In this document: positions 1 to 64,000 of the stretch, piece after piece | Layout of the letters: every line of letters begins with the position of its first letter | Numbering within the stretch: the stretch's first letter is position 1 | DNA from: an uncultured Thermoleophilaceae bacterium | Lineage (GTDB): Bacteria; Actinomycetota; Thermoleophilia; Solirubrobacterales; Thermoleophilaceae | Length of the DNA stretch: 64,000 nt | Direction: 5' to 3' | Assembly (NCBI GenBank): GCA_963716215.1 | Contig: OY970298.1 | Coordinates: 3,508,416 to 3,572,415 of the forward strand | The notes under the pieces: generated by a model | Told to the model about the DNA's origin: nothing | What the model saw: only the letters and a program-made list of their open reading frames with translations | Database searches by the model: none | Made by a program: the position numbers and the translations under genes

Positions 1-1
1 A

Positions 2-220
2 CTGGCCGCCCTCGACAGCGCCTCCCCACCGACGGGAAGCTCCCTGGTGGCCGAGGTCGGCGGCGAGGTCTGGGCCGCCATCGAGATCGACTCGGGGACC
101 GCGATCGCAGACCCGTTCCGCCCCAGCGGCGAACTGGTCGAGCTGCTGCGCCTGCACGCGAACGGCGAGCGCCGTCCGGCGCGTCACCCGCTCGGGCGCC
201 TGCTGCCGCGCGCCGCGTAG
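2..220 (+). CDS. hypothetical protein, C-terminal fragment (5' end outside window)
   Basis: Frame is open from the window edge to TAG at 218-220 (...IEIDSGTAIADPFRPSGELVELLRLHANGERRPARHPLGRLLPRAA*). GC3-rich codons. No family recognised. A hairpin terminator follows. Confidence 0.3.
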   Translation: MAALDSASPPTGSSLVAEVGGEVWAAIEIDSGTAIADPFRPSGELVELLRLHANGERRPARHPLGRLLPRAA

Positions 221-255
221 AACCCGGCGACGAAGCACCACAAGGTTCCCTCCGC

Positions 256-290
256 GACGGCGGTCCCTCGGGGCCGCCGTCGTCGTTTTC
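256..290 (+). terminator. intrinsic terminator candidate between convergent genes
   Basis: Perfect 8-bp stem GACGGCGG (256-263) / CCGCCGTC (274-281) with a 10-nt loop, followed by GTCGTTTTC. Lies between the + fragment (stop at 220) and the - gene ending at 298. Confidence 0.45.
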
Positions 291-297
291 GGGCGGG

Positions 298-1572
298 TTA
301 GCCGCCCCAGGAGCTCAGGTACTGCTGCTGCTCCGGGGTGAGCGCGTCGATCTCCACCCCGAGCGACTCCAGCTTCAGCCTCGCGACCTCCTCGTCGAGC
401 TCCTTCGGCACATCGAGGACGCGGTGCTCGAGCTGTTCGCCGTGCAGCACCAGGTGCTCCACCGCGAGGGCCAGGTTGGCGAAGCTCATGTCCATCACCG
501 ACGCCGGGTGGCCCTCCCCCGCGGCCAGGTTGACCACGCGGCCCTGGGCCAGGAGGTTGAGCCGCCGGTCGCCGAGGTCGTACTGCTCCACCAGCGGCAG
601 CACCTGCCGCACGCCGCCGGTCGCGAGCGCCCGCAGCTCGTCGAGGTCGATCTCCACGTCGAAATGGCCGGCGTTGGCCAGCACCGCGCCATCCTTCATG
701 CGCTCCATGTGCTCGCGCCGCAGGACCGCGCGGGAGCCCGTGACGGTCACGAACACGTCGCCGCGCTCGGCGGCCGCCAGCGCCGGCATCACCTCGTAGC
801 CGTCCATGCGCGCCTCGAGCGCCCGCAGCGAGTCGACCTCGCAGACGATCAGGTGCGCCCCCGCGCCGTGGGCGCGCTGGGCGATCCCCTTGCCGGTCGC
901 GCCGTAGCCGAGCAGCACCAGGGTGCGTCCGGCGAGCAGCAGGTTGGTGGCGCGCAGGATGCCGTCGAGCGCCGACTGGCCGGTGCCGTACCGATCGTTG
1001 AACGTGCGCTCCGTGCGTGACTCGTTCACGGCGATCACCGGACAGGTGAGCTTGCCCTCGGCCTCGAGTCGCCGCAGCCGCAGCAAGCCGGTGCGCGTCT
1101 CCTCCGCGCCGCCCCGCACGGGTCGCTCCCAGCGGTGCAGCAGCATCAGCAGGTCGGCGCCGTCGTCGAGCGTGATGTCAGGCCCCCACTCGGCCAGCGC
1201 GCCGACGTGCTTCGCGTACATCTCCGCGTCCTCTCCGCGCGTGGCCTGGACGGGCACGCCCGCCTCGACCAGTGCGGCAGCAACCTCGTCCTGCACCGTC
1301 AGCGGGTTGGCCGAGCAGAGCGCCGCTTCAGCGCCGCCGGCCACCAGCGCATGCATCAGGTTGGCGGTCTCGGCGGTCACGTGCAGGCAGGCGGCCACCT
1401 TGGTGCCCGCCAGCGGCCGGTCGCCTGCGAAGCGCTCGCGGATCGAGCGCAGCACCGGCATCTGACCCTCGGCCCACTCGACGCGCGCCCGCCCGCCCGG
1501 GGCGAGCGCGGAGTCGAGGATTTCCGACTCCAAGGAGGCGGGCTTGGGCTCAGGAGACATGCCAATTTTCAC
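298..1572 (-). CDS. adenosylhomocysteinase-family protein, short (archaeal-type) paralog
   Basis: 424-aa ORF with SAHH-family motifs LHVTAETANL, NDRYGTGQS, NAD Rossmann GYGATGKGIA and GHFDVEID. Lacks the ~40-aa insertion present in the neighbouring long-form copy. Confidence 0.85.
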   Translation of the reverse strand: MKIGMSPEPKPASLESEILDSALAPGGRARVEWAEGQMPVLRSIRERFAGDRPLAGTKVAACLHVTAETANLMHALVAGGAEAALCSANPLTVQDEVAAALVEAGVPVQATRGEDAEMYAKHVGALAEWGPDITLDDGADLLMLLHRWERPVRGGAEETRTGLLRLRRLEAEGKLTCPVIAVNESRTERTFNDRYGTGQSALDGILRATNLLLAGRTLVLLGYGATGKGIAQRAHGAGAHLIVCEVDSLRALEARMDGYEVMPALAAAERGDVFVTVTGSRAVLRREHMERMKDGAVLANAGHFDVEIDLDELRALATGGVRQVLPLVEQYDLGDRRLNLLAQGRVVNLAAGEGHPASVMDMSFANLALAVEHLVLHGEQLEHRVLDVPKELDEEVARLKLESLGVEIDALTPEQQQYLSSWGG

Positions 1573-1602
1573 CGGGGGTTCCGGGGGCGCGAGCCCCCGG
1601 TC

Positions 1603-3454
<1,852 letters not shown>

Positions 3455-3465
3455 GGGGACGGGCC

Positions 3466-4509
3466 TCAGCCGAGGGCGGACTTGAAGCGCACGATCGGCT
3501 CGACCGGGGTCGGATCCACGCCGGCGAGGACCGCCGCGTAGACGCTGACCAGGTCGCCCAGCAGCAGCAGCGAGAGCACGCGCTCCAGCCGGGTGTCGCC
3601 GCGAGCAACGATCCGCACCGCCGGGGCGCCGGCTCGCTGCACCTCGGCCGCGTTCAGCTCGATGCGGCTGCGCACCCGCGGGTGCTGATCGGGGTCCTCG
3701 AGGAAGACGCCCGCCATCGGCGTGACCGACCGGCCGCGCTCCCAGGAGCAGATCTCGTTGTGGTTGGCCTCGGGCAGCTCCGACCAGAACGCGGCGGCCG
3801 TGGCGTTCTCGTTGAGCTGCGTTTTCCAGCGGCGCGCCACCGCGGCGGTGGGACCAGCGCCGTGCACAATCGGAACGGTCCCCTCGAGCTCCAGGGCCAG
3901 CGCCTTCGCCTGGGAGTCCTCGGCGGCGCCCGGCCCCCACTCCTTGGTCAGGCCGCCCAACAGCTCGGCGGCCGTGTCGATCTCGGAGGTGAGCCCCGGC
4001 GCCGCACCGCAGGCGGCGGCGCACTCGAGCACGCCGACGGTCATGTAGACGACGGCGGCGCGCGGCTGCATCCCGGCGGGCACGCCGATCACCGGCACGC
4101 CCTCGGCGCGGGCGGCCTCGGCGAGCTGCCCGCCGGTGGTGAGCGCCACGCGACCCGCCCCGGCCACCCCGGCGGCCTCGAAGCAGGCGAGCGTCTCCTC
4201 GGTGTCGCCCGAGTAGCTGGCGCACATGACGAGGCTGTCGGGCCCGGTCCACGACTCGAGCGCGTAGCCGCGCACGGTCGTGATCGGACGAGTGGCGCGG
4301 TCCCCGAGCGCGGCCGTTGCGAGGTCGCCGCCGATCGCCGAGCCGCCCATGCCGCACACGATCAGGCCGCCGGGGCGATCCTGCTTGGGAATCCCGGCGG
4401 ACTGGGCGCGCCACAGCGCGTCGCCGAGCTGGTGCGGCTGGGCCAGCACGTCGCCGACCATCCCGCTGGGGTCGGCGGCACCGATCGCCGCCGCGTCGAG
4501 GCGGCTCAC
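3466..4509 (-). CDS. bifunctional phosphoglucose/phosphomannose isomerase (SIS-domain PGI/PMI family)
   Basis: 347-aa ORF with SIS motifs GMGGSAIGGDL and SYSGDTEETL, plus the C-terminal LPEANHNEI motif typical of the PGI/PMI family. Its GTG start overlaps the upstream stop (GTGA at 4506-4509). Confidence 0.8.
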   Translation of the reverse strand: MSRLDAAAIGAADPSGMVGDVLAQPHQLGDALWRAQSAGIPKQDRPGGLIVCGMGGSAIGGDLATAALGDRATRPITTVRGYALESWTGPDSLVMCASYSGDTEETLACFEAAGVAGAGRVALTTGGQLAEAARAEGVPVIGVPAGMQPRAAVVYMTVGVLECAAACGAAPGLTSEIDTAAELLGGLTKEWGPGAAEDSQAKALALELEGTVPIVHGAGPTAAVARRWKTQLNENATAAAFWSELPEANHNEICSWERGRSVTPMAGVFLEDPDQHPRVRSRIELNAAEVQRAGAPAVRIVARGDTRLERVLSLLLLGDLVSVYAAVLAGVDPTPVEPIVRFKSALG

Positions 4510-5588
4510 TGGACCGGCTCCGCGGCCTCGACCCGCTGGCCGGCGGCCACGGTCGCGCCGGGCTCGACCACGACGCCCGGGTCCAGCCGCGCGTCGGCAC
4601 CGATCACGGCGTCGTCGCCGATCACGGCCCTCGCGCCGGCGATCGCGCCGGGCTCGACGCGGGCGCGCTCACCTACCCGCACGCCCTCGCCCAGCACGCT
4701 CTCGATCACGGCGGCGTCGGCGCCGACCATCACGCGGTCGTGCAACACCGAGCGCTCCACGCGCGAGTCGCTGCCGACCGAGCAGTGGCGACCGAGCACA
4801 CTCTGGGGGCCGACGTGCGCGCCGGACAGCAGGCAGCCCTCGTAGACGAGGGAGCCGGTCTCGTCGCGGGGCGGCAACTTGGAGTCCAGGCGGCCGGCAA
4901 GCAGGTCCCAGGTGGCCTCCAAGTAGCGCTCCGGGGTCCCGATGTCGATCCAGTAGCCCTCGGCGAGGTAGCCGTGCAGGCCGTGGCCGACCAGCTGCGG
5001 GAAGACCTCCCGTTCGAACGACACCGCCCGCCCGGCGGGGATCGTCTCGACGACATCCCGCTCGACCACGTAGGCGCCGGCGTTGATGCGGTTGGTGGGG
5101 GTCTCGCCCTCGGCCTTCTCGAGGAAGGCCTGGACCCGGCCGTCGGCATCGGTCGGCACCACGCCATAGCTGGCGGTGTCCGCGACTGGGTAGAGCGCCA
5201 GCGTCACGCGCGCGCCGGAGCTCTCGTGGAGCGCCAGTTCGGCGCTCAGGTCGATGTCGGTCAGCACGTCGCCGTTGAGCACCAGCAGGCGTTCGTCGAG
5301 CACGCCCTCGTCGTAGGCGAGCCGGACCGGGCCGGCGGTGCCGAGCGGCTCCTCCTCGACGATGTAGCGCAGCCGCATGCCGTCGTAGATGTCGCCGAGC
5401 ACCCGTCTGACGCCGTCGGAGAGAAAGCCGCAGGAGAGGATCACCTCGTCCACCCCGTGCGAGTGCGCCCAGTCGAGCATGAACGACAGGAACGGACGGC
5501 CGGCCAGCGGCATCACGGGCTTGGGCGTCGTGTAGGTGAGCGGCCGCAGTCGCGTCCCCTCGCCGCCGGCGAGCACGAGGGCCTGCAC
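4506..5588 (-). CDS. mannose-1-phosphate guanylyltransferase-like NDP-sugar pyrophosphorylase
   Basis: 360-aa ORF with N-terminal LAGGEGTRLRPLTYTTPKPVMP (the GxGTRLxPLT nucleotidyltransferase signature), GYWIDIGTPE, and a C-terminal left-handed beta-helix repeat region. Architecture resembles mycobacterial ManB/RmlA2. Confidence 0.85.
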   Translation of the reverse strand: MQALVLAGGEGTRLRPLTYTTPKPVMPLAGRPFLSFMLDWAHSHGVDEVILSCGFLSDGVRRVLGDIYDGMRLRYIVEEEPLGTAGPVRLAYDEGVLDERLLVLNGDVLTDIDLSAELALHESSGARVTLALYPVADTASYGVVPTDADGRVQAFLEKAEGETPTNRINAGAYVVERDVVETIPAGRAVSFEREVFPQLVGHGLHGYLAEGYWIDIGTPERYLEATWDLLAGRLDSKLPPRDETGSLVYEGCLLSGAHVGPQSVLGRHCSVGSDSRVERSVLHDRVMVGADAAVIESVLGEGVRVGERARVEPGAIAGARAVIGDDAVIGADARLDPGVVVEPGATVAAGQRVEAAEPVQ

Positions 5589-6869
5589 CTACCGGCCGAT
5601 CCCCTCGTACGTGAAGCCGGCCTCGCGCAGGGCCTCGCGGTCGAGGAAGTTGCGCCCGTCCACCACCAGCGGCACGCGCATGCGCGACTTGACCTCGCCG
5701 GTCCAGTCGAGCTCGCCGAACTCGGGCCACTCCGTGACCAGCACCACCGCATCCGCCCCGTCCACCGCGTCGAGGGCCGACTCGCAGATGCGCGCGCCGC
5801 CGAGCATCGAGTTCGCGTTGCGACCCGCGACCGGGTCGTACACGCGCACCTGGGCGCCCTCGCCCTGCAGGCGGCCGGCGAGCACCAGGCTGGTGGCCTC
5901 GCGGATGTCGTCGGTGTCCGGCTTGAAGGCCAGGCCGAGCAGAGCGACCTGCTTGCCGACGAGCGAGCCGAGGTGCTTCTGGAGCTTGCCGATCGTGCGG
6001 CGCTTCTGGAGCTCGTTGACCTCGATCACCGAGGTGAGCAGCTGGAAGTGGTAGCCGGTGTTGCCGGCGAGCTGCTTGAGCGCCTGGACGTCCTTGGGGA
6101 AGCAGCTGCCGCCGAAGCCGACGCCGGCCTGCAGGAACTTGGGGCCGATGCGGTCGTCGAGGCCCATGCCGCGCGCGACCTCGAGCACGTCGGCACCCAG
6201 TTCCTCGGACACGTTGGCGATCTCGTTGATGAACGAGATCTTGGTCGCCAGGAAAGCGTTGGAGGCGAGTTTGATCATCTCGGCGCTGGCCACATCGGTG
6301 TTGACCACCGGGGCGTCGAGCGGCGCGTACAGACCCAGCACGCGCTCGGCGTACTCGCTAGAGCCCTCGTCCGCCCCAACCACTACGCGATCGGGCTTCA
6401 TGAAGTCCGCGACCGCGCTGCCCTCCTTTAGGAACTCGGGGTTGGACACGTAGCCGGTGCCGGGGCGGCGGCGCTGGATCGAGCGGCCGGTGCCGACCGG
6501 CACGGTGCTCTTCATCACCAGCGCGTGCTCGCCCGAGTCGCCCAGCTCATCGAGCACACTCTCCACCCGCGAGAGATCCGCGTCGCCCGAGTAGGTGGGC
6601 GGAGTGTCGACGCACACGAACAGCAGCCGGGCGTTGTCGAGCACCTCGCCCATGTCGGTGGTGAAGTGCAGCCGCTCGGCGTTCTTGGCCACCAGCTCGG
6701 GCAGGCCGGGCTCGTGGATCGGGACCTCGCCGCTCCGCAGGGACTCGACCTTCTCGGGCACGATGTCGCGCGCCCAGACCTCGTGGCCGAGCTCGGCGAA
6801 GCAGGCAGCGGTGACCAGGCCGACCCAGCCGACGCCGATGACCCCGATCGGTTCCCTCTCGTCAGGCAC
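5589..6869 (-). CDS. ugd: UDP-glucose 6-dehydrogenase (UDP-glucose/GDP-mannose dehydrogenase family)
   Basis: 426-aa ORF with N-terminal Rossmann IGVIGVGWVGLVTAACFA, catalytic GFGGSCFPKD, and C-terminal LGLAFKPDTDDIREA. Directly abuts the downstream gene. Confidence 0.9.
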   Translation of the reverse strand: MPDEREPIGVIGVGWVGLVTAACFAELGHEVWARDIVPEKVESLRSGEVPIHEPGLPELVAKNAERLHFTTDMGEVLDNARLLFVCVDTPPTYSGDADLSRVESVLDELGDSGEHALVMKSTVPVGTGRSIQRRRPGTGYVSNPEFLKEGSAVADFMKPDRVVVGADEGSSEYAERVLGLYAPLDAPVVNTDVASAEMIKLASNAFLATKISFINEIANVSEELGADVLEVARGMGLDDRIGPKFLQAGVGFGGSCFPKDVQALKQLAGNTGYHFQLLTSVIEVNELQKRRTIGKLQKHLGSLVGKQVALLGLAFKPDTDDIREATSLVLAGRLQGEGAQVRVYDPVAGRNANSMLGGARICESALDAVDGADAVVLVTEWPEFGELDWTGEVKSRMRVPLVVDGRNFLDREALREAGFTYEGIGR

Positions 6870-6878
6870 GAGGCGCGC

Positions 6879-6884
6879 AGGCTA
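6879..6884 (-). promoter_or_regulatory. -10 box candidate TAGCCT, 9 nt upstream of ugd GTG
   Basis: Minus-strand TAnnnT hexamer (plus strand AGGCTA) 9 nt from the GTG at 6869. Fits the recurring pattern in this window. Confidence 0.35.
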
Positions 6885-6898
6885 ATGGAGCGCCGGCG

Positions 6899-6979
6899 CT
6901 AGCGCGGCGTCTCGACGTTGAGTCCGCTGGCGCGGGCGGCCTCGCAGAGCCGCTCGTCATCGATTCGCGAGCCGGCCTG
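6899..6979 (-). pseudogene. PIN-domain (VapC-like) toxin remnant, C-terminal 26 codons only
   Basis: Reads QAGSRIDDERLCEAARASGLNVETPR*, a typical VapC C-terminus (xxDxxLxxAAxxxGLxV). It lies directly in frame after the antitoxin-like ORF's stop. No N-terminal PIN core is present. Confidence 0.45.
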
Positions 6980-7171
6980 CTACAGCCGCTCCTCGCGCTG
7001 CTGATCGAGCGCGGCGCGGCTTGGCGGCGAGTCGGGCGACAGGGCCCGCGGCGGCTCGACCGCCGTCAGGTCGCCGGCGGGCATGGTCACCCGACGCTCG
7101 GTGACCGAGACGCGCTCTCCCTCCTTGACCTGCCGCAGATAGCGCGCCAGGGTCTGGCGCAGGTCGCGCAC
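6980..7171 (-). CDS. Phd/YefM- or VapB-like antitoxin remnant (N-terminally clipped)
   Basis: 63-aa ORF (V)RDLRQTLARYLRQVKEGERVSVTERR..., resembling the IGVRELRxxLSRYLRRVxxGExxxVTDRGRP antitoxin N-terminus. It starts only 7 nt after the LCP stop and lacks the usual first beta-strand residues. Confidence 0.4.
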   Translation of the reverse strand: MRDLRQTLARYLRQVKEGERVSVTERRVTMPAGDLTAVEPPRALSPDSPPSRAALDQQREERL

Positions 7172-7177
7172 GCCGAC

Positions 7178-8626
7178 CTACAGAGCGCGCACTGAGCGGG
7201 CGATGGCAAGCATCTGCTTCTCGTCCAGCGACAGCAGCAGCGTGTTCGAAATCCAGTAGACCGCCTTGGGCGTGCGCCACGCGACCAGTCGCAGGCGATC
7301 GCCGTCGTAGGCCAGCTCGTACTCGCGCCGGCCGATCTTGCGGGTCTCGGTGACGCCCTCGAGGATCGGCGGGTTGCGCCAGGTGATGCCCTGCAACCCG
7401 TAGTACTCGCCGGCACGCCCGGTCTGGAGCACCATCCGGTAGGCGCCATACCGCTTGCCGTCGGTGCCGCGCAGCTTGTACACGCGCGGCGGCCCGGCGT
7501 AGACGGAGCCCTGGAGGCGCAGCGTCGGGTAGAGCGCGGGCAGGGTCTCCCCCGCGCCGGCCTGGACCGCCTGGAGCGCCTGGTCCTTGCCGAACCCGGT
7601 GGCGTCCTCCAGCCCGCCGACCACGCGCAGCTTGTGCCTGCGCTTCGGGCGCTTGACCTTGCGCGTGGACTCGCCGCGCGGCCCGGGCGTGTCCTTGACG
7701 TTGAGGAACTCGTCCACCATCTGGGCCATCTGCTCGTCGGTCGCCTCGACGAAGCTCGGCCCGAGCGTGCCCCGGAACGTGATCTCCTGGATCGGCTGGT
7801 TGGCGGAGAACAGCGCCAGCTTCAGCAGCCGCAGCACCTCGGAGCGCGAGCGCAGGCCGGCGTCGGTGCTGGTGTTGCGGCCGAAGATCCTGGTCAGCCG
7901 CTCGTGGTTGTCGAACAGCGTGGAGGCGGTGATCTGCTGCTTGGTCTGGCGCAGGAAGTCCTGCTGGCGGGCGGCGCGCACGATGTCCGTGTCCTCGTGG
8001 CGGAAGCGCACGTACTGGAGCGCCTTGCGCCCGCAAAGGCGCTGGTAGCCGGGCTGGACGTCGATGAACGAGTACTCGGCCGAGTCGTTGAAGTAGCGCC
8101 GGTCGATGTCCGCGTACACGCAGCCGACGGCGTTCACCGCACGCCAGAAGCCGTCGAAGTGCACGTTGACCACGTGGTTCACGGGCAGGCCGGTGACGGC
8201 CTTAACGGTCTCGAGCGTCAGCTCCGGGCCGCCCAGCTCGTAGGCCGCGTTGATCTTGTCCACGCCGTGGCCGGGGATCTCGACCTTGAGGTCGCGCGGC
8301 AGCGACATGATCGCCGTGGCCTCCTTGTCCGGGTCGAGGCGCACCAGCATGATCGTGTCCGAGCGGGCGCCGCCGGCGCCCTCCGCGTTGTCCTTGGGAC
8401 GCCGGTCGGAGCCGAGGATCATCAGCGTCTGCGGTTTGCCCGGGTCGGTGGTGGCGAGCTTGCCCTTGCCGAGCTTCAGCTCCGGCCCGAGCTCCAGGGC
8501 CTCCACCACCTTGTCGACCTCGTGGAACGCCGCCACGGCGGTGGCGCCGGCCGCAGCGAAGATCACGAGCAACGCCCCCGCCAGGAGGCGCTTCCAGAGT
8601 CCGGGGCGGGGGATGTCCTCGAGCAT
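7178..8626 (-). CDS. LytR-CpsA-Psr (LCP) family cell-wall glycopolymer ligase with long C-terminal domain
   Basis: 482 aa from the ATG at 8626 (MLEDIPRPGLWKRLLAGALLVIFAAAG, a TM anchor). LCP core motifs LMILGSDRR, RSDTIMLVRLDP, SLPRDL, INAAY. The 733-aa track ORF is an upstream read-through. Confidence 0.85.
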   Translation of the reverse strand: MLEDIPRPGLWKRLLAGALLVIFAAAGATAVAAFHEVDKVVEALELGPELKLGKGKLATTDPGKPQTLMILGSDRRPKDNAEGAGGARSDTIMLVRLDPDKEATAIMSLPRDLKVEIPGHGVDKINAAYELGGPELTLETVKAVTGLPVNHVVNVHFDGFWRAVNAVGCVYADIDRRYFNDSAEYSFIDVQPGYQRLCGRKALQYVRFRHEDTDIVRAARQQDFLRQTKQQITASTLFDNHERLTRIFGRNTSTDAGLRSRSEVLRLLKLALFSANQPIQEITFRGTLGPSFVEATDEQMAQMVDEFLNVKDTPGPRGESTRKVKRPKRRHKLRVVGGLEDATGFGKDQALQAVQAGAGETLPALYPTLRLQGSVYAGPPRVYKLRGTDGKRYGAYRMVLQTGRAGEYYGLQGITWRNPPILEGVTETRKIGRREYELAYDGDRLRLVAWRTPKAVYWISNTLLLSLDEKQMLAIARSVRAL

Positions 8627-9738
8627 CAGGCGATCCGCAGCGGGCGCTCGTCCTTGCCCATGCTGGCGGGCAGCAGGTTGACGAACTCGACCAGCGCCCG
8701 CCGATATTCCCCGAGCGACCGGACCGACACCCACTCCTCGGGGCCGTGGTGGCCGTCGCCGGTGGGCCCGCACTCGACGGCGGGAACACCGGCCTCGAGG
8801 AAGGAGATGGCGTCCGAGGCGCCGTCGCGCCCCACGGAGATCTGCTCCCCGGACGGCGGCGCGACACGCGAGATCGCCGTTCCGAGCGCCTTTACGTAGG
8901 GGTTCTCGCGCTCCACGATCGCCGGACGGCGGTGGAACACCTTCACCACCCGCGCGTCGGGCAGGGCGTCCACCGCCTGCCGGATCGAGTCGGCGTCCTG
9001 CCCCGGCAGGTAACGCACGTCCACGTCGATCGCGCACAGGTCGGGCACCTTGTTGAGCGCGTCGCCGCCGACGATCCGGCCGAGGTTGATCGACGGCCTG
9101 TCGAACAGGTCCGACGACTCGCGCGCGAACGGCAGCACCTCGATCTGGCGGAACACGTCGATCGCCTTCAGCACGGCGTTGTCGCCCACCCAGGGTGTGG
9201 AGCCGTGGGCGGCCGTGCCGGTGACCTCGATGCGCATCGCGAGGACGCCCTTGGCCTGGATGCCGATGTGCATGTTGGTGGGTTCGCCGGTGATCGCGAA
9301 GTCCCCGATGTAGCCCTGCTCCACGAGATAGTCGGAGGCGCGCTGCTCGATCTCCTCCGACTCCTCGTCGGCGACGCACACGAAGTGCACGCGCACGTCC
9401 TTCTGGACTGCGAGGTCGTGGATCGCGAGCATCATCGAGGCGAGCCCGCCCTTCATGTCATAGGCCCCGCGGCCGTAGAGGCGGTCGCCGTCGACGCGGG
9501 CCGAGAACTGCTCGGGCCGCGCGGGGACGACGTCGAGGTGGCCGTGCAGCACGATCGTCGTGCCCGCGGCAGGGCCGACCGTGGCGGCCAGGACCGGCCT
9601 GCCGTTGTGCATCGAGCCCGTCACCTCCACGTCGCGTGCCTCGAGCCAGCCCTTCACGAAGCCGGCGGCGCTCTGCATGCCCTCGAGGGTGGACGTGTCG
9701 TAGGTGATCAGGCGCTCTGCGAGCGCTCGTTCATCCAT
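8626..9738 (-). CDS. M20-family metallopeptidase (ArgE/DapE-like)
   Basis: 370-aa ORF with HGHLDVVP, GRGAYDMKGG, VADEE, TGEPT and AAHGSTP motifs. Its stop overlaps the LCP start by 1 nt (TGATG). Confidence 0.85.
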   Translation of the reverse strand: MDERALAERLITYDTSTLEGMQSAAGFVKGWLEARDVEVTGSMHNGRPVLAATVGPAAGTTIVLHGHLDVVPARPEQFSARVDGDRLYGRGAYDMKGGLASMMLAIHDLAVQKDVRVHFVCVADEESEEIEQRASDYLVEQGYIGDFAITGEPTNMHIGIQAKGVLAMRIEVTGTAAHGSTPWVGDNAVLKAIDVFRQIEVLPFARESSDLFDRPSINLGRIVGGDALNKVPDLCAIDVDVRYLPGQDADSIRQAVDALPDARVVKVFHRRPAIVERENPYVKALGTAISRVAPPSGEQISVGRDGASDAISFLEAGVPAVECGPTGDGHHGPEEWVSVRSLGEYRRALVEFVNLLPASMGKDERPLRIA

Positions 9739-9747
9739 CCCGGCGAG

Positions 9748-10359
9748 TCAGGATAGTGCGCGTCGCTCGCGCTCGACCTCGGCTCGCGCCCAACAGCCCA
9801 CGAGGTGGTCGTTGACAAGTCCGCACGCCTGCATGGCCGCGTAGGCCGTCGTGGGGCCGACGAACCGGAACCCGTGGCGCTTGAGCTCCTTCGAGAGCGC
9901 GGTGGACTCCGGGGTCACGGCCGCGACGTCGCCCAGCTCGCGCGGCGCACGGCGGCGCCCGGTGGGAGCGTGCGACCAGACCAGCTCCGCCAGCGATCCC
10001 TCCAGCGCGGCGGCGGCCCTGGCGTTCGCGATCGCAGCCTCGATCTTCCCGCGGTGGCGCACGATGCCCGCGTCGGCGAGCAGGCGGTTCACGTCGCGCT
10101 TGCCGAAGCGCGCCACGGCCTCGATCTCGAAGTTCGCGAACGCGGCTCGGAAGCTCTCGCGCTTGCGCAGGATCGTGAGCCACGACAGGCCCGACTGGAA
10201 GCCCTCGAGGACGAGCCGCTCGTAGACACCGCGGTCGTCGGTGACCGGCCTGCCCCACTCCTCGTCGTGGTACCACTCGTAGTCGGGGGTCGAGGCTCCC
10301 CACCGGCAGCGCCGGCGGCCGTCATCGCCGCGAACCAGGGCACTCACGGCGCGCGACAC
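9748..10359 (-). CDS. tag: DNA-3-methyladenine glycosylase I
   Basis: 203-aa ORF with CRWGASTPDYEWYHDEEWGRPVTDDRGVYERLVLEGFQSGLSWLTILRKRESFRAAF, the Tag signature. Confidence 0.9.
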   Translation of the reverse strand: MSRAVSALVRGDDGRRRCRWGASTPDYEWYHDEEWGRPVTDDRGVYERLVLEGFQSGLSWLTILRKRESFRAAFANFEIEAVARFGKRDVNRLLADAGIVRHRGKIEAAIANARAAAALEGSLAELVWSHAPTGRRRAPRELGDVAAVTPESTALSKELKRHGFRFVGPTTAYAAMQACGLVNDHLVGCWARAEVERERRALS

Positions 10360-10388
10360 TACCGCTACGCCAGGTCCTCGGCCGGGGG

Positions 10389-10394
10389 TACTCT
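10389..10394 (+). promoter_or_regulatory. -10 box candidate TACTCT, 6 nt upstream of GTG 10401 (leaderless)
   Basis: TAnnnT hexamer at a fixed short distance from the start codon. No SD sequence between them. Confidence 0.35.
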
Positions 10395-10400
10395 GGCCCC

Positions 10401-11681
10401 GTGCGCGAGCGCCTCGCCGAACTGAGCCGCTCCGACACGGGCCGCGCCGCCGGCCTGGGCGTCGCGATGATCGTCGCGAACGTCCTCGCGCTCGGGTTCA
10501 CCGTCGTCTTCGCGCGCATCCTGGGCGCCTCCGGCTACGGCGACCTCGCGGTGCTGCTCTCGTCCTTCATCATCATGATGGTCCCCGGCTCGGCGCTCCA
10601 GATCGCCGCGGCGCGCGAGGTCAGCCACGACATCGCGGAGGGCCGGCCGAATGCCGGTGCCAGCGTGCGGCGGTGGCTCGAGCGGCTCGCGATCGGCACG
10701 GTGCTGGTCGCGCTCGTCGCCATCCCCCTGCGGTCGCTGATCGCCGCCCTGATCAACATCGATCAGGACTGGGCGGCGGCGGCCATCCCCGTGACGGCGA
10801 TGCTGTGGGTGATCGTCTCGGTGCTGCGCGGGGTGCTCCAGGGGCTGCAGCAGTACCGCACCGTTGCGCTCAGCATCGTGGGCGAGGCGTCCTCGCGGAT
10901 CGTGTTCGCGCTGATCCTGGTGGCGGTCGGGCTGGACGTGACGGGCGCGTTCCTCGGCAGCGCCTTCTCGCTGATCGCGGTCGCGCTGGTGCTGCTCGTG
11001 GTGCTGCGCCGCCGCTTGGAGGGGATCGACCCGGGGGCCGCAACGGACCTGCGGCTGCGCGAGCTGCTCGCGGGGGCCTGGGTGCCGGTGCTGGGGCTGA
11101 CGCTGCTGCTCGCGCTCCAGGAGCTGCACGTGATCATCGTCAAGCACCAGGCCGTCGACGACGACGCCGCGGGCTCGTACGCCGTGGCGGCGGTCGCCGG
11201 CAAGGCGATCATCTGGATCGCGATCGGGCTGGGCATGTACCTGCTGCCGGAGGCGTCGCGGCGGGCCAAGACCGGAGAGGACGCCAGGCCGATCCTGCTG
11301 CGCACGCTGGGCCTGATCGCGGCGCTGGCGGTGCCGGCGGTGGCGATCTACGCCGTGGCTGGGGAGCCGCTGCTGCGCGTGGTGTTCGGCGAAGACCTGA
11401 CCGAGGCCTCGGACGCCCTGCCGCTGCTCGGGCTGGCCATGTCGCTGCTGGCGTGCTCGTACCTGTCGGTGCAGTACCTGCTGGCGATGGGCAAGGCGAG
11501 CTTCCTCTTCGTGCTCGCCGTCGGCGTGATCGCCGAGGTGCTGGTGCTGCTGTCGATCGGCGACGACCTCACCGCCATCGCGCTGGCCTTGCTCGTGATC
11601 CAGGCCGCCTGCGCCGCGGTGATCGTGACGATGGCGATGCGCCAGTCGGTGCCCGCGGGGCAGGCGTACGTGCCGGTCTGA
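10401..11681 (+). CDS. MOP-superfamily oligosaccharide/polysaccharide flippase (Wzx/MurJ-like)
   Basis: 426-aa ORF with ~12 hydrophobic segments. Clear paralog of the flippase domain at 55749..57029 (shared FTVVFAR(I/L)LG..GYG.L, VPGSALQ, LPEA.RR.K). Confidence 0.75.
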   Translation: MRERLAELSRSDTGRAAGLGVAMIVANVLALGFTVVFARILGASGYGDLAVLLSSFIIMMVPGSALQIAAAREVSHDIAEGRPNAGASVRRWLERLAIGTVLVALVAIPLRSLIAALINIDQDWAAAAIPVTAMLWVIVSVLRGVLQGLQQYRTVALSIVGEASSRIVFALILVAVGLDVTGAFLGSAFSLIAVALVLLVVLRRRLEGIDPGAATDLRLRELLAGAWVPVLGLTLLLALQELHVIIVKHQAVDDDAAGSYAVAAVAGKAIIWIAIGLGMYLLPEASRRAKTGEDARPILLRTLGLIAALAVPAVAIYAVAGEPLLRVVFGEDLTEASDALPLLGLAMSLLACSYLSVQYLLAMGKASFLFVLAVGVIAEVLVLLSIGDDLTAIALALLVIQAACAAVIVTMAMRQSVPAGQAYVPV

Positions 11682-11689
11682 GGTAAGGC

Positions 11690-13136
11690 CTAGCCCCGCC
11701 GTGCCAGCACTTCGTAGTCGCCGAAGCGGCGCTCGGGCGCGTACGTGCGCGCCAGGTAGCGGTCGAGGATCCGGACCCCGCTCGAACGCCCCGCGCCGTT
11801 GTCCTCCGGCTGGTCGGCGACAGGGCTGAGCCAGCGGATCACCAGGGGCGGCCGCGAGCGCTCGAGGTCGCCGACGATCTCGCGCTGCACCGGCGCGGTT
11901 GTGACCACACCCGGCTGCATGACGTCGTAGCGGGTCGGGTTGGGGCGCCCCACGAGCACGTAGACCAGCGGGTTGCCCACCCTGACGAGGTCGAAGCGCG
12001 GGTTGGCAACGAACACCGGCCGGCCGGGCGGAACGCGCGCGTCGACGTAGCGGGCCAGCTGGCCCAGGGCGCGCGCCTCCGTCGGCGGGGCCTCGACCCC
12101 GTCGGCCACGTCCACGTCGATCTTGGCCAGCGGGGGTGGATCGAAAAGCTGGATCCGCTTGCGGTCGAGGCCGTGGAGGGCGATCAGGCCGAGCAGGACC
12201 GCCAGCACGACGGTCGAGACCGTGCGTCCGGCGCGCCGCTCGGTCGCCGCGGCGGTGGCCAGCAGCACCGGCAGGACGGCCGCGAGCGGCACCAGGTGGA
12301 AGACGTCGGCGCGGGCGAGCAGGTAGACGATGCCGGCGGCCGCGAGCGGAGCAGCGGCCCAGAGGCGGGCTGGCAGGCGGGCCGCGGACTGCCACGACCA
12401 GCCACACCGCGCTGGCCGCCAGCAGGACGTAGGCGAAGTAGTGCTGGAGGATCTTGTTCGGCTCGAATCCGCCGTCCCACGCGCCGGGCAGTGGCAGGCG
12501 CTGCAGACCCTGCTCGTCGAGAGCGAAGCCGATCGTCTGGTCCCAGAAGTCGCCGGGCGCGGCGAGCACGACGGGGGCCATCAGCACGAGCGCCACGACG
12601 GCGCCGGCGCCGACGGCGCGACCCGCACCGCGCCGCCCGGCCTCGAGCGCCACTCCCACCAGCGCGGCCAGCCCGAGGTCGACACGGAACACGATCGCCA
12701 GTCCCGCCAGCGCACCGGCGGCGCCGGGGCGCCGGCGGGCCAGCAGCAACGCGCCGAAGCCGAGCGCCAGCGCGGTCGGGTTGGGGTGCGGGATGCTGGG
12801 GTACGCCATGGCGGCGACGACGGCGAGCCACGCCGCCAGCGCCAGCGGCTCCGGGGCGTCGCGGCGGACCAGCGCGTAGGCGAGCACGGCAACGCCTGCG
12901 TCGAGCGCCACCCGCACGATCCGCCACACGAGCAGCGAGGGTCCGAACAGCGCGTCCAGGCCGCCGAGCAGGAAGTACTGGCCCGGCCCGTAGTTCGCGT
13001 AGAAGTCGCGGTACGGAAGCTGACCGTCCGCGATCCGCTCCGCCGCCTGGAGCATCAGGCCCTCGTCGTGTGGGTTGATCCCCCATCGGATCGTCAGCCC
13101 GGACAGCAGCCCGCCGAGCACGAACAGCCCGAGCAT
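11690..13136 (-). pseudogene. ArnT/PMT-like GT-C glycosyltransferase, reading frame broken near 12360-12390
   Basis: The N-terminal part (ATG 13136: MLGLFVLGGLLSGLTIRWGINPHDEGLMLQAAERIADGQLPYRDFY...) runs in one frame to ...AVWLVVA. The C-terminal part (WAAAPLAAAGIVYLL...RRFGDYEVLARRG*) continues in another frame (track ORF 11690..12292). This is a 1-nt indel or a sequencing error. Confidence 0.7.
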
Positions 13137-13225
13137 CGTCGCGGCACCTCGGCCCCGGGCGCTCGCGAAGCGGCTTCCCCTCGCGTCCAAGGGGCGAAGC
13201 GTATGGCGCCGCGGGGGCGCCGGGG

Positions 13226-14569
13226 CTAGGTCCGGTGTCGCAGCAGGCGCGCCACGTGGTGCGGCACCCGCCGGGCGACCGCGCCCAAGCCGCCGTGGTC
13301 TCGCAGCTCGGTCAGGATGTCGGGGTATTGGCCGTAGGTGGCCCGCGCGAGCGCCGAGCGGGCCGGGCTCCGTGGCGGGCGCGTGTGCTGCTCCCGGCAG
13401 AACCGCACCAACGGGCGCGCGACCTCGCTCCAGCGCAGCGCCGGCGCCAGCTCCCGCACGCGCCGCGCCGCGCCGTCGTAGGCGTCGCGGTCGTCGAGCA
13501 GCTCGGCACAGGCCAGCGCGAAGCCCTCGGCGTCGCCCGGCGCCACAGCGCGCCCCAGCCCGCGGCGGTCCACCAAGTCGCCGATCGCGTCGCCGCTCGA
13601 CACGACCGACGGCAGCCCAGCCCAGAAGTGGTCGAGCACCCGCGTGCGGAACGAGAAGCGCGCCTCGAGGTGGTCGTGGTGCGCGCACACCCCGATGTCG
13701 GACTCGAGCAGGTAGGCCTCGCGCTCGGCGTACGGGACCCAGCCGCGGTTGAAGTGCACGGACACTCCCTCAAGCCCGCGCTCCGCCGCGTAGGCGATCG
13801 CCGCGTCGGCGCTGGTCGGGATGTTCGCCCCCTTGAGCTGCGGGCGGCCCGTGCCCAGGAAGACCAGGTGCACGCGCCGGCCGCCCGCGCGCAGGTGCTC
13901 GACCGCCCCGATCGGCGTGATCGCGTCGAGCCAGCGCCACACGCCGCCCGCCCACAGCATCACGCGGTCGTCCGCATCGATGCCGGGCCAGACGCCCTTC
14001 AGCACCGGCGCCGACCGGGCCGGGGCGCGATCGGGGAGGCCGAACGGCACCACGTCAACGAAGTCGCGGAAGGTCGGGTCGGCGCGGTAGCGGTCCACGT
14101 CGATCAGCCCCGCGAGCCCCATCCCCCCCAGCCACAGGTCGCGCTGCTTCTCGCTCGCGCAGATCACCAGGTCGGCAACCGCGCACTGGCCGAGCATCGA
14201 GCGCCAGGCCCGCCGAGCGACGGTGGACGGTCCGTCGCTCGCGGCCTCCAGCACCTCGATCATCTGCGGGTTGTAGAGGTCGGCGACGAAGCGCACCGGC
14301 AGCTTCGCGACGTTGCGCAGCAGCTGCGGCGGCAGGCGCTGCGCAACGACGACGTCGTGGCGCTTGACCGCCTCCAGCAGCGTGTCGAAGTCGGCGAGGC
14401 GCGCCTCGATCAGCTCGACCGGCGCGTCGCCCGCGTCGCTGGGACCCGGCGCCGCCACTGTCACCTCGCAGTGCTGGGCGACCGCGCGAGCCAGCTCGAG
14501 CACGCGGATCGCGGGCCCGGCCATCGACGGGCCGAGCGGCTCCGCCGAGATGAACAGGACGCGCGTCAC
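13226..14569 (-). CDS. GT4-family (GT-B fold) glycosyltransferase
   Basis: 447 aa from the GTG at 14569 (VTRVLFISAEPLGPSMAGPAIRVLELA...). The GTGA overlaps the upstream methyltransferase stop. The 1341-aa track ORF is a composite read-through. Confidence 0.8.
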   Translation of the reverse strand: MTRVLFISAEPLGPSMAGPAIRVLELARAVAQHCEVTVAAPGPSDAGDAPVELIEARLADFDTLLEAVKRHDVVVAQRLPPQLLRNVAKLPVRFVADLYNPQMIEVLEAASDGPSTVARRAWRSMLGQCAVADLVICASEKQRDLWLGGMGLAGLIDVDRYRADPTFRDFVDVVPFGLPDRAPARSAPVLKGVWPGIDADDRVMLWAGGVWRWLDAITPIGAVEHLRAGGRRVHLVFLGTGRPQLKGANIPTSADAAIAYAAERGLEGVSVHFNRGWVPYAEREAYLLESDIGVCAHHDHLEARFSFRTRVLDHFWAGLPSVVSSGDAIGDLVDRRGLGRAVAPGDAEGFALACAELLDDRDAYDGAARRVRELAPALRWSEVARPLVRFCREQHTRPPRSPARSALARATYGQYPDILTELRDHGGLGAVARRVPHHVARLLRHRT

Positions 14570-15246
14570 CGGGCGGGCGCGCGGGCGCGTAGCCTGAAGA
14601 AGTAGCGCGGCTTGGCTGCGCCCAAGCGGTCGAGGGCGCGGTAGAGCGGGCGCAGCGGCCGCGGCAGCACCAGCCCGGCCAGGTTGCGGTCGATCGGGGC
14701 GACCTGCTCCACCTCGCAGCTGCCGAACACCTCGTCGAGCAGCGCGGTCAGCGAGTCGGCGGTGAAGAACTGACGGTGGTCCACGTCGAGCATGTGGCTG
14801 AACTCGACCGGCACGCGGCCGAAGCTCTGAGTGCAGTTGGGCGTGGTGATCAGCACCCCAAGGCGCGCGACCCTGCGCGCCTCCGCGAGCAGCCGGGCCG
14901 GGTCCTCCAGGTGCTCGATCACCTCGAGCAGGATCGCCGTGTCCACGCTGTCGTCGGCCAGCGGCAGGCGCTCGCCGTCGTAGACCTCCGCCGGCACCCC
15001 GAGCTGGCGCGCGCGCTCGACGTACTCCGGCACGACGTCGAAGGAGCGCACCTCGAAGCCGCGGTCGGCCAGCACCTTGCTGTACCCGCCGATCCCGCAG
15101 CCGAGGTCGAGCACGCTGCGCCCGGCGTGCGCCTGGACGAACTCGACCAGGGCGTCGTCGACCTGCTCCATCGGATCGGCGTCGCGGTACCAAGCGCGGG
15201 TGTCGCGCGGCCCGCGCGGGAGCGCGTACGTGTCCACGGCGACCAC
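14566..15246 (-). CDS. class I SAM-dependent methyltransferase
   Basis: 226-aa ORF with motif I VLDLGCGIGGYS and post-I/II (FDVV ... LLEVIEHLEDP). Confidence 0.85.
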   Translation of the reverse strand: MVAVDTYALPRGPRDTRAWYRDADPMEQVDDALVEFVQAHAGRSVLDLGCGIGGYSKVLADRGFEVRSFDVVPEYVERARQLGVPAEVYDGERLPLADDSVDTAILLEVIEHLEDPARLLAEARRVARLGVLITTPNCTQSFGRVPVEFSHMLDVDHRQFFTADSLTALLDEVFGSCEVEQVAPIDRNLAGLVLPRPLRPLYRALDRLGAAKPRYFFRLRARAPAR

Positions 15247-15264
15247 TATGCCGAACCGACGGGC

Positions 15265-16683
15265 TCAGGCTCGCCGCAGGCCGGTCACGAGCTCGCGGCT
15301 GGTCGGGCTCAGCAACCACAGCAGCCCGCCGTAGACGGCCGCCCCGAGCACCACCAGCACGGGCAGCGGAGCGTCGTCGAGCAGCCACAGCAGCCCGCCC
15401 ATCGCCGCCGCCGCCACGAGCGCCGGGAGCAAGGTGCGCGGGATCGGGAAGAAGTCGAAGTACCGCCGCATCAGCGGGTAGGAGCCGATCAGGATCAGCA
15501 CCTCGGACGCCACCGTGACGATCGCCGCGGCCACGATCCCGTAGCGCGGGACCAGCAGGAAGTTCAGGCCCACGTTGAACGTCAGCGCCGTGAGGTTCAG
15601 CCAGAGCGCGCTCGCCTGACGGTCGCGGGCGATCAGCGCGAAGCCGAACACGCCGTTGACCCACGCCAGCGCGCCCGCCACCAGCAAGATCCGCAGCGGC
15701 TCCGCGGCCCCCGCGAAGTCCTCGCCACCGGCCAGCTCGACGATCTCCGGAGCCAGCACGAGGCCAGCCGCCACCAGGGGTGCGCCGATCACCACGCACA
15801 CCTCGGTCGAGGCCTGAATCGCGCGCAGCGCGCGCGGCATGTCGCGCGCGACCGCCTCCGAGATGATCGGGAACGTCGAGCTGAGGAACACCGTGCCGAC
15901 CACGAGGGCGAGCTCCAGCATGCGATAGGCCAGCGTGTAGAGGCCGACCTCGTCGTACGGCTCGTAGAGCGAGATGATCAGCGTGTCCGCGCGGAAGTAG
16001 ATGGCGTTGATCGCGAGCGCGAGGCCGAGCGGCACCGCCGCCTTGAGCAGCGTGCGCCACACGGCCGTGTCCGCGAGCGGGCGAATCTGCGCCAGCCCCT
16101 TGGTCAGCAACCACGTGACCACCAGCGTTGCCAGCGCGCCGCCCGCCGCCGTCAGCAGCACCGCGTAGAAGCCCAGGTCGAGGGCGACGACCGCGACCAG
16201 CAGGCCCAGCGAGAGCGCCCGCCCGATCACGTCGCCGATTACCGCGCGACCCATCCGCAGCCGCGACTGCAGGATCGCGACGAACGTGCTGGTGAGCATC
16301 CCGAACAGCAGCGGCACGCCCGCCAGCAGGATCGCCGTGCGCACCTCCGGCTCGTACGGGAGCAGCAGGCTGATCGCGGCGGCAAGCGCGATCACCACGA
16401 TCGACAGCAGCAGGCGCAGCGTGAGCGTGTTGCCGACCAGCTCGTCCGTGCGCGACGGGTCCTTGCTGATCTCGCGCACCACCGTGGTGAACAGCCCCAC
16501 GTCGGCGAGCACGCCGAACAGCTGCATGTACATCAGCGCGAGCGTGTACTTGCCGTAGTCGTCGGGCCCGAGATAACGGGTGACGACCGCGATCGACACG
16601 GCACCGATCGCGAGGACGCCGCCCTTGCCGACGAGCTGGACGGCAGTGTTGGAGGCGACTCGCCGCCGTGCAGAAGACGTCAC
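15265..16683 (-). CDS. Wzx-like polysaccharide flippase (MOP superfamily)
   Basis: 472-aa ORF with multiple TM segments. N-terminus typical of polysaccharide biosynthesis proteins (NTAVQLVGKGGVLAIGAVSIAVVTRYLGPDDYGKYTLA). GGGGAG SD 9 nt upstream of the GTG. Confidence 0.8.
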   Translation of the reverse strand: MTSSARRRVASNTAVQLVGKGGVLAIGAVSIAVVTRYLGPDDYGKYTLALMYMQLFGVLADVGLFTTVVREISKDPSRTDELVGNTLTLRLLLSIVVIALAAAISLLLPYEPEVRTAILLAGVPLLFGMLTSTFVAILQSRLRMGRAVIGDVIGRALSLGLLVAVVALDLGFYAVLLTAAGGALATLVVTWLLTKGLAQIRPLADTAVWRTLLKAAVPLGLALAINAIYFRADTLIISLYEPYDEVGLYTLAYRMLELALVVGTVFLSSTFPIISEAVARDMPRALRAIQASTEVCVVIGAPLVAAGLVLAPEIVELAGGEDFAGAAEPLRILLVAGALAWVNGVFGFALIARDRQASALWLNLTALTFNVGLNFLLVPRYGIVAAAIVTVASEVLILIGSYPLMRRYFDFFPIPRTLLPALVAAAAMGGLLWLLDDAPLPVLVVLGAAVYGGLLWLLSPTSRELVTGLRRA

Positions 16684-16689
16684 ACGCCC

Positions 16690-16695
16690 TAGTCT
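16690..16695 (+). promoter_or_regulatory. -10 box candidate TAGTCT, 8 nt upstream of GTG 16704 (leaderless)
   Basis: The hexamer sits in the divergent 20-nt gap between flippase start 16683 and GTG 16704. Confidence 0.35.
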
Positions 16696-16703
16696 CCCCG
16701 CTC

Positions 16704-18773
16704 GTGCTGACGCTGGCCGTCACATACGCGGGTGTGCTCGGGGGCGCCGAGCGCACGTTGCTCGATTTCACCCGCGCGCTGCCGGGCGGTCTCGTGCTCG
16801 CCTGCCCCGAGGGCCCGCTGGCCGATCGAGCCCGCGCGGATGGGGTCAAGGTGCTCCCGCTGCCCACCCGACCTCTCGAGCTGCGCGGTGGAACGGCCGA
16901 GCGCCTGAGCGCCGGGCGCGCGCTGGCGGGACACACGCGCGACGTGCGCCGGCTCGTGCGCGAGGTCGGCCCCGACCTGCTGGTGGCCTGGGGCATGCGC
17001 ACCGCGATCACAGCCCCGGCGGCGGTGGCCGGGCTCGACCCGCGCCCGGCCGTCGTCGCGCGCCACGTGGACTTCCTGCCGGGACCGTCGATCGCCCGGC
17101 TGGTGCGAGCGGCGGCCGCGCGCGCGGACCGCGTGTCGGTCAACTCGGAGGCGGTCGGGCGCGACCTCGACCCCGACGGCAGCCTGGGCGACCGGCTGTC
17201 CGTGATCAGCCCGGGAATCGTTCTGTCCGAGTACGACCGCGACTGGGGCATGGCCGCCGAGCCCGAGGTGCTGCTGCTCGGCGCGCTGGCGCCCTGGAAG
17301 CGCCCCGACCTGGCCCTGGAGGCTGTCGCGCTCGCGGCGCGAGAGGTCCCGCGGCTGCGCCTGCAGGTCGCGGGGGCGCCGATGAACGCCGAGGGCGAGC
17401 GCCTGCTCGCCCAGCTGCGCTCCCGGGCGGCTCGACCCGACCTGGAGGGGCGGGTGGACTTCGCCGGCCAGCTGGACGACCCGCGCCACGCCCTCAGCCG
17501 CGCGTGGTGCCTGCTGCACTGCGCCGACCGCGAGCCGTTCGGCAGCGTGCTGCTCCAGGCGCTCGCGAGCGGCCGCCCCGTGGTCGCGCCGGCGGCGGGC
17601 GGGCCGGCCGAGATCGTCGAGGAGTCCTGCGGGCGTCTCTACCCGCCGGGGGACGCCGGCGGCGCCGCGGCGGCCCTCGTGGAGGTGCTGTCGAATCCCG
17701 AGCTGCTCGAGCAGCTCGGATCGGCCGCCCGCGCGCGGGCGGGCTGGTTCGAGGCCGACGAGGCGCGCAGCCGGTTCGCCGAGCTGGCCACCGATGCGGT
17801 CGAGGGGCGCGCCCGTAGACCCGCGCGGCCGCGCGCCCAGTCCACCCACAGCGGCGCCGGGATGGCGCTGGTCACCGTGACCCACAACTCGGCAACCGCC
17901 GTGGACCGCCTGCTGCGCTCCGTCGAGCAGCACCTCCCGGGCGCGCACGTGATCGTGGTGGACTCCGGGTCGTCCGACGGGAGCGCCACCGCGGCGCGCG
18001 CCGCGGCGCCGCGCGCCACCGTCGTGGAGCTGGGCCGCAACGCGGGCTTCGGCGCCGCCTCCAACGCCGGGGTGGACCTCGTCGAGGAGCCGATCTGCGT
18101 GCTGATCAACCCGGACGTGGAGCTGGTCGACAGCTCGCTCGCGACGCTCGCCGCCGACCTGCTCGCCCCCGAAGCGCCCGAGCAGATCCTCGCGCCGCTG
18201 CTGCTGTCGCCGGACGGGTCGCGCCAGGACACCGCCCACATCGACCCGGGGTCGGGCCTGATGACGGTGAAGGCGCTGATCCCCACCGCAGCGCTGCCGG
18301 GCCCCCTGCGCCCGCTGCTCGATCCCTGGCGCTCGCAGCGCAGCCGCGTGCTCGGCTGGGCCGCCGGTGCGTGCCTGGTGGCCGCCACCGAGACGTTGCG
18401 CCGGCTGGGGCCGTTCGACGAGCGCATCTTCCTGTTCGCCGAGGACATGGACCTGGGACTGCGCGCCGCCGACGCCGGGGTGGACACCGTGTTCCGCCCC
18501 GACGCGCGCGTCGTGCACCTCGACGCTCACGCCACAGAGCCGGCGTTCGGCGGCGAGCCGTTCGACCTGCTCGCGCGCCAGCGGCGCGCCGTCATCGGCG
18601 AGCGCCGCGGCGAGGAGGCCGCGCTGCGCGACGACCGCATCGCGCTCCTGACCTACGCCAGCCGGATCGCGCTCAAGACGCTCACGCGCCGCCCAACCGG
18701 CCGCGAGCGCGATCAGCTGGCGGCGCTCCAGCGGGTTCGCGACGAGCCCGCGCGCCTCGAGGACCCGCCCTGA
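16704..18773 (+). CDS. bifunctional GT4 - GT2 fusion glycosyltransferase
   Basis: The N-terminal ~370 aa are GT4-like (EPFGSVLLQALASGRPVVAPAAGGPAEIV). The C-terminal ~300 aa are GT2-like (LVTVTHNSA...VVDSGSSDGS...NAGFGAASN...EDMDLGLR). No stop between the domains. Start set at GTG 16704, because track start 16668 would overlap the divergent flippase start. Confidence 0.8.
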   Translation: MLTLAVTYAGVLGGAERTLLDFTRALPGGLVLACPEGPLADRARADGVKVLPLPTRPLELRGGTAERLSAGRALAGHTRDVRRLVREVGPDLLVAWGMRTAITAPAAVAGLDPRPAVVARHVDFLPGPSIARLVRAAAARADRVSVNSEAVGRDLDPDGSLGDRLSVISPGIVLSEYDRDWGMAAEPEVLLLGALAPWKRPDLALEAVALAAREVPRLRLQVAGAPMNAEGERLLAQLRSRAARPDLEGRVDFAGQLDDPRHALSRAWCLLHCADREPFGSVLLQALASGRPVVAPAAGGPAEIVEESCGRLYPPGDAGGAAAALVEVLSNPELLEQLGSAARARAGWFEADEARSRFAELATDAVEGRARRPARPRAQSTHSGAGMALVTVTHNSATAVDRLLRSVEQHLPGAHVIVVDSGSSDGSATAARAAAPRATVVELGRNAGFGAASNAGVDLVEEPICVLINPDVELVDSSLATLAADLLAPEAPEQILAPLLLSPDGSRQDTAHIDPGSGLMTVKALIPTAALPGPLRPLLDPWRSQRSRVLGWAAGACLVAATETLRRLGPFDERIFLFAEDMDLGLRAADAGVDTVFRPDARVVHLDAHATEPAFGGEPFDLLARQRRAVIGERRGEEAALRDDRIALLTYASRIALKTLTRRPTGRERDQLAALQRVRDEPARLEDPP

Positions 18774-18790
18774 ACGGAATCGAGGACGTA

Positions 18791-19489
18791 GTGGTGCTCT
18801 GCGGCGGCCGCGGGACACGCCTCCAGGAGCACTCCCGGACGCTGCCCAAGCCGCTGGTCGAGATCGGCGGGCAGCCGATCGTGGCGCACGTGATCCGCAT
18901 CTTCGCCGCGCAGGGACTGCACTCGTTCCTGCTCTGCACCGGCTACCAGGGCGACCTGATCGAGGAGTACGTCGCCGCGCACGCGTGGCCCGACGGCGTG
19001 GAGGTGCGCTGCGTCGACACCGGCGCGGACACGCCCACCGGCGGCCGCATCCGGCAGGCGGCCGCGGAGCTCGGCGCGCGCCCCTTCTGCGCCACCTACG
19101 CCGACGGCGTCGCCGACATCGACCTCGACCGGCTGACCGGGTTCCACCGCGAGCACGGCGGCCTCGCGACGATGACCGTGGTGCGCCCCGAGCTCCAGTT
19201 CGGCATCGCCGATGTGGCCGCGGACGGGCGGGTGACCGGGTTTCGCGAGAAGCCGCGCAGCGAGCACTGGGTCAACGGCGGCTTCTTCTGCCTCGAGGCG
19301 GGCGCGGTGGAGTTCATCGGCGCCGACTCGGCGCTCGAGCGCGAGCCGCTCGAGGCGCTGGCCGCCGCGGGCCAGCTGCGCGGGTACCGCCACGAGGGCT
19401 TCTGGCGGTGCATGGACACGTACAAGGACGCCGTGCAGCTGAACGAGCTGTGGGCCGCGGGCGCGGCCCCGTGGCGCAACTGGGACTAG
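18791..19489 (+). CDS. rfbF: glucose-1-phosphate cytidylyltransferase
   Basis: Motifs VVLCGGRGTRLQEHSRTLPKPLVEIGG..., WVNGGFFCLE, EGFWRCMDTYKD, LWAAGAAPWRNW match RfbF end to end. GTG 18791 chosen as start (the N-terminus then aligns with MKAVILAGGxGTRL). Confidence 0.88.
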   Translation: MVLCGGRGTRLQEHSRTLPKPLVEIGGQPIVAHVIRIFAAQGLHSFLLCTGYQGDLIEEYVAAHAWPDGVEVRCVDTGADTPTGGRIRQAAAELGARPFCATYADGVADIDLDRLTGFHREHGGLATMTVVRPELQFGIADVAADGRVTGFREKPRSEHWVNGGFFCLEAGAVEFIGADSALEREPLEALAAAGQLRGYRHEGFWRCMDTYKDAVQLNELWAAGAAPWRNWD

Positions 19490-19509
19490 CTCCGGCCGGC
19501 CGGCGTCAC
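19486..19509. repeat. direct repeat copy 1 (CTAGctCCGGCCGGCCGGCGTCAC)
   Basis: A 24-nt unit, 22/24 identical to 19767..19790. Contains the rfbF TAG stop. Confidence 0.8.
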
Positions 19510-19673
19510 GTAACGAAACGACAGCACGCGAGGGAACGGCTGCGAAAACTCGACTCACCCCGGCACTCCATGGCGCGTGGACGCGCTGTCCGGGCCTGTG
19601 GGGCCAATATCCGGCCCACCACCACACCCAGGGCCGCGGGTGGACCGCATTCACGTGCACCAGGGCGGCAAAT

Positions 19674-19712
19674 GGCGCCCACGCCCTTCGCGCGGGCGGG
19701 TGGTCGCTTTTT
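19674..19712 (+). terminator. intrinsic terminator-like hairpin plus T-run inside the 277-bp non-coding insert
   Basis: GGCGCCCACGCCC-ttcgcgc-GGGCGGGTGGTCGC (imperfect GC stem) followed by TTTTT, about 190 nt downstream of the rfbF stop. Confidence 0.35.
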
Positions 19713-19766
19713 GCGGTGCGTGCTTCTTTCGGTGCGTGCAGGCGCCGCGACCGGGCGGGACGGGTG

Positions 19767-19790
19767 CTAGGCCCGGCCGGCCGGCGTCAC
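19767..19790. repeat. direct repeat copy 2 (CTAGgcCCGGCCGGCCGGCGTCAC)
   Basis: Encodes, on the minus strand, the last codons (VTPAGRA*) of the GT2 gene. Copy 1 would read VTPAGRS*. Confidence 0.8.
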
Positions 19791-20463
19791 ACGGCAGCGC
19801 ACGAGCGTGGCCACCACGCGCAGCCCGTCCATCGCCGTGAGCTTCTTGCCCTCGGCGCTGCCACGCGCCTTGTAGTGCACCGGCAGCTCGAAGATGCGCT
19901 CGCCGTGCTGCAGCAGGCGCGCCGCGATCTCCGGCTCGATCGTGAAGCCCAGAGGCCTGCAACGGCAGTGCCTGGAAGACGTCGGTGCGGATCACCTTGT
20001 GGCAGGTCATCAGGTCGCGCAGGTAGACGTTGAAGATGATGTTCGCGATCAGGGTGACGCCGCGGTTGCCCAGCACGAACAGGAACGAGTGGCTGGTGTA
20101 GCCGTCGAAGGCGCGCACGCCGAAGACCGCGTTCGTCCGGCCCTCCACCAGCGGCGGGAGCAGGGTGCGCAGGTCGGCGGGCTCGTACTCGAGGTCGGCG
20201 TCGAAGATCGCGCTGTACTCGCCGCGCGCCTCAGCGAGGGCGGTCCGCACGGCCGCGCCCTTGCCCTGGTTGCGCTCGTGGCGCAGCAGCTTCACGTTGG
20301 CGGGCCACTGGCCGTTCGCCAGGATCTCGGAGGTCCCGTCGGTCGAGCCGTCGTCCACGATGATCAGCTCGATGTCCATCCCCACGTCGGCCGCGAGGAC
20401 GTCGCGGATCGCGCGCTCCACGGTCGCGGATTCGTTGTAGACGGGCATCAGTACCGACAGCAC
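19767..20463 (-). pseudogene. GT2 polyprenyl-phosphate sugar synthase (Dpm1/Ppm1-like), 1-nt frame disruption near 19948-19950
   Basis: N-terminus LSVLMPVYNESATVERAI...IIVDDGSTDGT...DADLEY is a classic GT2. After ...TDVFQALPLQAS the track frame turns to Arg/Ala junk. Removing one G from the GGG run restores GFTIEPEIAARLLQHGERIFELPVHYKARGSAEGKKLTAMDGLRVVATLVRCRVTPAGRA* (stop at 19767). Confidence 0.75.
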
Positions 20464-20471
20464 GGCGCGGA

Positions 20472-20477
20472 AGCATA
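20472..20477 (-). promoter_or_regulatory. -10 box candidate TATGCT, 8 nt upstream of GTG 20463 (leaderless)
   Basis: Minus-strand TAnnnT (plus strand AGCATA). Confidence 0.35.
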
Positions 20478-20507
20478 CGTTCCGCGCGCCAGATTCCTGC
20501 CGATTGC

Positions 20508-21734
20508 CTAGCCGGCCGGGCGCGCGGGTGCGAGCGGCGTGGCCGGCGCGGGCTCCGCGGTCGCCTCGTCAGGCGCCGGTTCGACCGGCGGGGCCACCAG
20601 CCGCTTGAGCCGCAGCGCCGGGCGCTCCACCACGTAGTAGCTGACCGAGGCGAGGATCAGTGAGAACGCCAGCACGTCCAGGACCTTGAGGTACGGGTGG
20701 ACGTTCGCCGCCACCTCGAGCTCCCAGCGGTCGATCTGCTGCAGCGCCGCGACGTGGTAGAGGAACAGCCCGTACGACACCAGCCCCATGTAGAGCAGCG
20801 CCCGGTTCGCCAGCACCCGCCGCACCAGCCCGCGCGTCTGGTCGCCGAAGATCGCCGGGAGCACCACGCACACGGCGATCACCACATACAGCGCCCGGCG
20901 CCCGAGCAGCTGGCCGTCGGTGATCGTCTCGCCGCTCTCTCCGCTCAGGCCGATCTGCGTGCTGACCACCCAGAAGGCCAGCAGCGCGGCCGCCCAGGCC
21001 AGCCCGGGGAAGCGGTCGAGCGGCCGGAACGGCAGCGGCGGCCGGCGGCCCTCGGTCGCGACGCTCGCCACCGCGAGCGCCATCCCGGCGCCGAAGTGGT
21101 CCATGAACGTCGGCAGCGCCCGCAGCAGCGGGGTGTAGGTGCCCGACTCGACCTGCGCGAGGACGATCGCGTTGTAGGCCACTCCCCCGGCAATCAGGCC
21201 GAAGACCGCGAGCCACTCGAAGCGCAGTCGGGCGCGACGGTCGCGGCCCGGCACCCGCCGCATCGCGAACGCGTACAGCGGGAGCATGATGTAGAAGCCG
21301 ACCTCGACGCACAGCGACCAGGCCTGGGGCAGTCCGCCGAACAGAGCCCCGCGCTCGTAGATCTGCCCGAACAGGTAGTAGCGCAGGACCCCCGAGCCGC
21401 CGAACACGCCCGGCAGGCCAAGCCACAAGGCAATCACCGTGAGCGCCACCCAGTAGCCCGGCACGATGCGCAGGAAGCGTCGCCAGGCGTAAACCCGCAG
21501 GGGGATCCAGCGCCGCTGGTGGACGCGGGCCGCCACGAACGGCCGGTAGAGCAGGAAGCCGGAGATCACGAAGAAGATCGAGACGCCCACGCTCAGCTGC
21601 GCCGCGTAGGGTCGGATCGCTGGGTCCCCGGCGGTGGGCACGACCGTGCCCAGCACGTGGTAGGCCAGCACCAGCAGCACCGCGATCGCCCGCAGCGAGT
21701 CGAACAGCGGGAAGCGCACCGCGCGCTCGTTCAC
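20508..21734 (-). CDS. acyltransferase family 3 (AT3) membrane O-acyltransferase
   Basis: 408 aa from the GTG at 21734 (VNERAVRFPLFDSLRAIAVLLVLAYHV...FFVISGFLLYRPF...RRFLRIVPGYW). GTGA overlaps the upstream stop. Confidence 0.85.
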   Translation of the reverse strand: MNERAVRFPLFDSLRAIAVLLVLAYHVLGTVVPTAGDPAIRPYAAQLSVGVSIFFVISGFLLYRPFVAARVHQRRWIPLRVYAWRRFLRIVPGYWVALTVIALWLGLPGVFGGSGVLRYYLFGQIYERGALFGGLPQAWSLCVEVGFYIMLPLYAFAMRRVPGRDRRARLRFEWLAVFGLIAGGVAYNAIVLAQVESGTYTPLLRALPTFMDHFGAGMALAVASVATEGRRPPLPFRPLDRFPGLAWAAALLAFWVVSTQIGLSGESGETITDGQLLGRRALYVVIAVCVVLPAIFGDQTRGLVRRVLANRALLYMGLVSYGLFLYHVAALQQIDRWELEVAANVHPYLKVLDVLAFSLILASVSYYVVERPALRLKRLVAPPVEPAPDEATAEPAPATPLAPARPAG

Positions 21735-22990
21735 GGCGACCCCGTGAGCATGACGTCCTTGGGGCGGGCGGAGGCCCCGCCGCGGCGCTGCCTCAGCGCG
21801 TCCAGCGCAGCGCCCAGCGCCACTGCCGCGAGCAGCACGATCGGGATCTCGGCGGCCTGCCGGAAGCGCGGCGTGCCGTAGCCGATCGCGCTCGTGATCG
21901 TCACGACCACGATCGGCGCGAGCAGGATCCAGAGCGGTCCGGAGCGGCGTGCGACCAGCAGTGCGCCCGCCACGGCCAGCGCGGCGGCAATCGCGAAGCT
22001 CGCCACCGTCAGCCACTCCACCCACTTCGGGGACCCGCGCAGGAAGTGGTTGAGGTCCACCTGCTCGCGCGCGCCGTAGATGCTCCACGTGCGCCCGACG
22101 CGGGCGGCCACCACCTTCGGCAGCTCACCGGCGTGGTCGCGCGCGTAGCGCAGACCGTCGTCGCGCCAGCGCTCCGCCACCACCGCCTCGTTGGCATTCG
22201 GGCCGACCTTCCCTTCGAGGCAGCCGATGTCCCACTGACCGAGCAGCCGGCCGTAGGTGCTGTCGCAGTTTGCGCCGGCCAGCACGGAGGCGTCGTTGGT
22301 GGAGATCAGCACGGGCCGGTCGAACGCGATCCAGTTGCGCACCGTCCACGGCAGCACCACCAGCGCGGCCCCGACGCACACGAGCGCGGCGCGCTGCCAG
22401 CTGCGTTGGGGCCGGCGCAGCGCCAGCGGCACCGCGAGCAGCGGCACCAGCAGCAGCGCCTCGCCGCGGCCGAGCGCGGCCAGTCCGGTTGCCGCGCCCA
22501 GGGCCAGCGCCCGCCCGCCCGAGGGTCGCTCCCAGGCCCAGAGCGCGGCGAGCAGGACCAGGGCGATGGCGGCCCCGTAGGCGGACTCGCTGTACAGCAG
22601 GGAGTCGTTGGCGATCAGCGGCAGGTAGATGGCCGCAACGGCGGCGGCGATCAGGCCGACGCGCGCCCCGGCCAGGCGCCGCCCGGCGAGGCCGATCAGG
22701 ACGACCGTCAGACCGCCCAGGGCGCACCCCGCGATCTGGTGGGCGTCCTTGGTGGTCAGCCCGACGAACGACACGATCGACAGCAGCAGCGGGAACAGCG
22801 GCGGATGCGCCGCGGTCGGCACGCCCAGGAAGGGATCCTGGAAGCCGTCGCCGTCCGCGATCCGGTTGGCCACCTCGTGGTAAAAGGTCGCGTCGCCGAA
22901 CGGCTCCTCGAGCGAGAGGCCGTAGACCACCCGGAGGGCGAACGCCAGGCACGCCAGGGCCGCGAGCTTCACGGGGAAGGCGGAGGTCAC
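21731..22990 (-). CDS. ArnT/PMT-like GT-C glycosyltransferase, type B copy 1
   Basis: 419 aa from the GTG at 22990. First-loop motif GDATFYHEVANRIADGDGF, then GLAALGRGEALLLVPLL and PWTVRNWIAFDRPVLISTN. Paralogs at 24405 and 43721. Confidence 0.8.
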   Translation of the reverse strand: MTSAFPVKLAALACLAFALRVVYGLSLEEPFGDATFYHEVANRIADGDGFQDPFLGVPTAAHPPLFPLLLSIVSFVGLTTKDAHQIAGCALGGLTVVLIGLAGRRLAGARVGLIAAAVAAIYLPLIANDSLLYSESAYGAAIALVLLAALWAWERPSGGRALALGAATGLAALGRGEALLLVPLLAVPLALRRPQRSWQRAALVCVGAALVVLPWTVRNWIAFDRPVLISTNDASVLAGANCDSTYGRLLGQWDIGCLEGKVGPNANEAVVAERWRDDGLRYARDHAGELPKVVAARVGRTWSIYGAREQVDLNHFLRGSPKWVEWLTVASFAIAAALAVAGALLVARRSGPLWILLAPIVVVTITSAIGYGTPRFRQAAEIPIVLLAAVALGAALDALRQRRGGASARPKDVMLTGSP

Positions 22991-24333
22991 GGGGCGAGCT
23001 CCTCCGACCGCAGGCGCCACAGGCGGGCGAGCAGCGGCGCCGCGACCAGGATCATCAGCGGCTCGAGCGCTGCCCGGTAGCGGTAGTTGCCGTAGTAGAC
23101 GAAGCCGTACATGAACAGAGCACCCGCGAACAGCACCAGCACACCGCGAATCACGCGATTGCGCCACAACTGGCGGCCGAGGATCACCAGCGAGCCGATC
23201 GTCGCCAGCAGCAGGGTGTAGTAGCCGAAGTCCGCGAGGACCCGAATCGGAGTGGCCGCCTTGGCCTCGAATGGCCGCTCGCCCGGCTTGCCGGCGTTGA
23301 CCCACTCGAGCGCCCACGAATCGCCCCGGTTGAGGTTCATCAGCTTGAGTGGGATCAGCTCCAGCTCGCGCAGGGGATGGCTGGTCATGTAGTCGAGCGC
23401 CTCCCTGCGCAGCAGCCTGCTCTCCTCCACCTCGCGCGCCACGCCGCTGCTCGGAACCTGGCTCAGCAGTGACTCGGGCGCGTAGATCTGCGCCCCCGTC
23501 GCGTCGGGGTTGTGGCCCGACCAGAGCGTCGTGCTCGCGTTCGTCGAGAGCGGCACGAAGGTGTCCAGCGCGCGCGTGTTGCGAACCGACCAGGGCGCGA
23601 CCACCAGCAGCGCCACGGCCACAAGGGCGAGCCCGCTGGCCAGCCACCGGCGGCGCGGGAGCTCCGGCCACCAGACCGCGAGCGCGGCCGGGATCAGCAG
23701 CACCCCCTCCCCGCGCGTGAGCATCGCCAGGCCGATCGCGACGCCCAGGGCGGCGACCGCCCACGGCCGGCGCGGTAGCCACGCGACAAGCGCGAAGAAG
23801 CCGACCAGCATGAACGCGTAGAGCGTCTCGGACAGCAGCACGTCGGTCCAGAGGATCGACCCGGGCAGGATCGCAAGGAAGCCCGCTGCGATCGTCGCCG
23901 TGAGGCGGTCGAACAGCCGGCGCGCGAGCAGGTAGAGGAGCGCCACCGTCAGCGCGCCGAGCACCGCGTTGAGCAGCTCGCCGGCCAGCGGGTCGGGGCC
24001 GGTTACGCGATACACCAGCGAGAGCAGGAACGGAAAGACGGGTGGCCACTGGGCGGTCGGCACGCCCGGGTTGGACGCGAACCCGTAACCGCTGGCCAAC
24101 AGGTCGGCGGTGCGGTGGTAGAAGAAGGCGTCGTTGAACAGCCCGCGACCGATCAGGTCCTGGGCGACCGCGTCCGAGAGCAGACCCCCGGACGGGAGCG
24201 CGGGGCGGTCCACCGCGAGCACGAAGGCCACCCGCAGCAGCAACGCGAGCCCGCCCAGGACGGCTGCGCGGCGAACGTCGGAGGAGCGCAGCGCCTCGCG
24301 GGCCTTTGGCGTCGAAGGAGCGGCGGCGCGCAT
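22987..24333 (-). CDS. ArnT/PMT-like GT-C glycosyltransferase, type A copy 1
   Basis: 448-aa ORF with NDAFFYHRTADLLASGYGFA, PGVPTAQWPPVFP, LTRGEGVLLIP, RELELIPLKLMNLNRGDSWALEWVNA and YYGNYRYR. Close paralog at 25574..26863. Confidence 0.8.
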   Translation of the reverse strand: MRAAAPSTPKAREALRSSDVRRAAVLGGLALLLRVAFVLAVDRPALPSGGLLSDAVAQDLIGRGLFNDAFFYHRTADLLASGYGFASNPGVPTAQWPPVFPFLLSLVYRVTGPDPLAGELLNAVLGALTVALLYLLARRLFDRLTATIAAGFLAILPGSILWTDVLLSETLYAFMLVGFFALVAWLPRRPWAVAALGVAIGLAMLTRGEGVLLIPAALAVWWPELPRRRWLASGLALVAVALLVVAPWSVRNTRALDTFVPLSTNASTTLWSGHNPDATGAQIYAPESLLSQVPSSGVAREVEESRLLRREALDYMTSHPLRELELIPLKLMNLNRGDSWALEWVNAGKPGERPFEAKAATPIRVLADFGYYTLLLATIGSLVILGRQLWRNRVIRGVLVLFAGALFMYGFVYYGNYRYRAALEPLMILVAAPLLARLWRLRSEELAP

Positions 24334-24345
24334 CGGGCTCGTTCC

Positions 24346-24351
24346 ACGCTA
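24346..24351 (-). promoter_or_regulatory. -10 box candidate TAGCGT, 12 nt upstream of ATG 24333
   Basis: Minus-strand TAnnnT. The spacing is slightly longer than at the other sites, so a short leader is possible. Confidence 0.25.
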
Positions 24352-24404
24352 CCGGATGGGCAGGCCGCGGGAACCCGATCCGGTGCCTGGGGAAATCGTC
24401 AAGA

Positions 24405-25706
24405 ATGGCGCGAGTGCCGCCGCCCCCGCAAGGCTTTCGAGCCCGTCTCGCCGCGATCGCCGGCGCCGCGCTGGTCATACGCGTCCTGTACACGGTCCTG
24501 ATCGGGCAGGACACCCCCGGCGTCGGCGATTTCTTCTACTACCACGGCATCGCCAACGGGCTCGCCGCCGGGCGCGGGTTCGTCGACCCGTTCGTATCGA
24601 CCGACGCCGCGCCCTATCCGAGCGCCCTCCATCCCCCGCTCTGGCCGCTGGCGCTCGCCGCGGCCTCGAAGCTGGGCGCCACCACGCTGCTGGCCCATCG
24701 CCTCGTCGGCTGCCTGATCGGCGCCGCGGTCGTGGCCGTGGTCGGGCTGCTCGGGCGGCAGGTGGCCGGCGAGCGCGTGGGGCTGATCGCCGCCGCGATC
24801 GCGGCCGTCTACCCCACCCTGGTCGCCGCCGACGGCTCCCTGATGAGCGAGACGCTGTACGGGCTCTGGGTGGCCATAGCGCTGCTGCTTGCCTACCGGC
24901 TGCTGCAACGACCTGGCGTCGGCCTCGCCGCCGTGCTGGGCGCGGTGATCGGGCTCGCCGCCCTGACCCGCGGGGAGGCGGTGCTGTTCGTGCCGCTGCT
25001 GGCGATCCCAATCGCCTGGCGCGGCGGGCGCGCAGGGCGGCTGACGCGGATCGCGGCGACGGTGGCCGCGACGGCGCTGGTGATCGCTCCCTGGACGGTG
25101 CGCAACTGGATCGAGCTCGACCGCCCGATTCTGATCTCCACCAACGAGAGCACCCTCGTCGCCGGCGCCAACTGCGACCCCGCCTATTCCGGACCGGACA
25201 TCGGCTTCTGGCGCCTCGACTGCATCTCGGAGCGAGCGCCGGGCCTGAACGAGGCCGAGCAGGCCGAGATCTGGCGGCGCGAGGGCCGCAGCTACGCCGA
25301 GGACCATGCCGGCCGGCTGCTGGCGGTGGTCGTGCCGGTGCGCCTGCTGCGCACGTGGGACCTCTACCAGACCCGGCGCCAGGCCAGGTTCGCCGAGGGG
25401 CGCGCGCTGCGAGTGACGCAGGCCGGCGTGGCCGTCTACTTCGTGCTGCTGGCGCTGGCGGTCTGGGGCGTGGTGCTGCTGCGCCGCCGGCGTGCTCCGC
25501 TGCTGATACTGCTGGCGCCGTTCGTGGTGGTGTGCGTCTCGAGCGCGGCCGGCTTCGGCCTGCCGCGATTCCGTCAGGCGGCGGAGATCTCCATCGTCGT
25601 GCTCGCCGCCGTGGCCGTGTCCGGGCTGCTGGCCCGCAGGTCCCAGGCGCGCACCAGCAACGGCGCGGCGAACAAGATCATGAGCGGCTCCAGCGGCACG
25701 CGGTAG
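24405..25706 (+). CDS. ArnT/PMT-like GT-C glycosyltransferase, type B copy 2
   Basis: ATG 24405 (MARVPPPPQGFRARLAAIAGAALVIRVLY...) with a GGGGAAA SD. Motifs GDFFYYHGIANGLAAGRGF, GLAALTRGEAVLFVPLL, PWTVRNWIELDRPILISTN. Confidence 0.8.
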   Translation: MARVPPPPQGFRARLAAIAGAALVIRVLYTVLIGQDTPGVGDFFYYHGIANGLAAGRGFVDPFVSTDAAPYPSALHPPLWPLALAAASKLGATTLLAHRLVGCLIGAAVVAVVGLLGRQVAGERVGLIAAAIAAVYPTLVAADGSLMSETLYGLWVAIALLLAYRLLQRPGVGLAAVLGAVIGLAALTRGEAVLFVPLLAIPIAWRGGRAGRLTRIAATVAATALVIAPWTVRNWIELDRPILISTNESTLVAGANCDPAYSGPDIGFWRLDCISERAPGLNEAEQAEIWRREGRSYAEDHAGRLLAVVVPVRLLRTWDLYQTRRQARFAEGRALRVTQAGVAVYFVLLALAVWGVVLLRRRRAPLLILLAPFVVVCVSSAAGFGLPRFRQAAEISIVVLAAVAVSGLLARRSQARTSNGAANKIMSGSSGTR

Positions 25707-26863
25707 CGGTAGTTGCCGTAGTAGACGAAGCCGAACATGACCAGGGAGCCCGCGAACAGCACGAGCGCGCCGCGCGTGACCGGGCGGCGCCAGAGCGCGC
25801 GCCAGAACAGCAGGATCGAGGCCAGCGTCGCCGCCAGCAGCCCGTAGTAGGCGAAGTCCGCCGCCACCCGGATCGGGGTGCCGATCTCGGCGCCGATCGG
25901 TCGCCTCCCGGACTCGCTGGCGTTGACCCACTCGAGCGCCCAGGAGTCGCCGCGGTTGAGGTTGAGCAGCTTGAGCGGGATCAGCTCGAGCTCGCGGCGC
26001 GGGTTGGAGACCATGTACTCGAGCGCCTCGGAGCGCAGGTTCTTCGCCTCCTCGACCTCCGGGTTGTCGCTCGACCGGCGCCCGATCAGATCCTGGCTGG
26101 CGTAGCTCTGCCCGCCGGTGGCGCCGGGGTTGTGGCCGGACCACAGCGTGGTGCTCGAGTTCGTCGAGAGCGGGATGAACGCGTCCATCACGATCGCGTT
26201 GCGGATCGTCCACGGCGCGATCACGACGGCGAGCATGGCCACCACCACGGCGGCCCGGGCCAGCAGCGCGCGGCGCGGCAGCGCCGGCCACCACGCCGCC
26301 AGCACGACCGGCACCAGCAGCAGCCCCTCGCCGCGCGTGAGCGTGAGCAGGCCGATGGCCGCGCCCAGCGCCACCGCGGAGGAGGGCCGTGGCGGCAGTA
26401 CGGCGAGCAGCAGGAAGAACCCCACCAGCAGGAACGTGTAGAGCGTCTCCGCCAGCAGCACGTCGGTCCAGAGGATCTGGCCCGGCAGCACGGCGAGCAC
26501 GGCGGCCCCGACCAGCGCCTCGCGGCGGCCGAAGACCCTCCGGATGAGCAGGTACAGGAGCGGGACGGTGAGCGTGCCCAGCACCGCGTTGAAGAGCTCA
26601 CCAACTATCTGCTCGTGCGAGCCGGTGAGGCGGAACACGAACGAGAGCACCAGCGGGAACACCGGCGGCCACTGCGCGGTCGGCACACCGGGCACGAAGG
26701 CGAAGCCGTCGCCGTTGGCAAGCGAGTTGGCGGTCAGGCCGTAGAAGAAGGTGTCGTTGAAGACGAACTCGTCGCGCTCCACGGCGAGCACGAGCGCGAG
26801 GCGGAGGGCCAGCGCGAGCCCGCTCAGCAACGCCACCAGGCGCACTTCCTTCGAGCGCCACAT
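25574..26863 (-). CDS. ArnT/PMT-like GT-C glycosyltransferase, type A copy 2
   Basis: 429 aa from the ATG at 26863 (MWRSKEVRLVALLSGLALALRL...). Shares NDTFFYGLTANSLANGDGFA, PGVPTAQWPPVFP, LTRGEGLLLVP, RELELIPLKLLNLNRGDSWALEWVNA and YYGNYRYR with copy 1. Confidence 0.8.
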   Translation of the reverse strand: MWRSKEVRLVALLSGLALALRLALVLAVERDEFVFNDTFFYGLTANSLANGDGFAFVPGVPTAQWPPVFPLVLSFVFRLTGSHEQIVGELFNAVLGTLTVPLLYLLIRRVFGRREALVGAAVLAVLPGQILWTDVLLAETLYTFLLVGFFLLLAVLPPRPSSAVALGAAIGLLTLTRGEGLLLVPVVLAAWWPALPRRALLARAAVVVAMLAVVIAPWTIRNAIVMDAFIPLSTNSSTTLWSGHNPGATGGQSYASQDLIGRRSSDNPEVEEAKNLRSEALEYMVSNPRRELELIPLKLLNLNRGDSWALEWVNASESGRRPIGAEIGTPIRVAADFAYYGLLAATLASILLFWRALWRRPVTRGALVLFAGSLVMFGFVYYGNYRYRVPLEPLMILFAAPLLVRAWDLRASSPDTATAASTTMEISAA

Positions 26864-26868
26864 AACCC

Positions 26869-28089
26869 CTACTCTGCTGCCGCGGCGACCGCGGGGGGCG
26901 TGGCCTGGCGCCGTCGCGAGCCGAGCTCCAGGCGCCCGAGCGGACGCTCGATCAGAACGTAGCTCAGCGCCCCGAACACCATTGCGATGGCCAGCGTGAC
27001 GACCGGCCACGCGACGTAGGAGACGATGCCAGAGGGGGGATCGAAGCCCCAGTCCTTGAGCTGCTCGATCACGGAGAGGTGGTAGAGCAGGATGCCGTAG
27101 GAGATCAGCGAGATGAAGATCAGGGGGCGGTTGTTCAGGAGCCGCCTGGTCACGCCGTGGCGCGCGTCGCCGATGGCGAAGGGCAGGAAGATGAACAGGG
27201 CGATCAGCAGGTTGAGCGTGTGCTCGGCGAAGTACTGGAGGTGGTCGTCGGGGTTGGGGTAGGGGCCGGTGAGGCCGATCTGGGTGCTCACGAACCAGAA
27301 GCTCACCAGCGCGATCGCCAGCCCGAGCGACGGCCAGCGGGCGAACGCCTGGAACGCGCCCGGCAGCGGCGCCTCCCCGGGCTCGGGCCGCGCGCCCGTC
27401 CAGCGCTTGCCGAACCACACGCTGAGTACGGCCAGCGCCATGCCGGGCGCGAGCCAGTCGAAGTAGGCGAACAGGAAGTAGCTGATCCCGTATTCGCCAC
27501 GCAGGCCGGCCAGGTCCACCACGATCCGGTAGACGACGGTGAACGCGATCAGCGCACCGCAGCCCCAGAGCTCGGCCCTGAAGCGCCCCGCCCGGTCGGC
27601 CCCGAAGCGCCGCATGAAAGCGGCGTAGAGCGGCACGAACACGTAGAAGGCGACGAGGATGCAGAGGAACCAGGCGATTGCGATGCCGCCCAGCACCGTC
27701 TCGGGCGAGTAGACCTGCCCGAACAGGTAGTAGGTGGGGATCCCGCGCGCCGTGAAGACCCCCACGCCGGCAGTGGTGATCCACAGCCCTGTGATCGTGA
27801 GCGCCACCCAGTAGGGCGGCACCACCCGCAGGAAGCGGTTGCGCGCGTAGCGCTTGAGGTCCGGCGGCGGCCGGTCGTCGAGCCGCGAGCGCGCGTACGG
27901 CCGGTAGATCAGGAAGGCCGACAGCATCATGAAGACCGCGATCGTGAACTCGAAGCGCGTCGTGTAGGGGTGCAGCGTCGCGCTCTGGTGGGCGCCAGAC
28001 GGCCCGAACGTGTGCGCGAGCAGGATCGCGAGCGTCGTCAGCGCCCGCAGGGAGTCGATCAGGGGAAGGCGCCCGGCGGCCGAGCTCAT
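26869..28089 (-). CDS. acyltransferase family 3 (AT3) membrane O-acyltransferase
   Basis: 406-aa ORF with RLPLIDSLRALTTLAILLAH..., LSAFLIYRPY, RFLRVVPPYW and a YGILLYH motif near the C-terminus. Confidence 0.85.
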   Translation of the reverse strand: MSSAAGRLPLIDSLRALTTLAILLAHTFGPSGAHQSATLHPYTTRFEFTIAVFMMLSAFLIYRPYARSRLDDRPPPDLKRYARNRFLRVVPPYWVALTITGLWITTAGVGVFTARGIPTYYLFGQVYSPETVLGGIAIAWFLCILVAFYVFVPLYAAFMRRFGADRAGRFRAELWGCGALIAFTVVYRIVVDLAGLRGEYGISYFLFAYFDWLAPGMALAVLSVWFGKRWTGARPEPGEAPLPGAFQAFARWPSLGLAIALVSFWFVSTQIGLTGPYPNPDDHLQYFAEHTLNLLIALFIFLPFAIGDARHGVTRRLLNNRPLIFISLISYGILLYHLSVIEQLKDWGFDPPSGIVSYVAWPVVTLAIAMVFGALSYVLIERPLGRLELGSRRRQATPPAVAAAAE

Positions 28090-28097
28090 CCCGGCCG

Positions 28098-28103
28098 AGA
28101 GTA
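28098..28103 (-). promoter_or_regulatory. -10 box candidate TACTCT, 8 nt upstream of ATG 28089 (leaderless)
   Basis: Minus-strand TAnnnT (plus strand AGAGTA). Confidence 0.35.
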
Positions 28104-28132
28104 CCAGCGGTTTGCTCGCCGGGAGCGGGTAG

Positions 28133-30157
28133 CTAGGAGGCGCCGATGAGCTCGGATTCGGGCCGCCTGCGGGCCGCTTCTCCGCGCTCGGCCCCGGCCC
28201 GCAGCTGCCGCCGCCCGAGCAGGAACGCCAGCCCGTAGAGCACGGCCACGAGCACCACCAGCGCCCGGTAGCCCGTCAGCAGCGAGGCGTACTCGAGCAG
28301 GCCGCCGACCATCGCCCCGAGCAGGTTCGCCCCGAACGCCGTCGTCGACGAGCTGGTGTCGGCGAAGCGCTGCGAGAAGACCAGGTTGGCGAGGAAGATC
28401 GGCAGGAACGTGATCCCCGACGCGACGATGAAGCGCGGCACCGGCGCCAGCGCGAGCAGCGAGTCCGGAGCGACGAAGTAGGCAGGCACGAGCCCGGCCA
28501 GCAGGACCGCGTAGAGCACCTGCGGCCGCGGCAATCGCACGCGGCGCGCCGTCTCGACGGCGGCCAGCACGGTGATCAGGATGCCCGCGAACACCAGCGC
28601 GTTGACGAGCCAGGTGGTGCCGAACAGCAGCGCGAACTGCACGACGCTCTTGGTCTCGAGCAGCAGGAACGCCGCGCCCATGAAGAAGAGGTCGGCGTAG
28701 GCGAACATCGGGCGCAGGCGCCCGGCCGCGGCGCGGATCGCGACCACCGAGGCGAGCAGGATCGCCAGGATCGTGGCGAGGTAGAAGCCCGGGATGCCCG
28801 GCTCGCGCAGGTACGGGAACGGGTGGTCGTCGGTGGACGGCTCCGGGACGGGCGTGGTGGCGGTGGCCCAGCGCGTGTCGCATCGGAGCGAGGCGGGATT
28901 GCGGCTGGTCGTGAGCACCGCCAGCCGCCCCTCGCCCCCGAAGCTGTCCACGCACGGCGGCCGCCCGAACGCCTCGGCGAGCGTGTTGGCGTAGCGGTCG
29001 ATCAGCCACTGCTCGCGGTAGTAGTTGTACATCGCGAACACCCCGTTCGGAGTGAGGTGGTCGCGCACCGCTTCGATGGCCTGCTTCGTGAACAGGTAGC
29101 TCTCGAGCCGCAGCGACGACTGGCCGGCCACGAGCGTCAGCGAGTCCGGCAGGGCGAGCAGGATGCGGTCGTAGTGCTCGTCGGAGCGCTCCAGGAACGC
29201 GCGGCCGTCCGTGATGTGCACGTCCACGCGCGGATCGGAATAGGGCTTGTCGGGGTGCAGCTCGCGGCCGAGCTCGTACAACCGCCGGTCGATCTCGACC
29301 GCGTCCACGTGGCCGGCCCCCTGGGCGAGCGCGATCGCCACGTCGTTCCCGCTCCCGGCGCCGATGATGAGCACGTTGTCCTTGGGGACGCCGGGGGCGG
29401 TGCGCTCGTACGGGCGGGCGTAGAGCGGGTTGCGCGTGGACGGCAGGATCACCTGGTGCGGGATGCCGTTCACGCTGATCTCGGGGGGCGAGTCCGGCTC
29501 GTCCTCGTGGCGGTCGATGGTGACCTTGTAGTAGGGCGACCAGTGCGTGTCGGGCTGCACCGACTCCACGGCCAGGAGCGCCACGAGCGCCACGAGCGCC
29601 ACGCCACCGACGATCCGCAGCCGTCGGCCCAGCAGCACGGCGAAGATGACTGCCACGACCACCCCCCACGCCACCGGCGGCAGGCTCAGGAACGACAGGC
29701 CCGCGAAGGCGACCACGCCGAGCAGCGAGCCGAACAGGTCGAGCCGGTAGGCGTCGAGCGCCCGGAAGCGGGCGAAGGTGCGCGCCACGCCCTCGCCGAT
29801 GAAGGCCATCGTCGCCGCGACGGCCACGAAGATCACGGTCAGCGTCAGCCATCGCGGCGGCCCCTCGCTCTGGAGCTCGCCGAAGTAGATGATCCCCTCG
29901 GCCGAGCGCCGGATCTCGACCGGGAACACGAGCACGAACACCACCAGCAGGACGAGCGCGACGGGCGCTAGCGGGAACAGGTCGCGCTCGCGGCTGGCGC
30001 GCAGGAACCCGAGTCCGATCCCGAGGAACGACCCCAGCAGGACGAAGTTCGAGAAGTACGACAGGTAGACGATGTTCGAGCCCGTCCAGCGGATCAGCGC
30101 CAGCTCGACGAAGAGCATGAGGAAGCTGAGGAGGACTAGCCGGCGCTTGTCTGACAT
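28133..30157 (-). CDS. polytopic membrane protein with central spermidine-synthase-fold (class I MTase-like) domain
   Basis: 674-aa ORF. N-terminal ~200 aa hold several TM helices (LLSFLMLFVELALIRW...). The centre has VLIIGAGSGNDVAIALA...VEIDRRLYELGRE...ITDGRAFLERSDEHYDRILLALPDS (SpeE-like GxGxG / D / DGR motifs). The C-terminal ~200 aa are again multi-TM. Confidence 0.75.
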   Translation of the reverse strand: MSDKRRLVLLSFLMLFVELALIRWTGSNIVYLSYFSNFVLLGSFLGIGLGFLRASRERDLFPLAPVALVLLVVFVLVFPVEIRRSAEGIIYFGELQSEGPPRWLTLTVIFVAVAATMAFIGEGVARTFARFRALDAYRLDLFGSLLGVVAFAGLSFLSLPPVAWGVVVAVIFAVLLGRRLRIVGGVALVALVALLAVESVQPDTHWSPYYKVTIDRHEDEPDSPPEISVNGIPHQVILPSTRNPLYARPYERTAPGVPKDNVLIIGAGSGNDVAIALAQGAGHVDAVEIDRRLYELGRELHPDKPYSDPRVDVHITDGRAFLERSDEHYDRILLALPDSLTLVAGQSSLRLESYLFTKQAIEAVRDHLTPNGVFAMYNYYREQWLIDRYANTLAEAFGRPPCVDSFGGEGRLAVLTTSRNPASLRCDTRWATATTPVPEPSTDDHPFPYLREPGIPGFYLATILAILLASVVAIRAAAGRLRPMFAYADLFFMGAAFLLLETKSVVQFALLFGTTWLVNALVFAGILITVLAAVETARRVRLPRPQVLYAVLLAGLVPAYFVAPDSLLALAPVPRFIVASGITFLPIFLANLVFSQRFADTSSSTTAFGANLLGAMVGGLLEYASLLTGYRALVVLVAVLYGLAFLLGRRQLRAGAERGEAARRRPESELIGAS

Positions 30158-30166
30158 GGGCTGGAG

Positions 30167-30180
30167 GGCCAGGACTGGCC
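30167..30180. promoter_or_regulatory. 6-2-6 inverted repeat GGCCAG-GA-CTGGCC in the divergent control region
   Basis: Lies in the predicted 38-nt 5' leader of the minus-strand SpeE-like gene. Could be an operator or an RNA hairpin. Confidence 0.3.
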
Positions 30181-30195
30181 TCGCGGGAGCGGGTC

Positions 30196-30201
30196 ACCCT
30201 A
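30196..30201 (-). promoter_or_regulatory. -10 box candidate TAGGGT(G) for gene 28133..30157
   Basis: Minus-strand TAGGGTG, 38 nt upstream of ATG 30157. Mirror image of the plus-strand box at 30228. Confidence 0.3.
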
Positions 30202-30227
30202 CCGATGCCGCCTTCAGGCGACGCCGC

Positions 30228-30233
30228 TAGGGT
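30228..30233 (+). promoter_or_regulatory. -10 box candidate TAGGGT(G), 8 nt upstream of ATG 30242 (leaderless)
   Basis: CTAGGGTG. The same heptamer occurs at 39734 and, on the minus strand, at 30196. Confidence 0.35.
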
Positions 30234-30241
30234 GCCCGCGC

Positions 30242-32608
30242 ATGGTGGAGCGCGCACCGGCCCGCGTACTGCTCGCGATTGGACTCGTTGCGGGGTGCAC
30301 CCTGGCCCTCCAAGTGCTGCTTACGCGGCTGTACGCGGCCGTGCTCTTCTACCACTTCGGGTTCCTCGCGATCTCGCTCGCGCTGCTCGGGACGGGCGCC
30401 GGCGCGATTGCCGTGTACGTACGGCCGGCCTGGTTCGAGCAGGTGTCGCTGAACGCGATGTTGGCGCGTGCCTCGATCGCGTTCGCGCTGCTGCTGGCGC
30501 TGGTCCCGCTGGTGCTCGTGAGGCTCGACTACTCGTTCGCCGACACGGTCACGCCAGGGTTCGTGGCGAACCTCGCCGCCGCGTGCGCGCTGTCGGCGAT
30601 CACGTTCCTGGCCGGCGGGATCGCGATCGCGCTAGCGATCAAGGCCTACGCCCGCAGGGCCGGGCGCGTATACGCGGCGGACCTCGCGGGGGCGGCGATC
30701 GGCGCGTTCGTGGCCGTGCCGTTCATGTGGAGCGTGCCGGTGCCGACGCTGCTGGTGGGGCTCGGCGTGCCGGCGGCGCTGGCCGCTTGGCTGGTGGCGG
30801 ACCCCCGCCGGCCGGAGCGCCGGATGGCCCTGGGCGCTGCGCTCGTGGCGGTCGCTGTGGTCGTGCTCTCCGAGACGACCGCGGCCACGCACGTCAAGCC
30901 GTTCACGCGCGTGTCGGGGGCCGAGCCGGTGTCGGACCGCTGGACGCCGCTGAACCGGGTCGTCGGCTATCCGCCGCCGAACGGCCGGGGCTCGCTGGCC
31001 TACGTGTTCTACGACTCCATCTACGCCCCCGCGATGGTGCGCCGGCCCGGAGAGCCGATGCCGGACTGGGAGCCGCTGCGCCTGGGTCCGCAGAGCATCG
31101 GCTACGCGCTGACCGGCCCGGGTAGCGCCCTGGTGATCGGCGGAGGCGGCGGTCGCGACATCCTCAACGCGCTCTCGTCGCGTCAGCGCCAGGTGGACGT
31201 GATCGAGCTCAACGAGGCGATCCGCGAGGCGGTCGACGAGGACCTGCGTCCCTGGACGGGGGCGCCGTACAGCCTCCCGGGCGTCGACGTGACGGTCGGC
31301 GACGGGCGCTCGACCCTGGCCGCCAGCGACGAGCGCTACGACCAGGTGCACATCGGCTTCACCGACACCCTGAGCGCCAACTCGGCCCAGGCGTTCGCGC
31401 TCACCGAGTCCAACCTGTACACGCTCGAGGCCTTCGACGAGTACCTCGACCACCTCGCCCCCGGCGGCGTGCTGAACGTCTCCCGCCTGCGGCGGCTGGT
31501 CGGCGACGAGGCGCTGCGGGCGACGGTGCTCACGCTGGAGGCGCTCCGCCGCCACGGCGTCGAGAACCCGTCGCGCAACGTCGTGGTGATCCTGGGCGAG
31601 GACTTCTTCGACGGCGAGTTCGGCACGGTGCTCGCTCGCATGGAGCCGTTCACGCCGAGCGAGCTGGCCCTGGTGCGGCGACTCGCGGACGAGCGCGGCC
31701 TCGGCGTGGCCTACGCGCCGGGTGGGCCATACCGCAAGGAGTGGGCCGGCCTGGGTACCGCGTCGAGCCCGCTCGAGTTCTGCCGCTCGTACCGCCTCGA
31801 CGTCTGCCCGCCGACCGACGACAAGCCCTTCTTCTTCAACATGCGACGGCTGTCGGACGTGGGCTCGTCGGAGGCCGACGGCTACTTCTACTCGATCGAT
31901 CCGGTGCTGGTCCTGCTCGCCACGCTGCTCGTGCTCGTGGTGCTCTCGGTGTTCGCCTTCCTGCTGCCGCTGCTGTTGGTGCGCGGCCCGCGCCGCCCGC
32001 CGGCCCGCTCGCTGGTGCTGTTCGCGGCGATCGGCCTCGGGTTCCTGGTACTCGAGGTGTCGCTGGTGCAGCGCTTCGTGCTGTTTCTCGGCTTCCCGAC
32101 CTACGCGCTCTCCGTCGTCCTGTTCGCACTGCTCCTGTTCGCGGGGCTGGGGGCGTTCCTGAGCGCCCGGTGGACCCGGCCGCGGCACGCGCTCACGCTC
32201 ACGCTCTCGCTCGCGCTGGCGCTGATCCTGGCCGCGGCCTTCGCCCTCGAGCCGCTGCTCGACGCGCTGATCGGGTTGCCCTTCGGGCTGCGCGTGGCCA
32301 CCGCGATCGCGGTGCTCGCCCCGTTCGGGCTCACGCTCGGCACCGCGATGCCGGTCGGCCTCGCCCGCATCGAGGAGCTGCATCCGGGCGCCACGCCGTT
32401 CGCCTGGGGGCTGAACGGCATCATGTCGGTCGTCGCCTCGGTGCTGGCCGTGGCGGTGGCGATCTCGTTCGGGTTCAGGGCCACCACGCTCGTCGCATTC
32501 GCCTGCTACGCCGTGGCGCTCGGCGACGTAGTGCTCGGCCGCTGGCCGGGCACGGCCGAGGTCGAGGAGCGCGCCCCAGTGGCGGGCCTCGAGCCGGCGC
32601 GCCCGTAG
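30242..32608 (+). CDS. polytopic membrane protein with central spermidine-synthase-fold domain (paralog of 28133..30157)
   Basis: 788-aa ORF with a multi-TM N-terminus. The centre has ALVIGGGGGRDILNAL...VIELNEAIREAV...VGDGRSTLAASDERYDQVHIGFTDT. C-terminal multi-TM region (LGFLVLEVSLVQRF...GLNGIMSVVASVLAV). Confidence 0.75.
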   Translation: MVERAPARVLLAIGLVAGCTLALQVLLTRLYAAVLFYHFGFLAISLALLGTGAGAIAVYVRPAWFEQVSLNAMLARASIAFALLLALVPLVLVRLDYSFADTVTPGFVANLAAACALSAITFLAGGIAIALAIKAYARRAGRVYAADLAGAAIGAFVAVPFMWSVPVPTLLVGLGVPAALAAWLVADPRRPERRMALGAALVAVAVVVLSETTAATHVKPFTRVSGAEPVSDRWTPLNRVVGYPPPNGRGSLAYVFYDSIYAPAMVRRPGEPMPDWEPLRLGPQSIGYALTGPGSALVIGGGGGRDILNALSSRQRQVDVIELNEAIREAVDEDLRPWTGAPYSLPGVDVTVGDGRSTLAASDERYDQVHIGFTDTLSANSAQAFALTESNLYTLEAFDEYLDHLAPGGVLNVSRLRRLVGDEALRATVLTLEALRRHGVENPSRNVVVILGEDFFDGEFGTVLARMEPFTPSELALVRRLADERGLGVAYAPGGPYRKEWAGLGTASSPLEFCRSYRLDVCPPTDDKPFFFNMRRLSDVGSSEADGYFYSIDPVLVLLATLLVLVVLSVFAFLLPLLLVRGPRRPPARSLVLFAAIGLGFLVLEVSLVQRFVLFLGFPTYALSVVLFALLLFAGLGAFLSARWTRPRHALTLTLSLALALILAAAFALEPLLDALIGLPFGLRVATAIAVLAPFGLTLGTAMPVGLARIEELHPGATPFAWGLNGIMSVVASVLAVAVAISFGFRATTLVAFACYAVALGDVVLGRWPGTAEVEERAPVAGLEPARP

Positions 32609-32618
32609 GCTGGCCGCG

Positions 32619-34568
32619 ATGTCACCGGTCGCGCACCACGTCGTGCTCGGGCTCGCGATCGCGGCTCTGGGCGGCGCCGGGCTGCGCCTCGCGTCGCTGG
32701 CGGCCCCCAGGGGGCCGGAGCGCGCGGTGGCCGCCGTGGTCATCGCCGCGTCGATCGCGGCACTCGAGGCGCTTGCGCTCGGCCTCGTGAGGCTGGGTAC
32801 GAACACCGCGGCGCTCGCCGGCGCCGCCGCGCTCACGTGGGTGCTGGCGCGCACCCTCCTGCCGGCCCCGGCCTCACCGCCGGGGAGCGAGCTGGCGGCG
32901 GCCTGGCGCGCGGCCTCGCCCGGCCGCCGGGTGGCGCTGGGCGCGGTCGCGGGCGTGTGGCTGGCCTGGGCGGTGTGGCTGCTGCGCTATCCGGCGCTCG
33001 GCATCGACACGGTGGCCTACCACCTGACCGACGTCGTCGCCTGGGTGGGCGACGGCAGCCCGGGCGCGATCGAGCCGCTGTTCCCCAACGTGCCGGTCGG
33101 CAACTACCCGCTCACCAACGAGGTGCTGCTGGCCTGGGGCACCGGGATAGCGCGGAGCTTCGTGTTCGTCGGCCTCTGGGCGCCGGCGATGATGGCGCTG
33201 CTCGTGGTGGCCGGGTGGGGCGCGCTGCGCGCCGTGCGCGTCCCGGTGGGCGCCGCCGCGGCGGCGGTCGCGGCCCTCTGCGTGCTGCCCGTGCTCACGC
33301 ACTACCAGCAGAACGGCGCGAACACCGACATCCCCGCGTTCGCCTGGCTCGTGAGCGCCGCGTTCTTGTCGCTGGCGTCGGCACGGCGCCCGGCGCTGAT
33401 CGCGCCGGCCCTACTCGCCGCCGCGCTCGCCGTCGGCACGAAGACGACGACGCTCCCGCTGGCCCTGCTGGTGCTGGTGCTCGCGCTGGTGGGAGCCCGG
33501 GGGGAGCTGCGCCGGCTAGCGTGGCCGCTGGCGCTGGCGGGCGCCGCGGCGGTCGCGATCGGCGGCTACTGGTACCTGCGCAACCTGGTCGACCACGGCT
33601 CGCCCTTCTGGCCCTTCGTCGAGACCCCCTGGAGCGACCCGCTGCCGAAGGAGATCGGGCCAGAGCGGGGCGTGAACGCCAGCTTCCTCGACCACCCGCG
33701 CTTCACGCTCGAGCGGGTCGGCGACGAGTGGCTCGACCTGTTCGGCGGCGGCTTCTTCCTGCTGGCCGCGGCGTTCGTGGCGCCGCTGCTGGCTCGCGAC
33801 CGGCGCGTGACGGCCGCGGCGGTCGTGACGGCGGTCTCCGTGCTGATCTGGATGAACGCGCCGTTCACAGGCGCCTCGGTGCGTGAGTACGAGGTGGCCA
33901 CGGCCTCGACGGTCCGCTACCTGATCCCCGCGCTGGGCGCGGCCGTCTTCACGCTGGCGCTGGCGGCCACCTCGGCGAGCCTGGCGGCGCGCCGGTTCGC
34001 GGTGCTCTCGCTCGGGGCGGGGTTCGTGGTGAACCTGGTGCAGACCGCCGACCTCGGCTTCCCGAGCGTGCCGCGGGCGTGGGTGCCGCTCGCCGGGGCC
34101 GCGGTCGGCGCCGCCGTCGCCGCACTGGCCGGGCGGGTGACGGCGCGCCCGCCCACGCTGCCCGCCGCAGCGCGGACGCTGCTCACGGCGCTCGCGTGCG
34201 CCGCTGTGGGCGCGCTCACCGCCATCGGGGCCGCCGGCTTCGTGGAGCGCCATGCGCAGACGGCGGACCTGTACGGCACGGACACGATCCGCTGGTTCAC
34301 CGAGCAGCCGGAGTTCGACGACGGCGACGACCCGATCTGGGCGGCGCCCGTCAATCTGGCGCCGCTGGGCGGCGACCGGCTCCAGCACGAGTTCCGCTGG
34401 ATCGAGGACGACGCGCCCTGCTCGCTGGTGCGGGCGCGAGCCCGGGCGAGCTGGGTGATCGTGATCATGTTCCCGCCCGACGGGAGGCTGCTGTCGCCGA
34501 GCGGCCGCTGCCTCGAGAACCAGCGCCCGGCCCACAAGGGCGCCGGCTTCAGCGTCTACAGGGGCTGA
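32619..34568 (+). CDS. unrecognised ~650-aa polytopic GT-C-like membrane protein, paralog 1
   Basis: 649-aa intact ORF with ~12 TM segments. Motifs conserved across the paralogs: LEALALGLV, GIDTVAYHL, NEVLLAW, HYQQNGANTDIPAFAWL, GTKTTTLPL, GGYWYLRNLVDHGSPFWP, WMNAPFTG, GDRLQHEF. Soluble C-terminal domain with a Cys pair, ending GAGFSVYRG. Confidence 0.7.
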   Translation: MSPVAHHVVLGLAIAALGGAGLRLASLAAPRGPERAVAAVVIAASIAALEALALGLVRLGTNTAALAGAAALTWVLARTLLPAPASPPGSELAAAWRAASPGRRVALGAVAGVWLAWAVWLLRYPALGIDTVAYHLTDVVAWVGDGSPGAIEPLFPNVPVGNYPLTNEVLLAWGTGIARSFVFVGLWAPAMMALLVVAGWGALRAVRVPVGAAAAAVAALCVLPVLTHYQQNGANTDIPAFAWLVSAAFLSLASARRPALIAPALLAAALAVGTKTTTLPLALLVLVLALVGARGELRRLAWPLALAGAAAVAIGGYWYLRNLVDHGSPFWPFVETPWSDPLPKEIGPERGVNASFLDHPRFTLERVGDEWLDLFGGGFFLLAAAFVAPLLARDRRVTAAAVVTAVSVLIWMNAPFTGASVREYEVATASTVRYLIPALGAAVFTLALAATSASLAARRFAVLSLGAGFVVNLVQTADLGFPSVPRAWVPLAGAAVGAAVAALAGRVTARPPTLPAAARTLLTALACAAVGALTAIGAAGFVERHAQTADLYGTDTIRWFTEQPEFDDGDDPIWAAPVNLAPLGGDRLQHEFRWIEDDAPCSLVRARARASWVIVIMFPPDGRLLSPSGRCLENQRPAHKGAGFSVYRG

Positions 34569-34576
34569 CCTGACGA

Positions 34577-36521
34577 ATGTCGAGCTTCGTCGAAAACGCG
34601 GTGCTGGTCCTGTCGGTGGCGGCGCTGGCGGCCGCCGGGGTGCGAGCGGCCTCCCAGCTCGCCCCGGCCGGGCTGGAGCGCGCAGTCACGGCGGCCACCT
34701 TCGCCACCGCTGCGGCCGGGCTCGAGGCGCTCGCGCTGGGGCTGGTGGGGCTCGGGGGCGACACGGTCCCGCTCGCGCTGGCCGCCGCCGCCACCTGGGC
34801 GCTCGCCCTGGCCGTGTTCCCCGCGCCGCGCGTCCCGCTGCTCGCCGAGGTGAGCGGCGCGTGGAGGGAGGCCCCGCCCGCCGCACGTGCCCTCGTGGCC
34901 GCCGTCGCCGGTGCTGGCACCGCGTGGGCGGCCTGGCTCGTGCACGTGCCGGCGCTCGGGTACGACAGCGTCAACTACCACCTGCCCGAAGCCGTCATCT
35001 GGGTGCGCGACGGCAACCCCGGCGCGGTCATCCCGGGGATCCTCGACTCCGTCACCTACCTGCCGCTGATGAGCGAGGTGCTGCTCGCCTGGGGAGTGGG
35101 CATCTCCCGCAGCCTCGTGCCGGCCTCGCTGCTGGCGCCCGCCTCGATGCTGCTGCTGGCCGTGTCGGGCTGGCTGGGGCTGCGCACACTCCGTGTCGGG
35201 CGCGTGGCGACGGCGGTGGCGGTGGGCACGCTCTGCGCGGCGCCGATGGTCACGCACTACCAGATGAACGGCGCCTACAACGACCTCCCGGCGCTGTCCT
35301 GGCTGGTCGCGGCCGGCGCGCTCGCCGCGGCCTCGCGGCGCAACCCCGCCATGCTGGCTCCGGCGCTGCTGGCCGCGGCGCTCGCGGCCGGCACCAAGAC
35401 GACCGCGCTGCCGCTGTCGCTGTTCGTGCTGGTGCTGGCGGCGTGGCCGCATCGGCGCCGGCTGCGCCCGCTGGCGCTGCCGCTGGCGCTCGCGGGCGGC
35501 GCGGCGCTGGTGGTCGGCGGGTTCTGGTACGCCCGCGACTTCGTGGTGCACGGCTCGCCGTTCTGGCCGGACGTTGCCGCCCCGTGGGGCGACGCCACGC
35601 CGGTCGAGTCGCCGAGCTTCCTCGACCGGCCGCGCGAGACCATCGACCGCTTCCTCGACGACTACCTCGAGCTGTTCGGTGGCGGCCTGCTGGCGATCGG
35701 TGGCGCGCTGGCGGTGCCCTTCGCCACCCGCGACCGCGCCGTGTGGGTGGCCGGCGCCGCGACCGCGGTCTCCTTCCTGCTGTGGCTCAACGCGCCCGCC
35801 ACCGGAGCGGCCGAGGGCGGCTCGGTGGTGGGCACGCTGTCGACCGTCCGCTACGTGCTGCCCGCGCTGGCGGCCGCGACCGTCACGCTGGCCCTGGCCA
35901 CGCGCAACACGCGGCCTGGCGGGCCGGGCCGCCGGGCTGATCCTGGCGGCGGCGCTGGTGATCAACGTGCTGCAGACGCGCGCGCTCGGCTATCCCAGCG
36001 TGCCGGGCGCTCACGTGCTGGCGCTGGGCGCGCTGCTCGGCGCGGGCGCCGCCCTTGCGGCCGGGGCGCTGTCGGCGCGCCTGCCGGCCGTGCCCCGCTG
36101 GGCCGTCGCGGCTGCCGGCGTTGCGGTGCTGGCCGCCGCGGCCGGTGCGCTCGCCGTGGGCACGAGCGGGTACGTCGAGCGTCACGCCCGCGCCAACGAG
36201 CACACCGTCTACCCCTACGTGGGGATGGTGAGCTGGCTGGCGGAGCAGCCGCTCTACCGCAGCGGCGACGACCCGGTGGCGATCGTGCCGATCCCGAACG
36301 GCGTCGTCGTGGGCGACCGGCTGCGGCACCGCATCGAGGTGGTGCCGTTCGAGGAGCCGTGCGACGCGGTGCGCGCGCGGCTGCGGGATCACTGGGTGCT
36401 GTTGAACTTCCTCGACGTGGTGCGCGACTTCACCGCCGCCCGCTGCCTGGAGGACGTGAAGCCGACCTTCGAGGGCTCGGGCTTCCGCGTCTACCGGCCC
36501 TCGGGCGCCTCGCCGCCGTAG
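34577..36521 (+). pseudogene. unrecognised GT-C-like membrane protein, paralog 2, frame disrupted near 35911-35916
   Basis: The N-terminal frame (track ORF 34577...) is homologous to paralog 1 up to ...TVTLALATRNTR. Homology then continues in the frame of track ORF 35574..36521 (LAGRAAGLILAAALVINVLQTRALGYPSVP...GSGFRVYRPSGASPP*). This is a 1-nt indel or an error. Confidence 0.7.
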
Positions 36522-38459
36522 ACCTCGAACTCGCCGCCCTGCCACCGCGGCGTGAGCTTGGCGTAGCACGGCGGGTTGGGCCAGGAGCGGTTGACGATCA
36601 CCCACCCCTTGCGCAGGTGCTCCCGCACCTCGCGGCACGTGTCGAGCGCGTCGACCAGGTCGATCCGGTGCTGGAGCCGGTCGCCCGCCAGCGCCGCGTT
36701 CATCACGACCGAGAAGGCGACCGGGCTGTCGCCGTCCACCCACTCGGGCTGCGAGAGGAACCAGTCGAACATCGCCGGGGCCGCCGAGGCGAACTTGTTG
36801 GACTCGGAGACGTTGGCCACGTTGAAGCGCTGGACGAACCCGGACGCGGCCACGGACAGCAGCAGCCCGACGACCACGATCGCCGGCACGGCGGCAAGGC
36901 GCGCCAGGCGCGGCCAGTCGCCGCGTCGCGGCAGGAGCGCCGCGACGCCGACAAGGGCCGCCCCGCCCAGCGCACCGGCCAGGACGATCGCCACCGGCGG
37001 CGCGCTCGGGTAGCCGAGGTCGAACAGCTGCCAGGCGGTGAACCCGAGCGCCAGGGTCAGCGCCCCCACGGCATACGGCCGACCGTACGGGCGCTCCCGC
37101 GCGGCCAGGCAGATCGTGAGGGCCGCGACCGTGAAGGTCGGCAGCAGGTAGCGCACCGTGGTCAGCGCGCTGGAGCCCGCGTCGCCCTCGGAGATCCCGG
37201 TGAAGGGCGCGTTCATCCACAGCAGCAGGGACAGGACGGTGACCGCGGTCGAGGCGAGCACCGCCCGGGTCCGGGTCGCGAGCGGCGCGAGCAGGGCGCC
37301 GCGCGATCAGCAGGTAGCCCCCGGCGAACGGCTTGGCCCAGTCGCTGAGCAGGAAGTCGGCCGTCCGGCGGGGGGCGTCGAAGAAGCGGGTGTAGACCTG
37401 CTCCACCACGTCACCCGACGGCGCGATCACCTCGGGCACCGGGTCGCCCCACGGCGTGGCCACGAACGGCCACAGCGGCGACCCGTGCAGCACCAGGTTG
37501 CGCAGGTACCAGTAGCCGCCCACCGCCAGCCCGACGCCGCATGCCACGGCGAGCGGGCGCCACAGGGCGCCCAGCCGGTGGCGGTGGACCACCGCCGCGA
37601 TCGCCAGCACCAGCAGCCCCAGCGGCAGCGTCGTGGTCTTGGTGCCGATGGCCAGGGCCGCGGCGAGCACCACGCCGGTCAGAAGCTTGGGCCGGCTGAC
37701 CGACGCGGCGCAGAGGGCTGCCGCGCAAACGAGCCACGCCAGCGCCGGGAGGTCGGTGTGGGCGCCGTTCTTCTGCCAGTGCGTGAGCGGCGGCATCAGG
37801 CAGAGGGTCAGCACGGCAAGCCCGGCCGGCAGGCGCGGCACGCGCAGGGTCCGCAGGCCGGTCCAGCCGGCCGTGGCCAGCAGCGCCAGCGTCACCGGCG
37901 CCCACACCATCACCGGCACGAAGCTGCGCGAGAGCGCGCTCGACCACTCCAGCAGCACCTCGTTCGTCACCGGGTACGCGCCGACCGGATAGCCGGGGAA
38001 CAGCCCGGAGACCGAACCCGGGCGGCCGTTGTGGATCCACTCGACCACCTCGGGGACGTGGTAGATCATGCTGTCCGCGCCGAGGATCGGATGGCGCACC
38101 AGCCAGACCGTCCAGACCAGCCAGGCGCCCGCGCCCGCCGCCAGCGCCACGCGCGGCGCGATCGGCGCGCTCGCCCACCAGCCGAGGAACTCCTCGCGCG
38201 CCGGGGTGCCCACGTCCGGAGCGAGCCTGCGCGCGACGAGCCAGGTGAGCACCGCGGCCAACGCGAGCGCGATCGTGCTCCCGCCCAGGCTGACGAGCCC
38301 GAGGCCCAACGCCTCCAGCGCCGCGAGCGCGGCGCCGAACACGGCGGTCGCCACCACTCGCGGCAGCCCGGCGGCACCCGTGAGCGTGGCCACCCGGAAG
38401 CCGGCGCCGGCCAGAGCGGCGACCGCGACGACGAACGTGATCTGGTGGATGACCGTCAA
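36491..38459 (-). pseudogene. unrecognised GT-C-like membrane protein, paralog 3, frame disrupted near 37298-37304
   Basis: TTG start at 38459 (TTGA overlap with the AT3 stop): (M)TVIHQITFVVAVAALAGAGFRVATL... is homologous to paralogs 1 and 2 up to ...FAGGYLLIA. It then continues in the frame of track ORF 36491..37261 (GALLAPLATRTRAVLASTAVTVLSLLLWMNAPFTG...GGEFEVYGG). Confidence 0.7.
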
Positions 38460-39643
38460 GCCGCGACCCGGGCGGGTCCGTCCGCCTTGTCCGGCGCGCG
38501 CCGACCGCCGCGGAAGTCCTTGAAGCGGAGGATCGGGCGCTCGACGACGTAGTAGCTGCCCGCGGCGCACAGCGTGGACACGACCAGCGCACACACCAGC
38601 AGCGGCACCCACGCGTAGTCGAGCTTCGGCGCCAGGACGCGGATGATCTCGAAGTGCCAGAGGTAGAGCCCGTAGGAGACCAGGCCGAGCCAGGCCAGCC
38701 ACCGCAGCCCGAGCACGCGGCGCGGCCAGCCACCGGCGCCCTCCCCGAACACGGCCGGGAGGATCAGGAACAGCGCCACGACGCCGCGCAGCACGTGCTG
38801 GGCCAGCAGCTGCTCGTCCGAGTAGACGGTGTGCTGAGGCGCGCTGGTGAGGACCGCGCCGAGCACCAGATAGGCGACGAGCGCGATCGCCCAGCAGGTC
38901 CCGGGCCGGTCGGTCACGAGCTGCGCGAGCCGGGGCGCGCGGGCGCGGTCCTGCCACGCCACGCTCAGCACCGCCAGCGCCATCCCGAGCGCGAACCAGT
39001 AGAGGTGCGTGGGCAGGCTGTTGCTCAACACCACGTCGTCGGTGACCGCGCGCAGCGTCACCGAGCCGAGCGCGATCAAGGCGAGCACCACGAGCTGCAC
39101 GCGCACCCGCACCGCCGCGTCGCGCCCCCTGGTCGCGTACGCGGTGGCGATGGCGAAGAACGGCAGCACGACGTAGAAGCTCGCCTCGATGCACAGCGTC
39201 CACGCCACCGGGATCCCCGTGAGCGTGGTGATCGGGTCGTAGATCTGCAGCAGCCCGTAGTAGCTCCACCAGTCGGGGCCCCAGAGCCCCACGAGCCCCG
39301 GGTAGATCGCCAGCACGGTGAGTGCGAGCCAGTAGGCGGGGATGATGCGCAGCACCCGCCGGCGCGCGTAGTCGCGCAGGCGTGGCTGCGACTTGTGGTG
39401 CAGCTGGGCGTTGAAGAACGGCCGGTACAGGAGGAAGCCCGAGAGCAGGAAGAACAGGCACACCCCCACGCTGAGGTTGCCGATCCAGGCGCCGTAGGCC
39501 TGCTCGCGCGTGTTGCCCGACAGCGACCCCACGTGTCCGAACAGGACTCCCAGTGCGGCCACCGCGCGCAGCGAGTCCATCAGCGGGAAGCGCGGGTTCC
39601 CAGGGGGCGGCGCGACGACCGGAGGCGCCGTGTGGGCGGACAT
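38456..39643 (-). CDS. acyltransferase family 3 (AT3) membrane O-acyltransferase
   Basis: 395-aa ORF with RFPLMDSLRAVAALGVLFGH, LLSGFLLYRPF, RRVLRIIPAYW and YGLYLWH. Confidence 0.85.
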   Translation of the reverse strand: MSAHTAPPVVAPPPGNPRFPLMDSLRAVAALGVLFGHVGSLSGNTREQAYGAWIGNLSVGVCLFFLLSGFLLYRPFFNAQLHHKSQPRLRDYARRRVLRIIPAYWLALTVLAIYPGLVGLWGPDWWSYYGLLQIYDPITTLTGIPVAWTLCIEASFYVVLPFFAIATAYATRGRDAAVRVRVQLVVLALIALGSVTLRAVTDDVVLSNSLPTHLYWFALGMALAVLSVAWQDRARAPRLAQLVTDRPGTCWAIALVAYLVLGAVLTSAPQHTVYSDEQLLAQHVLRGVVALFLILPAVFGEGAGGWPRRVLGLRWLAWLGLVSYGLYLWHFEIIRVLAPKLDYAWVPLLVCALVVSTLCAAGSYYVVERPILRFKDFRGGRRAPDKADGPARVAA

Positions 39644-39649
39644 TCGGCG

Positions 39650-39655
39650 ATCCTA
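39650..39655 (-). promoter_or_regulatory. -10 box candidate TAGGAT, 6 nt upstream of ATG 39643 (leaderless)
   Basis: Minus-strand CTAGGAT (plus strand ATCCTAG). Confidence 0.35.
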
Positions 39656-39733
39656 GACGCACTCACACGCGGTGATCCCCGGTCGCGCCGGGCTCCCGCC
39701 GGCCCGGGCGGCTCCGCCGAATCAGGGCTCCCC

Positions 39734-39739
39734 TAGGGT
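39734..39739 (+). promoter_or_regulatory. -10 box candidate TAGGGT(G), 13 nt upstream of ATG 39753
   Basis: CTAGGGTG, identical to the box at 30228. Confidence 0.3.
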
Positions 39740-39752
39740 GACGCCGACCCAG

Positions 39753-42126
39753 ATGTCGATTTCGACCGACAGCCGCGTCGCGCGCCTGGCTGGAGCGCCG
39801 CGAGTACCTGGCCGCGACGGCGATCCTCGGCCTGATCACGTGCCTGTGGTTCTGGCCGCTGCTGATCGGCGAGCAGCTCGGGCAGAGCTTCATCCTGCAT
39901 CAGTTCGCACCGTGGCTGGGCGGCGTGGACCCCGCCTCGCTGCCGCGCCGCGGACCGTTCGTGGACGCGGCGGTGGCGTTCCACCCGTGGGCGGAGGTGG
40001 CGCGCGACCAGGTCCTCGCGGGCCACCTGCCGCTGTGGAACCCGTCGGAGTGGGCCGGCATGACGCTGGTGGGCAACATGCAGTCGGCGCTGTTCTTCCC
40101 GCCCAGCTGGCTGCTGATCGTGTTCCCGTTCGGCTACGGGTGGGGCGTCTTCTCCGCCGTCAAAGTGCTGCTGTCGGGGCTCGGGGCCTACGCCCTCGCG
40201 CGCGAGCTGGGAGTGGGCCGCGGCGGCGCGCTGGTCGCAGGTGCCGTGTACATGCTGTCCGCGCCGCTGATGCTGTGGCTGCAGTACCCGCTCGGCAGCG
40301 TCTTCGCGATCTTCCCGTGGCTGCTGTGGGCAACCACCCGACTCGCCAGGCGCCCCACACGGGCTTCGATCGCGGCCGTGGCGCTCACGACCGCCCTGAT
40401 GCTGTTCGCCGGGCACCCGGAGTCGGCGTTCATCGCGGTGTCGGCGATCGCCGTGTACCTGGTGGCGCTGGTTGCCTTCGACCACCGGGCGAACCCGGAG
40501 GGCTCACGCCCGCTGCGGATCGCCGTGCGGTGGGCGGCCGGCGGGCTGCTCGGCGCGGCGATCGCGGCCGTGGCCCTGATCCCGTTCCTGCTCGCGCTCG
40601 GCGACAGCGTCACCTGGGGCGAGCGCGGCAAGCTGATCCCGGCCGACGCCCCGTCGCTCGCCGACCTGCTGCAGTGGGCGATGCCGGGGCTGTTCGGGGA
40701 CGGTGAGCCGAACCTGTACGGCAGGTGGCCGTTCGGCTACTTCGGGCTGCCCGCGCTGATCCTGGCGTTCGTGGGGCTCGTCCGCTACCGCCGCGAGGCG
40801 GGTGCCCGTGCGCTGCTGGCGATGACGGCCGTCACGTTCCTGGCGATTTACCGCGTGCCCCCGGTGCGCTGGCTGCTGGAGGAGGTCCCGCCATGGGCGA
40901 ACACCTACCTGGGGCCCGAGCGGCTCTACTTCGTGATCGCGCTGGCGGGCGCCGTCGGCGCCGGCGCCGGCTTCCACGCGCTCGCCCACCGGCCCCTGCC
41001 GCTGCGCCGCGTCGTCGTGGTGACCGCCGCGGCGGCGCTCGTGATCGCGGTCGGCGCCGGGCTGGCCCAGGTGGCGGGCGACCTGGGCGCGCCCGCCTCG
41101 GTGAAGCGCGAGAGCATCGCCGTCACGGCGCTGCTGCTGCTTGTGACCGGCGGCCTGCTGGCGGCCGTCGGCCGGGTCCGTCCCGTGACGGCTGCGGCGG
41201 CGGCGCTGGCGGTGGCCGTGCTGAGCCTGGTCGGGATGCAGAACTTCAACCTCACCCTGCCCCCTGACGAGGCCTACCCGGCCACTCCGGCGGGGATCGC
41301 CCAGCTCCAAGACCAGCCGGGAACGTTCCGAGTCGGCGTGTTCCGCGCCAGCGGCGCCGAGCTGACGATGCCCGCGAACACGGCGGGCCTGTACGAGCTC
41401 GAGAGCATCGAGGGCTACGACTATCCGCTGTCGCGGCGGTGGTCCGACTTCCAGTCCGGCGTGCTCGGTTTCGGCGGCTCGGCCTTCCCGGAGCTGCGGA
41501 CCGCCCAGGAGCCGCCGCGCGGGCCCGCCCTGGCCGCGCTGCGGATGATGAACGTGCGGTACTACGTGGGCGCGCCCGGCACGCGCGCCGAGTCGCCGGA
41601 CTTCCAGACCGTCTACAGCGGGCGCGACAGCGTGGTGCTGCGTGACCGCCAGGCGCTGCCGCGCGCGTACGTGGCGCCGGTCGCGCGTCCGCTGTCGGAC
41701 GACGACGCCCTGGCGCTGCTCGAGCGGGGTGGGCTCGACCCGCGCCGCGAGGCGCTCGTGCCGGAGGGCGAGCAGGCGCCCGCCGGAGGCGCGTTCCGCG
41801 CCGCGCGCGTGGAGGTGCTCGCCCCCGACCACGTGCGGGTGCACGTGCCGCGCGGAGCGGCGGGCTGGCTGGTGCTGGCCAACGGGTACTCGCCGGACTG
41901 GAAGGCCGAGGTCGACGGGCGCGAGACCGAGCTGCGGCCGACCAACTTCGCCGCGATGGGCGTCCCGGTGGAGAGCGGGACCGAGGTCGTGGACTTCCGG
42001 CTCGACCGCACCGGGCTCTGGCTCGGCGCCGCGATCAGCCTGATCGCGCTTGCGTGCGCTGGGCTGCTCTTGGTGAGCGGCAGAGCGCGATCACGTCGAG
42101 GGCCTGCTCCAGACCCTCGGACCTGA
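39753..42126 (+). CDS. YfhO-family polytopic membrane glycosyltransferase, copy 1 (N-terminus uncertain; possible 1-nt frame disruption at ~39775-39795)
   Basis: Track ORF 39925..42126 matches the YfhO family (HPWAEVARDQVLAGHLPLWNPSEWAGMTLVGNMQSALFFP...). The same frame is open and paralog-conserved upstream to 39790 (LERREYLAATAILGLITCLWFWPLLIGEQLGQSF) with no ATG/GTG/TTG in it. The nearest ATG (39753, behind a -10 box) is in the -1 frame. Confidence 0.7.
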
Positions 42127-42823
42127 GCTCGAAGTCGTCCACCGTGATCGCCCCCGCGCCGGGGTGCGGGTGCTCGCGCTCGGTGGTTAGGCGCCGGTCG
42201 TAGAGTCGCTGGAGGACCGTGCGTGGGACGAACCGGCGCAGCCGCAGCGGGTCCTTGCGCAGCAGCGCGTCGAGCTTGAGGCGCTCACCGGAGACGAGCT
42301 CGAGATAGCGCTCCGACCCGAACAGCCCGTGCATCTCGACCCTCTCGAAGTACGGCTCGCAGGCCGCCCGCAGCTGGGTGTGGTCGTACTCGACGTAGTG
42401 GTACGGGTCGATGATCTCGTCGGGGCGGGCGAAGGTGAGCCGGTTGGGGGTCACGAAGATCGCGGTGCCCTCCGGTTCGAGCACTCGCGCGATCTCCTCG
42501 AGCACGCGCCGGTGGTCGGGCACGTGCTCGATCGACTGCACCGACAGCACCGCGGCGAAGCTGGCGTCGCCGAACGGGATCTCGCGCATGTCGGCCACGA
42601 CCGTCTCGCGCTGCTGTCCCGCGAGCGCTTCGGGGTCCAGGTCGAGCCCGACGCTCTCGCGCGGCGCCAGCTCGCTGAACGAGTGCCCCACGCCGCAGCC
42701 GAGGTCCAACACCCGGCCGTCCGGCAGCAGCGGCGCGCACAGCCGGTAGGCCGCCACGTGGCGCTGCCAGGTCGGGTTGAAGCCGCCGGCGGGGGTGGAT
42801 ACACGCTCGCCGGTGACCGTCAC
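42035..42823 (-). CDS. class I SAM-dependent methyltransferase
   Basis: 262-aa ORF with VLDLGCGVGHS motif I and SVQSIEHVPDH. GTGA overlaps the upstream GT2 stop. Confidence 0.85.
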   Translation of the reverse strand: MTVTGERVSTPAGGFNPTWQRHVAAYRLCAPLLPDGRVLDLGCGVGHSFSELAPRESVGLDLDPEALAGQQRETVVADMREIPFGDASFAAVLSVQSIEHVPDHRRVLEEIARVLEPEGTAIFVTPNRLTFARPDEIIDPYHYVEYDHTQLRAACEPYFERVEMHGLFGSERYLELVSGERLKLDALLRKDPLRLRRFVPRTVLQRLYDRRLTTEREHPHPGAGAITVDDFELRSEGLEQALDVIALCRSPRAAQRTQARSG

Positions 42824-43626
42824 GCCATGTACTTCCGCGACTTCAGCACCCCGCGGCGGTGCAGCACCAGCCGCGCCCCGGCCCAGAGGGTCTTCAGGCC
42901 GTACACGGTCGCCGGTCGCAGCCCGATCGAGGACGCGTCGTCGAAGTAGCGTGTGCGGGCCGGCACCTCCGCGATCCGGAAGCCAAAGTGCGATGCCTGC
43001 ATCAGCATCTCGGAGTCGAAGCTGAAGTCGAGCGCGTTGCGCAGGAACGGGACCTCCCGCAGCAGCCGGTTCGAGTAGGCGCGGTAGCCCGTGTGCAGCT
43101 CCGACAGGTGGGTGCCGAGGATGCGGTTCTCGATCGTGGTCAGGAAGCGGTTGGCCACGTACTTGTAGAGCGGCATCCCGCCCTCGCGGGCCATTCCCGG
43201 CTCGGCCAGCCGGGAGCCCAGCACCATGTCGGCCTCGCCGTCGAGGATCGGCTGGATCAGCCGCGGGATCAGCGACGGCTCGTACTGCCCGTCCGGGTGC
43301 AGCATCACCACGACCTCGGCATCGCGCTGAAGCGCCTGGAGGTAACAGGTCTTCTGGTTGCCGCCATAGCCGACGTTGTGGGGATGCCAGATCAGGTGGA
43401 TCGGCAGCCCGCGCGCGAGCTCGACGGTGTTGTCGGTCGACTTGTCGTCGACCAGGATGATCTCGTCCACCACCTCGCGCGGGATCGCGTTCACGGTGCG
43501 CTCGAGCGTGAGCGCGGCGTTGCGCGCCGGCATCACGACGATCACCTTCGCCTGCCGCTGGGCGGCGGTGGTGGCGCCGTCGACGTCGAGCGCGCGCTCG
43601 ACGTCCTCTTCTCGAACGTCAGCCAT
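42820..43626 (-). CDS. GT2-family glycosyltransferase (polyprenyl-phosphate sugar synthase-like, soluble type)
   Basis: 268-aa ORF with VVMPARNAALTLERTV...ILVDDKSTDNT...HPDGQYEP...GSR... motifs. Confidence 0.85.
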   Translation of the reverse strand: MADVREEDVERALDVDGATTAAQRQAKVIVVMPARNAALTLERTVNAIPREVVDEIILVDDKSTDNTVELARGLPIHLIWHPHNVGYGGNQKTCYLQALQRDAEVVVMLHPDGQYEPSLIPRLIQPILDGEADMVLGSRLAEPGMAREGGMPLYKYVANRFLTTIENRILGTHLSELHTGYRAYSNRLLREVPFLRNALDFSFDSEMLMQASHFGFRIAEVPARTRYFDDASSIGLRPATVYGLKTLWAGARLVLHRRGVLKSRKYMA

Positions 43627-43635
43627 GCGGGGCCA

Positions 43636-43641
43636 AGGCTA
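43636..43641 (-). promoter_or_regulatory. -10 box candidate TAGCCT, 9 nt upstream of ATG 43626
   Basis: Minus-strand CTAGCCT (plus strand AGGCTAG). Confidence 0.35.
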
Positions 43642-43706
43642 GCCGCGTTCGCGCACCGGCGCGTCGCTTCCGCGGGTGACCCGGCGCCCGCCCGAGTGCC
43701 CGGCGG

Positions 43707-43712
43707 TAAGGT
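43707..43712 (+). promoter_or_regulatory. -10 box candidate TAAGGT, 8 nt upstream of ATG 43721 (leaderless)
   Basis: TAnnnT hexamer at the same spacing as the other operon heads. Confidence 0.35.
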
Positions 43713-43720
43713 CGCCCCGC

Positions 43721-44950
43721 ATGCTCGGCTTCGGGTCGCGACTCGGCATCCTGGCGGCGGGCGGAGCGGCAGCGCGAGGGCTCTACGTCGCCCGGACGTC
43801 GTCGTCGCCCACAGAGTTCCCGGTCGGCGGCGACGCGGCCTTCTACCAGTTCACCGCCGAGCACCTGGTGGCCGGGGACGGGTACATCTCGCCGGTCAAG
43901 CTGCTGCTGGCCGGAGAGATCGAGCCGACCGCCGAGCACCCGCCCCTGTTCTCGATCCTCCTGGCCGTCCTGATCAGGCTCGGGGCGAACAGCACGCCGG
44001 CCCAGCGCGCGCTGATCGCCTGCGCCGCCGGGGCCATCGTCGTCGTGGGCATCGGCCTGCTCGGGCGGCGCGTCGGCGGCGCCCGGGTGGGCCTGATCGC
44101 CGCCGCCCTCGCGGCGTTCTACCCGACGATCGTGACCGCCCAGGCCTCGCTGGAGAGCGAGGCGCTCTACGGCGTCTGGCTGGTGCTGGCGATGCTGCTC
44201 GCCTACCGCCTCTACGACCGGCGCGACATGAGCTCCGCGCTCGCGCTCGGGGCCGTGATCGGCCTGGCGACGCTGACCCGCAACGAGGCACTGTTGCTGC
44301 TGCCGCTGATGGCGCTGCCGGTGGCGATCCGCGGCGGCGCGGGACGCTGGGGACGCCTGGCCGTCACCTGCGCCGTGGCGCTGCTGTTCGTGGCGCCGTG
44401 GATCGGGCGCAACTGGATCGAGCTAGACCGGCCGCTGATGTCCACCAACTACGGGCAGGGCCTGGCGGGCAGCAACTGCCACCCCACCTACTACGGGGCC
44501 GACATCGGGGCGTTCTCGATCCTCTGCTTCCAGCTGGATCCGCAACTCGGGGAGGTCGAGTGGTCCGAGGACATGGCGCGGCAGGGCCTCGACTACGCCC
44601 GCGACCACGCCGGGCGCGTGCCCGTGGTGATGCTGCTGCGGGGCCTGCGCGGATGGGGCTTCTACGACCCCGGATCCCAGCTCCGCATCTACAACATGTC
44701 CAAGCGCGTGCAGCACGTGGGCATCGCGCTGTGGTACCCGCTGCTGGTGCTCGCGGCCATCGGTCTGGTGCTGCTGCGCCGGCGTGGTGAGCCGATCTCG
44801 CCGCTGCTCGCTCCGCTGCTGGTGACCACCCTGGTCCTGATCGTCTACTCGGGCGTCACGCGCTACCGGCACGGCACCGAGCTGGCGATGGTCGTGATGG
44901 CCGCCGTTGCCCTCGACGCGCTCGTCTCCAGGGTTCGGGCCGCCAGCTGA
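43721..44950 (+). CDS. ArnT/PMT-like GT-C glycosyltransferase, type B copy 3
   Basis: ATG 43721 (MLGFGSRLGILAAGGAAARGLYV...). Motifs GGDAAFYQFTAEHLVAGDGY, GLATLTRNEALLLLPLM, PWIGRNWIELDRPLMSTN. Confidence 0.8.
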   Translation: MLGFGSRLGILAAGGAAARGLYVARTSSSPTEFPVGGDAAFYQFTAEHLVAGDGYISPVKLLLAGEIEPTAEHPPLFSILLAVLIRLGANSTPAQRALIACAAGAIVVVGIGLLGRRVGGARVGLIAAALAAFYPTIVTAQASLESEALYGVWLVLAMLLAYRLYDRRDMSSALALGAVIGLATLTRNEALLLLPLMALPVAIRGGAGRWGRLAVTCAVALLFVAPWIGRNWIELDRPLMSTNYGQGLAGSNCHPTYYGADIGAFSILCFQLDPQLGEVEWSEDMARQGLDYARDHAGRVPVVMLLRGLRGWGFYDPGSQLRIYNMSKRVQHVGIALWYPLLVLAAIGLVLLRRRGEPISPLLAPLLVTTLVLIVYSGVTRYRHGTELAMVVMAAVALDALVSRVRAAS

Positions 44951-47274
44951 CCCGGCGCGAGCACATAGTCGCGGCGGGCGCCCTCGGCCTGATCGCCTGC
45001 CTGTGGTTCTGGCCGTTGTTCACCGGCGAGCAGCTGGGGCAGGGCTACACCAACTGGGCCAGCGTCCCGTGGGCGGCCGGGGGGCCGAGCGGGCTGCCGC
45101 AGCGCGCCGTCTTCCCTGACGCCGCGCTCCAGTTCTGGCCGTGGGCCGAGGTCGCGCGCGATCAGCTCCGTGACGGGCACATCCCGCTCTGGAACCCCTA
45201 CGAGTACGGCGGCACGGCGCTCTTGGGGAACATGCAGTCGGCGCTCTTCTTCCCGCTGACCTGGCCGCTGCTCGTGCTGCCGCTGGGGTACGCCTGGGGG
45301 GTCGTGGCGATCGCCAAGCTGGTGGTGGCGGGCGTGGGCGCCTTCGCCCTCTCGCGCATGCTGCGCGTCCCGCGCGAGGGCGCGCTGCTGGCGGGCGCCG
45401 TGTACATGCTGTCCGCGCCGCTGATCGCGTGGCTGCAGTGGCCGCTCGGCTCCGCGTTCGCGGTGTTCCCCTGGCTGCTGCTGACCACGGCGCGGCTGCA
45501 GCGCGATCGCGGGCCGGGCGCGATCGCCGCGCTTGCGCTCGCGGCGGCGCTGACCATCCTCGCCGGGCACCCGGAAACCGCGCTGATGGCGGTCTCCGCC
45601 GCCGCGATCTACCTGATCACCGTGCTCGTGCTGGAGCGGCGCCCACCCGAAGCGCTGCGCACCGGCGGCGCGTGGCTCGCGGCCATGGTGCTGGGCACCG
45701 CCGCGGCCGGGGTGGCCGTGCTCCCGTTCGTCGAGGCCTTCTCCCCAAGCATCAGCAGAATCGCCGACTCGGCCTTCGGCGAGTCCCTGCACCTCCCGCT
45801 GTCCAACTCGCTGCACTACGTGCTGCCGGGGCTGTTCGGCGACGGCGAGCCGGTGCTCTACGAGGGCAGCTACTACCAGTCGATCGCGGCCTACTTCGGC
45901 CTGCCGGCGCTGGTGCTGGCGGGCGTCGCGCTGGTGCGCCTGCGGCGCAATCCGGAGGCGCTCGGGATCACGGCCATGGGCGGCGTGGCGCTGATGGCGG
46001 CCTACGGCGTGCCGCCGGTCAGCTGGTTCGTGGAGAACGTGCCCCCGTGGGCGGACAGCGTGGTGGCGGCGCGCGCGAACTTCATCCCCGCGCTGGCCGG
46101 CGCCGTGGGCGCCGGAGCGGGGCTCGGCGTGGTGATGCGCCACCCGATGGCCGTCCGGCGGGTCGCGCTGGTGCTCACGGGGACCGGGCTGACGATCCTG
46201 GCCGCGTTCGTCCTCGCGGATCAGTCCAGCCGCCTGCCCGCGCCCACGGACGTCAAGCGCGACGCGCTGCTGGCCGGACTGGGCTGGCTGGCCGCCGCCG
46301 GCTTGGTGCTCGTCGCGGCCGGGCGCCTGCGCCGGTCGCTGACGCTCCTGCTGGCGCTCGGGGTGGCGGTGCTGAGCCTCGTGCAGCTGCAGGGCCTGAA
46401 CGTGACGCTGCCGCCGGAGCAGGCGTATCCCGGCGAGCCTCCGTCGGTGGCCGCGCTCACGCGGCAGCCGGGTTCCTTCCGGGTCGGGATGCTCAGAACC
46501 GGCGCGGCGATCAACGCCCTCGCGCCCAACACCGCCTCGCTGTACGGGCTCGAGACGCTCGAGGGCTACGACTTCCCGCTCTCGCAGCGCTGGTCGGACT
46601 TCCAGACGGCCGCGCTCGGGTTCGCCGGGCTCCGCGCGGAAAGCCGGAAGGCCGGCTCCATCCCGCCGCCCCCACGCCACGCCGCGATGCGCATGATGAA
46701 CGTTCGCTACTACCTCGCCGCCCCTGACGATCAGCCGCCCCTGCCCGGCCTGGAGACGATCTACCGTGGCCAGGACGCGACCGTGTTCCGCGACCGCGGC
46801 GCGCTGCCGCGCGCCTACGTCGTGCCTCAGACGCGGCCCAGGTCCTACCCCGACGCCCTGATCGATCTGGCGCGGGGGGAGCTCGACCCGCGGCGGACGG
46901 CGCTCGTCCCCCAGGGGTCTCCGCCACCGGGCCGGCCGGCGTCAGGCGGATTTCGCGCGGCCCGCGTGGAGAACCCGTCGCCGGATCACGTGCGCGTCCG
47001 GCTGGCGCCGGGATCCGCGGGCTGGCTCGTGCTCGCGAACGCCTATCACCCGAACTGGAAGGCCGAAGTGGACGGGCGCGAGGTGGAGGTGCGCCCCACC
47101 AACGTCGCCGCGATGGGCGTGCCGGTCTCCGCGTCGGCCCGCACCGTGGACTTCCGCCTCGACCGCGGGACCTTCTGGGCCGGAGCCGCGCTGAGCGCCG
47201 TGGCGCTGGCGGCCATCGCCCTGCTCGCCGGCCTCGGGCTGCGCCGCCGTCAGGCGCGCCGCGCCTCGACGTAG
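44947..47274 (+). CDS. YfhO-family polytopic membrane glycosyltransferase, copy 2 (start codon uncertain: CTG 44947 or TTG 45016)
   Basis: Track ORF 45016..47274 is a YfhO paralog. The frame stays open upstream, and LTRREHIVAAGALGLIACLWFWPLF aligns with copy 1. The only start-like codon there is a CTG overlapping the upstream TGA (CTGA). Confidence 0.75.
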   Translation: MTRREHIVAAGALGLIACLWFWPLFTGEQLGQGYTNWASVPWAAGGPSGLPQRAVFPDAALQFWPWAEVARDQLRDGHIPLWNPYEYGGTALLGNMQSALFFPLTWPLLVLPLGYAWGVVAIAKLVVAGVGAFALSRMLRVPREGALLAGAVYMLSAPLIAWLQWPLGSAFAVFPWLLLTTARLQRDRGPGAIAALALAAALTILAGHPETALMAVSAAAIYLITVLVLERRPPEALRTGGAWLAAMVLGTAAAGVAVLPFVEAFSPSISRIADSAFGESLHLPLSNSLHYVLPGLFGDGEPVLYEGSYYQSIAAYFGLPALVLAGVALVRLRRNPEALGITAMGGVALMAAYGVPPVSWFVENVPPWADSVVAARANFIPALAGAVGAGAGLGVVMRHPMAVRRVALVLTGTGLTILAAFVLADQSSRLPAPTDVKRDALLAGLGWLAAAGLVLVAAGRLRRSLTLLLALGVAVLSLVQLQGLNVTLPPEQAYPGEPPSVAALTRQPGSFRVGMLRTGAAINALAPNTASLYGLETLEGYDFPLSQRWSDFQTAALGFAGLRAESRKAGSIPPPPRHAAMRMMNVRYYLAAPDDQPPLPGLETIYRGQDATVFRDRGALPRAYVVPQTRPRSYPDALIDLARGELDPRRTALVPQGSPPPGRPASGGFRAARVENPSPDHVRVRLAPGSAGWLVLANAYHPNWKAEVDGREVEVRPTNVAAMGVPVSASARTVDFRLDRGTFWAGAALSAVALAAIALLAGLGLRRRQARRAST

Positions 47275-48134
47275 ACGGTGCCGCCCCGCCGCAGCGCCAC
47301 CTCGACCGCCGAGCAGACGGCCGCCGGCACGAGCAGCAGCGTCCCCGCCAGCAGGGTGCGCGCCCGCTGCGACCCCGACATCGGCCGGCTCCGGGCCGGC
47401 GCGCGCCTGATCGCGTCGTACAGATCGGGATGACCCGGCAGCAGACCGACCAGCCCGTGCAGCCAGCCGAACACCACCTGCCCGCCGCGCGCGAAGCTCA
47501 CCCGCTCGACCGCCAGCCCGACCTGCCGCACGCGCTCGCAGAGCGCCGCCGCGGTGATGTGCGTGAGGTGGCGCGGGAGGTCGAGCGCCAGCCAGCGGTC
47601 CCCGAACGCGCGCGCCTGCAGGCTCGCCGCGTTCGGCACTGCCACCACGAGCACGCCGCCCGGCACCAGCAGGCGCGCGGCCTCGCGCAGGGCGCCGGCG
47701 GGGTCCGGCAGGTGCTCGAGCGAGTGCCAGAACACGATCGCCGCCCATCCCTCTTCGAGATCGGCCAGCTCGGTGTCCACCACGTCCCGCCGGTCCGAGC
47801 TGCGCTCGATGCCGAGCGCCTCGCGGCCGCTCGCCCGCAGGGCGTCGAGCAGGACGCCGTCGCCCGAGCCCACGTCCAGCACCCGGCCGGGCGGGGCGAT
47901 CTCCGCCAGCCTCTGCGCGAGCGTGGAGCGCGAACGCCGCAGGAGCGCGTCGCCCGGCCCGGAGAAGCGGCCCGCGCTCGGCCGGTACCAGTCCGCGTAC
48001 GCCTGCTCCAGCTCCGCCTCGGTCGGCCACGGGTCGGTGGTGGCGACGCCGCAGGCCGGGCAGCGCGTGCGTCCCCGCATGCGATCGGCGCTCTCGCCGA
48101 AAGGTGTCCCGCACCACGCGCAGCGCCCGATCAC
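47250..48134 (-). CDS. class I SAM-dependent methyltransferase with N-terminal zinc-ribbon
   Basis: 294-aa ORF. N-terminal CAWCG...17 aa...CPACG (a 4-Cys ribbon), then VLDVGSGDG motif I and FWHSLEHLPDP. Confidence 0.85.
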   Translation of the reverse strand: MIGRCAWCGTPFGESADRMRGRTRCPACGVATTDPWPTEAELEQAYADWYRPSAGRFSGPGDALLRRSRSTLAQRLAEIAPPGRVLDVGSGDGVLLDALRASGREALGIERSSDRRDVVDTELADLEEGWAAIVFWHSLEHLPDPAGALREAARLLVPGGVLVVAVPNAASLQARAFGDRWLALDLPRHLTHITAAALCERVRQVGLAVERVSFARGGQVVFGWLHGLVGLLPGHPDLYDAIRRAPARSRPMSGSQRARTLLAGTLLLVPAAVCSAVEVALRRGGTVYVEARRA

Positions 48135-48141
48135 GGCGGGC

Positions 48142-48148
48142 TAGGCTA
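48142..48148. promoter_or_regulatory. overlapping back-to-back -10 boxes in GCTAGGCTAGC (TAGGCT on +, TAGCCT on -)
   Basis: The minus-strand box is 8 nt upstream of GTG 48134 (leaderless). The plus-strand box is 27 nt upstream of ATG 48175, which has a GGGGAGAA SD. The whole intergenic region is only 40 bp. Confidence 0.35.
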
Positions 48149-48174
48149 GCGGGCCTCGTGGGGAGAACCGCCGC

Positions 48175-49143
48175 ATGCTGAGCGTGGTCGTACCGGTGTT
48201 CAACGAGGAGGAGAACCTCGCGGAGCTGCACGGCCGGCTGCGGGACGCGCTCGCGGAGGCAGGCGAGCCCTGGGAGGTGCTCTACGTCGACGACGGATCG
48301 TCCGACGGCTCGGCGGCGATCGTCGAGCAACTGATTGCCGACGGCGAGCCGGCGGTGCTGCTGATGCTGTCGCGCAACTTCGGCATGGAGACGGCGATGT
48401 CCGCCGGGATCGACCACGCCGGCGGGGACTGGGTCGTCCTGCTGCACGCCGACCTCCAGGACCCGCCGGAGCTGATCCCCCAGATGGTCGCGCTGGCCAA
48501 GGACGGGGCCGACGTCGTCTACGCCAGGCGCATCGGCCGCGACGAGAGCCGGATCAAGCGGGCGCTCGCCACCGCCTTCTACAAGACGATGGAGCGCCTG
48601 GCGCGCGTGCCCTACCAGGGCCAGGCCGGCGACTTCCGGCTGATGTCACGGCGCGTGGTGGAGGCGATCAAGAGCATGCCCGAGCGCCGGCGCTTCCTGC
48701 GCGGCATGGTCGCCTGGGCCGGCTTCCGCCAGGTCCCGATCGAGTACCGGCGTGCGGGCCGCGCCCACGGTCGCGGCGCCTCCTACCCGGACCTGTTCCG
48801 GCTGGCAGTGGAGGCGCTCACGGCGTACTCGGACGTTCCGCTGTCGCTCGCCACCGTCGTCGGCACCGGCGTCGCGCTGCTGAGCGCGCTCGCGGCGGTC
48901 ACGATCCTGGTGCTCGCGCTGGTCGGGGCGATCACGCTGTCCGCGACGGTGCTGGTGCTGCTGGCGCTGCTGTTCCTGGGCGGCGTGCAGCTGATCAGCA
49001 TCGGCATCATCGGCCGCTACCTGGCGCGCGTCCACGAGGAGGCGCTGCACCGGCCGCTCTACCTGCTCGACCGGGTCGTGGGCGGGTCGAGCGAGGGCCC
49101 TCGGGCGGCCGAACCGGAGCCGCCCCGGGAAACCCGTTTGTAG
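48175..49143 (+). CDS. GT2 polyprenyl-phosphate glycosyltransferase (GtrB/ArnC/CsbB-like) with two C-terminal TM helices
   Basis: 322-aa ORF with LSVVVPVFNEEENL...YVDDGSSDGS...LSRNFG...HADLQDPPE...GDFRLMSRR, followed by two hydrophobic helices (LATVVGTGVALLSALAAV... / VLVLLALLFLGGVQLISIGIIG). Confidence 0.9.
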   Translation: MLSVVVPVFNEEENLAELHGRLRDALAEAGEPWEVLYVDDGSSDGSAAIVEQLIADGEPAVLLMLSRNFGMETAMSAGIDHAGGDWVVLLHADLQDPPELIPQMVALAKDGADVVYARRIGRDESRIKRALATAFYKTMERLARVPYQGQAGDFRLMSRRVVEAIKSMPERRRFLRGMVAWAGFRQVPIEYRRAGRAHGRGASYPDLFRLAVEALTAYSDVPLSLATVVGTGVALLSALAAVTILVLALVGAITLSATVLVLLALLFLGGVQLISIGIIGRYLARVHEEALHRPLYLLDRVVGGSSEGPRAAEPEPPRETRL

Positions 49144-49152
49144 GCTCGCGGG

Positions 49153-52100
49153 GTGACCACCGCAACCGCCGCGGCTCGCCGCGCCCCTGGGTCGCGCGTG
49201 CTCCGGCTGCAGCTGGCCGGGATCGCGCTCCTGGCGTACGGCATCGCCTTCCTGCAGCGCCCCGGCGAGACCGTGGTGGACACGCGCCTGGAGCTGTCGG
49301 CCGATCCCAGCGTCTTCCTCGACCGGGTCTTCCACATCTGGAGCGCCACGACCGACTTCGGGCACGTCCAGGGCGGCCAGTTCAACGGCTACCTGTTCCC
49401 GATGGCCCCCTGGTTCGCGCTCGGCGACCAGCTCGGGGTGCCGACCTGGATCGTTCAGCGCCTCTGGCTCGGCACGCTGCTGCTGCTCGCGGCGTGGGGT
49501 GCGGCGCGGCTGATGATCGCTCTGATGGGGCGCCCCAGCCTGGTCGCCTCGTCCGCAGCCGCGCTGGTGTTCGCGCTCAACCCCTACGTCGTGCTGTTCA
49601 CCAGCCGCGGGACAGTGACGCTGCTGGCGCACGTCGCGCTGCCGTGGCTGATGCTGGCCGTGCACCGCGGGCTGCGCGAGCCGCGCGGGTGGCGCATGCC
49701 CGCCGCGATCGGCCTGATCCTCGCCTCGACGGGAGGCGGCGTGAACGCGGCGGTGATCGCCTTCGCGCTGCTCGGCCCGTTGGCGCTGGCGGCGTACGAG
49801 GTGCTCATGCACCGCATCCCCGCACGCGCCACGCTCACGTTCGGCTGGCGCGCGGCGCTGGCCGCGGCGGTGGGCTCGGCGTGGTGGGCGATCCCCGTGC
49901 TCTTGCAGGGCCGCTACGGCGTGGACATCCTGATCTACACCGAGCAGCCGACGGTGATCTGGGCCACCACGAGCTTCCCCGAGCTGCTGCGCATGCTCGG
50001 CTTCTGGGGCCTCTACACCGGCGTGGGCTTCGGCGGCCTGGAGCCGTTCATGGGCGTCGGGGCGAACTACCTGTTCAACCCCGTCGTGGTGATCGCCACC
50101 TTCCTCGTGCCTCTGTTCGCCGCGGCCACGTTCGCGCTCGTACGCCGTTGGACCTACGGGCCGTTCTTCGGGCTGCTGACGTTCGGCGCGCTGGTGGTCA
50201 TGTTCGCCGGCTTCCCGCGCGACTCGCGCCTGCGCGCCGCGCTGCTCGACGTATACAACGGCTTCCCGGCGCTGCAGTTCCTGCGCACGACCTACAAGGG
50301 CATGCCGCTGCTCGCGCTCGCCGTCGCCTGTCTCTGCGGGGCCGGCGCGGCCGCGCTCGCCGACCGTGCCAGGGCCGGCCGGCTGCGCGTGCTCGGTCGC
50401 CGGATCCCGGCCGTGGCGCTGCTCGCCCTGGCGGCCGTGCCCGCGGTGGCCGCGGTCCCGCTGATCGAGGGGCGGGCGATCGACAGCGAGCAGGCCTACG
50501 GCGAGGTCCCCTCGTGGTGGACTGAGGGCACCGCCGACGCCAGCGCCGCCGGCGGGCGCACGATGGTGCTGCCCGGGGAGATGTTCGGCTGGTACGAGTG
50601 GGGCGGCACGATGGACCCGGTCGGACCACCGCTGCGGCGGGAGCCGGTCGCGATCAGGGAGATCGTGCCGTACGCGGACTCCCGCTCGGCCTTCCTGCAG
50701 ATCGCCATCGACGACCTCGTGCAGCAGGACCGCCTGGTGCCCGACCAGCTCGGCCAGCTGCTGCGCCTGACCGGCGTGCACCAGGTGCTGGTCGCGCGCG
50801 ACGGGCGCCTGAGGCGCAACGGCGCCGTCGCGGCAGTCGCGGCGGAGGCCGCCCTGTCGGAGCAGCGCGACCTCGACCCACTCCAGGACTACGGCCCGCG
50901 CAAGGTCCGCGAGGCCATGCCCGGGCGCGGATACGAGCCGGCCCGCCTCGCGCAGATCAGCCGGCGCGGCGCGCCCGGCGATGCGTTCGGCGTGCGGCTG
51001 GCCGTGGACCCGCCCACGATCCTCGACGGCGACGCCGAGGGCGTGACCGAGCTCGCCGCCCACCGGATGCTCGACGCGCGCCACCCGTTGCTGTTCGCCG
51101 GCGACGTGGGCGCGGGACAGCTGGCGCGCATGACCGCCGCGGGGGCGCCGATCGTGCTGAGTGACTCCGCCCGGCGGCGCCTGTTCGTGTCGCCGCGCAC
51201 GCGCGGCAACCGCGGGCCGACCCTGACCGCGACCGACCCGCTCGACCGCGAGGCCGCCACCTTCAACCCGTTCCCCGCGCGGGGCACGGACGGGCAGACC
51301 GTTGCGGTCTACTCCGGGCTGCGGCGCCTCAGCACCCCCACCGCCGCCGGCTGGTCCAACTTCCCGCAGTACCGCGCCTATGCGGCGCTCGACGGCCGGC
51401 TCGACACGAGCTGGCGCGCCGACGAGAACGTCCGTCCCCAGCGCTGGTACATGGAGCTCGAGCTCGAGCGGCCGCGTCGCGTCGGCGCGATCGAGGTGGT
51501 GCCGCAGAACGATCGCCGCGGCCGCACCACGTCGATCTTCGTCTCCGTCAACGGCGGCGGCGAGCGACGCGTGGAGCTGGAGCCCGGGTCGAACCGGGTC
51601 GACCTGGGTGGCGCGGAGGTGCGCGTCCTGCGCCTGCGCGTGGACGACGTGGAGGGCAACGAGGACACGCGCGGGGCGGGCGGCATCACCGAGGTGCGCG
51701 TGCCGGGCCTGCGGGTGCGCGAGCACCTCCGACTCCCAACGGCGCTGTCGGCGTCCACGCGCGGCCTTGACCTCTCGCGCAGCCCGATCGAGGTCGTGAT
51801 GGCCCGCGCCACGGCCGACTTCCCCTACCGCGCCGGCGCGGACGCCCTGGACCCCGAGGCCGACCACCCGCTCGCGATGCTCGACGCCGAGGACGGCCTC
51901 GAGCGCGCCTTCGACCTGCCCGCGGCGCGCAGATTCACCCTGAGCGGCTGGGGCAGCATCGCCGCGGACGCGCCCGACGAGGCCATCGACCGCCTCGCCG
52001 GCCTGCCCGCTGGGTGGCGCTACCGCTCCTCCAGCCGGTTCGAGGGCGTCCCGGGGCGGCGAGCGTCGTCGGCGTTCGACGGCGACCCGCGCACGGCGTG

Positions 52101-53412
52101 GGTGGGCGACGTGGAGCCGGGCGAGCCCGCGTGGCTGGAGTGGACGGCACCGGACCGGCGCGAGCTGACCGGGCTGGTGCTGCGACCCGGTCCGGCCGGC
52201 TACCGCTTCCCCACCCGCGTACGGGTGACCGCTCCCGGTGTGACGCCGTTCGAGCGGTCGGTCGGCGCGGACGGCCGGGTCGAGCTGCCGCGGCCGATCG
52301 CAGGCAGCGGGCTGCGGATCGAGGTGCTGGCGTCCCAGCCGCGCGGCGAGGGCGGCCTGCACGGCGTGCGCGCGGTCGCGGTGGGCGAGGTCGAGGCGCC
52401 CGGTGCCGACTTCGCCGCGCCCCGCCGCGACGGGCGCTTCACGACCGGATGCGACGCGCTCTCCGTGCGCGCCGCCGGCCGCGCCGCCGGCGCGGCCCTC
52501 GAGGGCACGATCGCCGAGCTCGACGCCGGGCGCGCCCTGAGGCTGCGCGGCTGCGCCGAGCTGGCGCTGCCCGCGGGACCGGTCCGCCTCAGCGCGACCG
52601 GGGACGAGCTCGCCAGGCCCGACCACCTGCGGCTGGCCGGCGCGGCGCCGCGCCCGGTCGCGCCGGAAGCCACCGCGCCCGGGCGCGTGGTCTCGGCGAG
52701 CCGCGGCGGCCCGCCCGGGGCCGTGGAGTCGGCGCGCCTGGCGCTGGACGCGCCCGGGTGGCTGGTGCTCGAGCAGACCTACTCACCGGGCTGGGAGGCC
52801 ACCTGCCGCGACCGGGACGGCGGCGAGAGCGACCTCGGCGAGCCGACCCCGGTGGACGGCTACGCGAACGGCTGGCGGGTCAACCCGGACTGCACCCGCG
52901 TGGACTTCGCGTTCGCGCCGCAGCGGATCGCCGTGGCCGGCTACCTGCTGTCCGCGCTCGGCTGCCTGCTGATGCTCGCGTTCCTGGTGGTGACCGCGCT
53001 GCGCCGGCGCGGTGCCGCGACCCTCGCGGCCGAGCCGCCACCAGCGGCCGGCCCGGACGCGGACCCGATCCTGCGGACCGGTCCCGTACGCGCACTCGTC
53101 CTGGCCGCCGCCATCGGCGTGGTGGGCGGCGGGCTCTTCTCGCTGCGCGTGGGCGCGGTGCTGTTCGTGGCGTCGGCCGTCCTGGCGCTGGTTGGCGTGA
53201 ACGTCCGGCGACTGGCCGCGCTCGGCGCGGCGGGCATCGCGGCGGTGGCGGTGCTCTACCTCGTCTCCCGTCCCGAGGACAAGGGGGGCTACAACTTCGA
53301 CTTCGTGATCCTCCAGACCCGGCCGCACTACCTCGCGGTCGTGGCGGTCTGCTGCCTCGCGGCGGCGGCGCTGCTGGCGGCCCGGCGGGTACGAGCGGTC
53401 AGCGGACGGTGA
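49153..53412 (+). CDS. AftD-like (DUF3367) giant GT-C transferase with two F5/8 type C (discoidin/CBM32-like) domains
   Basis: 1419-aa ORF. The N-terminus (PGETVVDTRLELSADPSVFLDRVFHIWSATTDFGHVQGGQFNGYLFPMAPWF...VQRLWLG) matches the alpha-(1->3)-arabinofuranosyltransferase family signature. Discoidin-like segments follow (ALDGRLDTSWRA...; AFDGDPRTAWVG...), then a C-terminal TM bundle. Confidence 0.85.
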   Translation: MTTATAAARRAPGSRVLRLQLAGIALLAYGIAFLQRPGETVVDTRLELSADPSVFLDRVFHIWSATTDFGHVQGGQFNGYLFPMAPWFALGDQLGVPTWIVQRLWLGTLLLLAAWGAARLMIALMGRPSLVASSAAALVFALNPYVVLFTSRGTVTLLAHVALPWLMLAVHRGLREPRGWRMPAAIGLILASTGGGVNAAVIAFALLGPLALAAYEVLMHRIPARATLTFGWRAALAAAVGSAWWAIPVLLQGRYGVDILIYTEQPTVIWATTSFPELLRMLGFWGLYTGVGFGGLEPFMGVGANYLFNPVVVIATFLVPLFAAATFALVRRWTYGPFFGLLTFGALVVMFAGFPRDSRLRAALLDVYNGFPALQFLRTTYKGMPLLALAVACLCGAGAAALADRARAGRLRVLGRRIPAVALLALAAVPAVAAVPLIEGRAIDSEQAYGEVPSWWTEGTADASAAGGRTMVLPGEMFGWYEWGGTMDPVGPPLRREPVAIREIVPYADSRSAFLQIAIDDLVQQDRLVPDQLGQLLRLTGVHQVLVARDGRLRRNGAVAAVAAEAALSEQRDLDPLQDYGPRKVREAMPGRGYEPARLAQISRRGAPGDAFGVRLAVDPPTILDGDAEGVTELAAHRMLDARHPLLFAGDVGAGQLARMTAAGAPIVLSDSARRRLFVSPRTRGNRGPTLTATDPLDREAATFNPFPARGTDGQTVAVYSGLRRLSTPTAAGWSNFPQYRAYAALDGRLDTSWRADENVRPQRWYMELELERPRRVGAIEVVPQNDRRGRTTSIFVSVNGGGERRVELEPGSNRVDLGGAEVRVLRLRVDDVEGNEDTRGAGGITEVRVPGLRVREHLRLPTALSASTRGLDLSRSPIEVVMARATADFPYRAGADALDPEADHPLAMLDAEDGLERAFDLPAARRFTLSGWGSIAADAPDEAIDRLAGLPAGWRYRSSSRFEGVPGRRASSAFDGDPRTAWVGDVEPGEPAWLEWTAPDRRELTGLVLRPGPAGYRFPTRVRVTAPGVTPFERSVGADGRVELPRPIAGSGLRIEVLASQPRGEGGLHGVRAVAVGEVEAPGADFAAPRRDGRFTTGCDALSVRAAGRAAGAALEGTIAELDAGRALRLRGCAELALPAGPVRLSATGDELARPDHLRLAGAAPRPVAPEATAPGRVVSASRGGPPGAVESARLALDAPGWLVLEQTYSPGWEATCRDRDGGESDLGEPTPVDGYANGWRVNPDCTRVDFAFAPQRIAVAGYLLSALGCLLMLAFLVVTALRRRGAATLAAEPPPAAGPDADPILRTGPVRALVLAAAIGVVGGGLFSLRVGAVLFVASAVLALVGVNVRRLAALGAAGIAAVAVLYLVSRPEDKGGYNFDFVILQTRPHYLAVVAVCCLAAAALLAARRVRAVSGR

Positions 53413-54991
53413 TCACGCTGGCGCAGCCGAAGGCGTGGCTGTCGACGGCCACCGGGCGCAAAGCCGTGGCGAGCTGCGGCCTCGCGCCACATGGCAACAG
53501 CACGTACCGCGCCCCGGACCCCATGACGATGGCCCGGGTGCGCGCGGCGGACGCATCGACACGCACGGCGAGCTGTGCGTCCTGTGCGCGGGCGACGTAG
53601 TCAGGCGTCCACGTGTAGTGCGCCACCCAGACGCGATGGCCGCTCAACGCGGGCACAGCCAGGCCCAGTCCCGCGGTGGTGAACACACCACCGGGCGGAG
53701 CCGACTCGAGCCAGCGCATTGCCGCCCGCTCGCCGTCGCGCACCGCCACCGGCGGCCGGTCCGCGCCCAGCCGGTCGCGGAAGGCTCTCCCGAACTCCGC
53801 CAGCCCAGGGACGGTGAACAGCAACACGAACAGGGCGCAGCCGGCGACCGCGAGCCGGACCGCCCGCGGCCGCCCCGACCGGCGTGCACGCTCGATCGCT
53901 CGCATCCCGGCCCTGGTCGCCAGCATGGCCAGCGGGATCATGATGCTCTGGAGGGCGTGCCGGACCGGCTCGCCCGGCAAGTAGAGCAGCAGGAGCGTGG
54001 CGAGCGGCCAAACCCGGAGGACGACCTCCTGCACGTCAAGCCGCGCGGTCCGGATGCCCGGCAGCGCCGCGAGCACCATCCCGGCGAGGACCGTGACGAC
54101 GACCCATACCGGCGCCCGCGGAACGTCGAGTGCGACCTGGTGGGCCCGCTCCCAGTGCAGCTCCGTCTGCGCGAGTCCCCAGTAGAAGGCGAGCGCCGCA
54201 GCGATGGTGCCCGCCGGAGCGAGCAGCCAGACGACGTCCCGGCGGCGGCGCCAGATCGCCACCCCGGCGAGCACCAGCAGGGCCACCTGCCCCTCCCACG
54301 GATGGAGCCAGGTCATCGCCAGGGCGCAGAGCGAAGCCCACGCCGCGTACCACACGACGCCGCGGCCCGGCGCCCGGCGGTCGGGATCGAGCAGCCGCTC
54401 GACCGCGAGGAAAAGGATCGGCATCAGCGCGATCGAGATCACCGAGGGTGCGTAGCCCCAGAGCAGCAGCCCAGACGAGGTCTCCGAGGCCTGGTTGACC
54501 ACGGCAAGCCAGTCGAGCGGAGCGCCGTCGTGGTCGATCAGCAGCGACGCCGGCGTGACCGTGAAGACGGCGAGGACCACCGCGGCGGCCTGCCGGAGGG
54601 GCCCGCGGCCGAGCACCCGGCCGGCGTAGGCCCAGCACGCACCGAACAGCAGCACCACGGCCACCGGCTTCCAGATCAGGTAGGCGACCGGGACGCTCAG
54701 CCCGGCGCGCACCATCACACCGGACAGGAAGAACATCGGGTGCGGGAAGACGTGGGCCGCGGGCGCCAGCTCGAACGGGTTCCCGATCAGCCAGTGCTGG
54801 CTGGCGTCGCGGATCCAGCCCATGTACTGGAACTGATCCAGCGGGGTCGCCGAGTCGATCCCGGTGAACGTCCCTCCGAAGCTGCGCGCCTTCAGCCACA
54901 CGATCAGGACCGGGGCGAACGCCCAGAGCGCGATCGCGAGCAGCACAGCCCCTCCGAGCAGCAGCGAGCCCCTGTCGCCCCGTGACTGCAC
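53399..54991 (-). CDS. polytopic membrane protein, family not recognised (putative GT-C-type)
   Basis: 530 aa from the GTG at 54991 (VQSRGDRGSLLLGGAVLLAIALWAF...ATPLDQFQYMGWIRDASQHWLIGNPFE...). About 11 hydrophobic segments plus a ~130-aa C-terminal soluble region. Last gene of the minus-strand operon. Confidence 0.6.
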   Translation of the reverse strand: MQSRGDRGSLLLGGAVLLAIALWAFAPVLIVWLKARSFGGTFTGIDSATPLDQFQYMGWIRDASQHWLIGNPFELAPAAHVFPHPMFFLSGVMVRAGLSVPVAYLIWKPVAVVLLFGACWAYAGRVLGRGPLRQAAAVVLAVFTVTPASLLIDHDGAPLDWLAVVNQASETSSGLLLWGYAPSVISIALMPILFLAVERLLDPDRRAPGRGVVWYAAWASLCALAMTWLHPWEGQVALLVLAGVAIWRRRRDVVWLLAPAGTIAAALAFYWGLAQTELHWERAHQVALDVPRAPVWVVVTVLAGMVLAALPGIRTARLDVQEVVLRVWPLATLLLLYLPGEPVRHALQSIMIPLAMLATRAGMRAIERARRSGRPRAVRLAVAGCALFVLLFTVPGLAEFGRAFRDRLGADRPPVAVRDGERAAMRWLESAPPGGVFTTAGLGLAVPALSGHRVWVAHYTWTPDYVARAQDAQLAVRVDASAARTRAIVMGSGARYVLLPCGARPQLATALRPVAVDSHAFGCASVITVR

Positions 54992-54996
54992 GGCGG

Positions 54997-55752
54997 CTAC
55001 GTCTTGATGACGCGTATCACGCAGTTCCAGGTGAGCAGCTCGCGCAGGAGCGGGACGCGGCAGATGAACGCGAGCCGCGGCCAGTAGCGCGGCTCCACGC
55101 GCTCGACGCGCAACCCGGGGCGCTCCTCCACCAGCCGCATCGTGGGTCCCACGTGCACCGCCCAGAGCCCCGCGCCGTAGGGGTTCTTGCGGGGCGGGCC
55201 GTTGCGGCGCTCGTACAGTCGCGGCCCCCACTTCGGGCCCAGGTACTGGTAGGGGGTCATGTCGTGACCGCCCCATGGCGAGTACCAGTTGGTCCAGGAG
55301 ATGTAGCCCCAGCCGCCCGGGCGCAGCACCCGCTCGATCTCGCGGATGACCGCCTCGGTGTTCGGCGAGTGCTCGAGCAGGTTGGAGCAGAAGGCGCCGT
55401 CGATGCTGGCGTCCTCGAGCGGCAGGTCGCCGGCGTCGGCCACTAGCGCCCCGGCGGGCGCCGCCCCGACCATCGTCATCTCCTGCTCGTCGTTGTCGAC
55501 CGGGATGACCGTCGCGCCGGTGGCACGCAGGGCCTCGGTGTAGAAGCCCGGCCCGCAGCCCAGGTCGACGATCGTCTGCCCGGCGAAGGGGCCGTAGCGG
55601 CGCTCGAGGTCGTCGGCCGCCTCCGCCGCCAGCAGGCGGTAGAACGGGGCCGGATCCTCCTTCTCGGCGCGAAACAGCCGCCAGAGCGTGCGCACCCGCT
55701 CCACGCCGCGCGGCCGCTCGACCGCGTGCGGAGCCCCGGTTGACGTGCTCAC
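54997..55752 (-). CDS. class I SAM-dependent methyltransferase
   Basis: 251 aa from the GTG at 55752 (GTGA overlap with the upstream stop). IVDLGCGPGFY motif I and FCSNLLEHSPN. Confidence 0.8.
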   Translation of the reverse strand: MSTSTGAPHAVERPRGVERVRTLWRLFRAEKEDPAPFYRLLAAEAADDLERRYGPFAGQTIVDLGCGPGFYTEALRATGATVIPVDNDEQEMTMVGAAPAGALVADAGDLPLEDASIDGAFCSNLLEHSPNTEAVIREIERVLRPGGWGYISWTNWYSPWGGHDMTPYQYLGPKWGPRLYERRNGPPRKNPYGAGLWAVHVGPTMRLVEERPGLRVERVEPRYWPRLAFICRVPLLRELLTWNCVIRVIKT

Positions 55753-58136
55753 GCCGGGCCTGGGCGAACCGCGGGCGGGTGCGGTGCGGCGGAGCGCACG
55801 GACATGCCGAGCAGCACCGGGGCCAGCACGAGCTGGAGGACGACCACCACGCCGGCCACGGCCACGAGGCCGGATCCCACGGCCAGCAGCATCCCCAGCT
55901 CGGCCACGGCGGCGACCGCGAGCAGCGCGACGAACCCGGTGCGCCCGAGGGCCAGCAGGTACTGCACGCCGAGGTAGGCGCACGCGAGCAGCGACATCGC
56001 CAGCGCCAGCAGCGGCAGCGCCCCCGCCGCCTCGGTGAAGTCCTCGCCGAACACGAGCCGCAGGACCGGCTCCGCCGCGACCGTGTAGACCACGACCATC
56101 GGCACGGCCACCACGCTGATCAGCGCCAGCGTGCGCCACAGCACCGGCCGGGCGTCTAGGCCCGCCTTGGTGCGGCGCACGGCCTCCGGGAGCAGGTACA
56201 GGCCCAGGCCGATCGCCACCCAGATGACCGCCTTGGCCGCGACCGACGCCGCCGCGTACGAGCCGGCGGCGTCGTCCGACGCGTCGTGCTTGACGTAGAC
56301 GATGTCGATGTTCTGGAGCGCCGCGATCAGCGAGAAGGCCAGGACGGGCGCCCAGGCGCTGCCCAGCAGGTCGCGGAACCGGAGCGGCACCGACGTCACC
56401 TGGAAGCCGCCCAACGACCGCACCAGCGGCGGCACCAGCGCGAGCGACACCACGACGATCGAGGCGGTGGTCCCCAGCAGGGCGCCCGTCACTCCCAGCC
56501 CGATCGCGTAGAGCCCGATGCCCAGCGCGAGACGGGCGAACGCCTCCCCCACGATGGAGAGCCCGACCGACATGTAGTGCCCCAGCCCCTGCAGCGTGCC
56601 GCGCTGGACGCACAGCGCCAGCCACAGCATCCCGCTCGGCGCGAGCGCCGCGGCGGCCCACGTGTTGTCCACGCCGACCGCGGCCGCGATCGGCTCGCGC
56701 AGCAGCACCGAGGCGACCGTCACGGCGACGGTGGCGATCAGCAGTCGCTCCAGCCAGCGCCAGACCCCCGACGCGGGGTTCTCCCCACCGTCGGCGGCGC
56801 GTGCGCTCACCTCGCGCGCGACCGTGGCCTGCAGCGCCGAGCCCGGCACCACCAGGATCGTGAAGGCGGCCAGCAGTGCGCCGAGCGAGCCGTACCCGCC
56901 GTCGCCGAGCAGACGCGCGAACACCACCGTGAAGATGAGCGCGAGGAAGTTGTTCATCATCAGCGCGGCGGCGAGCCCGCCGGCGCGCCCGGTGTCCGAG
57001 CCGCCGAGGCGCTTGCGCAGCGAGGACACGTGGTCGGGCTCCGCGGCCACGTCCTCCAGCACGTCCAGCGTCTCGCGCGCCGTGCGATCCCACGTGAAGG
57101 TCTGGGCGCGCGCGTGCGCCGCGCTGCCGAGCCGCTCGCACAGCTCGCGGTTGCCGGCCAGCTTGCTCACCTGCTCGCTCAACTCCTCGGGCGAGTCGAC
57201 CAGCACACCGGTGTTGCCGTCGTCGATCGACTCCGGCAGCCCGCCGACCGCCATCGCGACGCTCGGGGTCGCGCAGGCGGCGGCCTCCATCACGGTCAGG
57301 CACCAGCCCTCGGCCGACGAGGCGGTGAGGTTGATCCACGAGCTCTGCAGCAGCTCGACCTTGCGCTCCTCCGAGACGTGCCCGTTCATCCGCACCCGGT
57401 CCTGCAGCCCGCGCTCGGCGATCGCCGCCTCCAGCTCGGGCCGGTGGTCCCCGTCGCCGGCGATCTCCAGGATGGCGTCGGGCGTGGCCGCCAGGGCGTC
57501 GAGCAGGTACTCGGTGCGCTTGTAGCGCTTGAGCCGCCCGAGATAGAGCAGCGACGGGTACGGCGTGCGCTTCGACGGGTCGGGCTGGAAGCGCTCGAGA
57601 TCCACGCCGATGTACCCGACCGCGATCTGCTCGCGCGGGATGCCGTGGGCGGCGATGTCGACCGCGGAGGCGTTCGAGATCGTGAGGAAGCGGACACCCC
57701 GGTACAGGAAGCGCAGCGGTGCGGTCTCCAGCACCCAGGCGGCGAGCCGCCCGGGCGCGCCCATCTCGGCCACGTAGTGGTCGCGGTGCACGTGGTGCAC
57801 GAGCGCGAGCCGCGGGGTGCGCATCCACAGCGGCGAGAGGAACGTGATGCCGTTGATGACCTCCAGCACCATGTCCGCCTCGGGCAGCTTCTTGCGCAGG
57901 CCGCGCCAGATCACCCTCGGAAAGACGGTGGAGCGGCCGCCCACGCGCAGGATGGTGAGGTTGCCGTGGCGCTCCTCGGCTTCAGCGCCCTTGTACGAAC
58001 ACGCCACGACCGTGACCCGGTGGCCCCACTCCAGCCACCGATCGACCTGGCCGAGCAGGTTCGTGCCTGTACCCCCGCCCTGCGGGTGCGTCCAGTCCCG
58101 GTCCGAAAGGACGAGAATGTGGAGCTGCCCGTGCAA
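55749..58136 (-). CDS. GT4 glycosyltransferase fused to a MOP-family flippase
   Basis: 795 aa from the TTG at 58136. The N-terminal ~369 aa are GT4 (HILVLSDRDWTHPQGGGTGTN...EGWCLTVMEAAACATPSVAMAVGGLPESI). They run without a stop into a 12-TM domain paralogous to the stand-alone flippase at 10401 (junction ~57029, ...EPDHVSSLRKRLGGSDTGRAGG...). Confidence 0.75.
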   Translation of the reverse strand: MHGQLHILVLSDRDWTHPQGGGTGTNLLGQVDRWLEWGHRVTVVACSYKGAEAEERHGNLTILRVGGRSTVFPRVIWRGLRKKLPEADMVLEVINGITFLSPLWMRTPRLALVHHVHRDHYVAEMGAPGRLAAWVLETAPLRFLYRGVRFLTISNASAVDIAAHGIPREQIAVGYIGVDLERFQPDPSKRTPYPSLLYLGRLKRYKRTEYLLDALAATPDAILEIAGDGDHRPELEAAIAERGLQDRVRMNGHVSEERKVELLQSSWINLTASSAEGWCLTVMEAAACATPSVAMAVGGLPESIDDGNTGVLVDSPEELSEQVSKLAGNRELCERLGSAAHARAQTFTWDRTARETLDVLEDVAAEPDHVSSLRKRLGGSDTGRAGGLAAALMMNNFLALIFTVVFARLLGDGGYGSLGALLAAFTILVVPGSALQATVAREVSARAADGGENPASGVWRWLERLLIATVAVTVASVLLREPIAAAVGVDNTWAAAALAPSGMLWLALCVQRGTLQGLGHYMSVGLSIVGEAFARLALGIGLYAIGLGVTGALLGTTASIVVVSLALVPPLVRSLGGFQVTSVPLRFRDLLGSAWAPVLAFSLIAALQNIDIVYVKHDASDDAAGSYAAASVAAKAVIWVAIGLGLYLLPEAVRRTKAGLDARPVLWRTLALISVVAVPMVVVYTVAAEPVLRLVFGEDFTEAAGALPLLALAMSLLACAYLGVQYLLALGRTGFVALLAVAAVAELGMLLAVGSGLVAVAGVVVVLQLVLAPVLLGMSVRSAAPHPPAVRPGPA

Positions 58137-58177
58137 GACAGATGAGGGTATATCGGCTCCAGCCGAATTACGACCCC

Positions 58178-58618
58178 CTACCGCGGGGGCACCGGCGGCA
58201 GCGTTCGACGCACGCGCGGATTGAGCTCCACGGCGTGGCGGCGGGCGACGTTGGCGCGAGACGGATCGCTCACGGCCGTGAGGCCGTACAGCGAGCGCCA
58301 CGCCTCGAAGCTCTCGGGCTGCAACCGCACCAGGCGCTCGGCCACCGGCACCGCCTGTGCGGTGCGGCCGGCGAGGATCAGCAGCCCGATCTCCGCGTAC
58401 AGGGCGCGGTCGTCGGTGTTGAAGCGCCGCGCGCTCTCGAGCCGATCGCGGGCGTCGGCCAGCTCCGCCTCGGAATATGGGCGCAATTGCACGGCGATGC
58501 CGAACTCCGTGACGCGCTCCAGCTGCTTGTTCGCCGTTAGGCTCGCCACGAGCCAGGCGCCCGCGACGACGGCCGCCGTGGCCAGGAGGATGCGCTGGAC
58601 GATGAGGGAACGGGCCAT
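58178..58618 (-). CDS. membrane-anchored TPR-like protein
   Basis: 146-aa ORF with an N-terminal TM (LLATAAVVAGAWLVASL) followed by helical-repeat sequence (YAEIGLLILAGRTAQAVPVAERLVRLQPESFEAWRSLY). Paralog at 62367..62780 in the same context. Confidence 0.55.
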   Translation of the reverse strand: MARSLIVQRILLATAAVVAGAWLVASLTANKQLERVTEFGIAVQLRPYSEAELADARDRLESARRFNTDDRALYAEIGLLILAGRTAQAVPVAERLVRLQPESFEAWRSLYGLTAVSDPSRANVARRHAVELNPRVRRTLPPVPPR

Positions 58619-58640
58619 CTAGTTGACTCTGCGACGAGCC

Positions 58641-60260
58641 ATGCGCGAGATCGCGCGCGCCGCGGGCGCGACCATACTGATCGCCGGCCCCACGGTGCTC
58701 GCTTTTCGGTCGGGCGGGTACTTCGACGAGCCGCGCCTGATTGCCGGCATCGTGGCGTGGGCGCTCGTGCTGCTCGCGGCCGTGGTCACGGGGCGGCCGC
58801 TGCCGCGCTCCACGCCGGGGCGGATCGCGCTCGGCGCGCTCGCGCTGCTGACCGTCTGGACGTTGCTCTCGATCAGCTGGGCGCCGATCGCGGGGAGGGC
58901 AGAGAACGACGCCCAGCGGCTGCTGGTGTACCTCGGCGTCTTCGCGGCCGCGCTTGCGCTGCTCGACCAGCCCTGGGTGCGGCGCTGGCTCGAGCCGCTG
59001 CTGACCGCCGGGGCGCTCGTGGTCACCCTCTACGGCCTGAGCGAGCGGCTGTTCCCCGGCGTGATCGAGCTCCGGCGCAGCCTCACGGCCGAGGGGCGCC
59101 TGGAGATGCCGCTCACCTACTGGAACGCCGAGGGAGCCGTTGCGGCGATCGGGCTGGTCCTCGCCATCCGACTGGCGGGCGACCCGCTGCGCCCGCGCGC
59201 CCTGCGCGGCTGTGCCGCCGCCGGCGGCGTCGTGCTGGGCCTCGGCGCCTACCTGACCTTCTCGCGCGGCGCGCTCGCCGCGCTCACGGTCGGCGTGCTC
59301 GTGTTGCTGGCCTTCGCGCCGGCCGGTCTCGAGCAGCTGCGGGCACTCGGCGCGGTGGTCGGGCCGAGCTTCGTCGCGGCCGCGACGACCGGCCTGCTGC
59401 CGACGGTCCGATCGCTGGGACACCGCGCCCAGGGCGACGCCGGCGAGGGGATCGTGATGCTGGTGGTGCTGGTGCTGATGGCGGCGCTCGCGGCCGGGCT
59501 CGTCCTCGCCCGCGGCCGCGGCACGCCCGCTGCGCGTTCGCGCCCGCTGCCGATGGCCCGGAGCAAGCTCGTAGGCGGCATCGCCGCGGTGGCGGTGCTC
59601 GGCGCCGTGATCGCGATCGCCGTGTTCGAGGGCCAGCCGGCGACCCAGTCGCCGGAGCGCGACACCGGCCCGGCGCGGTTTGGCTCGATCGACACCAACC
59701 GCTACGACTACTGGGACGCGGCCATAGGCATGTTCGCCGACGAGCCGGTGACCGGCGTCGGATCGGGCGGGTTCAAGGTGGAGTGGCGCAAGCGCTCGGA
59801 CCGTCTCGACCCCGCCGTGGACGCCCACTCGCTGTACCTCGAGACGCCGGCCGAGCTGGGACTGGTCGGGCTGGTGCTGCTGGTGGCGTTCCTGTGCGGC
59901 GTGACCGCCTGCGGCATGCGGCTCCTGCGCCGCGACCCCGCGGTTGCGGTCGGGCCCCTCGCCGTGTGCGCGGCCTGGGCGCTGCACGCCGGATTGGACT
60001 GGGACTGGGAGATGCCGGCGGTGACGCTGCCGCCGCTGCTGCTGGCCGCGGCGCTGGTGGCCTGGAGCGAGACCGAGACGCCGGCGCGGGCCGCCACGAC
60101 GGGTCTGGCGGACCCCGCCGGGCACGACGGCCAGCCCAGCGAGAACGTGCGCGAGCCCGTGAGCGATCTGCTACGAATGCTGCTCCGATGGCCGGATGCG
60201 CTTCCCCGATTCAGGTCTCGCGTCCGCTCGGGCGACGTGTGTGAGCATCTCCCACGCTGA
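58641..60260 (+). CDS. O-antigen ligase/polymerase-like (Wzy_C family) membrane protein, copy 1
   Basis: ATG 58641 (MREIARAAGATILIAGPTVLAF..., aligning with MRRWLLAVGATVVICGPTAMAF of copy 2). Motifs YLTFSRGALAAL and GVGSGGF...DAHSLYLETPAELG are typical of the family. Confidence 0.8.
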   Translation: MREIARAAGATILIAGPTVLAFRSGGYFDEPRLIAGIVAWALVLLAAVVTGRPLPRSTPGRIALGALALLTVWTLLSISWAPIAGRAENDAQRLLVYLGVFAAALALLDQPWVRRWLEPLLTAGALVVTLYGLSERLFPGVIELRRSLTAEGRLEMPLTYWNAEGAVAAIGLVLAIRLAGDPLRPRALRGCAAAGGVVLGLGAYLTFSRGALAALTVGVLVLLAFAPAGLEQLRALGAVVGPSFVAAATTGLLPTVRSLGHRAQGDAGEGIVMLVVLVLMAALAAGLVLARGRGTPAARSRPLPMARSKLVGGIAAVAVLGAVIAIAVFEGQPATQSPERDTGPARFGSIDTNRYDYWDAAIGMFADEPVTGVGSGGFKVEWRKRSDRLDPAVDAHSLYLETPAELGLVGLVLLVAFLCGVTACGMRLLRRDPAVAVGPLAVCAAWALHAGLDWDWEMPAVTLPPLLLAAALVAWSETETPARAATTGLADPAGHDGQPSENVREPVSDLLRMLLRWPDALPRFRSRVRSGDVCEHLPR

Positions 60261-60300
60261 TTTGACCCCGAAGAGCGCCGACGCGGGCGACGACGGCGCG

Positions 60301-62370
60301 GTGGCCCGGCGCGAGGCGCCCGTCGTGATCGACGCGCGCGCCGCGGCGCGGCGGGAGATCGGCGGCGTGGAGCGCGTGACCAAGGAGATGGCGGCCCGCC
60401 TGCCCCAGCTGCGGCCCGACCGCTACGCCGTGCTGATGCCGCCCGGCGCGTTCGCCTACCGCGCCGGTCATCTGTGGGAGCAGGCCCTGCTGCCCGTGGC
60501 CGTACGCCGCGCGCGGGTGCTCTACTGCCCCGCAAACCTCGCCCCAGCGGCCTCGCTGCGGACCGTCGTCGTGATCCACGACCTGGCCGCGCTGCACCAC
60601 CCGGAGTGGTACTCGCCGCCGTACGCGTCCTATCAACGCTGGATCCTCCCCCTGCTGGCCCGGCGCGCGCGGCGCGTGATCGCCCCGTCGGAGTTCTCGC
60701 GCGACGAGCTGGCCGCGGGGCTCGAGATCGATCGCGAGCGCATCTCGGTCGTGCCGAACGGCGTGGACCCGGTCTTCTCGCCCACTACGGACGCCGAACC
60801 CGTGCGCCACGCCTACGGACTCGAGCGTCCCTACGTGCTGGTGGTCGGCACCCGGATCGCGCGCAAGAACGTCGCGGCGCTGGCCGCCGCCGGCGAGAAG
60901 CTGCGCGAGCTCGGCATCGACCTGGTGTCGGCCGGCTCCGGGCGCACCTACATGCGCGCCGGCGAGGCACCGCCGATGCGAACGCTCGGGTACGTCTCGG
61001 AGGAGCACCTCCCAGGCCTGTACGCCGGGGCGCTGGCCCTGGCGATGCCGTCGCTCTACGAGGGGTTCGGCCTGCCCGTGCTCGAGGCGATGGCGAGCGG
61101 CACCCCGGTCGTGGCCGCCAATCGCACCGCGCTGCCGGAGACGTGCGGGGACGCCGCGCTGCTGATCGACCCGACCGACCACGCCGCGCTGGCGGACGCG
61201 CTCACCCTGGCGGCCACAGACGACGGCGTGCGGGAGCGGCTGATCGGGGCGGGCCTGCAGCGGGCGGCCCACTTCACCTGGGACCGCAGCGCGCGGCTCA
61301 CCGACGCCGTGATCGGCGAGGTCCTCGAGCGCGACGAGCCGATCACCGTGCCCAGGGCGGGCGCCGCCAACGGATCCTCAAAGGCGACCGGCGTCGCCGT
61401 GTCGACGGTGATCGTCAACCATGAGCGGCGCGACCTGCTGCGCCGCTGCCTGCAATCGCTCGACCGTGCGCTGGAAGGCGTGGACGCCGAGACCGAGGTG
61501 ATCGTCGTGGACAACGGGTCCGGCGACGGCTCGGTGGACCTCGTGCGCGAGGAGTTCCCGGACGTGCGAGTAGTGGCGCTAGAGCGCAACGAGGGCTTCG
61601 CAGGGGGCATCTCGCGCGGCATCGGCGCCGCGCGCGGCGAGTGGATCGCCGTGTTCAACAACGACACGACGGTGGAGCCCGACGCCGTGGCTCTAATGCT
61701 CGAGGCGGGCCGCTCCCACCCGCGGGTGGGCTCCGTGAGCGCGCAGATGCGCTTCGCCGACCGGCGCGGCGTGCTCAACTCGGCCGGGCTGGAGCTCGAT
61801 CGCCTCGGGGTGGCGGCCGACCGGCTGGTCGGCACGCAGGTGAGCGAGATCAGCGAGACCGAGCCGTACGAGGTGTTCGGCGCCACCGGCGGCGCCGCGC
61901 TGTTCCGGCGGCAGATGCTGCACGAGGTGGGCGGCTTCGACCAGAGCTTCTTCGCGTTCTTCGAGGACGCCGACCTCGCCTGGCGAGCCCAGGCGCACGA
62001 CTGGCGCGCCCTTTACACACCGGGCGCGGTGGTCTACCACCACCACTCCGCCACCGCCCAGCACGGCTCTCCGGCCAAGCTCTACCTCGTCGGGCGCAAC
62101 CGGGTGCGCACGCTCGCCAAGAACGCCGGCATCGGGATGCTGTTGATCAACGGCCCCTGGATGCTGGCTTACGACTCCGCGTACGTCATGTATGCGTGTG
62201 CGAGCGGCAGGACGCTCGCACCCATCCGCGGACGCGTGCAGGGACTGCGGGAGTGGCGGACCTACCGCCGCAGCGGGGCGCCGCACCGCCGTCCGCTGCG
62301 GCTGCGGCGCCCGCTCGGGTTCCGCCGGGCGCTGCGGCGGCACCGGGGATACACCGACAAGCCGGACTAG
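60301..62370 (+). CDS. bifunctional GT4 - GT2 fusion glycosyltransferase (second copy of this architecture)
   Basis: GT4 part: VVIDARAAARREIGGVERV...EGFGLPVLEAMASGTPVVAANRTALPE. GT2 part: VSTVIVNHERRDLL...VVDNGSGDGS...NEGFAGG...FEDADLAWR. GTG 60301 chosen as start; the track ORF begins at 60196, inside the upstream gene. Confidence 0.8.
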   Translation: MARREAPVVIDARAAARREIGGVERVTKEMAARLPQLRPDRYAVLMPPGAFAYRAGHLWEQALLPVAVRRARVLYCPANLAPAASLRTVVVIHDLAALHHPEWYSPPYASYQRWILPLLARRARRVIAPSEFSRDELAAGLEIDRERISVVPNGVDPVFSPTTDAEPVRHAYGLERPYVLVVGTRIARKNVAALAAAGEKLRELGIDLVSAGSGRTYMRAGEAPPMRTLGYVSEEHLPGLYAGALALAMPSLYEGFGLPVLEAMASGTPVVAANRTALPETCGDAALLIDPTDHAALADALTLAATDDGVRERLIGAGLQRAAHFTWDRSARLTDAVIGEVLERDEPITVPRAGAANGSSKATGVAVSTVIVNHERRDLLRRCLQSLDRALEGVDAETEVIVVDNGSGDGSVDLVREEFPDVRVVALERNEGFAGGISRGIGAARGEWIAVFNNDTTVEPDAVALMLEAGRSHPRVGSVSAQMRFADRRGVLNSAGLELDRLGVAADRLVGTQVSEISETEPYEVFGATGGAALFRRQMLHEVGGFDQSFFAFFEDADLAWRAQAHDWRALYTPGAVVYHHHSATAQHGSPAKLYLVGRNRVRTLAKNAGIGMLLINGPWMLAYDSAYVMYACASGRTLAPIRGRVQGLREWRTYRRSGAPHRRPLRLRRPLGFRRALRRHRGYTDKPD

Positions 62371-62780
62371 CGGAGCGAGTCCCCGAGCCAGGGGTTCAGG
62401 TGCTGCACCTTGCTCTTGGCGTCGTTGGCGAGCGCCGTGTTGGGCGCCACCAGGTACAGCAGGGTCCATGCCTGCACGTTCTCGGGCTCTTTCGCCACCG
62501 CGCGACGAGCAAGGGGGTAGGCCTCGTCCCGGCGGCCGGCGTAGAACAGCAGCAGCCCCTCGTCCAGCAGCGGAGACAGGTCGGGATTGCGCGTATCGGC
62601 ACGGCGTAGGAGCTTCCGGGCCGCGTCGATCTTGCTCGCCCCGACACGGCCGTGCCGAGCGCCGTCGATCGTGGGGGCCGCGTCCGCCTGGAGATCCACC
62701 GCGCGCAGGCTGAAAGCCAGCCATGCCAACACCACGACTGCCGACGCGACGAGCGCGGCGCGAATCAGGTTCACACCCAC
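62367..62780 (-). CDS. membrane-anchored TPR-like protein (paralog of 58178..58618)
   Basis: 137-aa ORF with an N-terminal TM (AALVASAVVVLAWLAF) followed by helical repeats (LLLFYAGRRDEAYPLARRAVAKEPENVQAWTLLY). Confidence 0.55.
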   Translation of the reverse strand: MGVNLIRAALVASAVVVLAWLAFSLRAVDLQADAAPTIDGARHGRVGASKIDAARKLLRRADTRNPDLSPLLDEGLLLFYAGRRDEAYPLARRAVAKEPENVQAWTLLYLVAPNTALANDAKSKVQHLNPWLGDSLR

Positions 62781-62788
62781 TGGCTCCG

Positions 62789-62794
62789 AGTCTA
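62789..62794 (-). promoter_or_regulatory. -10 box candidate TAGACT, 8 nt upstream of GTG 62780 (leaderless)
   Basis: Minus-strand CTAGACT (plus strand AGTCTAG). Confidence 0.35.
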
Positions 62795-62806
62795 GGCAGC
62801 CTGCTC

Positions 62807-62812
62807 TACTGT
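62807..62812 (+). promoter_or_regulatory. -10 box candidate TACTGT, 7 nt upstream of ATG 62820 (leaderless)
   Basis: TAnnnT hexamer in the 39-bp divergent intergenic region. Confidence 0.35.
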
Positions 62813-62819
62813 GGCGCCG

Positions 62820-64000
62820 ATGCGGAGGTGGCTCCTCGCCGTCGGCGCCACGGTCGTGATCTGCGGCCCGACCGCGATGGCTTTTTTCTCGGGTGGGTTC
62901 TTCGATCGGCCCCGACTGATCGCCGCGCTGGCGGTCTGGGTGCTGGTCGTTGTGGTGGGTCTCACCGCCGTCGTCCCGGTGCCGCGCTCCACCCCCAGCC
63001 GCGTCGCACTCGCGGCTCTGTTGCTGCTCTGCGCCTGGACCGCCGCGTCGGTCGCGTGGGCGCCAATCGGCGGACGCGCCCAGGACGACCTCCAGCGCCT
63101 GCTGCTCTACCTCGGCTTCTTCTTCTGCGCGCTGGCACTGCTGCGCGGCCCGGGGCCGCGGCGCTGGCTCGAGCCGGTGATGGTGCTGGGGGCGCTGGTG
63201 GCGGTGGGGTTCGCGCTCTCAGAGCGGCTACTCCCGGGCCTCGGGGACCTCGATCGCAGCCTGTCCGCCACGGGCCGCCTCGAGCAGCCGCTGTCGTACT
63301 GGAACGCCCTCGGGCTGTTCGCTGCCATGGGGCTGCTGCTGGCGATCCGGATCGCCGGCGACCCCGGGCGCGTGCGCGGCCTGCGCGCCGCCGCGGCCGC
63401 CGCCGGCGTGCCGCTCGGGCTCGGCGTCTATCTGACGTTTGCGCGTGGCGCTCTAGCGGCCGTGGCAGTCGGCGTCGTCGTCCTGCTCGCGCTGGCCCCC
63501 GCCGCCCGGGCGCAGTTGCGCAGCATCGTCGCCGTCCTCACCGCATCCGCGGCGGCGGCCTTCTTCGCCACCCGCTTCTCGGGCGTCAAGGAGCTCGACC
63601 TCCGCGAACAGGCAGATGCCGGCGACGGCGCTCTGATGCTGGTCATCCTGGTGCTGCTCGCGCTCGTCGCCGCCGCGATCGTCGCCTACCGGCCCCGGCG
63701 CCGGATCCCCCTGCCGAGCCTCCCGTTCTCCCGTCCCGCGGCCGTTCTCACGGTGGCGGGCGTGCTGTTCCTGGCCGGGGTCGTGGTCATCGCGGTCTTC
63801 GAGGGGACCCCGGAGGGCACCTCGCCGGCGCGGGGGGCCGACCCGGCGAGGCTGGGGTCGATCGACACCAACCGCTACCGCTACTGGGACGTCGCGCTCG
63901 AGACCTGGGCCGACCATCCCGTGATCGGGATCGGGTCCGGCGGCTTCATCGCCGAATGGCTCCAGGAGCGCGACCGCCTCGACACTTCTGGAGACGCTCA
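62820..64000 (+). CDS. O-antigen ligase/polymerase-like membrane protein, copy 2 (3' end outside window)
   Basis: Not in the ORF track because it runs off the window. My own translation from ATG 62820 is MRRWLLAVGATVVICGPTAMAFFSGGFFDRPRLIAALAVWVLVVVVG...LEQPLSYWNALGLFAAMGLLLAIRIAGDP...YLTFARGALAAV...GSIDTNRYRYWDVALETWADHPVIGIGSGGF..., colinear with copy 1. Confidence 0.8.
   Translation, partial: MRRWLLAVGATVVICGPTAMAFFSGGFFDRPRLIAALAVWVLVVVVGLTAVVPVPRSTPSRVALAALLLLCAWTAASVAWAPIGGRAQDDLQRLLLYLGFFFCALALLRGPGPRRWLEPVMVLGALVAVGFALSERLLPGLGDLDRSLSATGRLEQPLSYWNALGLFAAMGLLLAIRIAGDPGRVRGLRAAAAAAGVPLGLGVYLTFARGALAAVAVGVVVLLALAPAARAQLRSIVAVLTASAAAAFFATRFSGVKELDLREQADAGDGALMLVILVLLALVAAAIVAYRPRRRIPLPSLPFSRPAAVLTVAGVLFLAGVVVIAVFEGTPEGTSPARGADPARLGSIDTNRYRYWDVALETWADHPVIGIGSGGFIAEWLQERDRLDTSGDA

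Follow-up and report, generated by a model that had tools for sequence, protein, structure and literature searches.

Do the six consecutive membrane-protein genes found at 28133-39643 form a dedicated system of their own, or are they part of something larger? The window, by which we mean the whole 64-kb stretch of DNA that was analysed, comes from a Thermoleophilia bacterium (a Thermoleophilaceae-like actinobacterium from soil) and is in its entirety an envelope-glycan locus; the six genes are an arbitrary slice from a much larger cell-surface sugar-decoration locus. We put at roughly 60% the probability that a large, paralog-rich locus of at least about 45 kb, with the block at its middle, assembles an envelope glycan beyond the cytoplasmic membrane and decorates it; this is a joint figure for the whole explanation, that is, the glycan locus, the GT-C and AT3 proteins, the outward-facing SpeE-fold methyltransferases and the genetic links between them. 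The window contains two Wzx-like flippases, a Wzy_C protein, two GT4-GT2 fusions, two small GT2s, at least 11 GT-C-type genes (the three paralogs of the block, two YfhO-like, about five PMT_2-like and one AftD-like), three AT3s, three soluble methyltransferases, sugar-nucleotide enzymes and two SAH hydrolases. A sequence-only reading of this DNA knew of no characterised system of comparable composition; nevertheless, the content fits the known scheme of a polyprenyl-phosphate-sugar synthase, GT-C transferases and AT3, and is not unprecedented.

The block itself holds six coding regions with strong GC3 periodicity, in the order and on the strands originally described. SpeE1 (28133-30157, minus strand) is separated by a divergent intergenic region of 84 nt (30158-30241) from SpeE2 (30242-32608, plus strand), the first gene of a plus-strand run that continues with paralog 1 after 10 nt and with paralog 2 after another 8 nt. 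The 3' end of paralog 2 is overlapped by 31 nt by that of paralog 3, which lies on the minus strand and whose start shares a TTGA overlap with the stop of the AT3 gene. Both gaps and the TTGA coupling were exact when rechecked. Given the gaps of 10 and 8 nt, SpeE2 and paralogs 1 and 2 look like an operon in the window, a point in favour of a degree of functional linkage between them here. The borders of the block, on the other hand, cut through neighbouring operons. On the left, the border divides a probable minus-strand operon running from SpeE1 through a second AT3 gene (26869-28089, 43 nt downstream of SpeE1) to a PMT_2-like GT-C gene (25574-26866, minus strand, start approximate), its last member. 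This GT-C gene was located with the PMT_2 protein encoded at 43676 as tblastn query (35% identity at 26015-26770), and the open frame 25574-27784 in which it lies sits in coding phase in the GC3 plot. Many soluble enzymes are encoded directly beyond the borders. That the block contains not one soluble enzyme is therefore true inside the borders as drawn and follows from where they were placed, but the surrounding window encodes GT2s, GT4-GT2 fusions, SAM methyltransferases, sugar-nucleotide enzymes and SAH hydrolases.

The three proteins of about 650 aa are paralogs, as had been proposed, with mutual identities of 45-48%. Paralog 1 (32619-34568, plus strand) is intact and encodes 649 aa. Its AF2 model (pLDDT 91.3, pTM 0.93) was compared with the PDB using Foldseek, and the top 12 matches were all GT-C enzymes (probability 0.98-1.0), led by ArnT 5f15, STT3, ALG12 and ALG3, for all of which the probability was 1.0; the TM-scores against ArnT were modest (0.42/0.49). 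The model agrees with the suggested GT-C likeness, and we regard this uncharacterised family as glycosyltransferases with the GT-C fold. At the sequence level, paralog 1 had no match in Pfam at E<=10, the family reaches no curated threshold of Pfam or NCBIfam (LIC_10190_fam: 21-35 bits, cut-off 100; WsfD: 17.7 bits, cut-off 80), and the family profile found nothing in the PDB by sequence. One homologue reaches 23 bits against PMT_2, whose cut-off is 26.1, and some members carry a precomputed PF26626 annotation. The residues D130, Y134, H135, E168, D237, K275, C601 and C631 are invariant in the family. D130, together with Y134, H135 and E168, is located in the loop after the TM helix 101-123, which the positive-inside pattern places outside; two non-hydrophobic helices (129-145 and 166-178) are juxtamembrane and belong to the same first outer loop, which may be equivalent to EL1. 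The C-terminal domain, which carries an invariant Cys pair, faces outward in the predicted topology. All 74 of the 74 genome loci of the family are from Thermoleophilia.

As written, neither paralog 2 (34577-36521, plus strand, about 648 aa if repaired) nor paralog 3 (36491-38459, minus strand, TTG start, about 656 aa if repaired) is an intact ORF of about 650 aa, so that the description of three such genes holds for paralog 1, but not for the other two. A single 1-nt frameshift breaks each of them, near 35,910-35,920 in paralog 2 and near 37,296-37,306 in paralog 3, as indicated by tblastn matches (in two frames for paralog 2), by GC3 (a phase change in paralog 2) and by the junction sequences. 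Both could be real, recently inactivated pseudogenes; the block would then be an array of redundant GT-C genes that is being lost, with activity left in paralog 1 alone. Both frameshifts fall outside long homopolymers, and a non-systematic look at other genes of the window found no homology-supported frameshift, as expected if the breaks are genuine. Against this, GC3 remains at or above 0.95 past both sites and stop codons do not build up downstream. Moreover, the orthologue of paralog 2 is intact in the related MAG L003 (82% identity) and those of paralog 3 are intact in L003 (86%) and L001 (88%), yet different paralogs are broken in those MAGs and L023 is broken many times, a pattern that is the expectation for long-read consensus errors. 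We consider inactivation possible but rather improbable.

To the right of the block lies a GT2 gene (42820-43626, minus strand) whose product probably supplies the GT-C paralogs with their lipid-linked donor. This GT2 belongs to the class of polyprenyl-phosphate-sugar synthases and resembles AglJ, PpgS and Dol-P-hexose transferases, with NCBIfam matches of 4e-24 and 2e-22 that stay under the curated cut-offs. Its gene overlaps by 4 nt the downstream gene of a soluble class-I SAM methyltransferase (42035-42823, minus strand; Methyltransf_11 5.4e-20). The same region encodes a YfhO/PTPS_related-like GT-C of 733 aa (39925-42126, plus strand) with a 52%-identical paralog at 45016-47274, and a second donor/transferase pair (48175-53412, plus strand) composed of a PgfS/ArnC-like GT2 (48175-49143) and an AftD-like GT-C of 1419 aa (49153-53412). 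We looked within 10 kb of the genes of the ~650-aa family at 53 loci outside three close relatives: an orthologue of the GT2 was present in 29 of the 53 (65-85% identity, median gap about 1 kb), one of the methyltransferase in 24, AT3 in 23, SpeE2 in five and SpeE1 in none. We propose that the GT2 at 42820-43626, and possibly the ArnC/PgfS-like one at 48175 as well, would load a polyprenyl-phosphate carrier with sugar in the cytoplasm, and that each GT-C paralog probably moves the sugar from this carrier to the glycan on the outer face.

This arrangement resembles the three-component systems of extracytoplasmic glycosylation, such as GtrABC of Salmonella and Shigella phages, ArnC/ArnT, the mycobacterial PpgS (Rv3631)/Rv3779 and the GT136 pentofuranose system (PMC11127046), in that a small cytoplasmic GT2 is encoded near GT-C transferases. 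Their GT-C transferases and the GT-C family described here further agree in an acidic residue carried by the first outer loop and in a C-terminal domain that faces outward. In contrast, the family described here is unrelated in sequence to any curated family and occurs as tandem paralogs, its GT2 gene usually has one or two SAM methyltransferase genes beside it, and we recognised no dedicated flippase within the block or adjoining it.

The most unusual part of the locus is the pair of SpeE-fold membrane proteins. SpeE1 (674 aa) and SpeE2 (788 aa) each have 14 TM helices, with a SpeE-fold domain inserted between TM7 and TM8 (approximately residues 199-457 and residues 213-555, respectively). 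The presence of this domain in both proteins, already noted from the sequence, was borne out: SpeE1 matches Pfam Spermine_synth at 3.3e-10, and SpeE2, which at 0.004 is below the Pfam cut-off, was confirmed by its profile against the PDB and by Foldseek (AF2 pLDDT 87; 1uir with E 3.8e-9 and a TM-score of 0.63 on the target). The family profiles match Thermus SpeE 1uir at 1.5e-12 (SpeE2) and 1.8e-14 (SpeE1). Both proteins share the fold of SpeE (Thermus thermophilus 1uir/3anx and the membrane-fused PRK03612 type), which consists of an N-terminal beta domain and a Rossmann-type domain. They also keep its glycine-rich loop, the acidic residue that follows strand 2 and, of D-x-x-D-P, the second Asp, but they reach only 31-43 bits against NCBIfam equivalog cut-offs of 249-472.

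What is missing is the signature of aminopropyl transfer. The first Asp of D-x-x-D-P is the catalytic base in SpeE structures; it is replaced by Gly in the SpeE2 family and by Ala in the SpeE1 family, where the Thermus sequence IIDLTDP reads IGFTDT and LALPDS, respectively, and the second Asp alone is kept. The acidic residue of GxG(D/E)G, which binds the amine of decarboxylated SAM (a criterion taken from PMC10349129), is absent as well, with Gly at the position of the Thermus Glu in the SpeE2 family (GGGGGRD) and Ser in the SpeE1 family (GAGSGND). With nucleotide-binding motifs kept and aminopropyl-transfer residues lost, we infer that these proteins are not polyamine synthases; the aminopropyl transfer from decarboxylated SAM suggested in the sequence-only reading is unlikely because both of them lack these two acidic residues.

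The domains are predicted to face the outside of the cell, based on the positive-inside rule, the conserved Cys pairs and the linker of an AT3 fusion. Loops assigned to the inside carry more K+R than those assigned to the outside (14.2 versus 2.3 in the SpeE2 family; 17.0 versus 2.9 in the SpeE1 family), and in each family the two halves showed this bias independently of one another. The sole conserved cysteines of each family are one pair within the domain (C401/C425, invariant in the SpeE1 family; C514/C522, kept in 40 of 40 sequences of the SpeE2 family). Furthermore, in the fused ORF of P0270 a 10-TM AT3 is joined via an Arg-rich linker to the N-terminus of SpeE1. By contrast, SpeE has its catalytic domain in the cytoplasm, the site of decarboxylated SAM synthesis. 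One could instead regard the SpeE-fold proteins as polyamine or SAM-dependent enzymes with a housekeeping role, anchored in the membrane and with their catalytic domain in the cytoplasm, unrelated to glycans and present here by chance. Both families are large, widespread and well conserved, with about 60% identity across classes of Actinomycetota, public annotations mostly name them spermidine synthase, and SAM and decarboxylated SAM are cytoplasmic metabolites. Several homologues of SpeE1 and SpeE2 are also found in contexts unrelated to glycans (L075, L076, L161 and L164, a small sample with counts that ignore kinship). The charge bias, the Cys pairs, the fusion and the absent aminopropyltransferase residues speak against such a role, as do the gene contexts of the SpeE1 family, six of eight of which are glycan-related and contain GT-C, GT2 or AT3 genes, four of these six with AT3 adjacent or fused (again a small sample in which kinship is ignored). 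We therefore find the housekeeping role unlikely.

An outward-facing SpeE-fold methyltransferase would have a counterpart in fungi. Among characterised proteins, the nearest analogue of the SpeE-fold proteins is NHMT (AN4663), a fungal N-terminal histidine methyltransferase (Batth et al., 2023, PMC10349129). This enzyme acts on proteins of the secretory pathway, a compartment that corresponds in topology to the exterior of bacteria, has 7 TM followed by a spermidine-synthase-like domain in which GxG(D/E)G has likewise lost its acidic residue to a replacement, and requires its TM region, described as fungus-specific, for activity (PMC10349129). NHMT has no second TM block, whereas the SpeE-fold proteins, judged by AF2 helices and hydropathy, add seven TM helices after the domain to give 14. 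By analogy with NHMT, the SpeE-fold domain is most likely a SAM-dependent methyltransferase that, placed on the outer face between TM7 and TM8, would methylate an exported substrate. A more speculative extension, which we hold only tentatively, is that the 14-TM proteins are self-contained extracellular methylation machines, in which the conserved polar TM modules would bring cytoplasmic SAM to the outward domain; the target would be a glycan or an exported protein, and SpeE1 would pair with AT3. We know of no route by which SAM would reach the exterior of bacterial cells, and the proposal, if true, would reveal the first route for SAM-dependent modification at the external side of a bacterial membrane. 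It would also correct a widespread misannotation as spermidine synthase in two families with thousands of sequence clusters; the 14-TM architecture was found in 5102 clusters at E<=1e-30.

Returning to the block as a whole, the six genes adjoin one another in a single lineage and do not make up a conserved six-part machine. Three related MAGs (L001, L003 and L023) share the arrangement at 83-94% identity, and the set was seen nowhere else, contrary to its proposal as one unit; the lack of co-occurrence that the sequence-only reading had named as refuting it thus holds beyond these relatives. Of 48 SpeE2 loci, only four carry a gene of the ~650-aa family; in a few more distant loci, for example L028, L117 and L127, SpeE2 directly adjoins such a gene. 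That all six act as one dedicated novel envelope-modification system, in which GT-C would add a sugar, AT3 would acylate it and the SpeE-fold proteins would transfer aminopropyl from decarboxylated SAM onto the glycan, is very improbable and already largely refuted by these counts and those at the 53 loci, since despite the tight, operon-like spacing, the conservation in the three MAGs and the few adjacent SpeE2 genes, the set dissolves beyond close relatives, the acidic residues for binding decarboxylated SAM and deprotonating the amine are absent, and the borders run through adjacent operons. Of the idea that the genes act together on a lipid-linked or surface glycan, the substrate survives: an extracytoplasmic or lipid-linked glycan is plausible, and the SpeE-fold proteins are linked with glycan-decoration genes, as in the SpeE1 contexts above, but the six genes are not the unit. 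At one further locus (L158), three tandem paralogs of the ~650-aa family occur with PMT_2, AftD-like, AT3 and methyltransferase genes and no SpeE-like gene.

The AT3 of the block (38456-39643, minus strand, 395 aa), translationally coupled to paralog 3, is an acyltransferase as first described (PF01757 3.8e-28; 98.9 bits against a cut-off of 31), and the one downstream of SpeE1, on the minus strand outside the block, has 406 aa (PF01757 4.3e-17). An R-x10-H motif in the first TM helix of AT3 proteins is known from work on OafA/OafB, and the AT3 of the block carries it as R26...H37 in LRAVAALGVLFGH. In PF01757 membership, about 10 TM, this motif in TM1 and location in a glycan locus, it is like the O-acyltransferases of surface glycans (OafA/OafB, Oac and the mycobacterial SucT), and it differs from them in having no fused SGNH domain. 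For O-acylation, AT3 proteins would transport acyl groups through the membrane. Unlike in those systems, AT3 in this lineage is adjacent or fused to a SpeE-fold protein that is predicted to face outward, a pairing of which we know no earlier description. SpeE2 is only loosely linked to glycan genes. SpeE1 is linked to the adjacent AT3, its recurrent neighbour: in the window this is the gene at 26869-28089, in L162 and L163 a SpeE1 homologue is followed by AT3, and in P0270 the two are fused.

The six coding regions at 28133-39643, which a sequence-only reading had proposed as a novel envelope-modification system, were found in the order and on the strands first given, in a window of ~72% G+C where real genes are recognisable from a GC3 above 0.9. 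SpeE-like-1 (SpeE1; 28133-30157, minus strand, 674 aa) and SpeE-like-2 (SpeE2; 30242-32608, plus strand, 788 aa), the two spermidine-synthase-fold proteins, diverge from a spacer of 84 nt. SpeE2 is followed on the plus strand by paralog 1 (32619-34568, 649 aa) and paralog 2 (34577-36521, 648 aa once repaired) of a ~650-aa GT-C family, and paralog 3 (36491-38459, minus strand, 656 aa once repaired) is convergent with paralog 2 and lies next to an acyltransferase correctly called AT3 (38456-39643, minus strand, 395 aa). The 10-nt and 8-nt gaps and the TTGA overlap first described are all exact. The borders of the block are arbitrary, since the SpeE1 run continues to the left, 43 nt on, with another AT3 (26869-28089) and then a PMT_2-like GT-C, and the right flank continues with further GT-C genes, a methyltransferase and a GT2.

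That the block holds only membrane proteins is true of the slice and not of the system, as soluble glycan enzymes surround it. The entire window is a single envelope-glycan locus, and to this extent the proposed role in envelope glycan modification stands. It contains PMI/PGI-like and NDP-sugar enzymes, a UDP-glucose dehydrogenase, two Wzx-like flippases, one Wzy_C protein, two GT4-GT2 fusion proteins, three AT3s, three soluble SAM methyltransferases and, among its GT-Cs, about five PMT_2-like, two YfhO-like and one AftD-like protein. Two small GT2s belong to the polyprenyl-phosphate-sugar synthase class, one (42820-43626) resembling AglJ, PpgS and Dol-P-hexose transferase and the other (48175-49143) PgfS and ArnC; the latter adjoins the AftD-like GT-C (49153-53412, plus strand, 1419 aa), which has a carbohydrate-binding module and is found here in a non-mycobacterial actinobacterium. 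At the edge of the locus lie two SAH hydrolases, tandem paralogs of 424 and 474 aa (298-3027, minus strand), in company with the three soluble SAM methyltransferases and the two SpeE-fold proteins; the pair suggests heavy SAM turnover connected with the glycan locus. A strong coding signal at 53399-58178 on the minus strand runs through three successive phases and includes a 625-aa ORF with no match in Pfam or NCBIfam.

Although the six coding regions were confirmed, their frames are not all uninterrupted: paralogs 2 and 3 each shift frame once, by 1 nt, at ~35,910-35,920 and ~37,296-37,306, and there is no long homopolymer at either place. No other homology-supported frameshift came to light in the window. 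GC3 is at least 0.95 on either side of both breaks, and in the related MAGs L003 and L001 the orthologues are unbroken while other paralogs are broken instead; we therefore lean, by about three to one, towards an assembly error, probably in the long-read consensus, over real breaks. Once repaired, paralogs 2 and 3 share 45-48% identity with paralog 1. Weak, sub-threshold Pfam matches of their fragments to MFS_1 and Nitrate_red_gam were rejected, the paralog 2 fragment being partly translated out of frame.

Co-occurrence of the six genes, the check that the first reading had itself proposed, was scored as a homologue of the window gene within 10 kb of a ~650-aa family member, in 53 loci surrounding such members, each 15 kb or longer, those of the close relatives L001, L003 and L023 being left out. 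The GT2 of 42820 was present in 29 of the 53 loci (65-85% identity, typically ~1 kb away), the methyltransferase of 42035 in 24 and an AT3 in 23, whereas SpeE2 was present in five and SpeE1 in none. From the side of SpeE2, among 48 loci that have flanks of 4 kb or more, the GT-C family appeared in four and any glycan gene in about a quarter; two annotated contexts bear no relation to glycans. All six genes are kept together only in the three relatives (83-94% identity), so that the set is a lineage-specific neighbourhood rather than a conserved machine, and the claim of a novel six-gene system should be downgraded. The conserved core is the GT2, with its methyltransferase, and the GT-C. Individual loci are in line with these counts: in locus L016 the ~650-aa GT-C gene and a methyltransferase-GT2-methyltransferase operon point away from each other, and in L158 three tandem paralogs stand beside PMT_2, AT3, methyltransferase and AftD-like genes, with the SpeE-like gene absent. 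This core follows the three-component logic already known for extracytoplasmic glycosylation (PMC11127046); the block is thus a variation within a known scheme and not a system lacking precedent.

SAM methyltransferases, either one or two, recur beside the PpgS/AglJ-like GT2, with Methyltransf_23 upstream and type 11 downstream (L016 8124-9930; window 42035-43626 and 47250-49143); the lipid-linked sugar donor may itself be methylated. In L158, from a complete 2.8-Mb Thermoleophilaceae chromosome, the AftD-like GT-C comes directly after the three tandem paralogs (6134-16218), and there is a fourth paralog 4 kb upstream. Immediately downstream of the GT-C gene in L016 there is a DUF772 transposase (11917-12900), which fits decoration genes that are mobile or variable among genomes.

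For the ~650-aa family, only fold comparison gives relatives. Our local Pfam library, which did not include PF26626, had no matching model, and PF26626 is precomputed on some members; in NCBIfam, LIC_10190_fam and WsfD were both sub-threshold, and a sequence profile found nothing in the PDB at E ≤ 10. The AlphaFold2 model of paralog 1 is confident (pLDDT 91.3, pTM 0.93) and in the PDB its best structural matches are without exception GT-C enzymes (ArnT, yeast and human STT3, ALG12 and ALG3), hence the early description as GT-C-like was right. D130, Y134 and H135 are invariant in a loop that follows the helix at 101-123 and bears two amphipathic helices, and E168, D237 and K275 are likewise invariant. 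By the positive-inside rule, the D130 loop is placed outside, as is a C-terminal alpha/beta domain with the invariant C601/C631. These features agree with an outward-facing GT-C active site. In a collection of species-representative genomes, relatives of paralog 1 were found only in Thermoleophilia MAGs (Thermoleophilaceae, Solirubrobacterales). Abundant in soil, Thermoleophilia have hardly been brought into culture, and to our knowledge nothing is known about their envelope. The locus represents a heavy investment by these bacteria in GT-C-based decoration outside the membrane, and it defines an uncharacterised GT-C family together with a clear candidate donor synthase.

The most interesting content of the block is the SpeE-fold domain, predicted to be methyltransferase-like and outward-facing, and its link to AT3; the mechanistic steps are all ones that we infer. 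Literature searches on membrane-bound spermidine synthase and the Thermoleophilia cell wall returned nothing relevant. SpeE1 and SpeE2 both have 14 TM helices, seven on each side of a soluble domain of ~260-340 aa with the aminopropyltransferase fold (Foldseek against Thermus SpeE, 1uir, E 3.8e-9; family profiles 1.5e-12 and 1.8e-14). Compared with Thermus SpeE, both families retain the glycine loop, the D-G motif, the acidic residue that follows strand 2 and, in D-x-x-D-P, the second Asp; the first Asp of that motif is replaced by Gly or Ala, and Gly or Ser stands at the acidic position of GxG(D/E)G. Loss of the acidic residue from GxG(D/E)G is the criterion by which the fungal NHMT, a protein of the 7TM + SpdS-like type whose methylation substrates are secreted LPMOs, was shown to be a methyltransferase rather than a spermidine synthase (PMC10349129). 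Given the same replacement here, the aminopropyl transfer first considered appears unlikely, and methyl transfer is our best guess.

Three independent lines point to a predicted location of this domain outside the cytoplasm. K+R summed over alternate loops is 14.2 vs 2.3 in the SpeE2 family (40 sequences) and 17.0 vs 2.9 in the SpeE1 family (35 sequences), a bias present separately in the helices preceding and following the domain. The SpeE1 family has a mean of 2.5 Cys per protein and its sole conserved Cys are the invariant pair C401/C425 within the domain, and C514/C522 is present in 40/40 SpeE2-family sequences, a pattern typical of exported domains with a structural disulfide. In the metagenomic ORF P0270 (1102 aa), a canonical 10-TM AT3 is joined to the N-terminus of a SpeE1-family protein by a linker with ~14 Arg/Lys, which would place that N-terminus inside and hence the domain outside seven helices later; the ORF could, however, reflect a lost stop codon instead of a true fusion. 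It lies on a JGI contig of 9421 bp, and its operon also has genes for a methyltransferase, PMT_2, GT2, DUF2304 and PMT_2. The TM helices of the SpeE-fold proteins contain many invariant polar residues and so are more than an anchor. A relation of the SpeE2 N- and C-terminal modules as repeats, considered from similar TM1 motifs, was dropped (hhalign probability 1%). That the modules are MFS-like (6+1 / 1+6 helices) is speculation, and Pfam scans of 41 members gave no MFS match.

The SpeE1 family has more than 7,700 matches, with ~62% identity in Acidimicrobiia, Nitriliruptorales and other Actinomycetota. A profile of 40 SpeE2-family sequences plus SpeE1 retrieved 5102 clusters at E ≤ 1e-30; among the top 150, the majority are full-length (~800 aa), and the distant SpeE2-like clusters are all named 'hypothetical'. 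The relevance of the SpeE-fold proteins extends past this one genome: databases label the very large families to which they belong as spermidine synthases, though they are missing the residues that such chemistry requires and their predicted orientation is outward. If this is true, polyamine-pathway inferences drawn from such labels would be wrong for many Actinomycetota, and bacteria would be able to use SAM outside the cytoplasm. GT-C, GT2 or AT3 genes accompany the SpeE1-family gene in six of eight contexts, and in four of those six (the window, L162, L163 and P0270; L162 and L163 are probably from related organisms) its immediate neighbour or fusion partner is an AT3, which makes the AT3 of 26869, omitted from the block as first drawn, the true local partner of SpeE1. 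In two genomes, SpeE1-family genes lie in or beside type IV/Flp pilus clusters (L164 5223-11973; L160 12472-15974), which is either a coincidence or a hint at an exported-protein rather than a glycan substrate.

Follow-up and report, generated by a model that had tools for sequence, protein, structure and literature searches.

Divergent genes in a Thermoleophilaceae glycan locus encode MFS-fold proteins with a spermidine-synthase-like domain predicted to lie outside the membrane

What could be the function of a protein in which a domain resembling spermidine synthase (SpeE) is embedded in membrane helices, and whose gene lies among genes for surface glycans? This question was raised by two genes, P0001 and P0002, in a 64,000-nucleotide stretch of DNA from an uncultured Thermoleophilaceae bacterium (the window). 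The region around them is a glycan island, containing three AT3 acyltransferases, PMT_2 GT-C enzymes, YfhO, GT2 and GT4 proteins, a Wzx-type flippase, and Wzy_C. An earlier reading of the same DNA (the original prediction) had proposed that both proteins carry a central SpeE-like domain flanked by multi-helix regions, that they are not bona fide spermidine synthases, and that their context argues for a role in modification of envelope glycans or lipids.

The two divergent ORFs of that prediction were both present, 84 bp apart (Table 1). GC3 amounted to 0.97 and 0.95 for the P0001 and P0002 ORFs, respectively, and no other frames there showed coding-type composition. The intergenic region contained two TAGGGT -10-like boxes, pointing outward. 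A promoter scan of positions 25400-34800, uninformative in DNA of 72% G+C, did not yield a sigma-70 consensus, and a terminator scan of the same interval did not yield terminators. An AT3 gene starts 43 nt downstream of P0001, while a gene for a polytopic protein with zero Pfam matches begins 10 nt downstream of P0002. Each of these two gene pairs is probably transcribed as one unit.

Table 1. Genes, predicted protein segments, and intergenic region at the P0001/P0002 locus (positions in the window).
Feature	Position	Strand	Description	Basis
AT3 acyltransferase gene	26869..28089	-		PF01757, E 4.3e-17
P0001 gene	28133..30157	-	674-aa MFS-fold protein with inserted SpeE-like domain	ORF, PF01564, AF2 model
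P0001 residues 457-674	28136..28789	-	Extra TM8 and MFS C-lobe (TM9-14)	AF2 model, MFS match
P0001 residues 200-456	28790..29560	-	SpeE-fold domain, predicted outside membrane	Foldseek, positive-inside rule
P0001 residues 1-199	29561..30157	-	MFS N-lobe (TM1-6) and extra TM7	AF2 helices, MFS match
Divergent intergenic region	30158..30241	.	84 bp	Sequence inspection
P0002 gene	30242..32608	+	788-aa full-length paralogue with P0001 architecture	ORF, AF2 model, hhalign
P0002 residues 1-212	30242..30877	+	MFS N-lobe and TM7	AF2 model, OxlT match
P0002 residues 213-553	30878..31900	+	SpeE-fold domain, predicted outside	Fold match, topology prediction
P0002 residues 554-788	31901..32605	+	TM8 and MFS C-lobe	AF2 model, fold match, hhalign
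Polytopic gene	32619..34568	+		ORF

Sequence and fold comparisons bore out the central SpeE-like domain in both proteins. P0001 matched the Pfam model Spermine_synth (PF01564) over residues 260-385 with an E-value of 3.3e-10 and a score of 40.3 bits (cut-off 22.9). P0002 alone reached an E-value of 0.004, under the cut-off, and was linked to P0001 by BLASTP (36% identity over 135 aa, E 1e-20) and by profile-profile comparison with the P0001 family in hhalign (99.6% probability, E 2.4e-24, 519 columns including TM4-TM14). In Foldseek, every top match of the soluble part of P0001 was a SpeE. This domain aligned with 1uir at Z 20.6 (260 residues) and with 3gjy at Z 20.3, and that of P0002, which has an additional alpha/beta insert at approximately residues 420-510, aligned with 1uir (Thermus SpeE) at Z 21.9 (269 residues). 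Both proteins showed the N-terminal beta-hairpin domain and the Rossmann core of the SpeE fold. The tightest superposition of the core was obtained with the C-terminal methyltransferase domain of METTL13 (5wcj; Z 17.3, rmsd 2.6, 170 residues).

Motifs previously quoted for P0001 (GAGSGND, VEID, DGRAF, and LALPDS) and P0002 (GGGGGRD, IELN, GDGRS, and GFTDT) were all present, and an alignment of 98 relatives of P0001 with 31-59% identity was used to count conserved residues. G266, G268, G270, D317, and R319 occurred in all 98 sequences, the column of E288 held 92 Glu and 6 Asp, and D272 and D338, the latter being the second Asp of the D-x-x-D-P motif, were each found in 97. In the P0002 alignment, G300-G304, R305, D306, E322, D354-G355-R356, T376, and C514/C522 were invariant and D375 was at least 90% conserved. 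The acidic residue of the GxG(D/E)G motif, which in SpeE binds the aminopropyl amine of dcSAM (PMC10349129), was replaced by Ser269 in P0001 and by Gly303 in P0002; position 269 was occupied by T, S, G, A, or N among the P0001 relatives and by D or E in none of the 98. Similarly, the first, catalytic Asp of D-x-x-D-P, which follows beta-4, was replaced by Ala335 in P0001 and Gly372 in P0002, with A (78) and G (20) but never Asp at position 335 in the alignment. A substitute for this lost catalytic base was not identified in either protein. Compared with the altered acidic motif noted in the original prediction, the change can be defined more precisely: the first Asp of D-x-x-D-P and the GxG(D/E)G acid are lost, and the second Asp is retained.

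Since the acids for dcSAM specificity and for deprotonation of the amine are both lost, the domain is almost certainly not a polyamine synthase. Their best sequence matches, the Pfam and NCBIfam SpeE models, might suggest that the proteins make polyamines as conventional aminopropyltransferases anchored in the membrane. However, scores against the NCBIfam SpeE equivalogs were far under the cut-offs (at best 42.8 bits against 260 for NF002010, and 41.4 against 249.55 for TIGR00417), the aminopropyl-specific acids are missing in 98 of 98 sequences, and the domain is predicted to lie outside the membrane. In addition, none of 21 neighbouring ORFs belonged to a Pfam polyamine family, and SAM decarboxylase (SpeD, PF02675) gave no match in the 4.18-Mb single-contig genome (completeness 93.9%); the PF02675 control search was positive in 7 of 14 reference genomes. 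A search with PF01536 was uninformative, its control being silent. An aminopropyltransferase function is already contradicted by these sequence comparisons and appears most improbable. The widespread 'spermidine synthase' labels in public records are almost certainly wrong for such proteins.

AF2 models (pLDDT 84.5 and pTM 0.85 for P0001; pLDDT 86.6 and pTM 0.86 for P0002) placed seven helices on each side of the domain in both proteins; the domain is inserted between TM7 and TM8, which are additional to the MFS helices. The membrane part of P0001 aligned with many MFS structures at Z 20-22.5 over 306-340 residues, including OCTN2 (Z 22.5) and 6g9x (Z 22.0). For P0002, Z-scores of 25-29.4 over 330-355 residues were obtained, with 339 of 393 residues aligned to OxlT at Z 29.4. 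Both models displayed the two-lobed, 6+6-helix MFS fold. Pfam and NCBIfam MFS models did not match P0001 or P0002 at E <= 1. Because the fold evidence is strong and sequence models gave no match, the membrane parts may be either distant MFS members or convergent. The multi-TM regions of the original prediction do flank the domain on both sides, and the models revise their interpretation: they would represent the N- and C-lobe of a single MFS transporter and thus be more than anchors. Conserved helices TM1, 2, 5, 9, 10, and 13 of P0001 correspond to MFS helices 1, 2, 5, 7, 8, and 11, and E18, R23, N37, E501, N611, and E622, each present in at least 93 of 98 relatives, sit on helices that line the MFS cavity. 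Equivalents of the peripheral MFS helices 3, 6, 9, and 12, together with the two linker helices, were the least conserved.

The location of the domain was predicted from the distribution of Lys and Arg in short loops. Inside loops held 16.6 of these residues against 3.7 outside for the 98 P0001 relatives, and 14.1 against 1.2 for 36 P0002 relatives. By the positive-inside rule, this bias predicts an extracytoplasmic SpeE-like domain in both families. A Cys pair in the soluble domain is invariant within each of the close P0001 and P0002 families and occurs in only 12-15 of the 98 more distant P0001 relatives; its absence from most of these weakens a disulfide argument for an outside location. 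SAM is cytoplasmic and the outside topology is a prediction, so that the proteins could instead be membrane-anchored SAM methyltransferases whose domain acts in the cytoplasm on lipid-linked precursors before these are flipped. We regard this as improbable in view of the strong charge bias, which is consistent across two families, the N-terminus of MFS proteins, which is cytoplasmic by rule and here precedes seven hydrophobic helices upstream of the domain, and the Cys pairs conserved in the close families. With an outside location, the question shifts from a cytoplasmic substrate to how a SAM-type cofactor gets to the domain.

Bacterial chemistry that depends on SAM is taken to be confined to the cytoplasm, and we know of no established precedent for SAM outside the bacterial membrane. 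In the mechanism that we propose, helices 1-6 and 9-14 would form the two MFS lobes, while TM7 and TM8 would lead the chain out of the membrane and back into it, thereby placing the SpeE-like domain of approximately 255-340 residues on the outer face. The MFS part, on whose cavity helices Glu, Arg, and Asn residues are almost invariant, would export a cationic cytoplasmic donor, most likely SAM, and hand it to its own external domain, which would then move a methyl group, or another SAM-derived alkyl group, onto an acceptor outside the membrane. At the window locus, this acceptor would most likely be a glycopolymer or lipid-linked glycan of the AT3 and GT-C enzymes. P0001 and P0002 are paralogues sharing one active-site signature, and their acceptors probably differ. 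An outward-facing SAM-type alkyl or methyl transferase, fed via its own MFS part and with a glycan acceptor in the window locus, is our leading reading, to which we assign slightly less than an even chance. A bolder generalization, in which bacteria possess a self-contained extracytoplasmic SAM machine whose MFS part carries SAM, possibly against SAH, and whose domain methylates or aminocarboxypropylates surface molecules such as wall glycopolymers, is more doubtful. Against the leading reading stand the missing catalytic base of SpeE, the absence of a sequence match to MFS models, and the loss of SAH that external use of SAM would entail for the cell. In combining a transporter with an adenosyl-binding fold that looks intact and is predicted to face outward, the family makes both cofactor delivery and surface decoration accessible to testing.

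Other divisions of labour between the two parts were also considered. The MFS part might flip or export a glycolipid or lipid-linked sugar, as LtaA does, with the external domain acting as a non-catalytic receiver that passes the substrate to GT-C, AT3, or YfhO enzymes. LtaA (6s7v) was among the MFS matches of P0002 (Z 24.4), the cluster is rich in enzymes whose lipid-linked donors must be available on the outer face, and the catalytic Asp of SpeE is lost. However, retention of the whole adenosyl-binding signature (GxGxG, E288, and D317) at 98-100% among sequences of only 31-59% identity would be unexpected for a pure binding module, and glycan-gene neighbours are absent for most family members, which makes this explanation rather unlikely. 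In another arrangement, the protein would mainly carry or hold SAM on behalf of further exported enzymes that use it, and would itself only dock the cofactor through its domain. A search for an exported SAM enzyme found no signal peptide on the three methyltransferases of the window, and such enzymes were not frequent neighbours in 77 related loci. We therefore see little chance for a SAM carrier of this kind.

Fused membrane/SpeE proteins had been described in the original prediction as widespread and functionally unassigned. Indeed, homologues of P0001, when clustered at 50% identity, formed more than 8000 groups in Actinomycetota, Chloroflexota, Acidobacteriota, and Pseudomonadota, and NCBIfam NF037959 gives such fusions no more than a name. 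Carriers in culture include Nonomuraea, Kribbella, Streptosporangium subroseum, and Nocardioides islandensis. ORF clustering of 77 related loci did not reveal a constant operon partner, and neighbours were lineage-restricted. AT3 or GT-C genes adjoined a family member in 2-4 of 80 loci, and LCP ligase genes did so in 20 loci. The trio of P0002-like, P0001-like, and AT3 genes recurred at one other locus (L005), where the order is P0001-like and then AT3. Divergent pairing as a feature of the family was rejected, as a P0002-like gene lay beside a P0001-like gene in only 1 of 80 loci, again L005. In a class sample of 121 genomes, each family was found in 3 genomes and both together only in the genome of the window; the pairing is lineage-specific. 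Fusions of family members to AT3 (P0032) and to GT87 (P0254) were also encountered, both of them single-sequence metagenome clusters that may be gene-calling artefacts. A search for longer fused forms had a lone match, a single sequence that joins an FtsX-like part to PF01564 (P0394) and to which we attach little weight. The glycan context is thus local and recurs in a few loci and in fusions, and is not a family-wide rule. The proposed role in envelope glycan or lipid modification agrees with the glycan island of the window, but finds no family-wide counterpart among the neighbours in the 77-80 loci.

Genes for secreted proteases of the S8 and trypsin-like types adjoined P0001 homologues in 15 loci of Streptosporangiaceae and 7 of Kribbella. 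Because most members lack a constant glycan neighbour and proteases are neighbours in these two lineages, the acceptor may be other than a glycan. With the same architecture, the external domain could modify secreted proteins, either at the N-terminus or on a side chain. Such an acceptor would be in line with these neighbours and with the characterised SpeE-fold enzymes that lack the GxG(D/E)G acid, which are protein N-terminal methyltransferases only (PMC10349129; 5wcj). The protease genes, however, lie for the most part on the opposite strand and, as the source genomes are related, amount to few independent observations. Moreover, the genes adjacent to the family in the window and in L005 encode AT3 and GT-C enzymes and not secreted proteins. 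We consider a secreted-protein acceptor unlikely.

Among known systems, the NCBIfam family NF037959 ('fused MFS/spermidine synthase'), which we take to be a sister family named for its architecture only, similarly joins an MFS-type N-terminal membrane part to a SpeE-like domain. Its model did not match P0001 or P0002 at E <= 1 (model criterion >40 bits), while members occurred in 56 of 151 sampled Actinomycetota genomes and the genome of the window encodes P0243 (E 2e-54, 185 bits) and a weaker match of 740 aa (E 1.9e-13). In contrast to P0001 and P0002, those NF037959 members that are approximately 500 aa long carry the domain C-terminally and have no C-lobe. In P0243 the motif reads TIDAYR, with the first Asp retained and the second lost, which is the opposite of P0001. 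Neighbours of P0243, a third paralogue, encode a DAO oxidoreductase and an AMP-binding enzyme and gave no functional lead. With SpeE itself (PF01564; Thermus 1uir, human 2o06), the two proteins share the fold including the N-terminal beta-hairpin domain (Z approximately 20-22 over 260-269 residues), the glycine loop, the VEID-type Glu, the D-G adenine contact, and the second Asp of D-x-x-D-P. They differ from it in lacking the catalytic Asp and the acid specific for dcSAM, in the placement of the domain within a transporter and, by prediction, outside the cytoplasm, and in that no dcSAM supply was found in the genome.

The arrangement of two six-helix lobes and two extra central helices resembles that of 14-helix MFS transporters (DHA2 type; NorC, 7d5p), from which P0001 and P0002 differ in having no sequence match to MFS Pfam models. 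Acidic residues occur on TM1 and on the equivalents of TM7 and TM11, a distribution shared with amine/H+ antiporters such as VMAT2. We know of no MFS protein with an enzyme-fold domain between its two central helices. What is new here is the MFS identity suggested for the flanking helices and the predicted outside placement of the domain. In AT3-SGNH O-acetyltransferases (OafA/OatA), a membrane domain passes the donor group from the cytoplasm on to a transferase domain, which faces outward and decorates envelope glycans. This likeness is one of analogy only, as folds and donor are unrelated; AT3 genes are co-located in the window and were found fused once (P0032).

Literature searches did not find a characterised bacterial MFS/SpeE fusion. 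The fungal N-terminal histidine methyltransferase NHMT (Aspergillus nidulans AN4663; Batth et al., 2023, PMC10349129) combines 7 TM helices with a SpeE-fold enzyme and methylates secreted proteins; according to its authors, its 7TM part is restricted to filamentous fungi and has no structural match (PMC10349129). Comparison of architecture and residues showed that in P0001 and P0002, as in NHMT, seven TM helices precede a SpeE-fold domain that retains the ribose-binding Glu and has a non-acidic residue in GxGxG, Ile in NHMT and Ser or Gly in P0001 and P0002. Whereas NHMT ends after its catalytic domain, P0001 and P0002 extend beyond the SpeE-like domain by seven further helices, with which the MFS fold is complete. 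By this analogy of architecture and active site, fungal NHMT can be regarded as a characterised analogue of P0001 and P0002.

Within 28133-32608, in DNA with a G+C content of 70-77%, only two frames showed coding-type composition, on opposite strands and separated by a short spacer with outward-pointing TAGGGT boxes (see table). The plus-strand box ended 8 nt before the ATG of the P0002 gene, a position that suggests a leaderless mRNA. Pfam's Spermine_synth model matched residues 260-385 of P0001 above its threshold (E 3.3e-10), while P0002 by itself remained below it (E 0.004). BLASTP aligned the two proteins at 36% identity over their central 135 residues (E 1e-20), and alignment of the family profiles covered 519 columns, from transmembrane helix TM4 to the C-terminus (probability 99.6%, E 2.4e-24). 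By these sequence comparisons, P0002 is a full-length paralogue of P0001, despite its sub-threshold Pfam score. Frames, Pfam, BLASTP and profile alignment thus confirmed the original prediction of a divergent pair of proteins with SpeE-like domains, and all sequence motifs quoted in it were found.

Genes, intergenic features and P0001 active-site positions (residue counts refer to 98 P0001 relatives)
Feature	Position	Strand	Details
P0001 gene	28133-30157	-	674 aa, GC3 0.97
Divergent spacer	30158-30241	both	84 bp, TAGGGT boxes pointing outward on either strand
P0002 gene	30242-32608	+	788 aa, GC3 0.95
AT3 gene	43 nt downstream of P0001		
Polytopic gene	10 nt downstream of P0002		
Class-I methyltransferase genes, no signal peptide	14566-15264; 42035-43638; 47250-48140		glycan island
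P0243 gene	G000:C1:1106304-1107836 (L001:6305-7837)	+	510 aa, NF037959 E 2e-54, clear member
Fourth membrane SpeE-like gene	G000:C1:2269422-2271644 (L085:5423-7645)	+	740 aa, NF037959 E 1.9e-13
Glycine loop	G266, G268, G270		each 98/98
Acid of GxG(D/E)G	269		T39, S32, G9, A9, N5, M2; D/E absent
Family-specific Asp	D272		97/98
Ribose contact by SpeE alignment	E288		92 E, 6 D
Adenine contact and following Arg	D317, R319		each 98/98
Catalytic Asp by SpeE alignment	335		A78, G20
Second Asp of D-x-x-D-P	D338		97/98
Motif immediately before TM8	D443-x-x-P446-F447		97/98, 98/98, 87/98

AlphaFold2 models built from family alignments (P0001, pLDDT 84.5, pTM 0.85; P0002, pLDDT 86.6, pTM 0.86) both showed seven helices, a mixed alpha/beta domain and seven further helices. 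The helical parts, taken together, were subjected to exhaustive structure comparison. Those of P0001 matched OCTN2 (Z 22.5), 6g9x (22.0), and VMAT2 and NorA (21.7) over 306-340 aligned residues, and those of P0002 matched OxlT (Z 29.4, 339 of 393 residues, rmsd 3.4) as well as VMAT2, NorA, SotB, NorC and LtaA (Z 24-28). As these scores lay well over the background that the tool gives for helical proteins, the 'multi-TM regions' previously noted on either side of the domain are more exactly described as the N- and C-lobes of a single MFS fold. TM7 and TM8 correspond to the additional pair of helices at the centre of 14-helix MFS proteins. No Pfam or NCBIfam MFS sequence model matched P0001 or P0002, and their MFS membership is therefore at fold level.

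Hydropathy gave the same arrangement as the models. With the N-terminus of the MFS fold inside, exit of the chain through TM7 and return through TM8, the SpeE-like domain is predicted to be extracytoplasmic. In short loops only, Lys and Arg amounted to 16.6 predicted inside versus 3.7 outside in the P0001 family (98 relatives, 31-59% identity) and to 14.1 versus 1.2 in the P0002 family (36 relatives). A domain on the cytoplasmic side would require the topology prediction to be wrong, and the charge distribution in both families argues for the predicted orientation. Each close family has an invariant cysteine pair in its soluble domain (C402/C426 in P0001, C514/C522 in P0002), which lends this orientation weak support, since the pair is scarce among distant P0001 relatives.

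Foldseek best matches of the central domain were spermidine synthases without exception. VIA-align matched the P0001 domain to 1uir (Z 20.6, 260 residues aligned) and to the Corynebacterium SpeE-like protein 3gjy (Z 20.3), and the P0002 domain to 1uir (Z 21.9, 269 residues); at these lengths, the match takes in the N-terminal hairpin domain of SpeE. METTL13's methyltransferase domain gave the tightest core fit to the P0001 domain (Z 17.3, rmsd 2.6, 170 residues). In HMMER alignments to solved SpeE structures, the acid of GxG(D/E)G is replaced by Ser269 in P0001 and Gly303 in P0002, and the catalytic Asp of D-x-x-D-P by Ala335 and Gly372, respectively. Replacement of both acids in all 98 P0001 relatives bore out the earlier view that the domain is altered from a bona fide spermidine synthase. 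The remainder of the site was conserved (see table), and P0002 has all its elements (GGGGGRD, E322, D354-G-R356, G372-F-T-D375-T and TDDKPFF). The SpeE-like domain is thus likely to bind an adenosyl cofactor.

Consistent with the altered site, neither SAM decarboxylase (PF02675) nor a canonical soluble SpeE was found in the window's genome, a single 4.18-Mb contig of 93.9% completeness; the same PF02675 search was positive in 7 of 14 reference genomes. Because the SpeE acids are lost and the searches found neither of these proteins, aminopropyl transfer by P0001 and P0002 is very unlikely, and a true polyamine synthase is essentially excluded. Loss of the GxG(D/E)G acid also serves to set the fungal N-terminal histidine methyltransferase (NHMT) apart from spermidine synthases (PMC10349129). 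This likeness, together with the METTL13 fit, would suit a rival reading in which the domain, like NHMT, methylates secreted proteins; in the window, the neighbouring genes point to a glycan acceptor.

In the 98-sequence alignment, TM1, 2, 5, 9, 10 and 13, equivalent to the cavity-lining MFS helices 1, 2, 5, 7, 8 and 11, were best conserved; the linkers TM7 and TM8 and the equivalents of peripheral helices 3, 6, 9 and 12 were least conserved. E18, R23, N37, E501, N611 and E622 were each present in at least 93 of the 98 relatives, and P0002 retains the Arg together with the Asp of TM5, the Glu of TM9 and the Asn of TM13. From this sequence pattern, the transporter part looks functional. In amine/H+ antiporters such as VMAT2, acidic residues typically lie on MFS helices 1, 7 and 11, and by analogy the pattern would be in line with export of a positively charged compound, SAM for instance.

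The best-supported reading is that the MFS channel would carry a donor, most likely SAM, out of the cytoplasm, after which the protein's own external SpeE-fold domain would transfer a SAM-derived group to an acceptor beyond the membrane, in the window probably a glycopolymer handled by AT3 and GT-C enzymes of probably the same transcripts. This reading draws on the predicted architecture and orientation and on the pattern of lost aminopropyltransferase residues and retained nucleotide-site and cavity residues; from these we infer donor, donor transport, catalysis and acceptor. A glycolipid flippase with the SpeE-like domain as non-catalytic receiver would fit the LtaA match and the glycan setting, and the near-invariant nucleotide site argues for the catalytic reading. 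A SAM supplier serving other exported enzymes is a further rival; in 77 loci, P0001 homologues had no constant operon partner, and exported SAM enzymes were not frequent neighbours.

The proposed acceptor follows the genomic context. The glycan island includes three AT3 acyltransferases, two PMT_2-type GT-C enzymes, YfhO, GT2, GT4, cytoplasmic methyltransferases, a Wzx-type flippase and Wzy_C, and no terminators were detected between P0001 and the AT3 gene or between P0002 and the polytopic gene. With its three class-I methyltransferases without signal peptides, the cluster already has a capacity for cytoplasmic methylation besides the predicted outward-facing SpeE-like domains. The trio of the window recurred in an uncultured actinomycete MAG (L005:5383-13120), with a P0002-like gene on the minus strand (tblastn match 5383-7752; two stop codons in plus-strand translation), a P0001-like gene and an AT3 gene 7 bp downstream. 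A genome of the same order (G053) carried two P0002 paralogues 30 kb apart (L082, C2:65595-67916; L083, C2:97131-99440), one within a 978-aa open frame and each close to genes homologous to the AT3, GT2 or methyltransferase genes of the window. In three metagenome proteins, which may be real fusions or may stem from faulty gene calling, a P0001-like protein was joined to an N-terminal AT3 (P0032, 1102 aa, single-sequence cluster), a C-terminal GT87 (P0254, 997 aa, single-sequence cluster) or an FtsX-like permease (P0394, 1902 aa, single sequence). Across the 77 loci, AT3 or GT-C genes adjoined P0001 homologues in 2-4; LCP ligase (20), S8 protease (15) and trypsin-like protease (7) were neighbours in counts that stem from related genomes. 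The envelope-glycan link is thus real at this locus and recurrent (L005, G053 and the fusions), but not universal.

Clustering at 90% left more than 8000 homologues of P0001 (at 50%, 8269 clusters with E <= 1e-3 and 1480 with E <= 1e-30), and the complete architecture was retained to approximately 34% identity. Carriers included Nonomuraea, Kribbella, Streptosporangium, Nocardioides, Acidimicrobiia and Dormibacterota, and an atlas look-up added Chloroflexota, Acidobacteriota and Pseudomonadota; P0002 relatives came chiefly from Thermoleophilia-type MAGs. Each family occurred in 3 of the 121 genomes of the class sample, with both together only in the window's own.

NCBIfam catalogues a related type, 'fused MFS/spermidine synthase' (NF037959), present in 56 of the 151 genomes sampled from the phylum, a tally that takes in one unpublished genome, G258, on which no individual claim depends; P0001 and P0002 gave no match and fall outside this model. 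In several Actinomycetota genomes (e.g., G234:C63:73249-74535), its N-terminal (membrane) half matched twice in tandem within one 800-950-aa frame, which suggests, at sequence level, that the long forms may have gained their C-lobe through duplication of the N-lobe module. The window's genome encodes two further membrane SpeE-like proteins, P0243, with an MFS motif-A-like GGRLADR loop, and a 740-aa protein with its SpeE-like domain near the C-terminus (residues ~443-659), which brings its membrane-embedded SpeE-fold proteins to four; no other PF01564 matches were found in it. No clue to function came from the neighbours of P0243 (DAO oxidoreductase, AMP-binding enzyme). The earlier description of fused membrane/SpeE proteins as widespread and functionally unassigned agreed with these numbers and with the literature, in which no functional characterisation in bacteria was found. 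P0001 and P0002 thus represent a real, widespread protein type, mis-annotated as spermidine synthase. Of the two Asp residues in the SpeE motif, P0243 (TIDAYR) keeps the first and lacks the second, the reverse of P0001. The only characterised analogue of P0001 and P0002 is the fungal NHMT.

Follow-up and report, generated by a model that had tools for sequence, protein, structure and literature searches.

The 64,000-nucleotide stretch of DNA analyzed here (the window) carries three neighboring genes of one membrane protein family. Paralogue A (32619-34568, forward strand) is a single, intact ORF of 649 amino acids with 16 predicted membrane passes and an outside C-terminal domain. Paralogues B (34577-36521, forward strand) and C (36491-38459, reverse strand) each contain one reading-frame change and conceptually encode proteins of about 648 and 655 amino acids, respectively. 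The initial annotation had proposed three paralogues of some 650 amino acids, and a tblastn search with A as the query indeed recovered exactly three copies in the region, at these same coordinates. B was retrieved in two frames, with HSPs matching residues 80-437 of A at 54% identity and residues 470-648 at 38%, and C likewise in two frames, matching residues 4-382 at 53% and residues 385-649 at 37%. When the entire 4.18-Mb genome was searched with a profile, no copy beyond A, B, and C was detected. The 3' ends of B and C overlap by 31 nt, whereas the TTG start codon of C overlaps the stop codon of the gene upstream (TTGA, as read from the sequence), which encodes a membrane acyltransferase of the Acyl_transf_3 family (38456-39643, reverse strand; 98.9 bits in Pfam). 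A membrane-embedded spermidine-synthase-like protein with a weak match to Pfam Spermine_synth (30242-32608, forward strand) ends 10 nt upstream of A, and this SpeE-like gene, A, and B probably form one operon. The surrounding island contains LCP ligase, Wzx-like, Wzy_C, AftD-like, YfhO-like, and PMT_2-like genes.

A conserved partner of the family is a GT2 protein of 268 amino acids (42820-43626, reverse strand; Pfam Glycos_transf_2) that resembles the polyprenyl-phosphate-sugar synthases PpgS, AglJ, and DPM1. Its best NCBIfam matches, all below cut-off, were AglJ, PpgS, and a dolichyl-phosphate hexose transferase, and it is present in a single copy in this genome. An orthologue with 65-97% identity was found within 8 kb of a family gene in 29 of the 57 loci examined, and in 11 of the 13 genomes that possess both genes they lie at most 10 kb apart. 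The pairing is not obligatory, since no close orthologue of the GT2 gene is present in 7 of the 20 family-bearing genomes and this gene is the more widespread of the two (46 versus 20 of 151 genomes). Directly downstream of the GT2 gene lies a class I SAM methyltransferase (42035-42823, reverse strand; Pfam Methyltransf_11/23), whose orthologue adjoins the GT2 orthologue in most loci. A second methyltransferase (47250-48134, reverse strand; Pfam Methyltransf_23) completes an MT-GT2-MT cassette; here, PMT_2-like and YfhO-like genes separate it from the GT2 gene, whereas elsewhere its orthologue is found directly upstream of the GT2 orthologue, often adjoining the family gene. A cassette methyltransferase was located no more than 8 kb from a family gene in 22 of the 57 loci, and in about 24 loci the cassette lies directly beside the family gene. 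Among the family loci compared, no flippase gene was found in this conserved cassette. Other neighbors recur less often, namely, AT3 genes in about 15 of the 57 loci and a homologue of the spermidine-synthase-like protein, within 8 kb, in 9.

The family comprises about 445 clusters at 50% identity (E <1e-30). Among the genomes sampled, it is almost restricted to one order of Thermoleophilia-type Actinomycetota, and even within this order (Solirubrobacterales-type MAGs) its distribution is patchy, amounting to 20 of 151 genomes. A, B, and C fall into three separate clades (support 100/99, 100/100, and 100/100, respectively), each with intact members, and on this phylogenetic evidence they are ancient paralogues.

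All three proteins share the motifs LEAL.LGLV, G.D(T/S)..YH, EVLL.W, H(Y/W)Q.NGA..D(I/L)PA..WL, GTKTT.LPL, GG(Y/F)WY.R(N/D).V.HGSP(F/L)WP, W(M/L)NAP(F/A)TG, TVRY(L/V).P, GDRL(Q/R)H, and G.(G/E)F.VY. The blocks listed in the initial annotation were thus present throughout, apart from NEVLL, which reads SEVLL in B. Twelve residues, D130, Y134, H135, E168, K275, W318, R321, P329, W331, P332, R433, and C601, are invariant in 95 of 95 homologues, as is P164; G273 is likewise kept in all 95, H326 in 94, and C631 in 93. Because key residues are invariant across 95 homologues, the motifs are not chance matches. Conserved charged residues (R23, R35, and E50) are also present in the N-terminal helices. 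G585 and both cysteines, C601 and C631, were invariant in an alignment of 54 sequences. For the spacing of the cysteine pair, a range of 25-31 residues had been given; A (29 residues) and B (27 residues) agree with it, whereas C lies outside, with a spacing of 22.

The AlphaFold2 model of A is of high confidence (pLDDT 93.6, pTM 0.94) and shows 16 membrane passes. In a Foldseek search, every match at a probability of at least 0.94 was a GT-C enzyme (probability 0.94-1.00, E 2e-4 to 5e-2); the structures matched were STT3, ArnT, ALG12, ALG3, AftD, AftA, Pmt1/4, and PglB, of which STT3 (8age, E 2e-4) was the top match and ArnT (5f15, E 5e-4) gave the highest TM-score (0.40/0.46). The GT-C-like nature claimed for these proteins is thereby supported. 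Of the hallmarks of the GT-C superfamily, the fold (at least eight TM helices and a GT-C fold match) was found, though with low TM-scores to solved enzymes (0.3-0.46) and an rmsd above 10 A, and acidic residues were found in D130 and E168, both invariant and located in a long loop predicted to lie outside. The net charge of the loops (K+R minus D+E, averaged over the 95 homologues) alternates without exception, from +0.7 to +2.8 inside and from -3.0 to -0.1 outside. The first long outside loop (residues 124-181 of A; 32988-33161, forward strand) has a mean net charge of -3.0 between positively charged neighbors, in agreement with the initial placement of the conserved Asp on the outside. This EL1-like loop, which contains D130, Y134, H135, P164, and E168 and forms two short helices in the model (129-145 and 166-178), is a candidate catalytic region.

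Three further elements are, like this loop, predicted to be extracytoplasmic, and all invariant polar residues are located on the outer side of the cell membrane. The GTKTT sequence (residues 273-277; 33435-33449, forward strand), which forms the tip of a helical hairpin (residues 258-292) and contains the invariant G273 and K275, faces outward, given that both flanking loops are positively charged, and is a candidate phosphate contact. The WY.RN...HGSPFWP block (residues 318-332; 33570-33614, forward strand) lies where a TM helix ends on the outer side and the second long outside loop begins. The C-terminal alpha/beta domain (residues 540-649; 34236-34565, forward strand) carries C601 (34419-34421) and C631 (34509-34511) and is placed outside the cell by the TM count and loop charges. 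It was modeled with a pLDDT of 91, and on its own it matched no fold in the PDB (best E 0.46). With about 110-117 residues, it is shorter than the soluble tail of about 150 amino acids originally proposed.

At the sequence level, A, B, and C had no match in Pfam, with nothing at E <=1 for PMT_2, their best NCBIfam match, with a cut-off of 100 bits, reached only 25, and a family profile built from 95 sequences retrieved no PDB sequence. Those homologues that bear a source name are all called "hypothetical protein," and the majority are unnamed. The description of the family as unrecognized therefore holds for Pfam, NCBIfam, and PDB sequence models at threshold, and a confident match to a characterized GT family, the outcome named beforehand as speaking against it, was not obtained. 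Membership in the PMT_2/ArnT-like group (PF13231; GT39/GT83) was rejected, as the three proteins lack a match and the homologue P0059 scored 23.0 bits, below the gathering threshold of 26.1 bits. The PMT_2-like proteins of the window were confirmed to be distinct from the family (hhalign probability <5%); their D...Y(H) and W..RN motifs nonetheless line up with those of the family. Weak sequence links to GT-C families include WsfD and the LIC_10190 family (NF047510); for the latter, A scored 25.3 bits and B 21.6 bits, over residues ~195-335 only, the 25-bit match spanning residues 215-335, and membership was rejected in view of the curated cut-off of 100 bits. DUF8201 (PF26626) was given for 8 of the 120 homologues listed as a precomputed match that is weak, and flagged as such on P0005. 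The LIC_10190 family and DUF8201, both of unknown function, are the sole catalogued families with any sequence signal. The STT3/OST family (GT66) was rejected for want of a Pfam or NCBIfam match and of a WWDYG-type motif in the C-domain alignment. AftD/Emb arabinosyltransferases and YfhO (PF09586) were rejected because A, B, and C have no Pfam match to them; the 1419-residue protein of the window, by contrast, scored 274 bits on GT-C_AftD, and the window's own YfhO-like genes do match YfhO.

Considered together, these data indicate that the family most likely represents a new branch, at the family level, of GT-C transferases that would depend on lipid-phosphate sugars and decorate the cell surface. 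A lipid-phosphate-linked sugar is the most likely donor, as suggested by the conserved adjacency to the PpgS/AglJ/DPM1-like GT2 gene. Systems that combine a GT2 synthase, a flippase, and a GT-C transferase have been described (PMC11127046). In the present case, the cytoplasmic GT2 protein would load a sugar onto polyprenyl phosphate, the lipid-linked sugar would be flipped across the membrane, and the family protein would transfer it at the outer face to an acceptor in the envelope, which would be a glycopolymer of the wall or else a protein. D130, Y134, H135, and E168 of the first outside loop may form the catalytic and acceptor-activating site, and K275, R321, and R433 may contact the donor phosphate. 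The cysteine pair of the C-terminal domain would form a disulfide, and this domain could help to hold the acceptor, whose position or linkage probably differs among the three paralogues. The joint reading, in which such a GT-C branch is represented by three ancient paralogues and the breaks in B and C are assembly errors, is considered likely.

Protein glycosylation by an oligosaccharyltransferase-like enzyme, comparable to AglB, STT3, PglB, or PMT, rather than glycan decoration, was judged improbable. STT3 is the top Foldseek match, PglB and STT3 also carry their C-terminal domain on the outside, and the GT2 protein of the cassette is closest to archaeal AglJ, while the cassette methyltransferases recall the archaeal Agl pathway of Haloferax N-glycosylation, in which AglP methylates a lipid-linked sugar. 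However, neither a Pfam match to STT3 or PMT nor a WWDYG-type motif is present, the TM-score is higher for ArnT, the C-terminal domain of only about 110 residues has no fold match to OST domains, and the island is centered on wall-polymer genes (LCP, Wzx-like, Wzy_C, and AftD-like). It is less probable still that the GT-C-like scaffold serves a purpose other than glycosyl transfer, such as polymerizing or ligating glycans, flipping or recycling a lipid carrier, or acting as a structural component of the envelope. The low TM-scores to genuine GT-C enzymes, the lack of any sequence family at threshold, the three extra N-terminal helices with their conserved charges, and the cassette without a flippase gene are compatible with such a role; yet GT-C transferases are the only significant structural neighbors, MFS-type transporters reaching a Foldseek probability of at most 0.2 with the A model, the invariant acidic and basic residues are all on the outer side, where those of GT-C active sites are also found, and family genes show tight linkage to the gene for a polyprenyl-phosphate-sugar synthase.

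Within the preferred reading of a GT-C transferase, ArnT and related PMT_2-type enzymes (GT83/GT39; PF13231; 5F15/5EZM) offer a close comparison. Shared features are the polytopic GT-C fold, with ArnT giving the best TM-score, a long outside loop bearing a conserved Asp-x3-Tyr, the motif W..RN following a later helix, a C-terminal alpha/beta domain located outside the cell, and the genetic pairing with a polyprenyl-phosphate-sugar GT2. The differences are that no family member tested reaches the PMT_2 gathering score, that GTKTT, HGSPFWP, NAPFTG, and TVRY are motifs of the family's own, as is the Cys-pair domain without a fold match, and that ArnT has fewer membrane passes, namely, 13 in its structure. 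Furthermore, the catalytic-type loop follows the first helix in canonical GT-C enzymes but the fourth in the family, owing to its three extra N-terminal helices. STT3, AglB, and PglB (GT66) gave the lowest Foldseek E-values (2e-4 to 1e-3) and share the outside C-terminal domain and an AglJ-like partner GT2; their TM-scores are only ~0.33, the family has no STT3 Pfam match and no WWDYG or DxD motifs, and its C-terminal domain is far smaller and of unrelated fold.

The three-component systems compared were GtrA/GtrB/Gtr*, CsbB-GtcA-YfhO, the GT136 system (PMC11127046), and mycobacterial PpgS with the GT-C protein Rv3779. In these systems as well, the gene for a GT2-type polyprenyl-phosphate-sugar synthase lies beside that for a GT-C transferase, and several paralogous GT-C proteins may share one donor, as with the serotype-specific Gtr* enzymes. 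The cassette differs in lacking a GtrA/GtcA/MATE-type flippase, and the present family is distinct from all of their GT-C families. We know of none of these systems in which the GT2 gene is flanked by two SAM methyltransferases. A bolder proposal, which we regard as doubtful, is that the family and the MT-GT2-MT cassette form an undescribed extracytoplasmic glycosylation system, in which a sugar methylated on polyprenyl phosphate, or just before loading, would be transferred by a GT-C family new at the CAZy level, with three extra N-terminal helices and a disulfide-bonded C-terminal domain that would have no counterpart in known GT-C enzymes. As the cassette is devoid of a flippase, the N-terminal extension might help to present or flip the donor.

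Thermoleophilia/Solirubrobacterales are abundant soil Actinomycetota, and the genomes examined are nearly all metagenome assembled. To our knowledge, the envelope chemistry of this lineage has been little studied. The family would add to the GT-C transferases a new sequence family, the members of which carry no informative annotation among those seen, and it has a clear set of partners in the PpgS/AglJ-like GT2 protein and two methyltransferases. If characterized, it could become the founder of a new CAZy family and bring to light a wall decoration with methylated sugars in this lineage.

Reading-frame disruptions had been noted in two of the three copies, and both were confirmed as +1 changes, near 35910 in B and near 37302 in C. 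In B, the change maps to 35905-35917 (forward strand), with a switch of the GC3 frame HMM at 35911 and a frame shift of the profile match at 35910-35917; in C, it maps to 37297-37305 (reverse strand), with an HMM switch at 37294 and the extra base at about 37302. Compared with two orthologues each, at 83-85% nucleotide identity over about 1.95 kb, B has one extra base and no other internal indel, and C, over 1,968 nt, has no indel apart from its one extra base. Both bases are private to this assembly. An intact orthologue of B exists in a MAG of the same genus (82-83% amino acid identity), and C has intact orthologues as well (86-88%). The dN/dS ratio of B was 0.23 before the break and 0.31 after it, and that of C was 0.15-0.19 on either side, indicating purifying selection.

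MFD MAGs are Nanopore-only assemblies with one round of Medaka polishing (PMC12313526), and we infer that the present genome is a Nanopore MAG as well. Broken family copies were found in 11 of 35 cases in Nanopore-only MFD MAGs and in none of 42 in other assemblies. Since the breaks are single private bases in genes under purifying selection and broken copies are confined to these MAGs, they are probably residual indel errors of Nanopore-only metagenome assembly and not biology, and all three genes are thus probably intact in the organism. That B and C are true pseudogenes of very recent origin, with one paralogue per lineage remaining intact while the others begin to decay, appears rather unlikely. 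The breaks are present in the sequence as given, and, with two of them in 3.9 kb, they are denser here than in the genome as a whole, for which about 111 candidate frame breaks were estimated in 4.18 Mb (~1 per 38 kb); this counts against an artifact. Sister MAGs also carry broken family copies, a different paralogue in each, an observation that fits either reading; in L017/G010, for example, A is broken and B and C are intact. Decay is nevertheless hard to reconcile with exactly one inserted base per gene, with dN/dS ratios past the breaks (0.17-0.31) as low as before them, with the retention of every invariant residue in B and C, and with the shredding of unrelated neighbor genes in those MFD MAGs, as seen in L033. 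In practice, read support is needed before single-base frame breaks in Nanopore-only MAGs are called pseudogenes.

The three paralogues of the GT-C-like membrane protein family, A, B, and C, are adjacent in a window with a G+C content of 70-77%, which forms part of a single contig of 4.18 Mb. Paralogue A (32619-34568, + strand) is an intact ORF of 649 amino acids. A tblastn search with A returned two more copies, confirming the trio proposed in the initial annotation, and each of them aligned in two frames: B (34577-36521, + strand) over A residues 80-437 with 54% identity and 470-648 with 38%, and C (38459-36491, - strand) over residues 4-382 with 53% and 385-649 with 37%. No copy beyond A, B, and C was found in the genome by a 95-homologue profile search. 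B starts 8 nt past A, and B and C converge on a shared stretch of 31 nt at their 3' ends (36491-36521). Such a tail-to-tail overlap, of about 25 nt, is also present in the orthologous public loci L015 and L017. At 38456-38459, the sequence TTGA combines the TTG start codon of C with the TGA stop of the Acyl_transf_3 gene that precedes it, an overlap which suggests that the acyltransferase and C are translationally coupled. Every motif listed in the initial annotation was found in A, B, and C, with SEVLL in place of NEVLL in B; the spacing of the conserved Cys pair was corrected to 29, 27, and 22 residues in A, B, and C, respectively, and the soluble tail comprises 110-117 residues instead of the approximately 150 reported. 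D130, Y134, H135, E168, K275, W318, R321, P329, W331, P332, R433, and C601 (numbering of A) are invariant in the 95 homologues, and C631 is present in 93 of them.

Searches with A, B, C, and pieces of these proteins retrieved no relevant Pfam family; matches of pieces to MFS_1 and NarI-type families were below threshold and were rejected as low-complexity transmembrane noise. NCBIfam gave only sub-threshold matches, namely, WsfD at trace level and LIC_10190_fam, whose score of 25 bits compares with a cut-off of 100, and a search of PDB sequences with the 95-sequence family profile (hmmsearch) gave nothing below an E value of 0.7. In the alignment of the family profile with the PMT_2-like, type A, and type B proteins of the window (the latter two ArnT/PMT-like), hhalign probabilities were below 5%, and the PMT_2-like protein, intended as a bridge to the residue numbering of ArnT, in which K275 may correspond to a phosphate-binding residue, had no phmmer match in the PDB. 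All homologues named by their source are hypothetical proteins. A few have a weak precomputed match to the Pfam family DUF8201 (PF26626), neither name of which was mentioned in any paper retrieved by a literature search, and one scored 23 bits on PMT_2, just below threshold. In every family-level test run, sequences fell short of the membership thresholds of PMT_2, STT3, AftD, YfhO, and LIC_10190.

The AlphaFold2 model built from the 95-row alignment had a pLDDT of 93.6 and a pTM of 0.94, and the only meaningful Foldseek matches in the PDB were GT-C enzymes: yeast and human STT3, ArnT (TM-scores of 0.40/0.46), ALG12, ALG3, AftD, AftA, Pmt1/Pmt4, and PglB. MFS-type transporters ranked lower, with probabilities of at most 0.2. 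The predicted fold is thus clearly that of a GT-C glycosyltransferase, in agreement with the initial description of an unrecognized GT-C-like family, and the low TM-scores together with the lack of sequence matches set the family apart from the GT-C enzymes matched. The most fitting description is that of a new family-level variant of the GT-C superfamily, which may be related to DUF8201. It stands out by an N-terminal extension of three helices, a new Cys-pair domain, and a partner cassette in which a GT2 gene is flanked by methyltransferase (MT) genes. The family is sizeable, wholly uncharacterized, and readily testable.

Topology was deduced from loop charge (K+R minus D+E) in the 95 sequences, with helices taken from the AlphaFold2 model. 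The sign alternated without exception: loops 27-36, 78-104, 204-211, 253-259, 292-301, 391-397, 449-456, and 506-517 were positive (+0.7 to +2.8), whereas loops 56-63, 124-181, 222-237, 327-359, 413-422, and 478-488 were neutral or negative. This pattern predicts an outside N-terminus, 16 passes including a hairpin at 258-292 whose GTKTT tip would point outward, and an outside C-terminal domain. The loop containing D130, the candidate catalytic Asp (124-181, charge -3.0), is predicted to be outside, as initially proposed, and not cytoplasmic. All invariant polar residues map to the predicted outer face, which comprises D130, Y134, H135, and E168 in the first long loop, D237 (93/95), K275, W318/Y319/R321, the H326-G-S-P-x-W-P segment, and R433/Y434. 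In the model, their arrangement matches that of a GT-C active site facing away from the cytoplasm. In contrast to canonical GT-C enzymes, the catalytic-type loop is preceded by four helices, since the N-terminus has an additional three (residues 1-80) as well as a short cytoplasmic helix. Both Cys residues and G585 of the C-terminal domain show no variation among 54 sequences taken from the window and public loci. Modelled alone, this domain was predicted with confidence (pLDDT of 91) as a small alpha/beta unit, for which a PDB fold search gave no significant match (best E value 0.46). Given its predicted outside location, it is plausible that the Cys pair forms a disulfide.

In 29 of 57 public loci, the family is accompanied by an orthologue (65-97% identity) of the 268-aa GT2 encoded at 42820-43626 (- strand), by far its commonest neighbour; the GT2 is present as a single copy in the genome of the window. 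This gene is normally flanked by orthologues of two SAM methyltransferase genes (47250-48134 and 42035-42823, both - strand) in the order MT-GT2-MT, and in about 24 loci the cassette directly adjoins family genes, lies between them, or surrounds them. Across Solirubrobacterales-type MAGs the order is Methyltransf_23, a PpgS/AglJ-like GT2, and Methyltransf_11, as in L024 (L024:9898-12282), L031, L044, L061, and L067; the cassette of the window is split by inserted PMT_2-like and YfhO-like genes (43676-47274). Both family and GT2 are present in 13 genomes of the order sample and at most 10 kb apart in 11, counts that are not independent of the 57 loci, with which the sample shares its species set. 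A close GT2 orthologue is absent from 7 of the 20 family-positive genomes, and the GT2 is more widely distributed than the family (46 vs 20 of 151 genomes). No flippase belongs to the cassette.

The closest named relatives of the GT2, all below equivalog cut-offs, are AglJ, dolichyl-phosphate hexose transferase, and PpgS, the mycobacterial polyprenyl-phospho-GalNAc synthase. The presence of a methyltransferase on either side of a polyprenyl-phosphate-sugar synthase suggests that the lipid-linked sugar is methylated. In known extracytoplasmic glycosylation systems, a GT2 makes the polyprenyl-phosphate sugar and a GT-C enzyme transfers the sugar outside the membrane (PMC11127046), and the pairing of the GT2 with the family gene corresponds to this arrangement. 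On this basis, we propose that the family takes a sugar, which may be methylated, from polyprenyl phosphate and transfers it to an acceptor in the envelope. It would work like an ArnT/Gtr*/PMT_2-type GT-C transferase, but its sequences reach none of the family-level thresholds tested.

The whole window is taken up by one large envelope-glycan island, and the fold class and the general chemistry are those expected in such a setting. The island encodes sugar-nucleotide enzymes, GT4-GT2 fusions, acyltransferase-3 proteins, PMT_2-, YfhO-, and AftD-like GT-C proteins, two GT2s, and several methyltransferases. Two adjacent S-adenosylhomocysteine hydrolase paralogues at the island edge (298-1572 and 1603-3027, - strand), one full length (524 bits) and the other shorter and more divergent, fit a high methylation load imposed by the many methyltransferases. 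A LytR_cpsA_psr (LCP) ligase (7178-8629, - strand), Wzx-like proteins (10401-11681 and 15265-16683), and a Wzy_C protein (58623-60260) imply that a wall-linked glycopolymer is made by the island; this polymer could plausibly serve the GT-C-like enzymes as acceptor. Membrane-embedded spermidine-synthase-like (SpeE-like) proteins, encoded at 28133-32608 in the window, adjoin the family in 9 of the 57 loci, with such neighbours in L018, L023, L036, L041, L054, and L068; in the window, one of these genes immediately precedes A, shares its orientation, and is separated from it by 10 nt.

The frame disruptions noted initially in two of the three copies are real in the given sequence, with one each in B and C. 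A GC3-based frame HMM placed one switch at 35911 in B and one at 37294 in C, neither of them close to a stop codon. DNA alignment with the orthologues in L015 and L017, from two related MAGs (83-85% nucleotide identity), revealed one extra base each, near 35910 in B and near 37302 in C, and no other internal indel over about 1.95 kb. In the conceptual frame, dN/dS in B was 0.23 before and 0.31 after the break, and in C it was 0.15-0.19 on either side, indicating that both halves are kept under purifying selection. Breaks differ among related MAGs: in L017 (genome G010), A is in four pieces and B and C are intact, whereas in L015, A and B have one break each and C is intact. All genes of the region are shredded in L033. 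Considering all copies in the 57 loci, 11 of 35 were frame-broken in MFD-named records, which are Nanopore-only assemblies (PMC12313526), as compared to 0 of 42 in other assemblies. The genome of the window is a single-contig MAG-like assembly (93.9% complete) with MFD MAGs as nearest relatives, and similar no-stop frame switches are estimated at about 111 genome-wide. Taken together, the single private extra bases, the purifying selection, the differing breaks, the restriction of broken copies to MFD records, and the MFD relatives make it quite probable that both breaks are assembly artefacts; the alternative is that they are very recent real mutations. Programmed frameshifting was rejected because break positions are private to the assembly and vary among related MAGs and because intact orthologues exist.

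Similar switches occur elsewhere in the window. In a GT2 gene at ~19650-20463 (- strand), the Pfam match spans only profile positions 1-128 of 168 and the gene continues in another frame near 19951, and an unannotated gene on the same strand changes frame near ~12391. Both switches lack a stop codon and are consistent with residual indel errors of the assembly. A long high-GC3 coding region at 53399-57828 (- strand) runs through three successive frames (53402-54991, 54992-55762, and 55763-58138) without any Pfam match, and corresponds either to several unknown genes or to one large gene broken by frame errors.

In a database of 1.84 billion proteins, the family profile matched 445 representatives of 50% identity clusters at E values of at most 1e-30 and 1,885 at at most 1e-10. 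The 57 loci, retrieved with a 23-row alignment from species-representative genomes, are all from MAGs, labelled Thermoleophilaceae, Solirubrobacteraceae, Solirubrobacterales, Paraconexibacteraceae, Conexibacter, Baekduia, Candidatus Siliceabacter, or unclassified Thermoleophilia, Actinomycetes, or Actinomycetota. Of 151 sampled genomes from the order of the window's genome, 20 have the family, and these represent three of the order's five families; it was found in none of 242 from other orders of the class. The phylum sample added one genus of another family, with two genomes of which one matched weakly, and one further weak match (E value of about 1e-22); the family was not found in the other lineages sampled outside the order. 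A genome from another family, and apparently another class, of the phylum has two tandem full-length copies (G338:C10:27698-31554, E values of 1e-173 and 1e-187), which may have been acquired by horizontal transfer. Copy numbers range from one to four. The maximum-likelihood tree places A, B, and C each in a clade of its own (supports of 100/99, 100/100, and 100/100) that includes intact metagenomic members, and they are thus old paralogues and not recent duplicates; they may serve different acceptor sites or linkages. In L016 (OY970162.1:179914-197833), on a 2.84-Mb Thermoleophilaceae MAG chromosome, three intact tandem copies lie between a PMT_2-like and an AftD-like gene; the MT-GT2-MT cassette is found a short distance upstream, and the chromosome has a fourth copy at another site.
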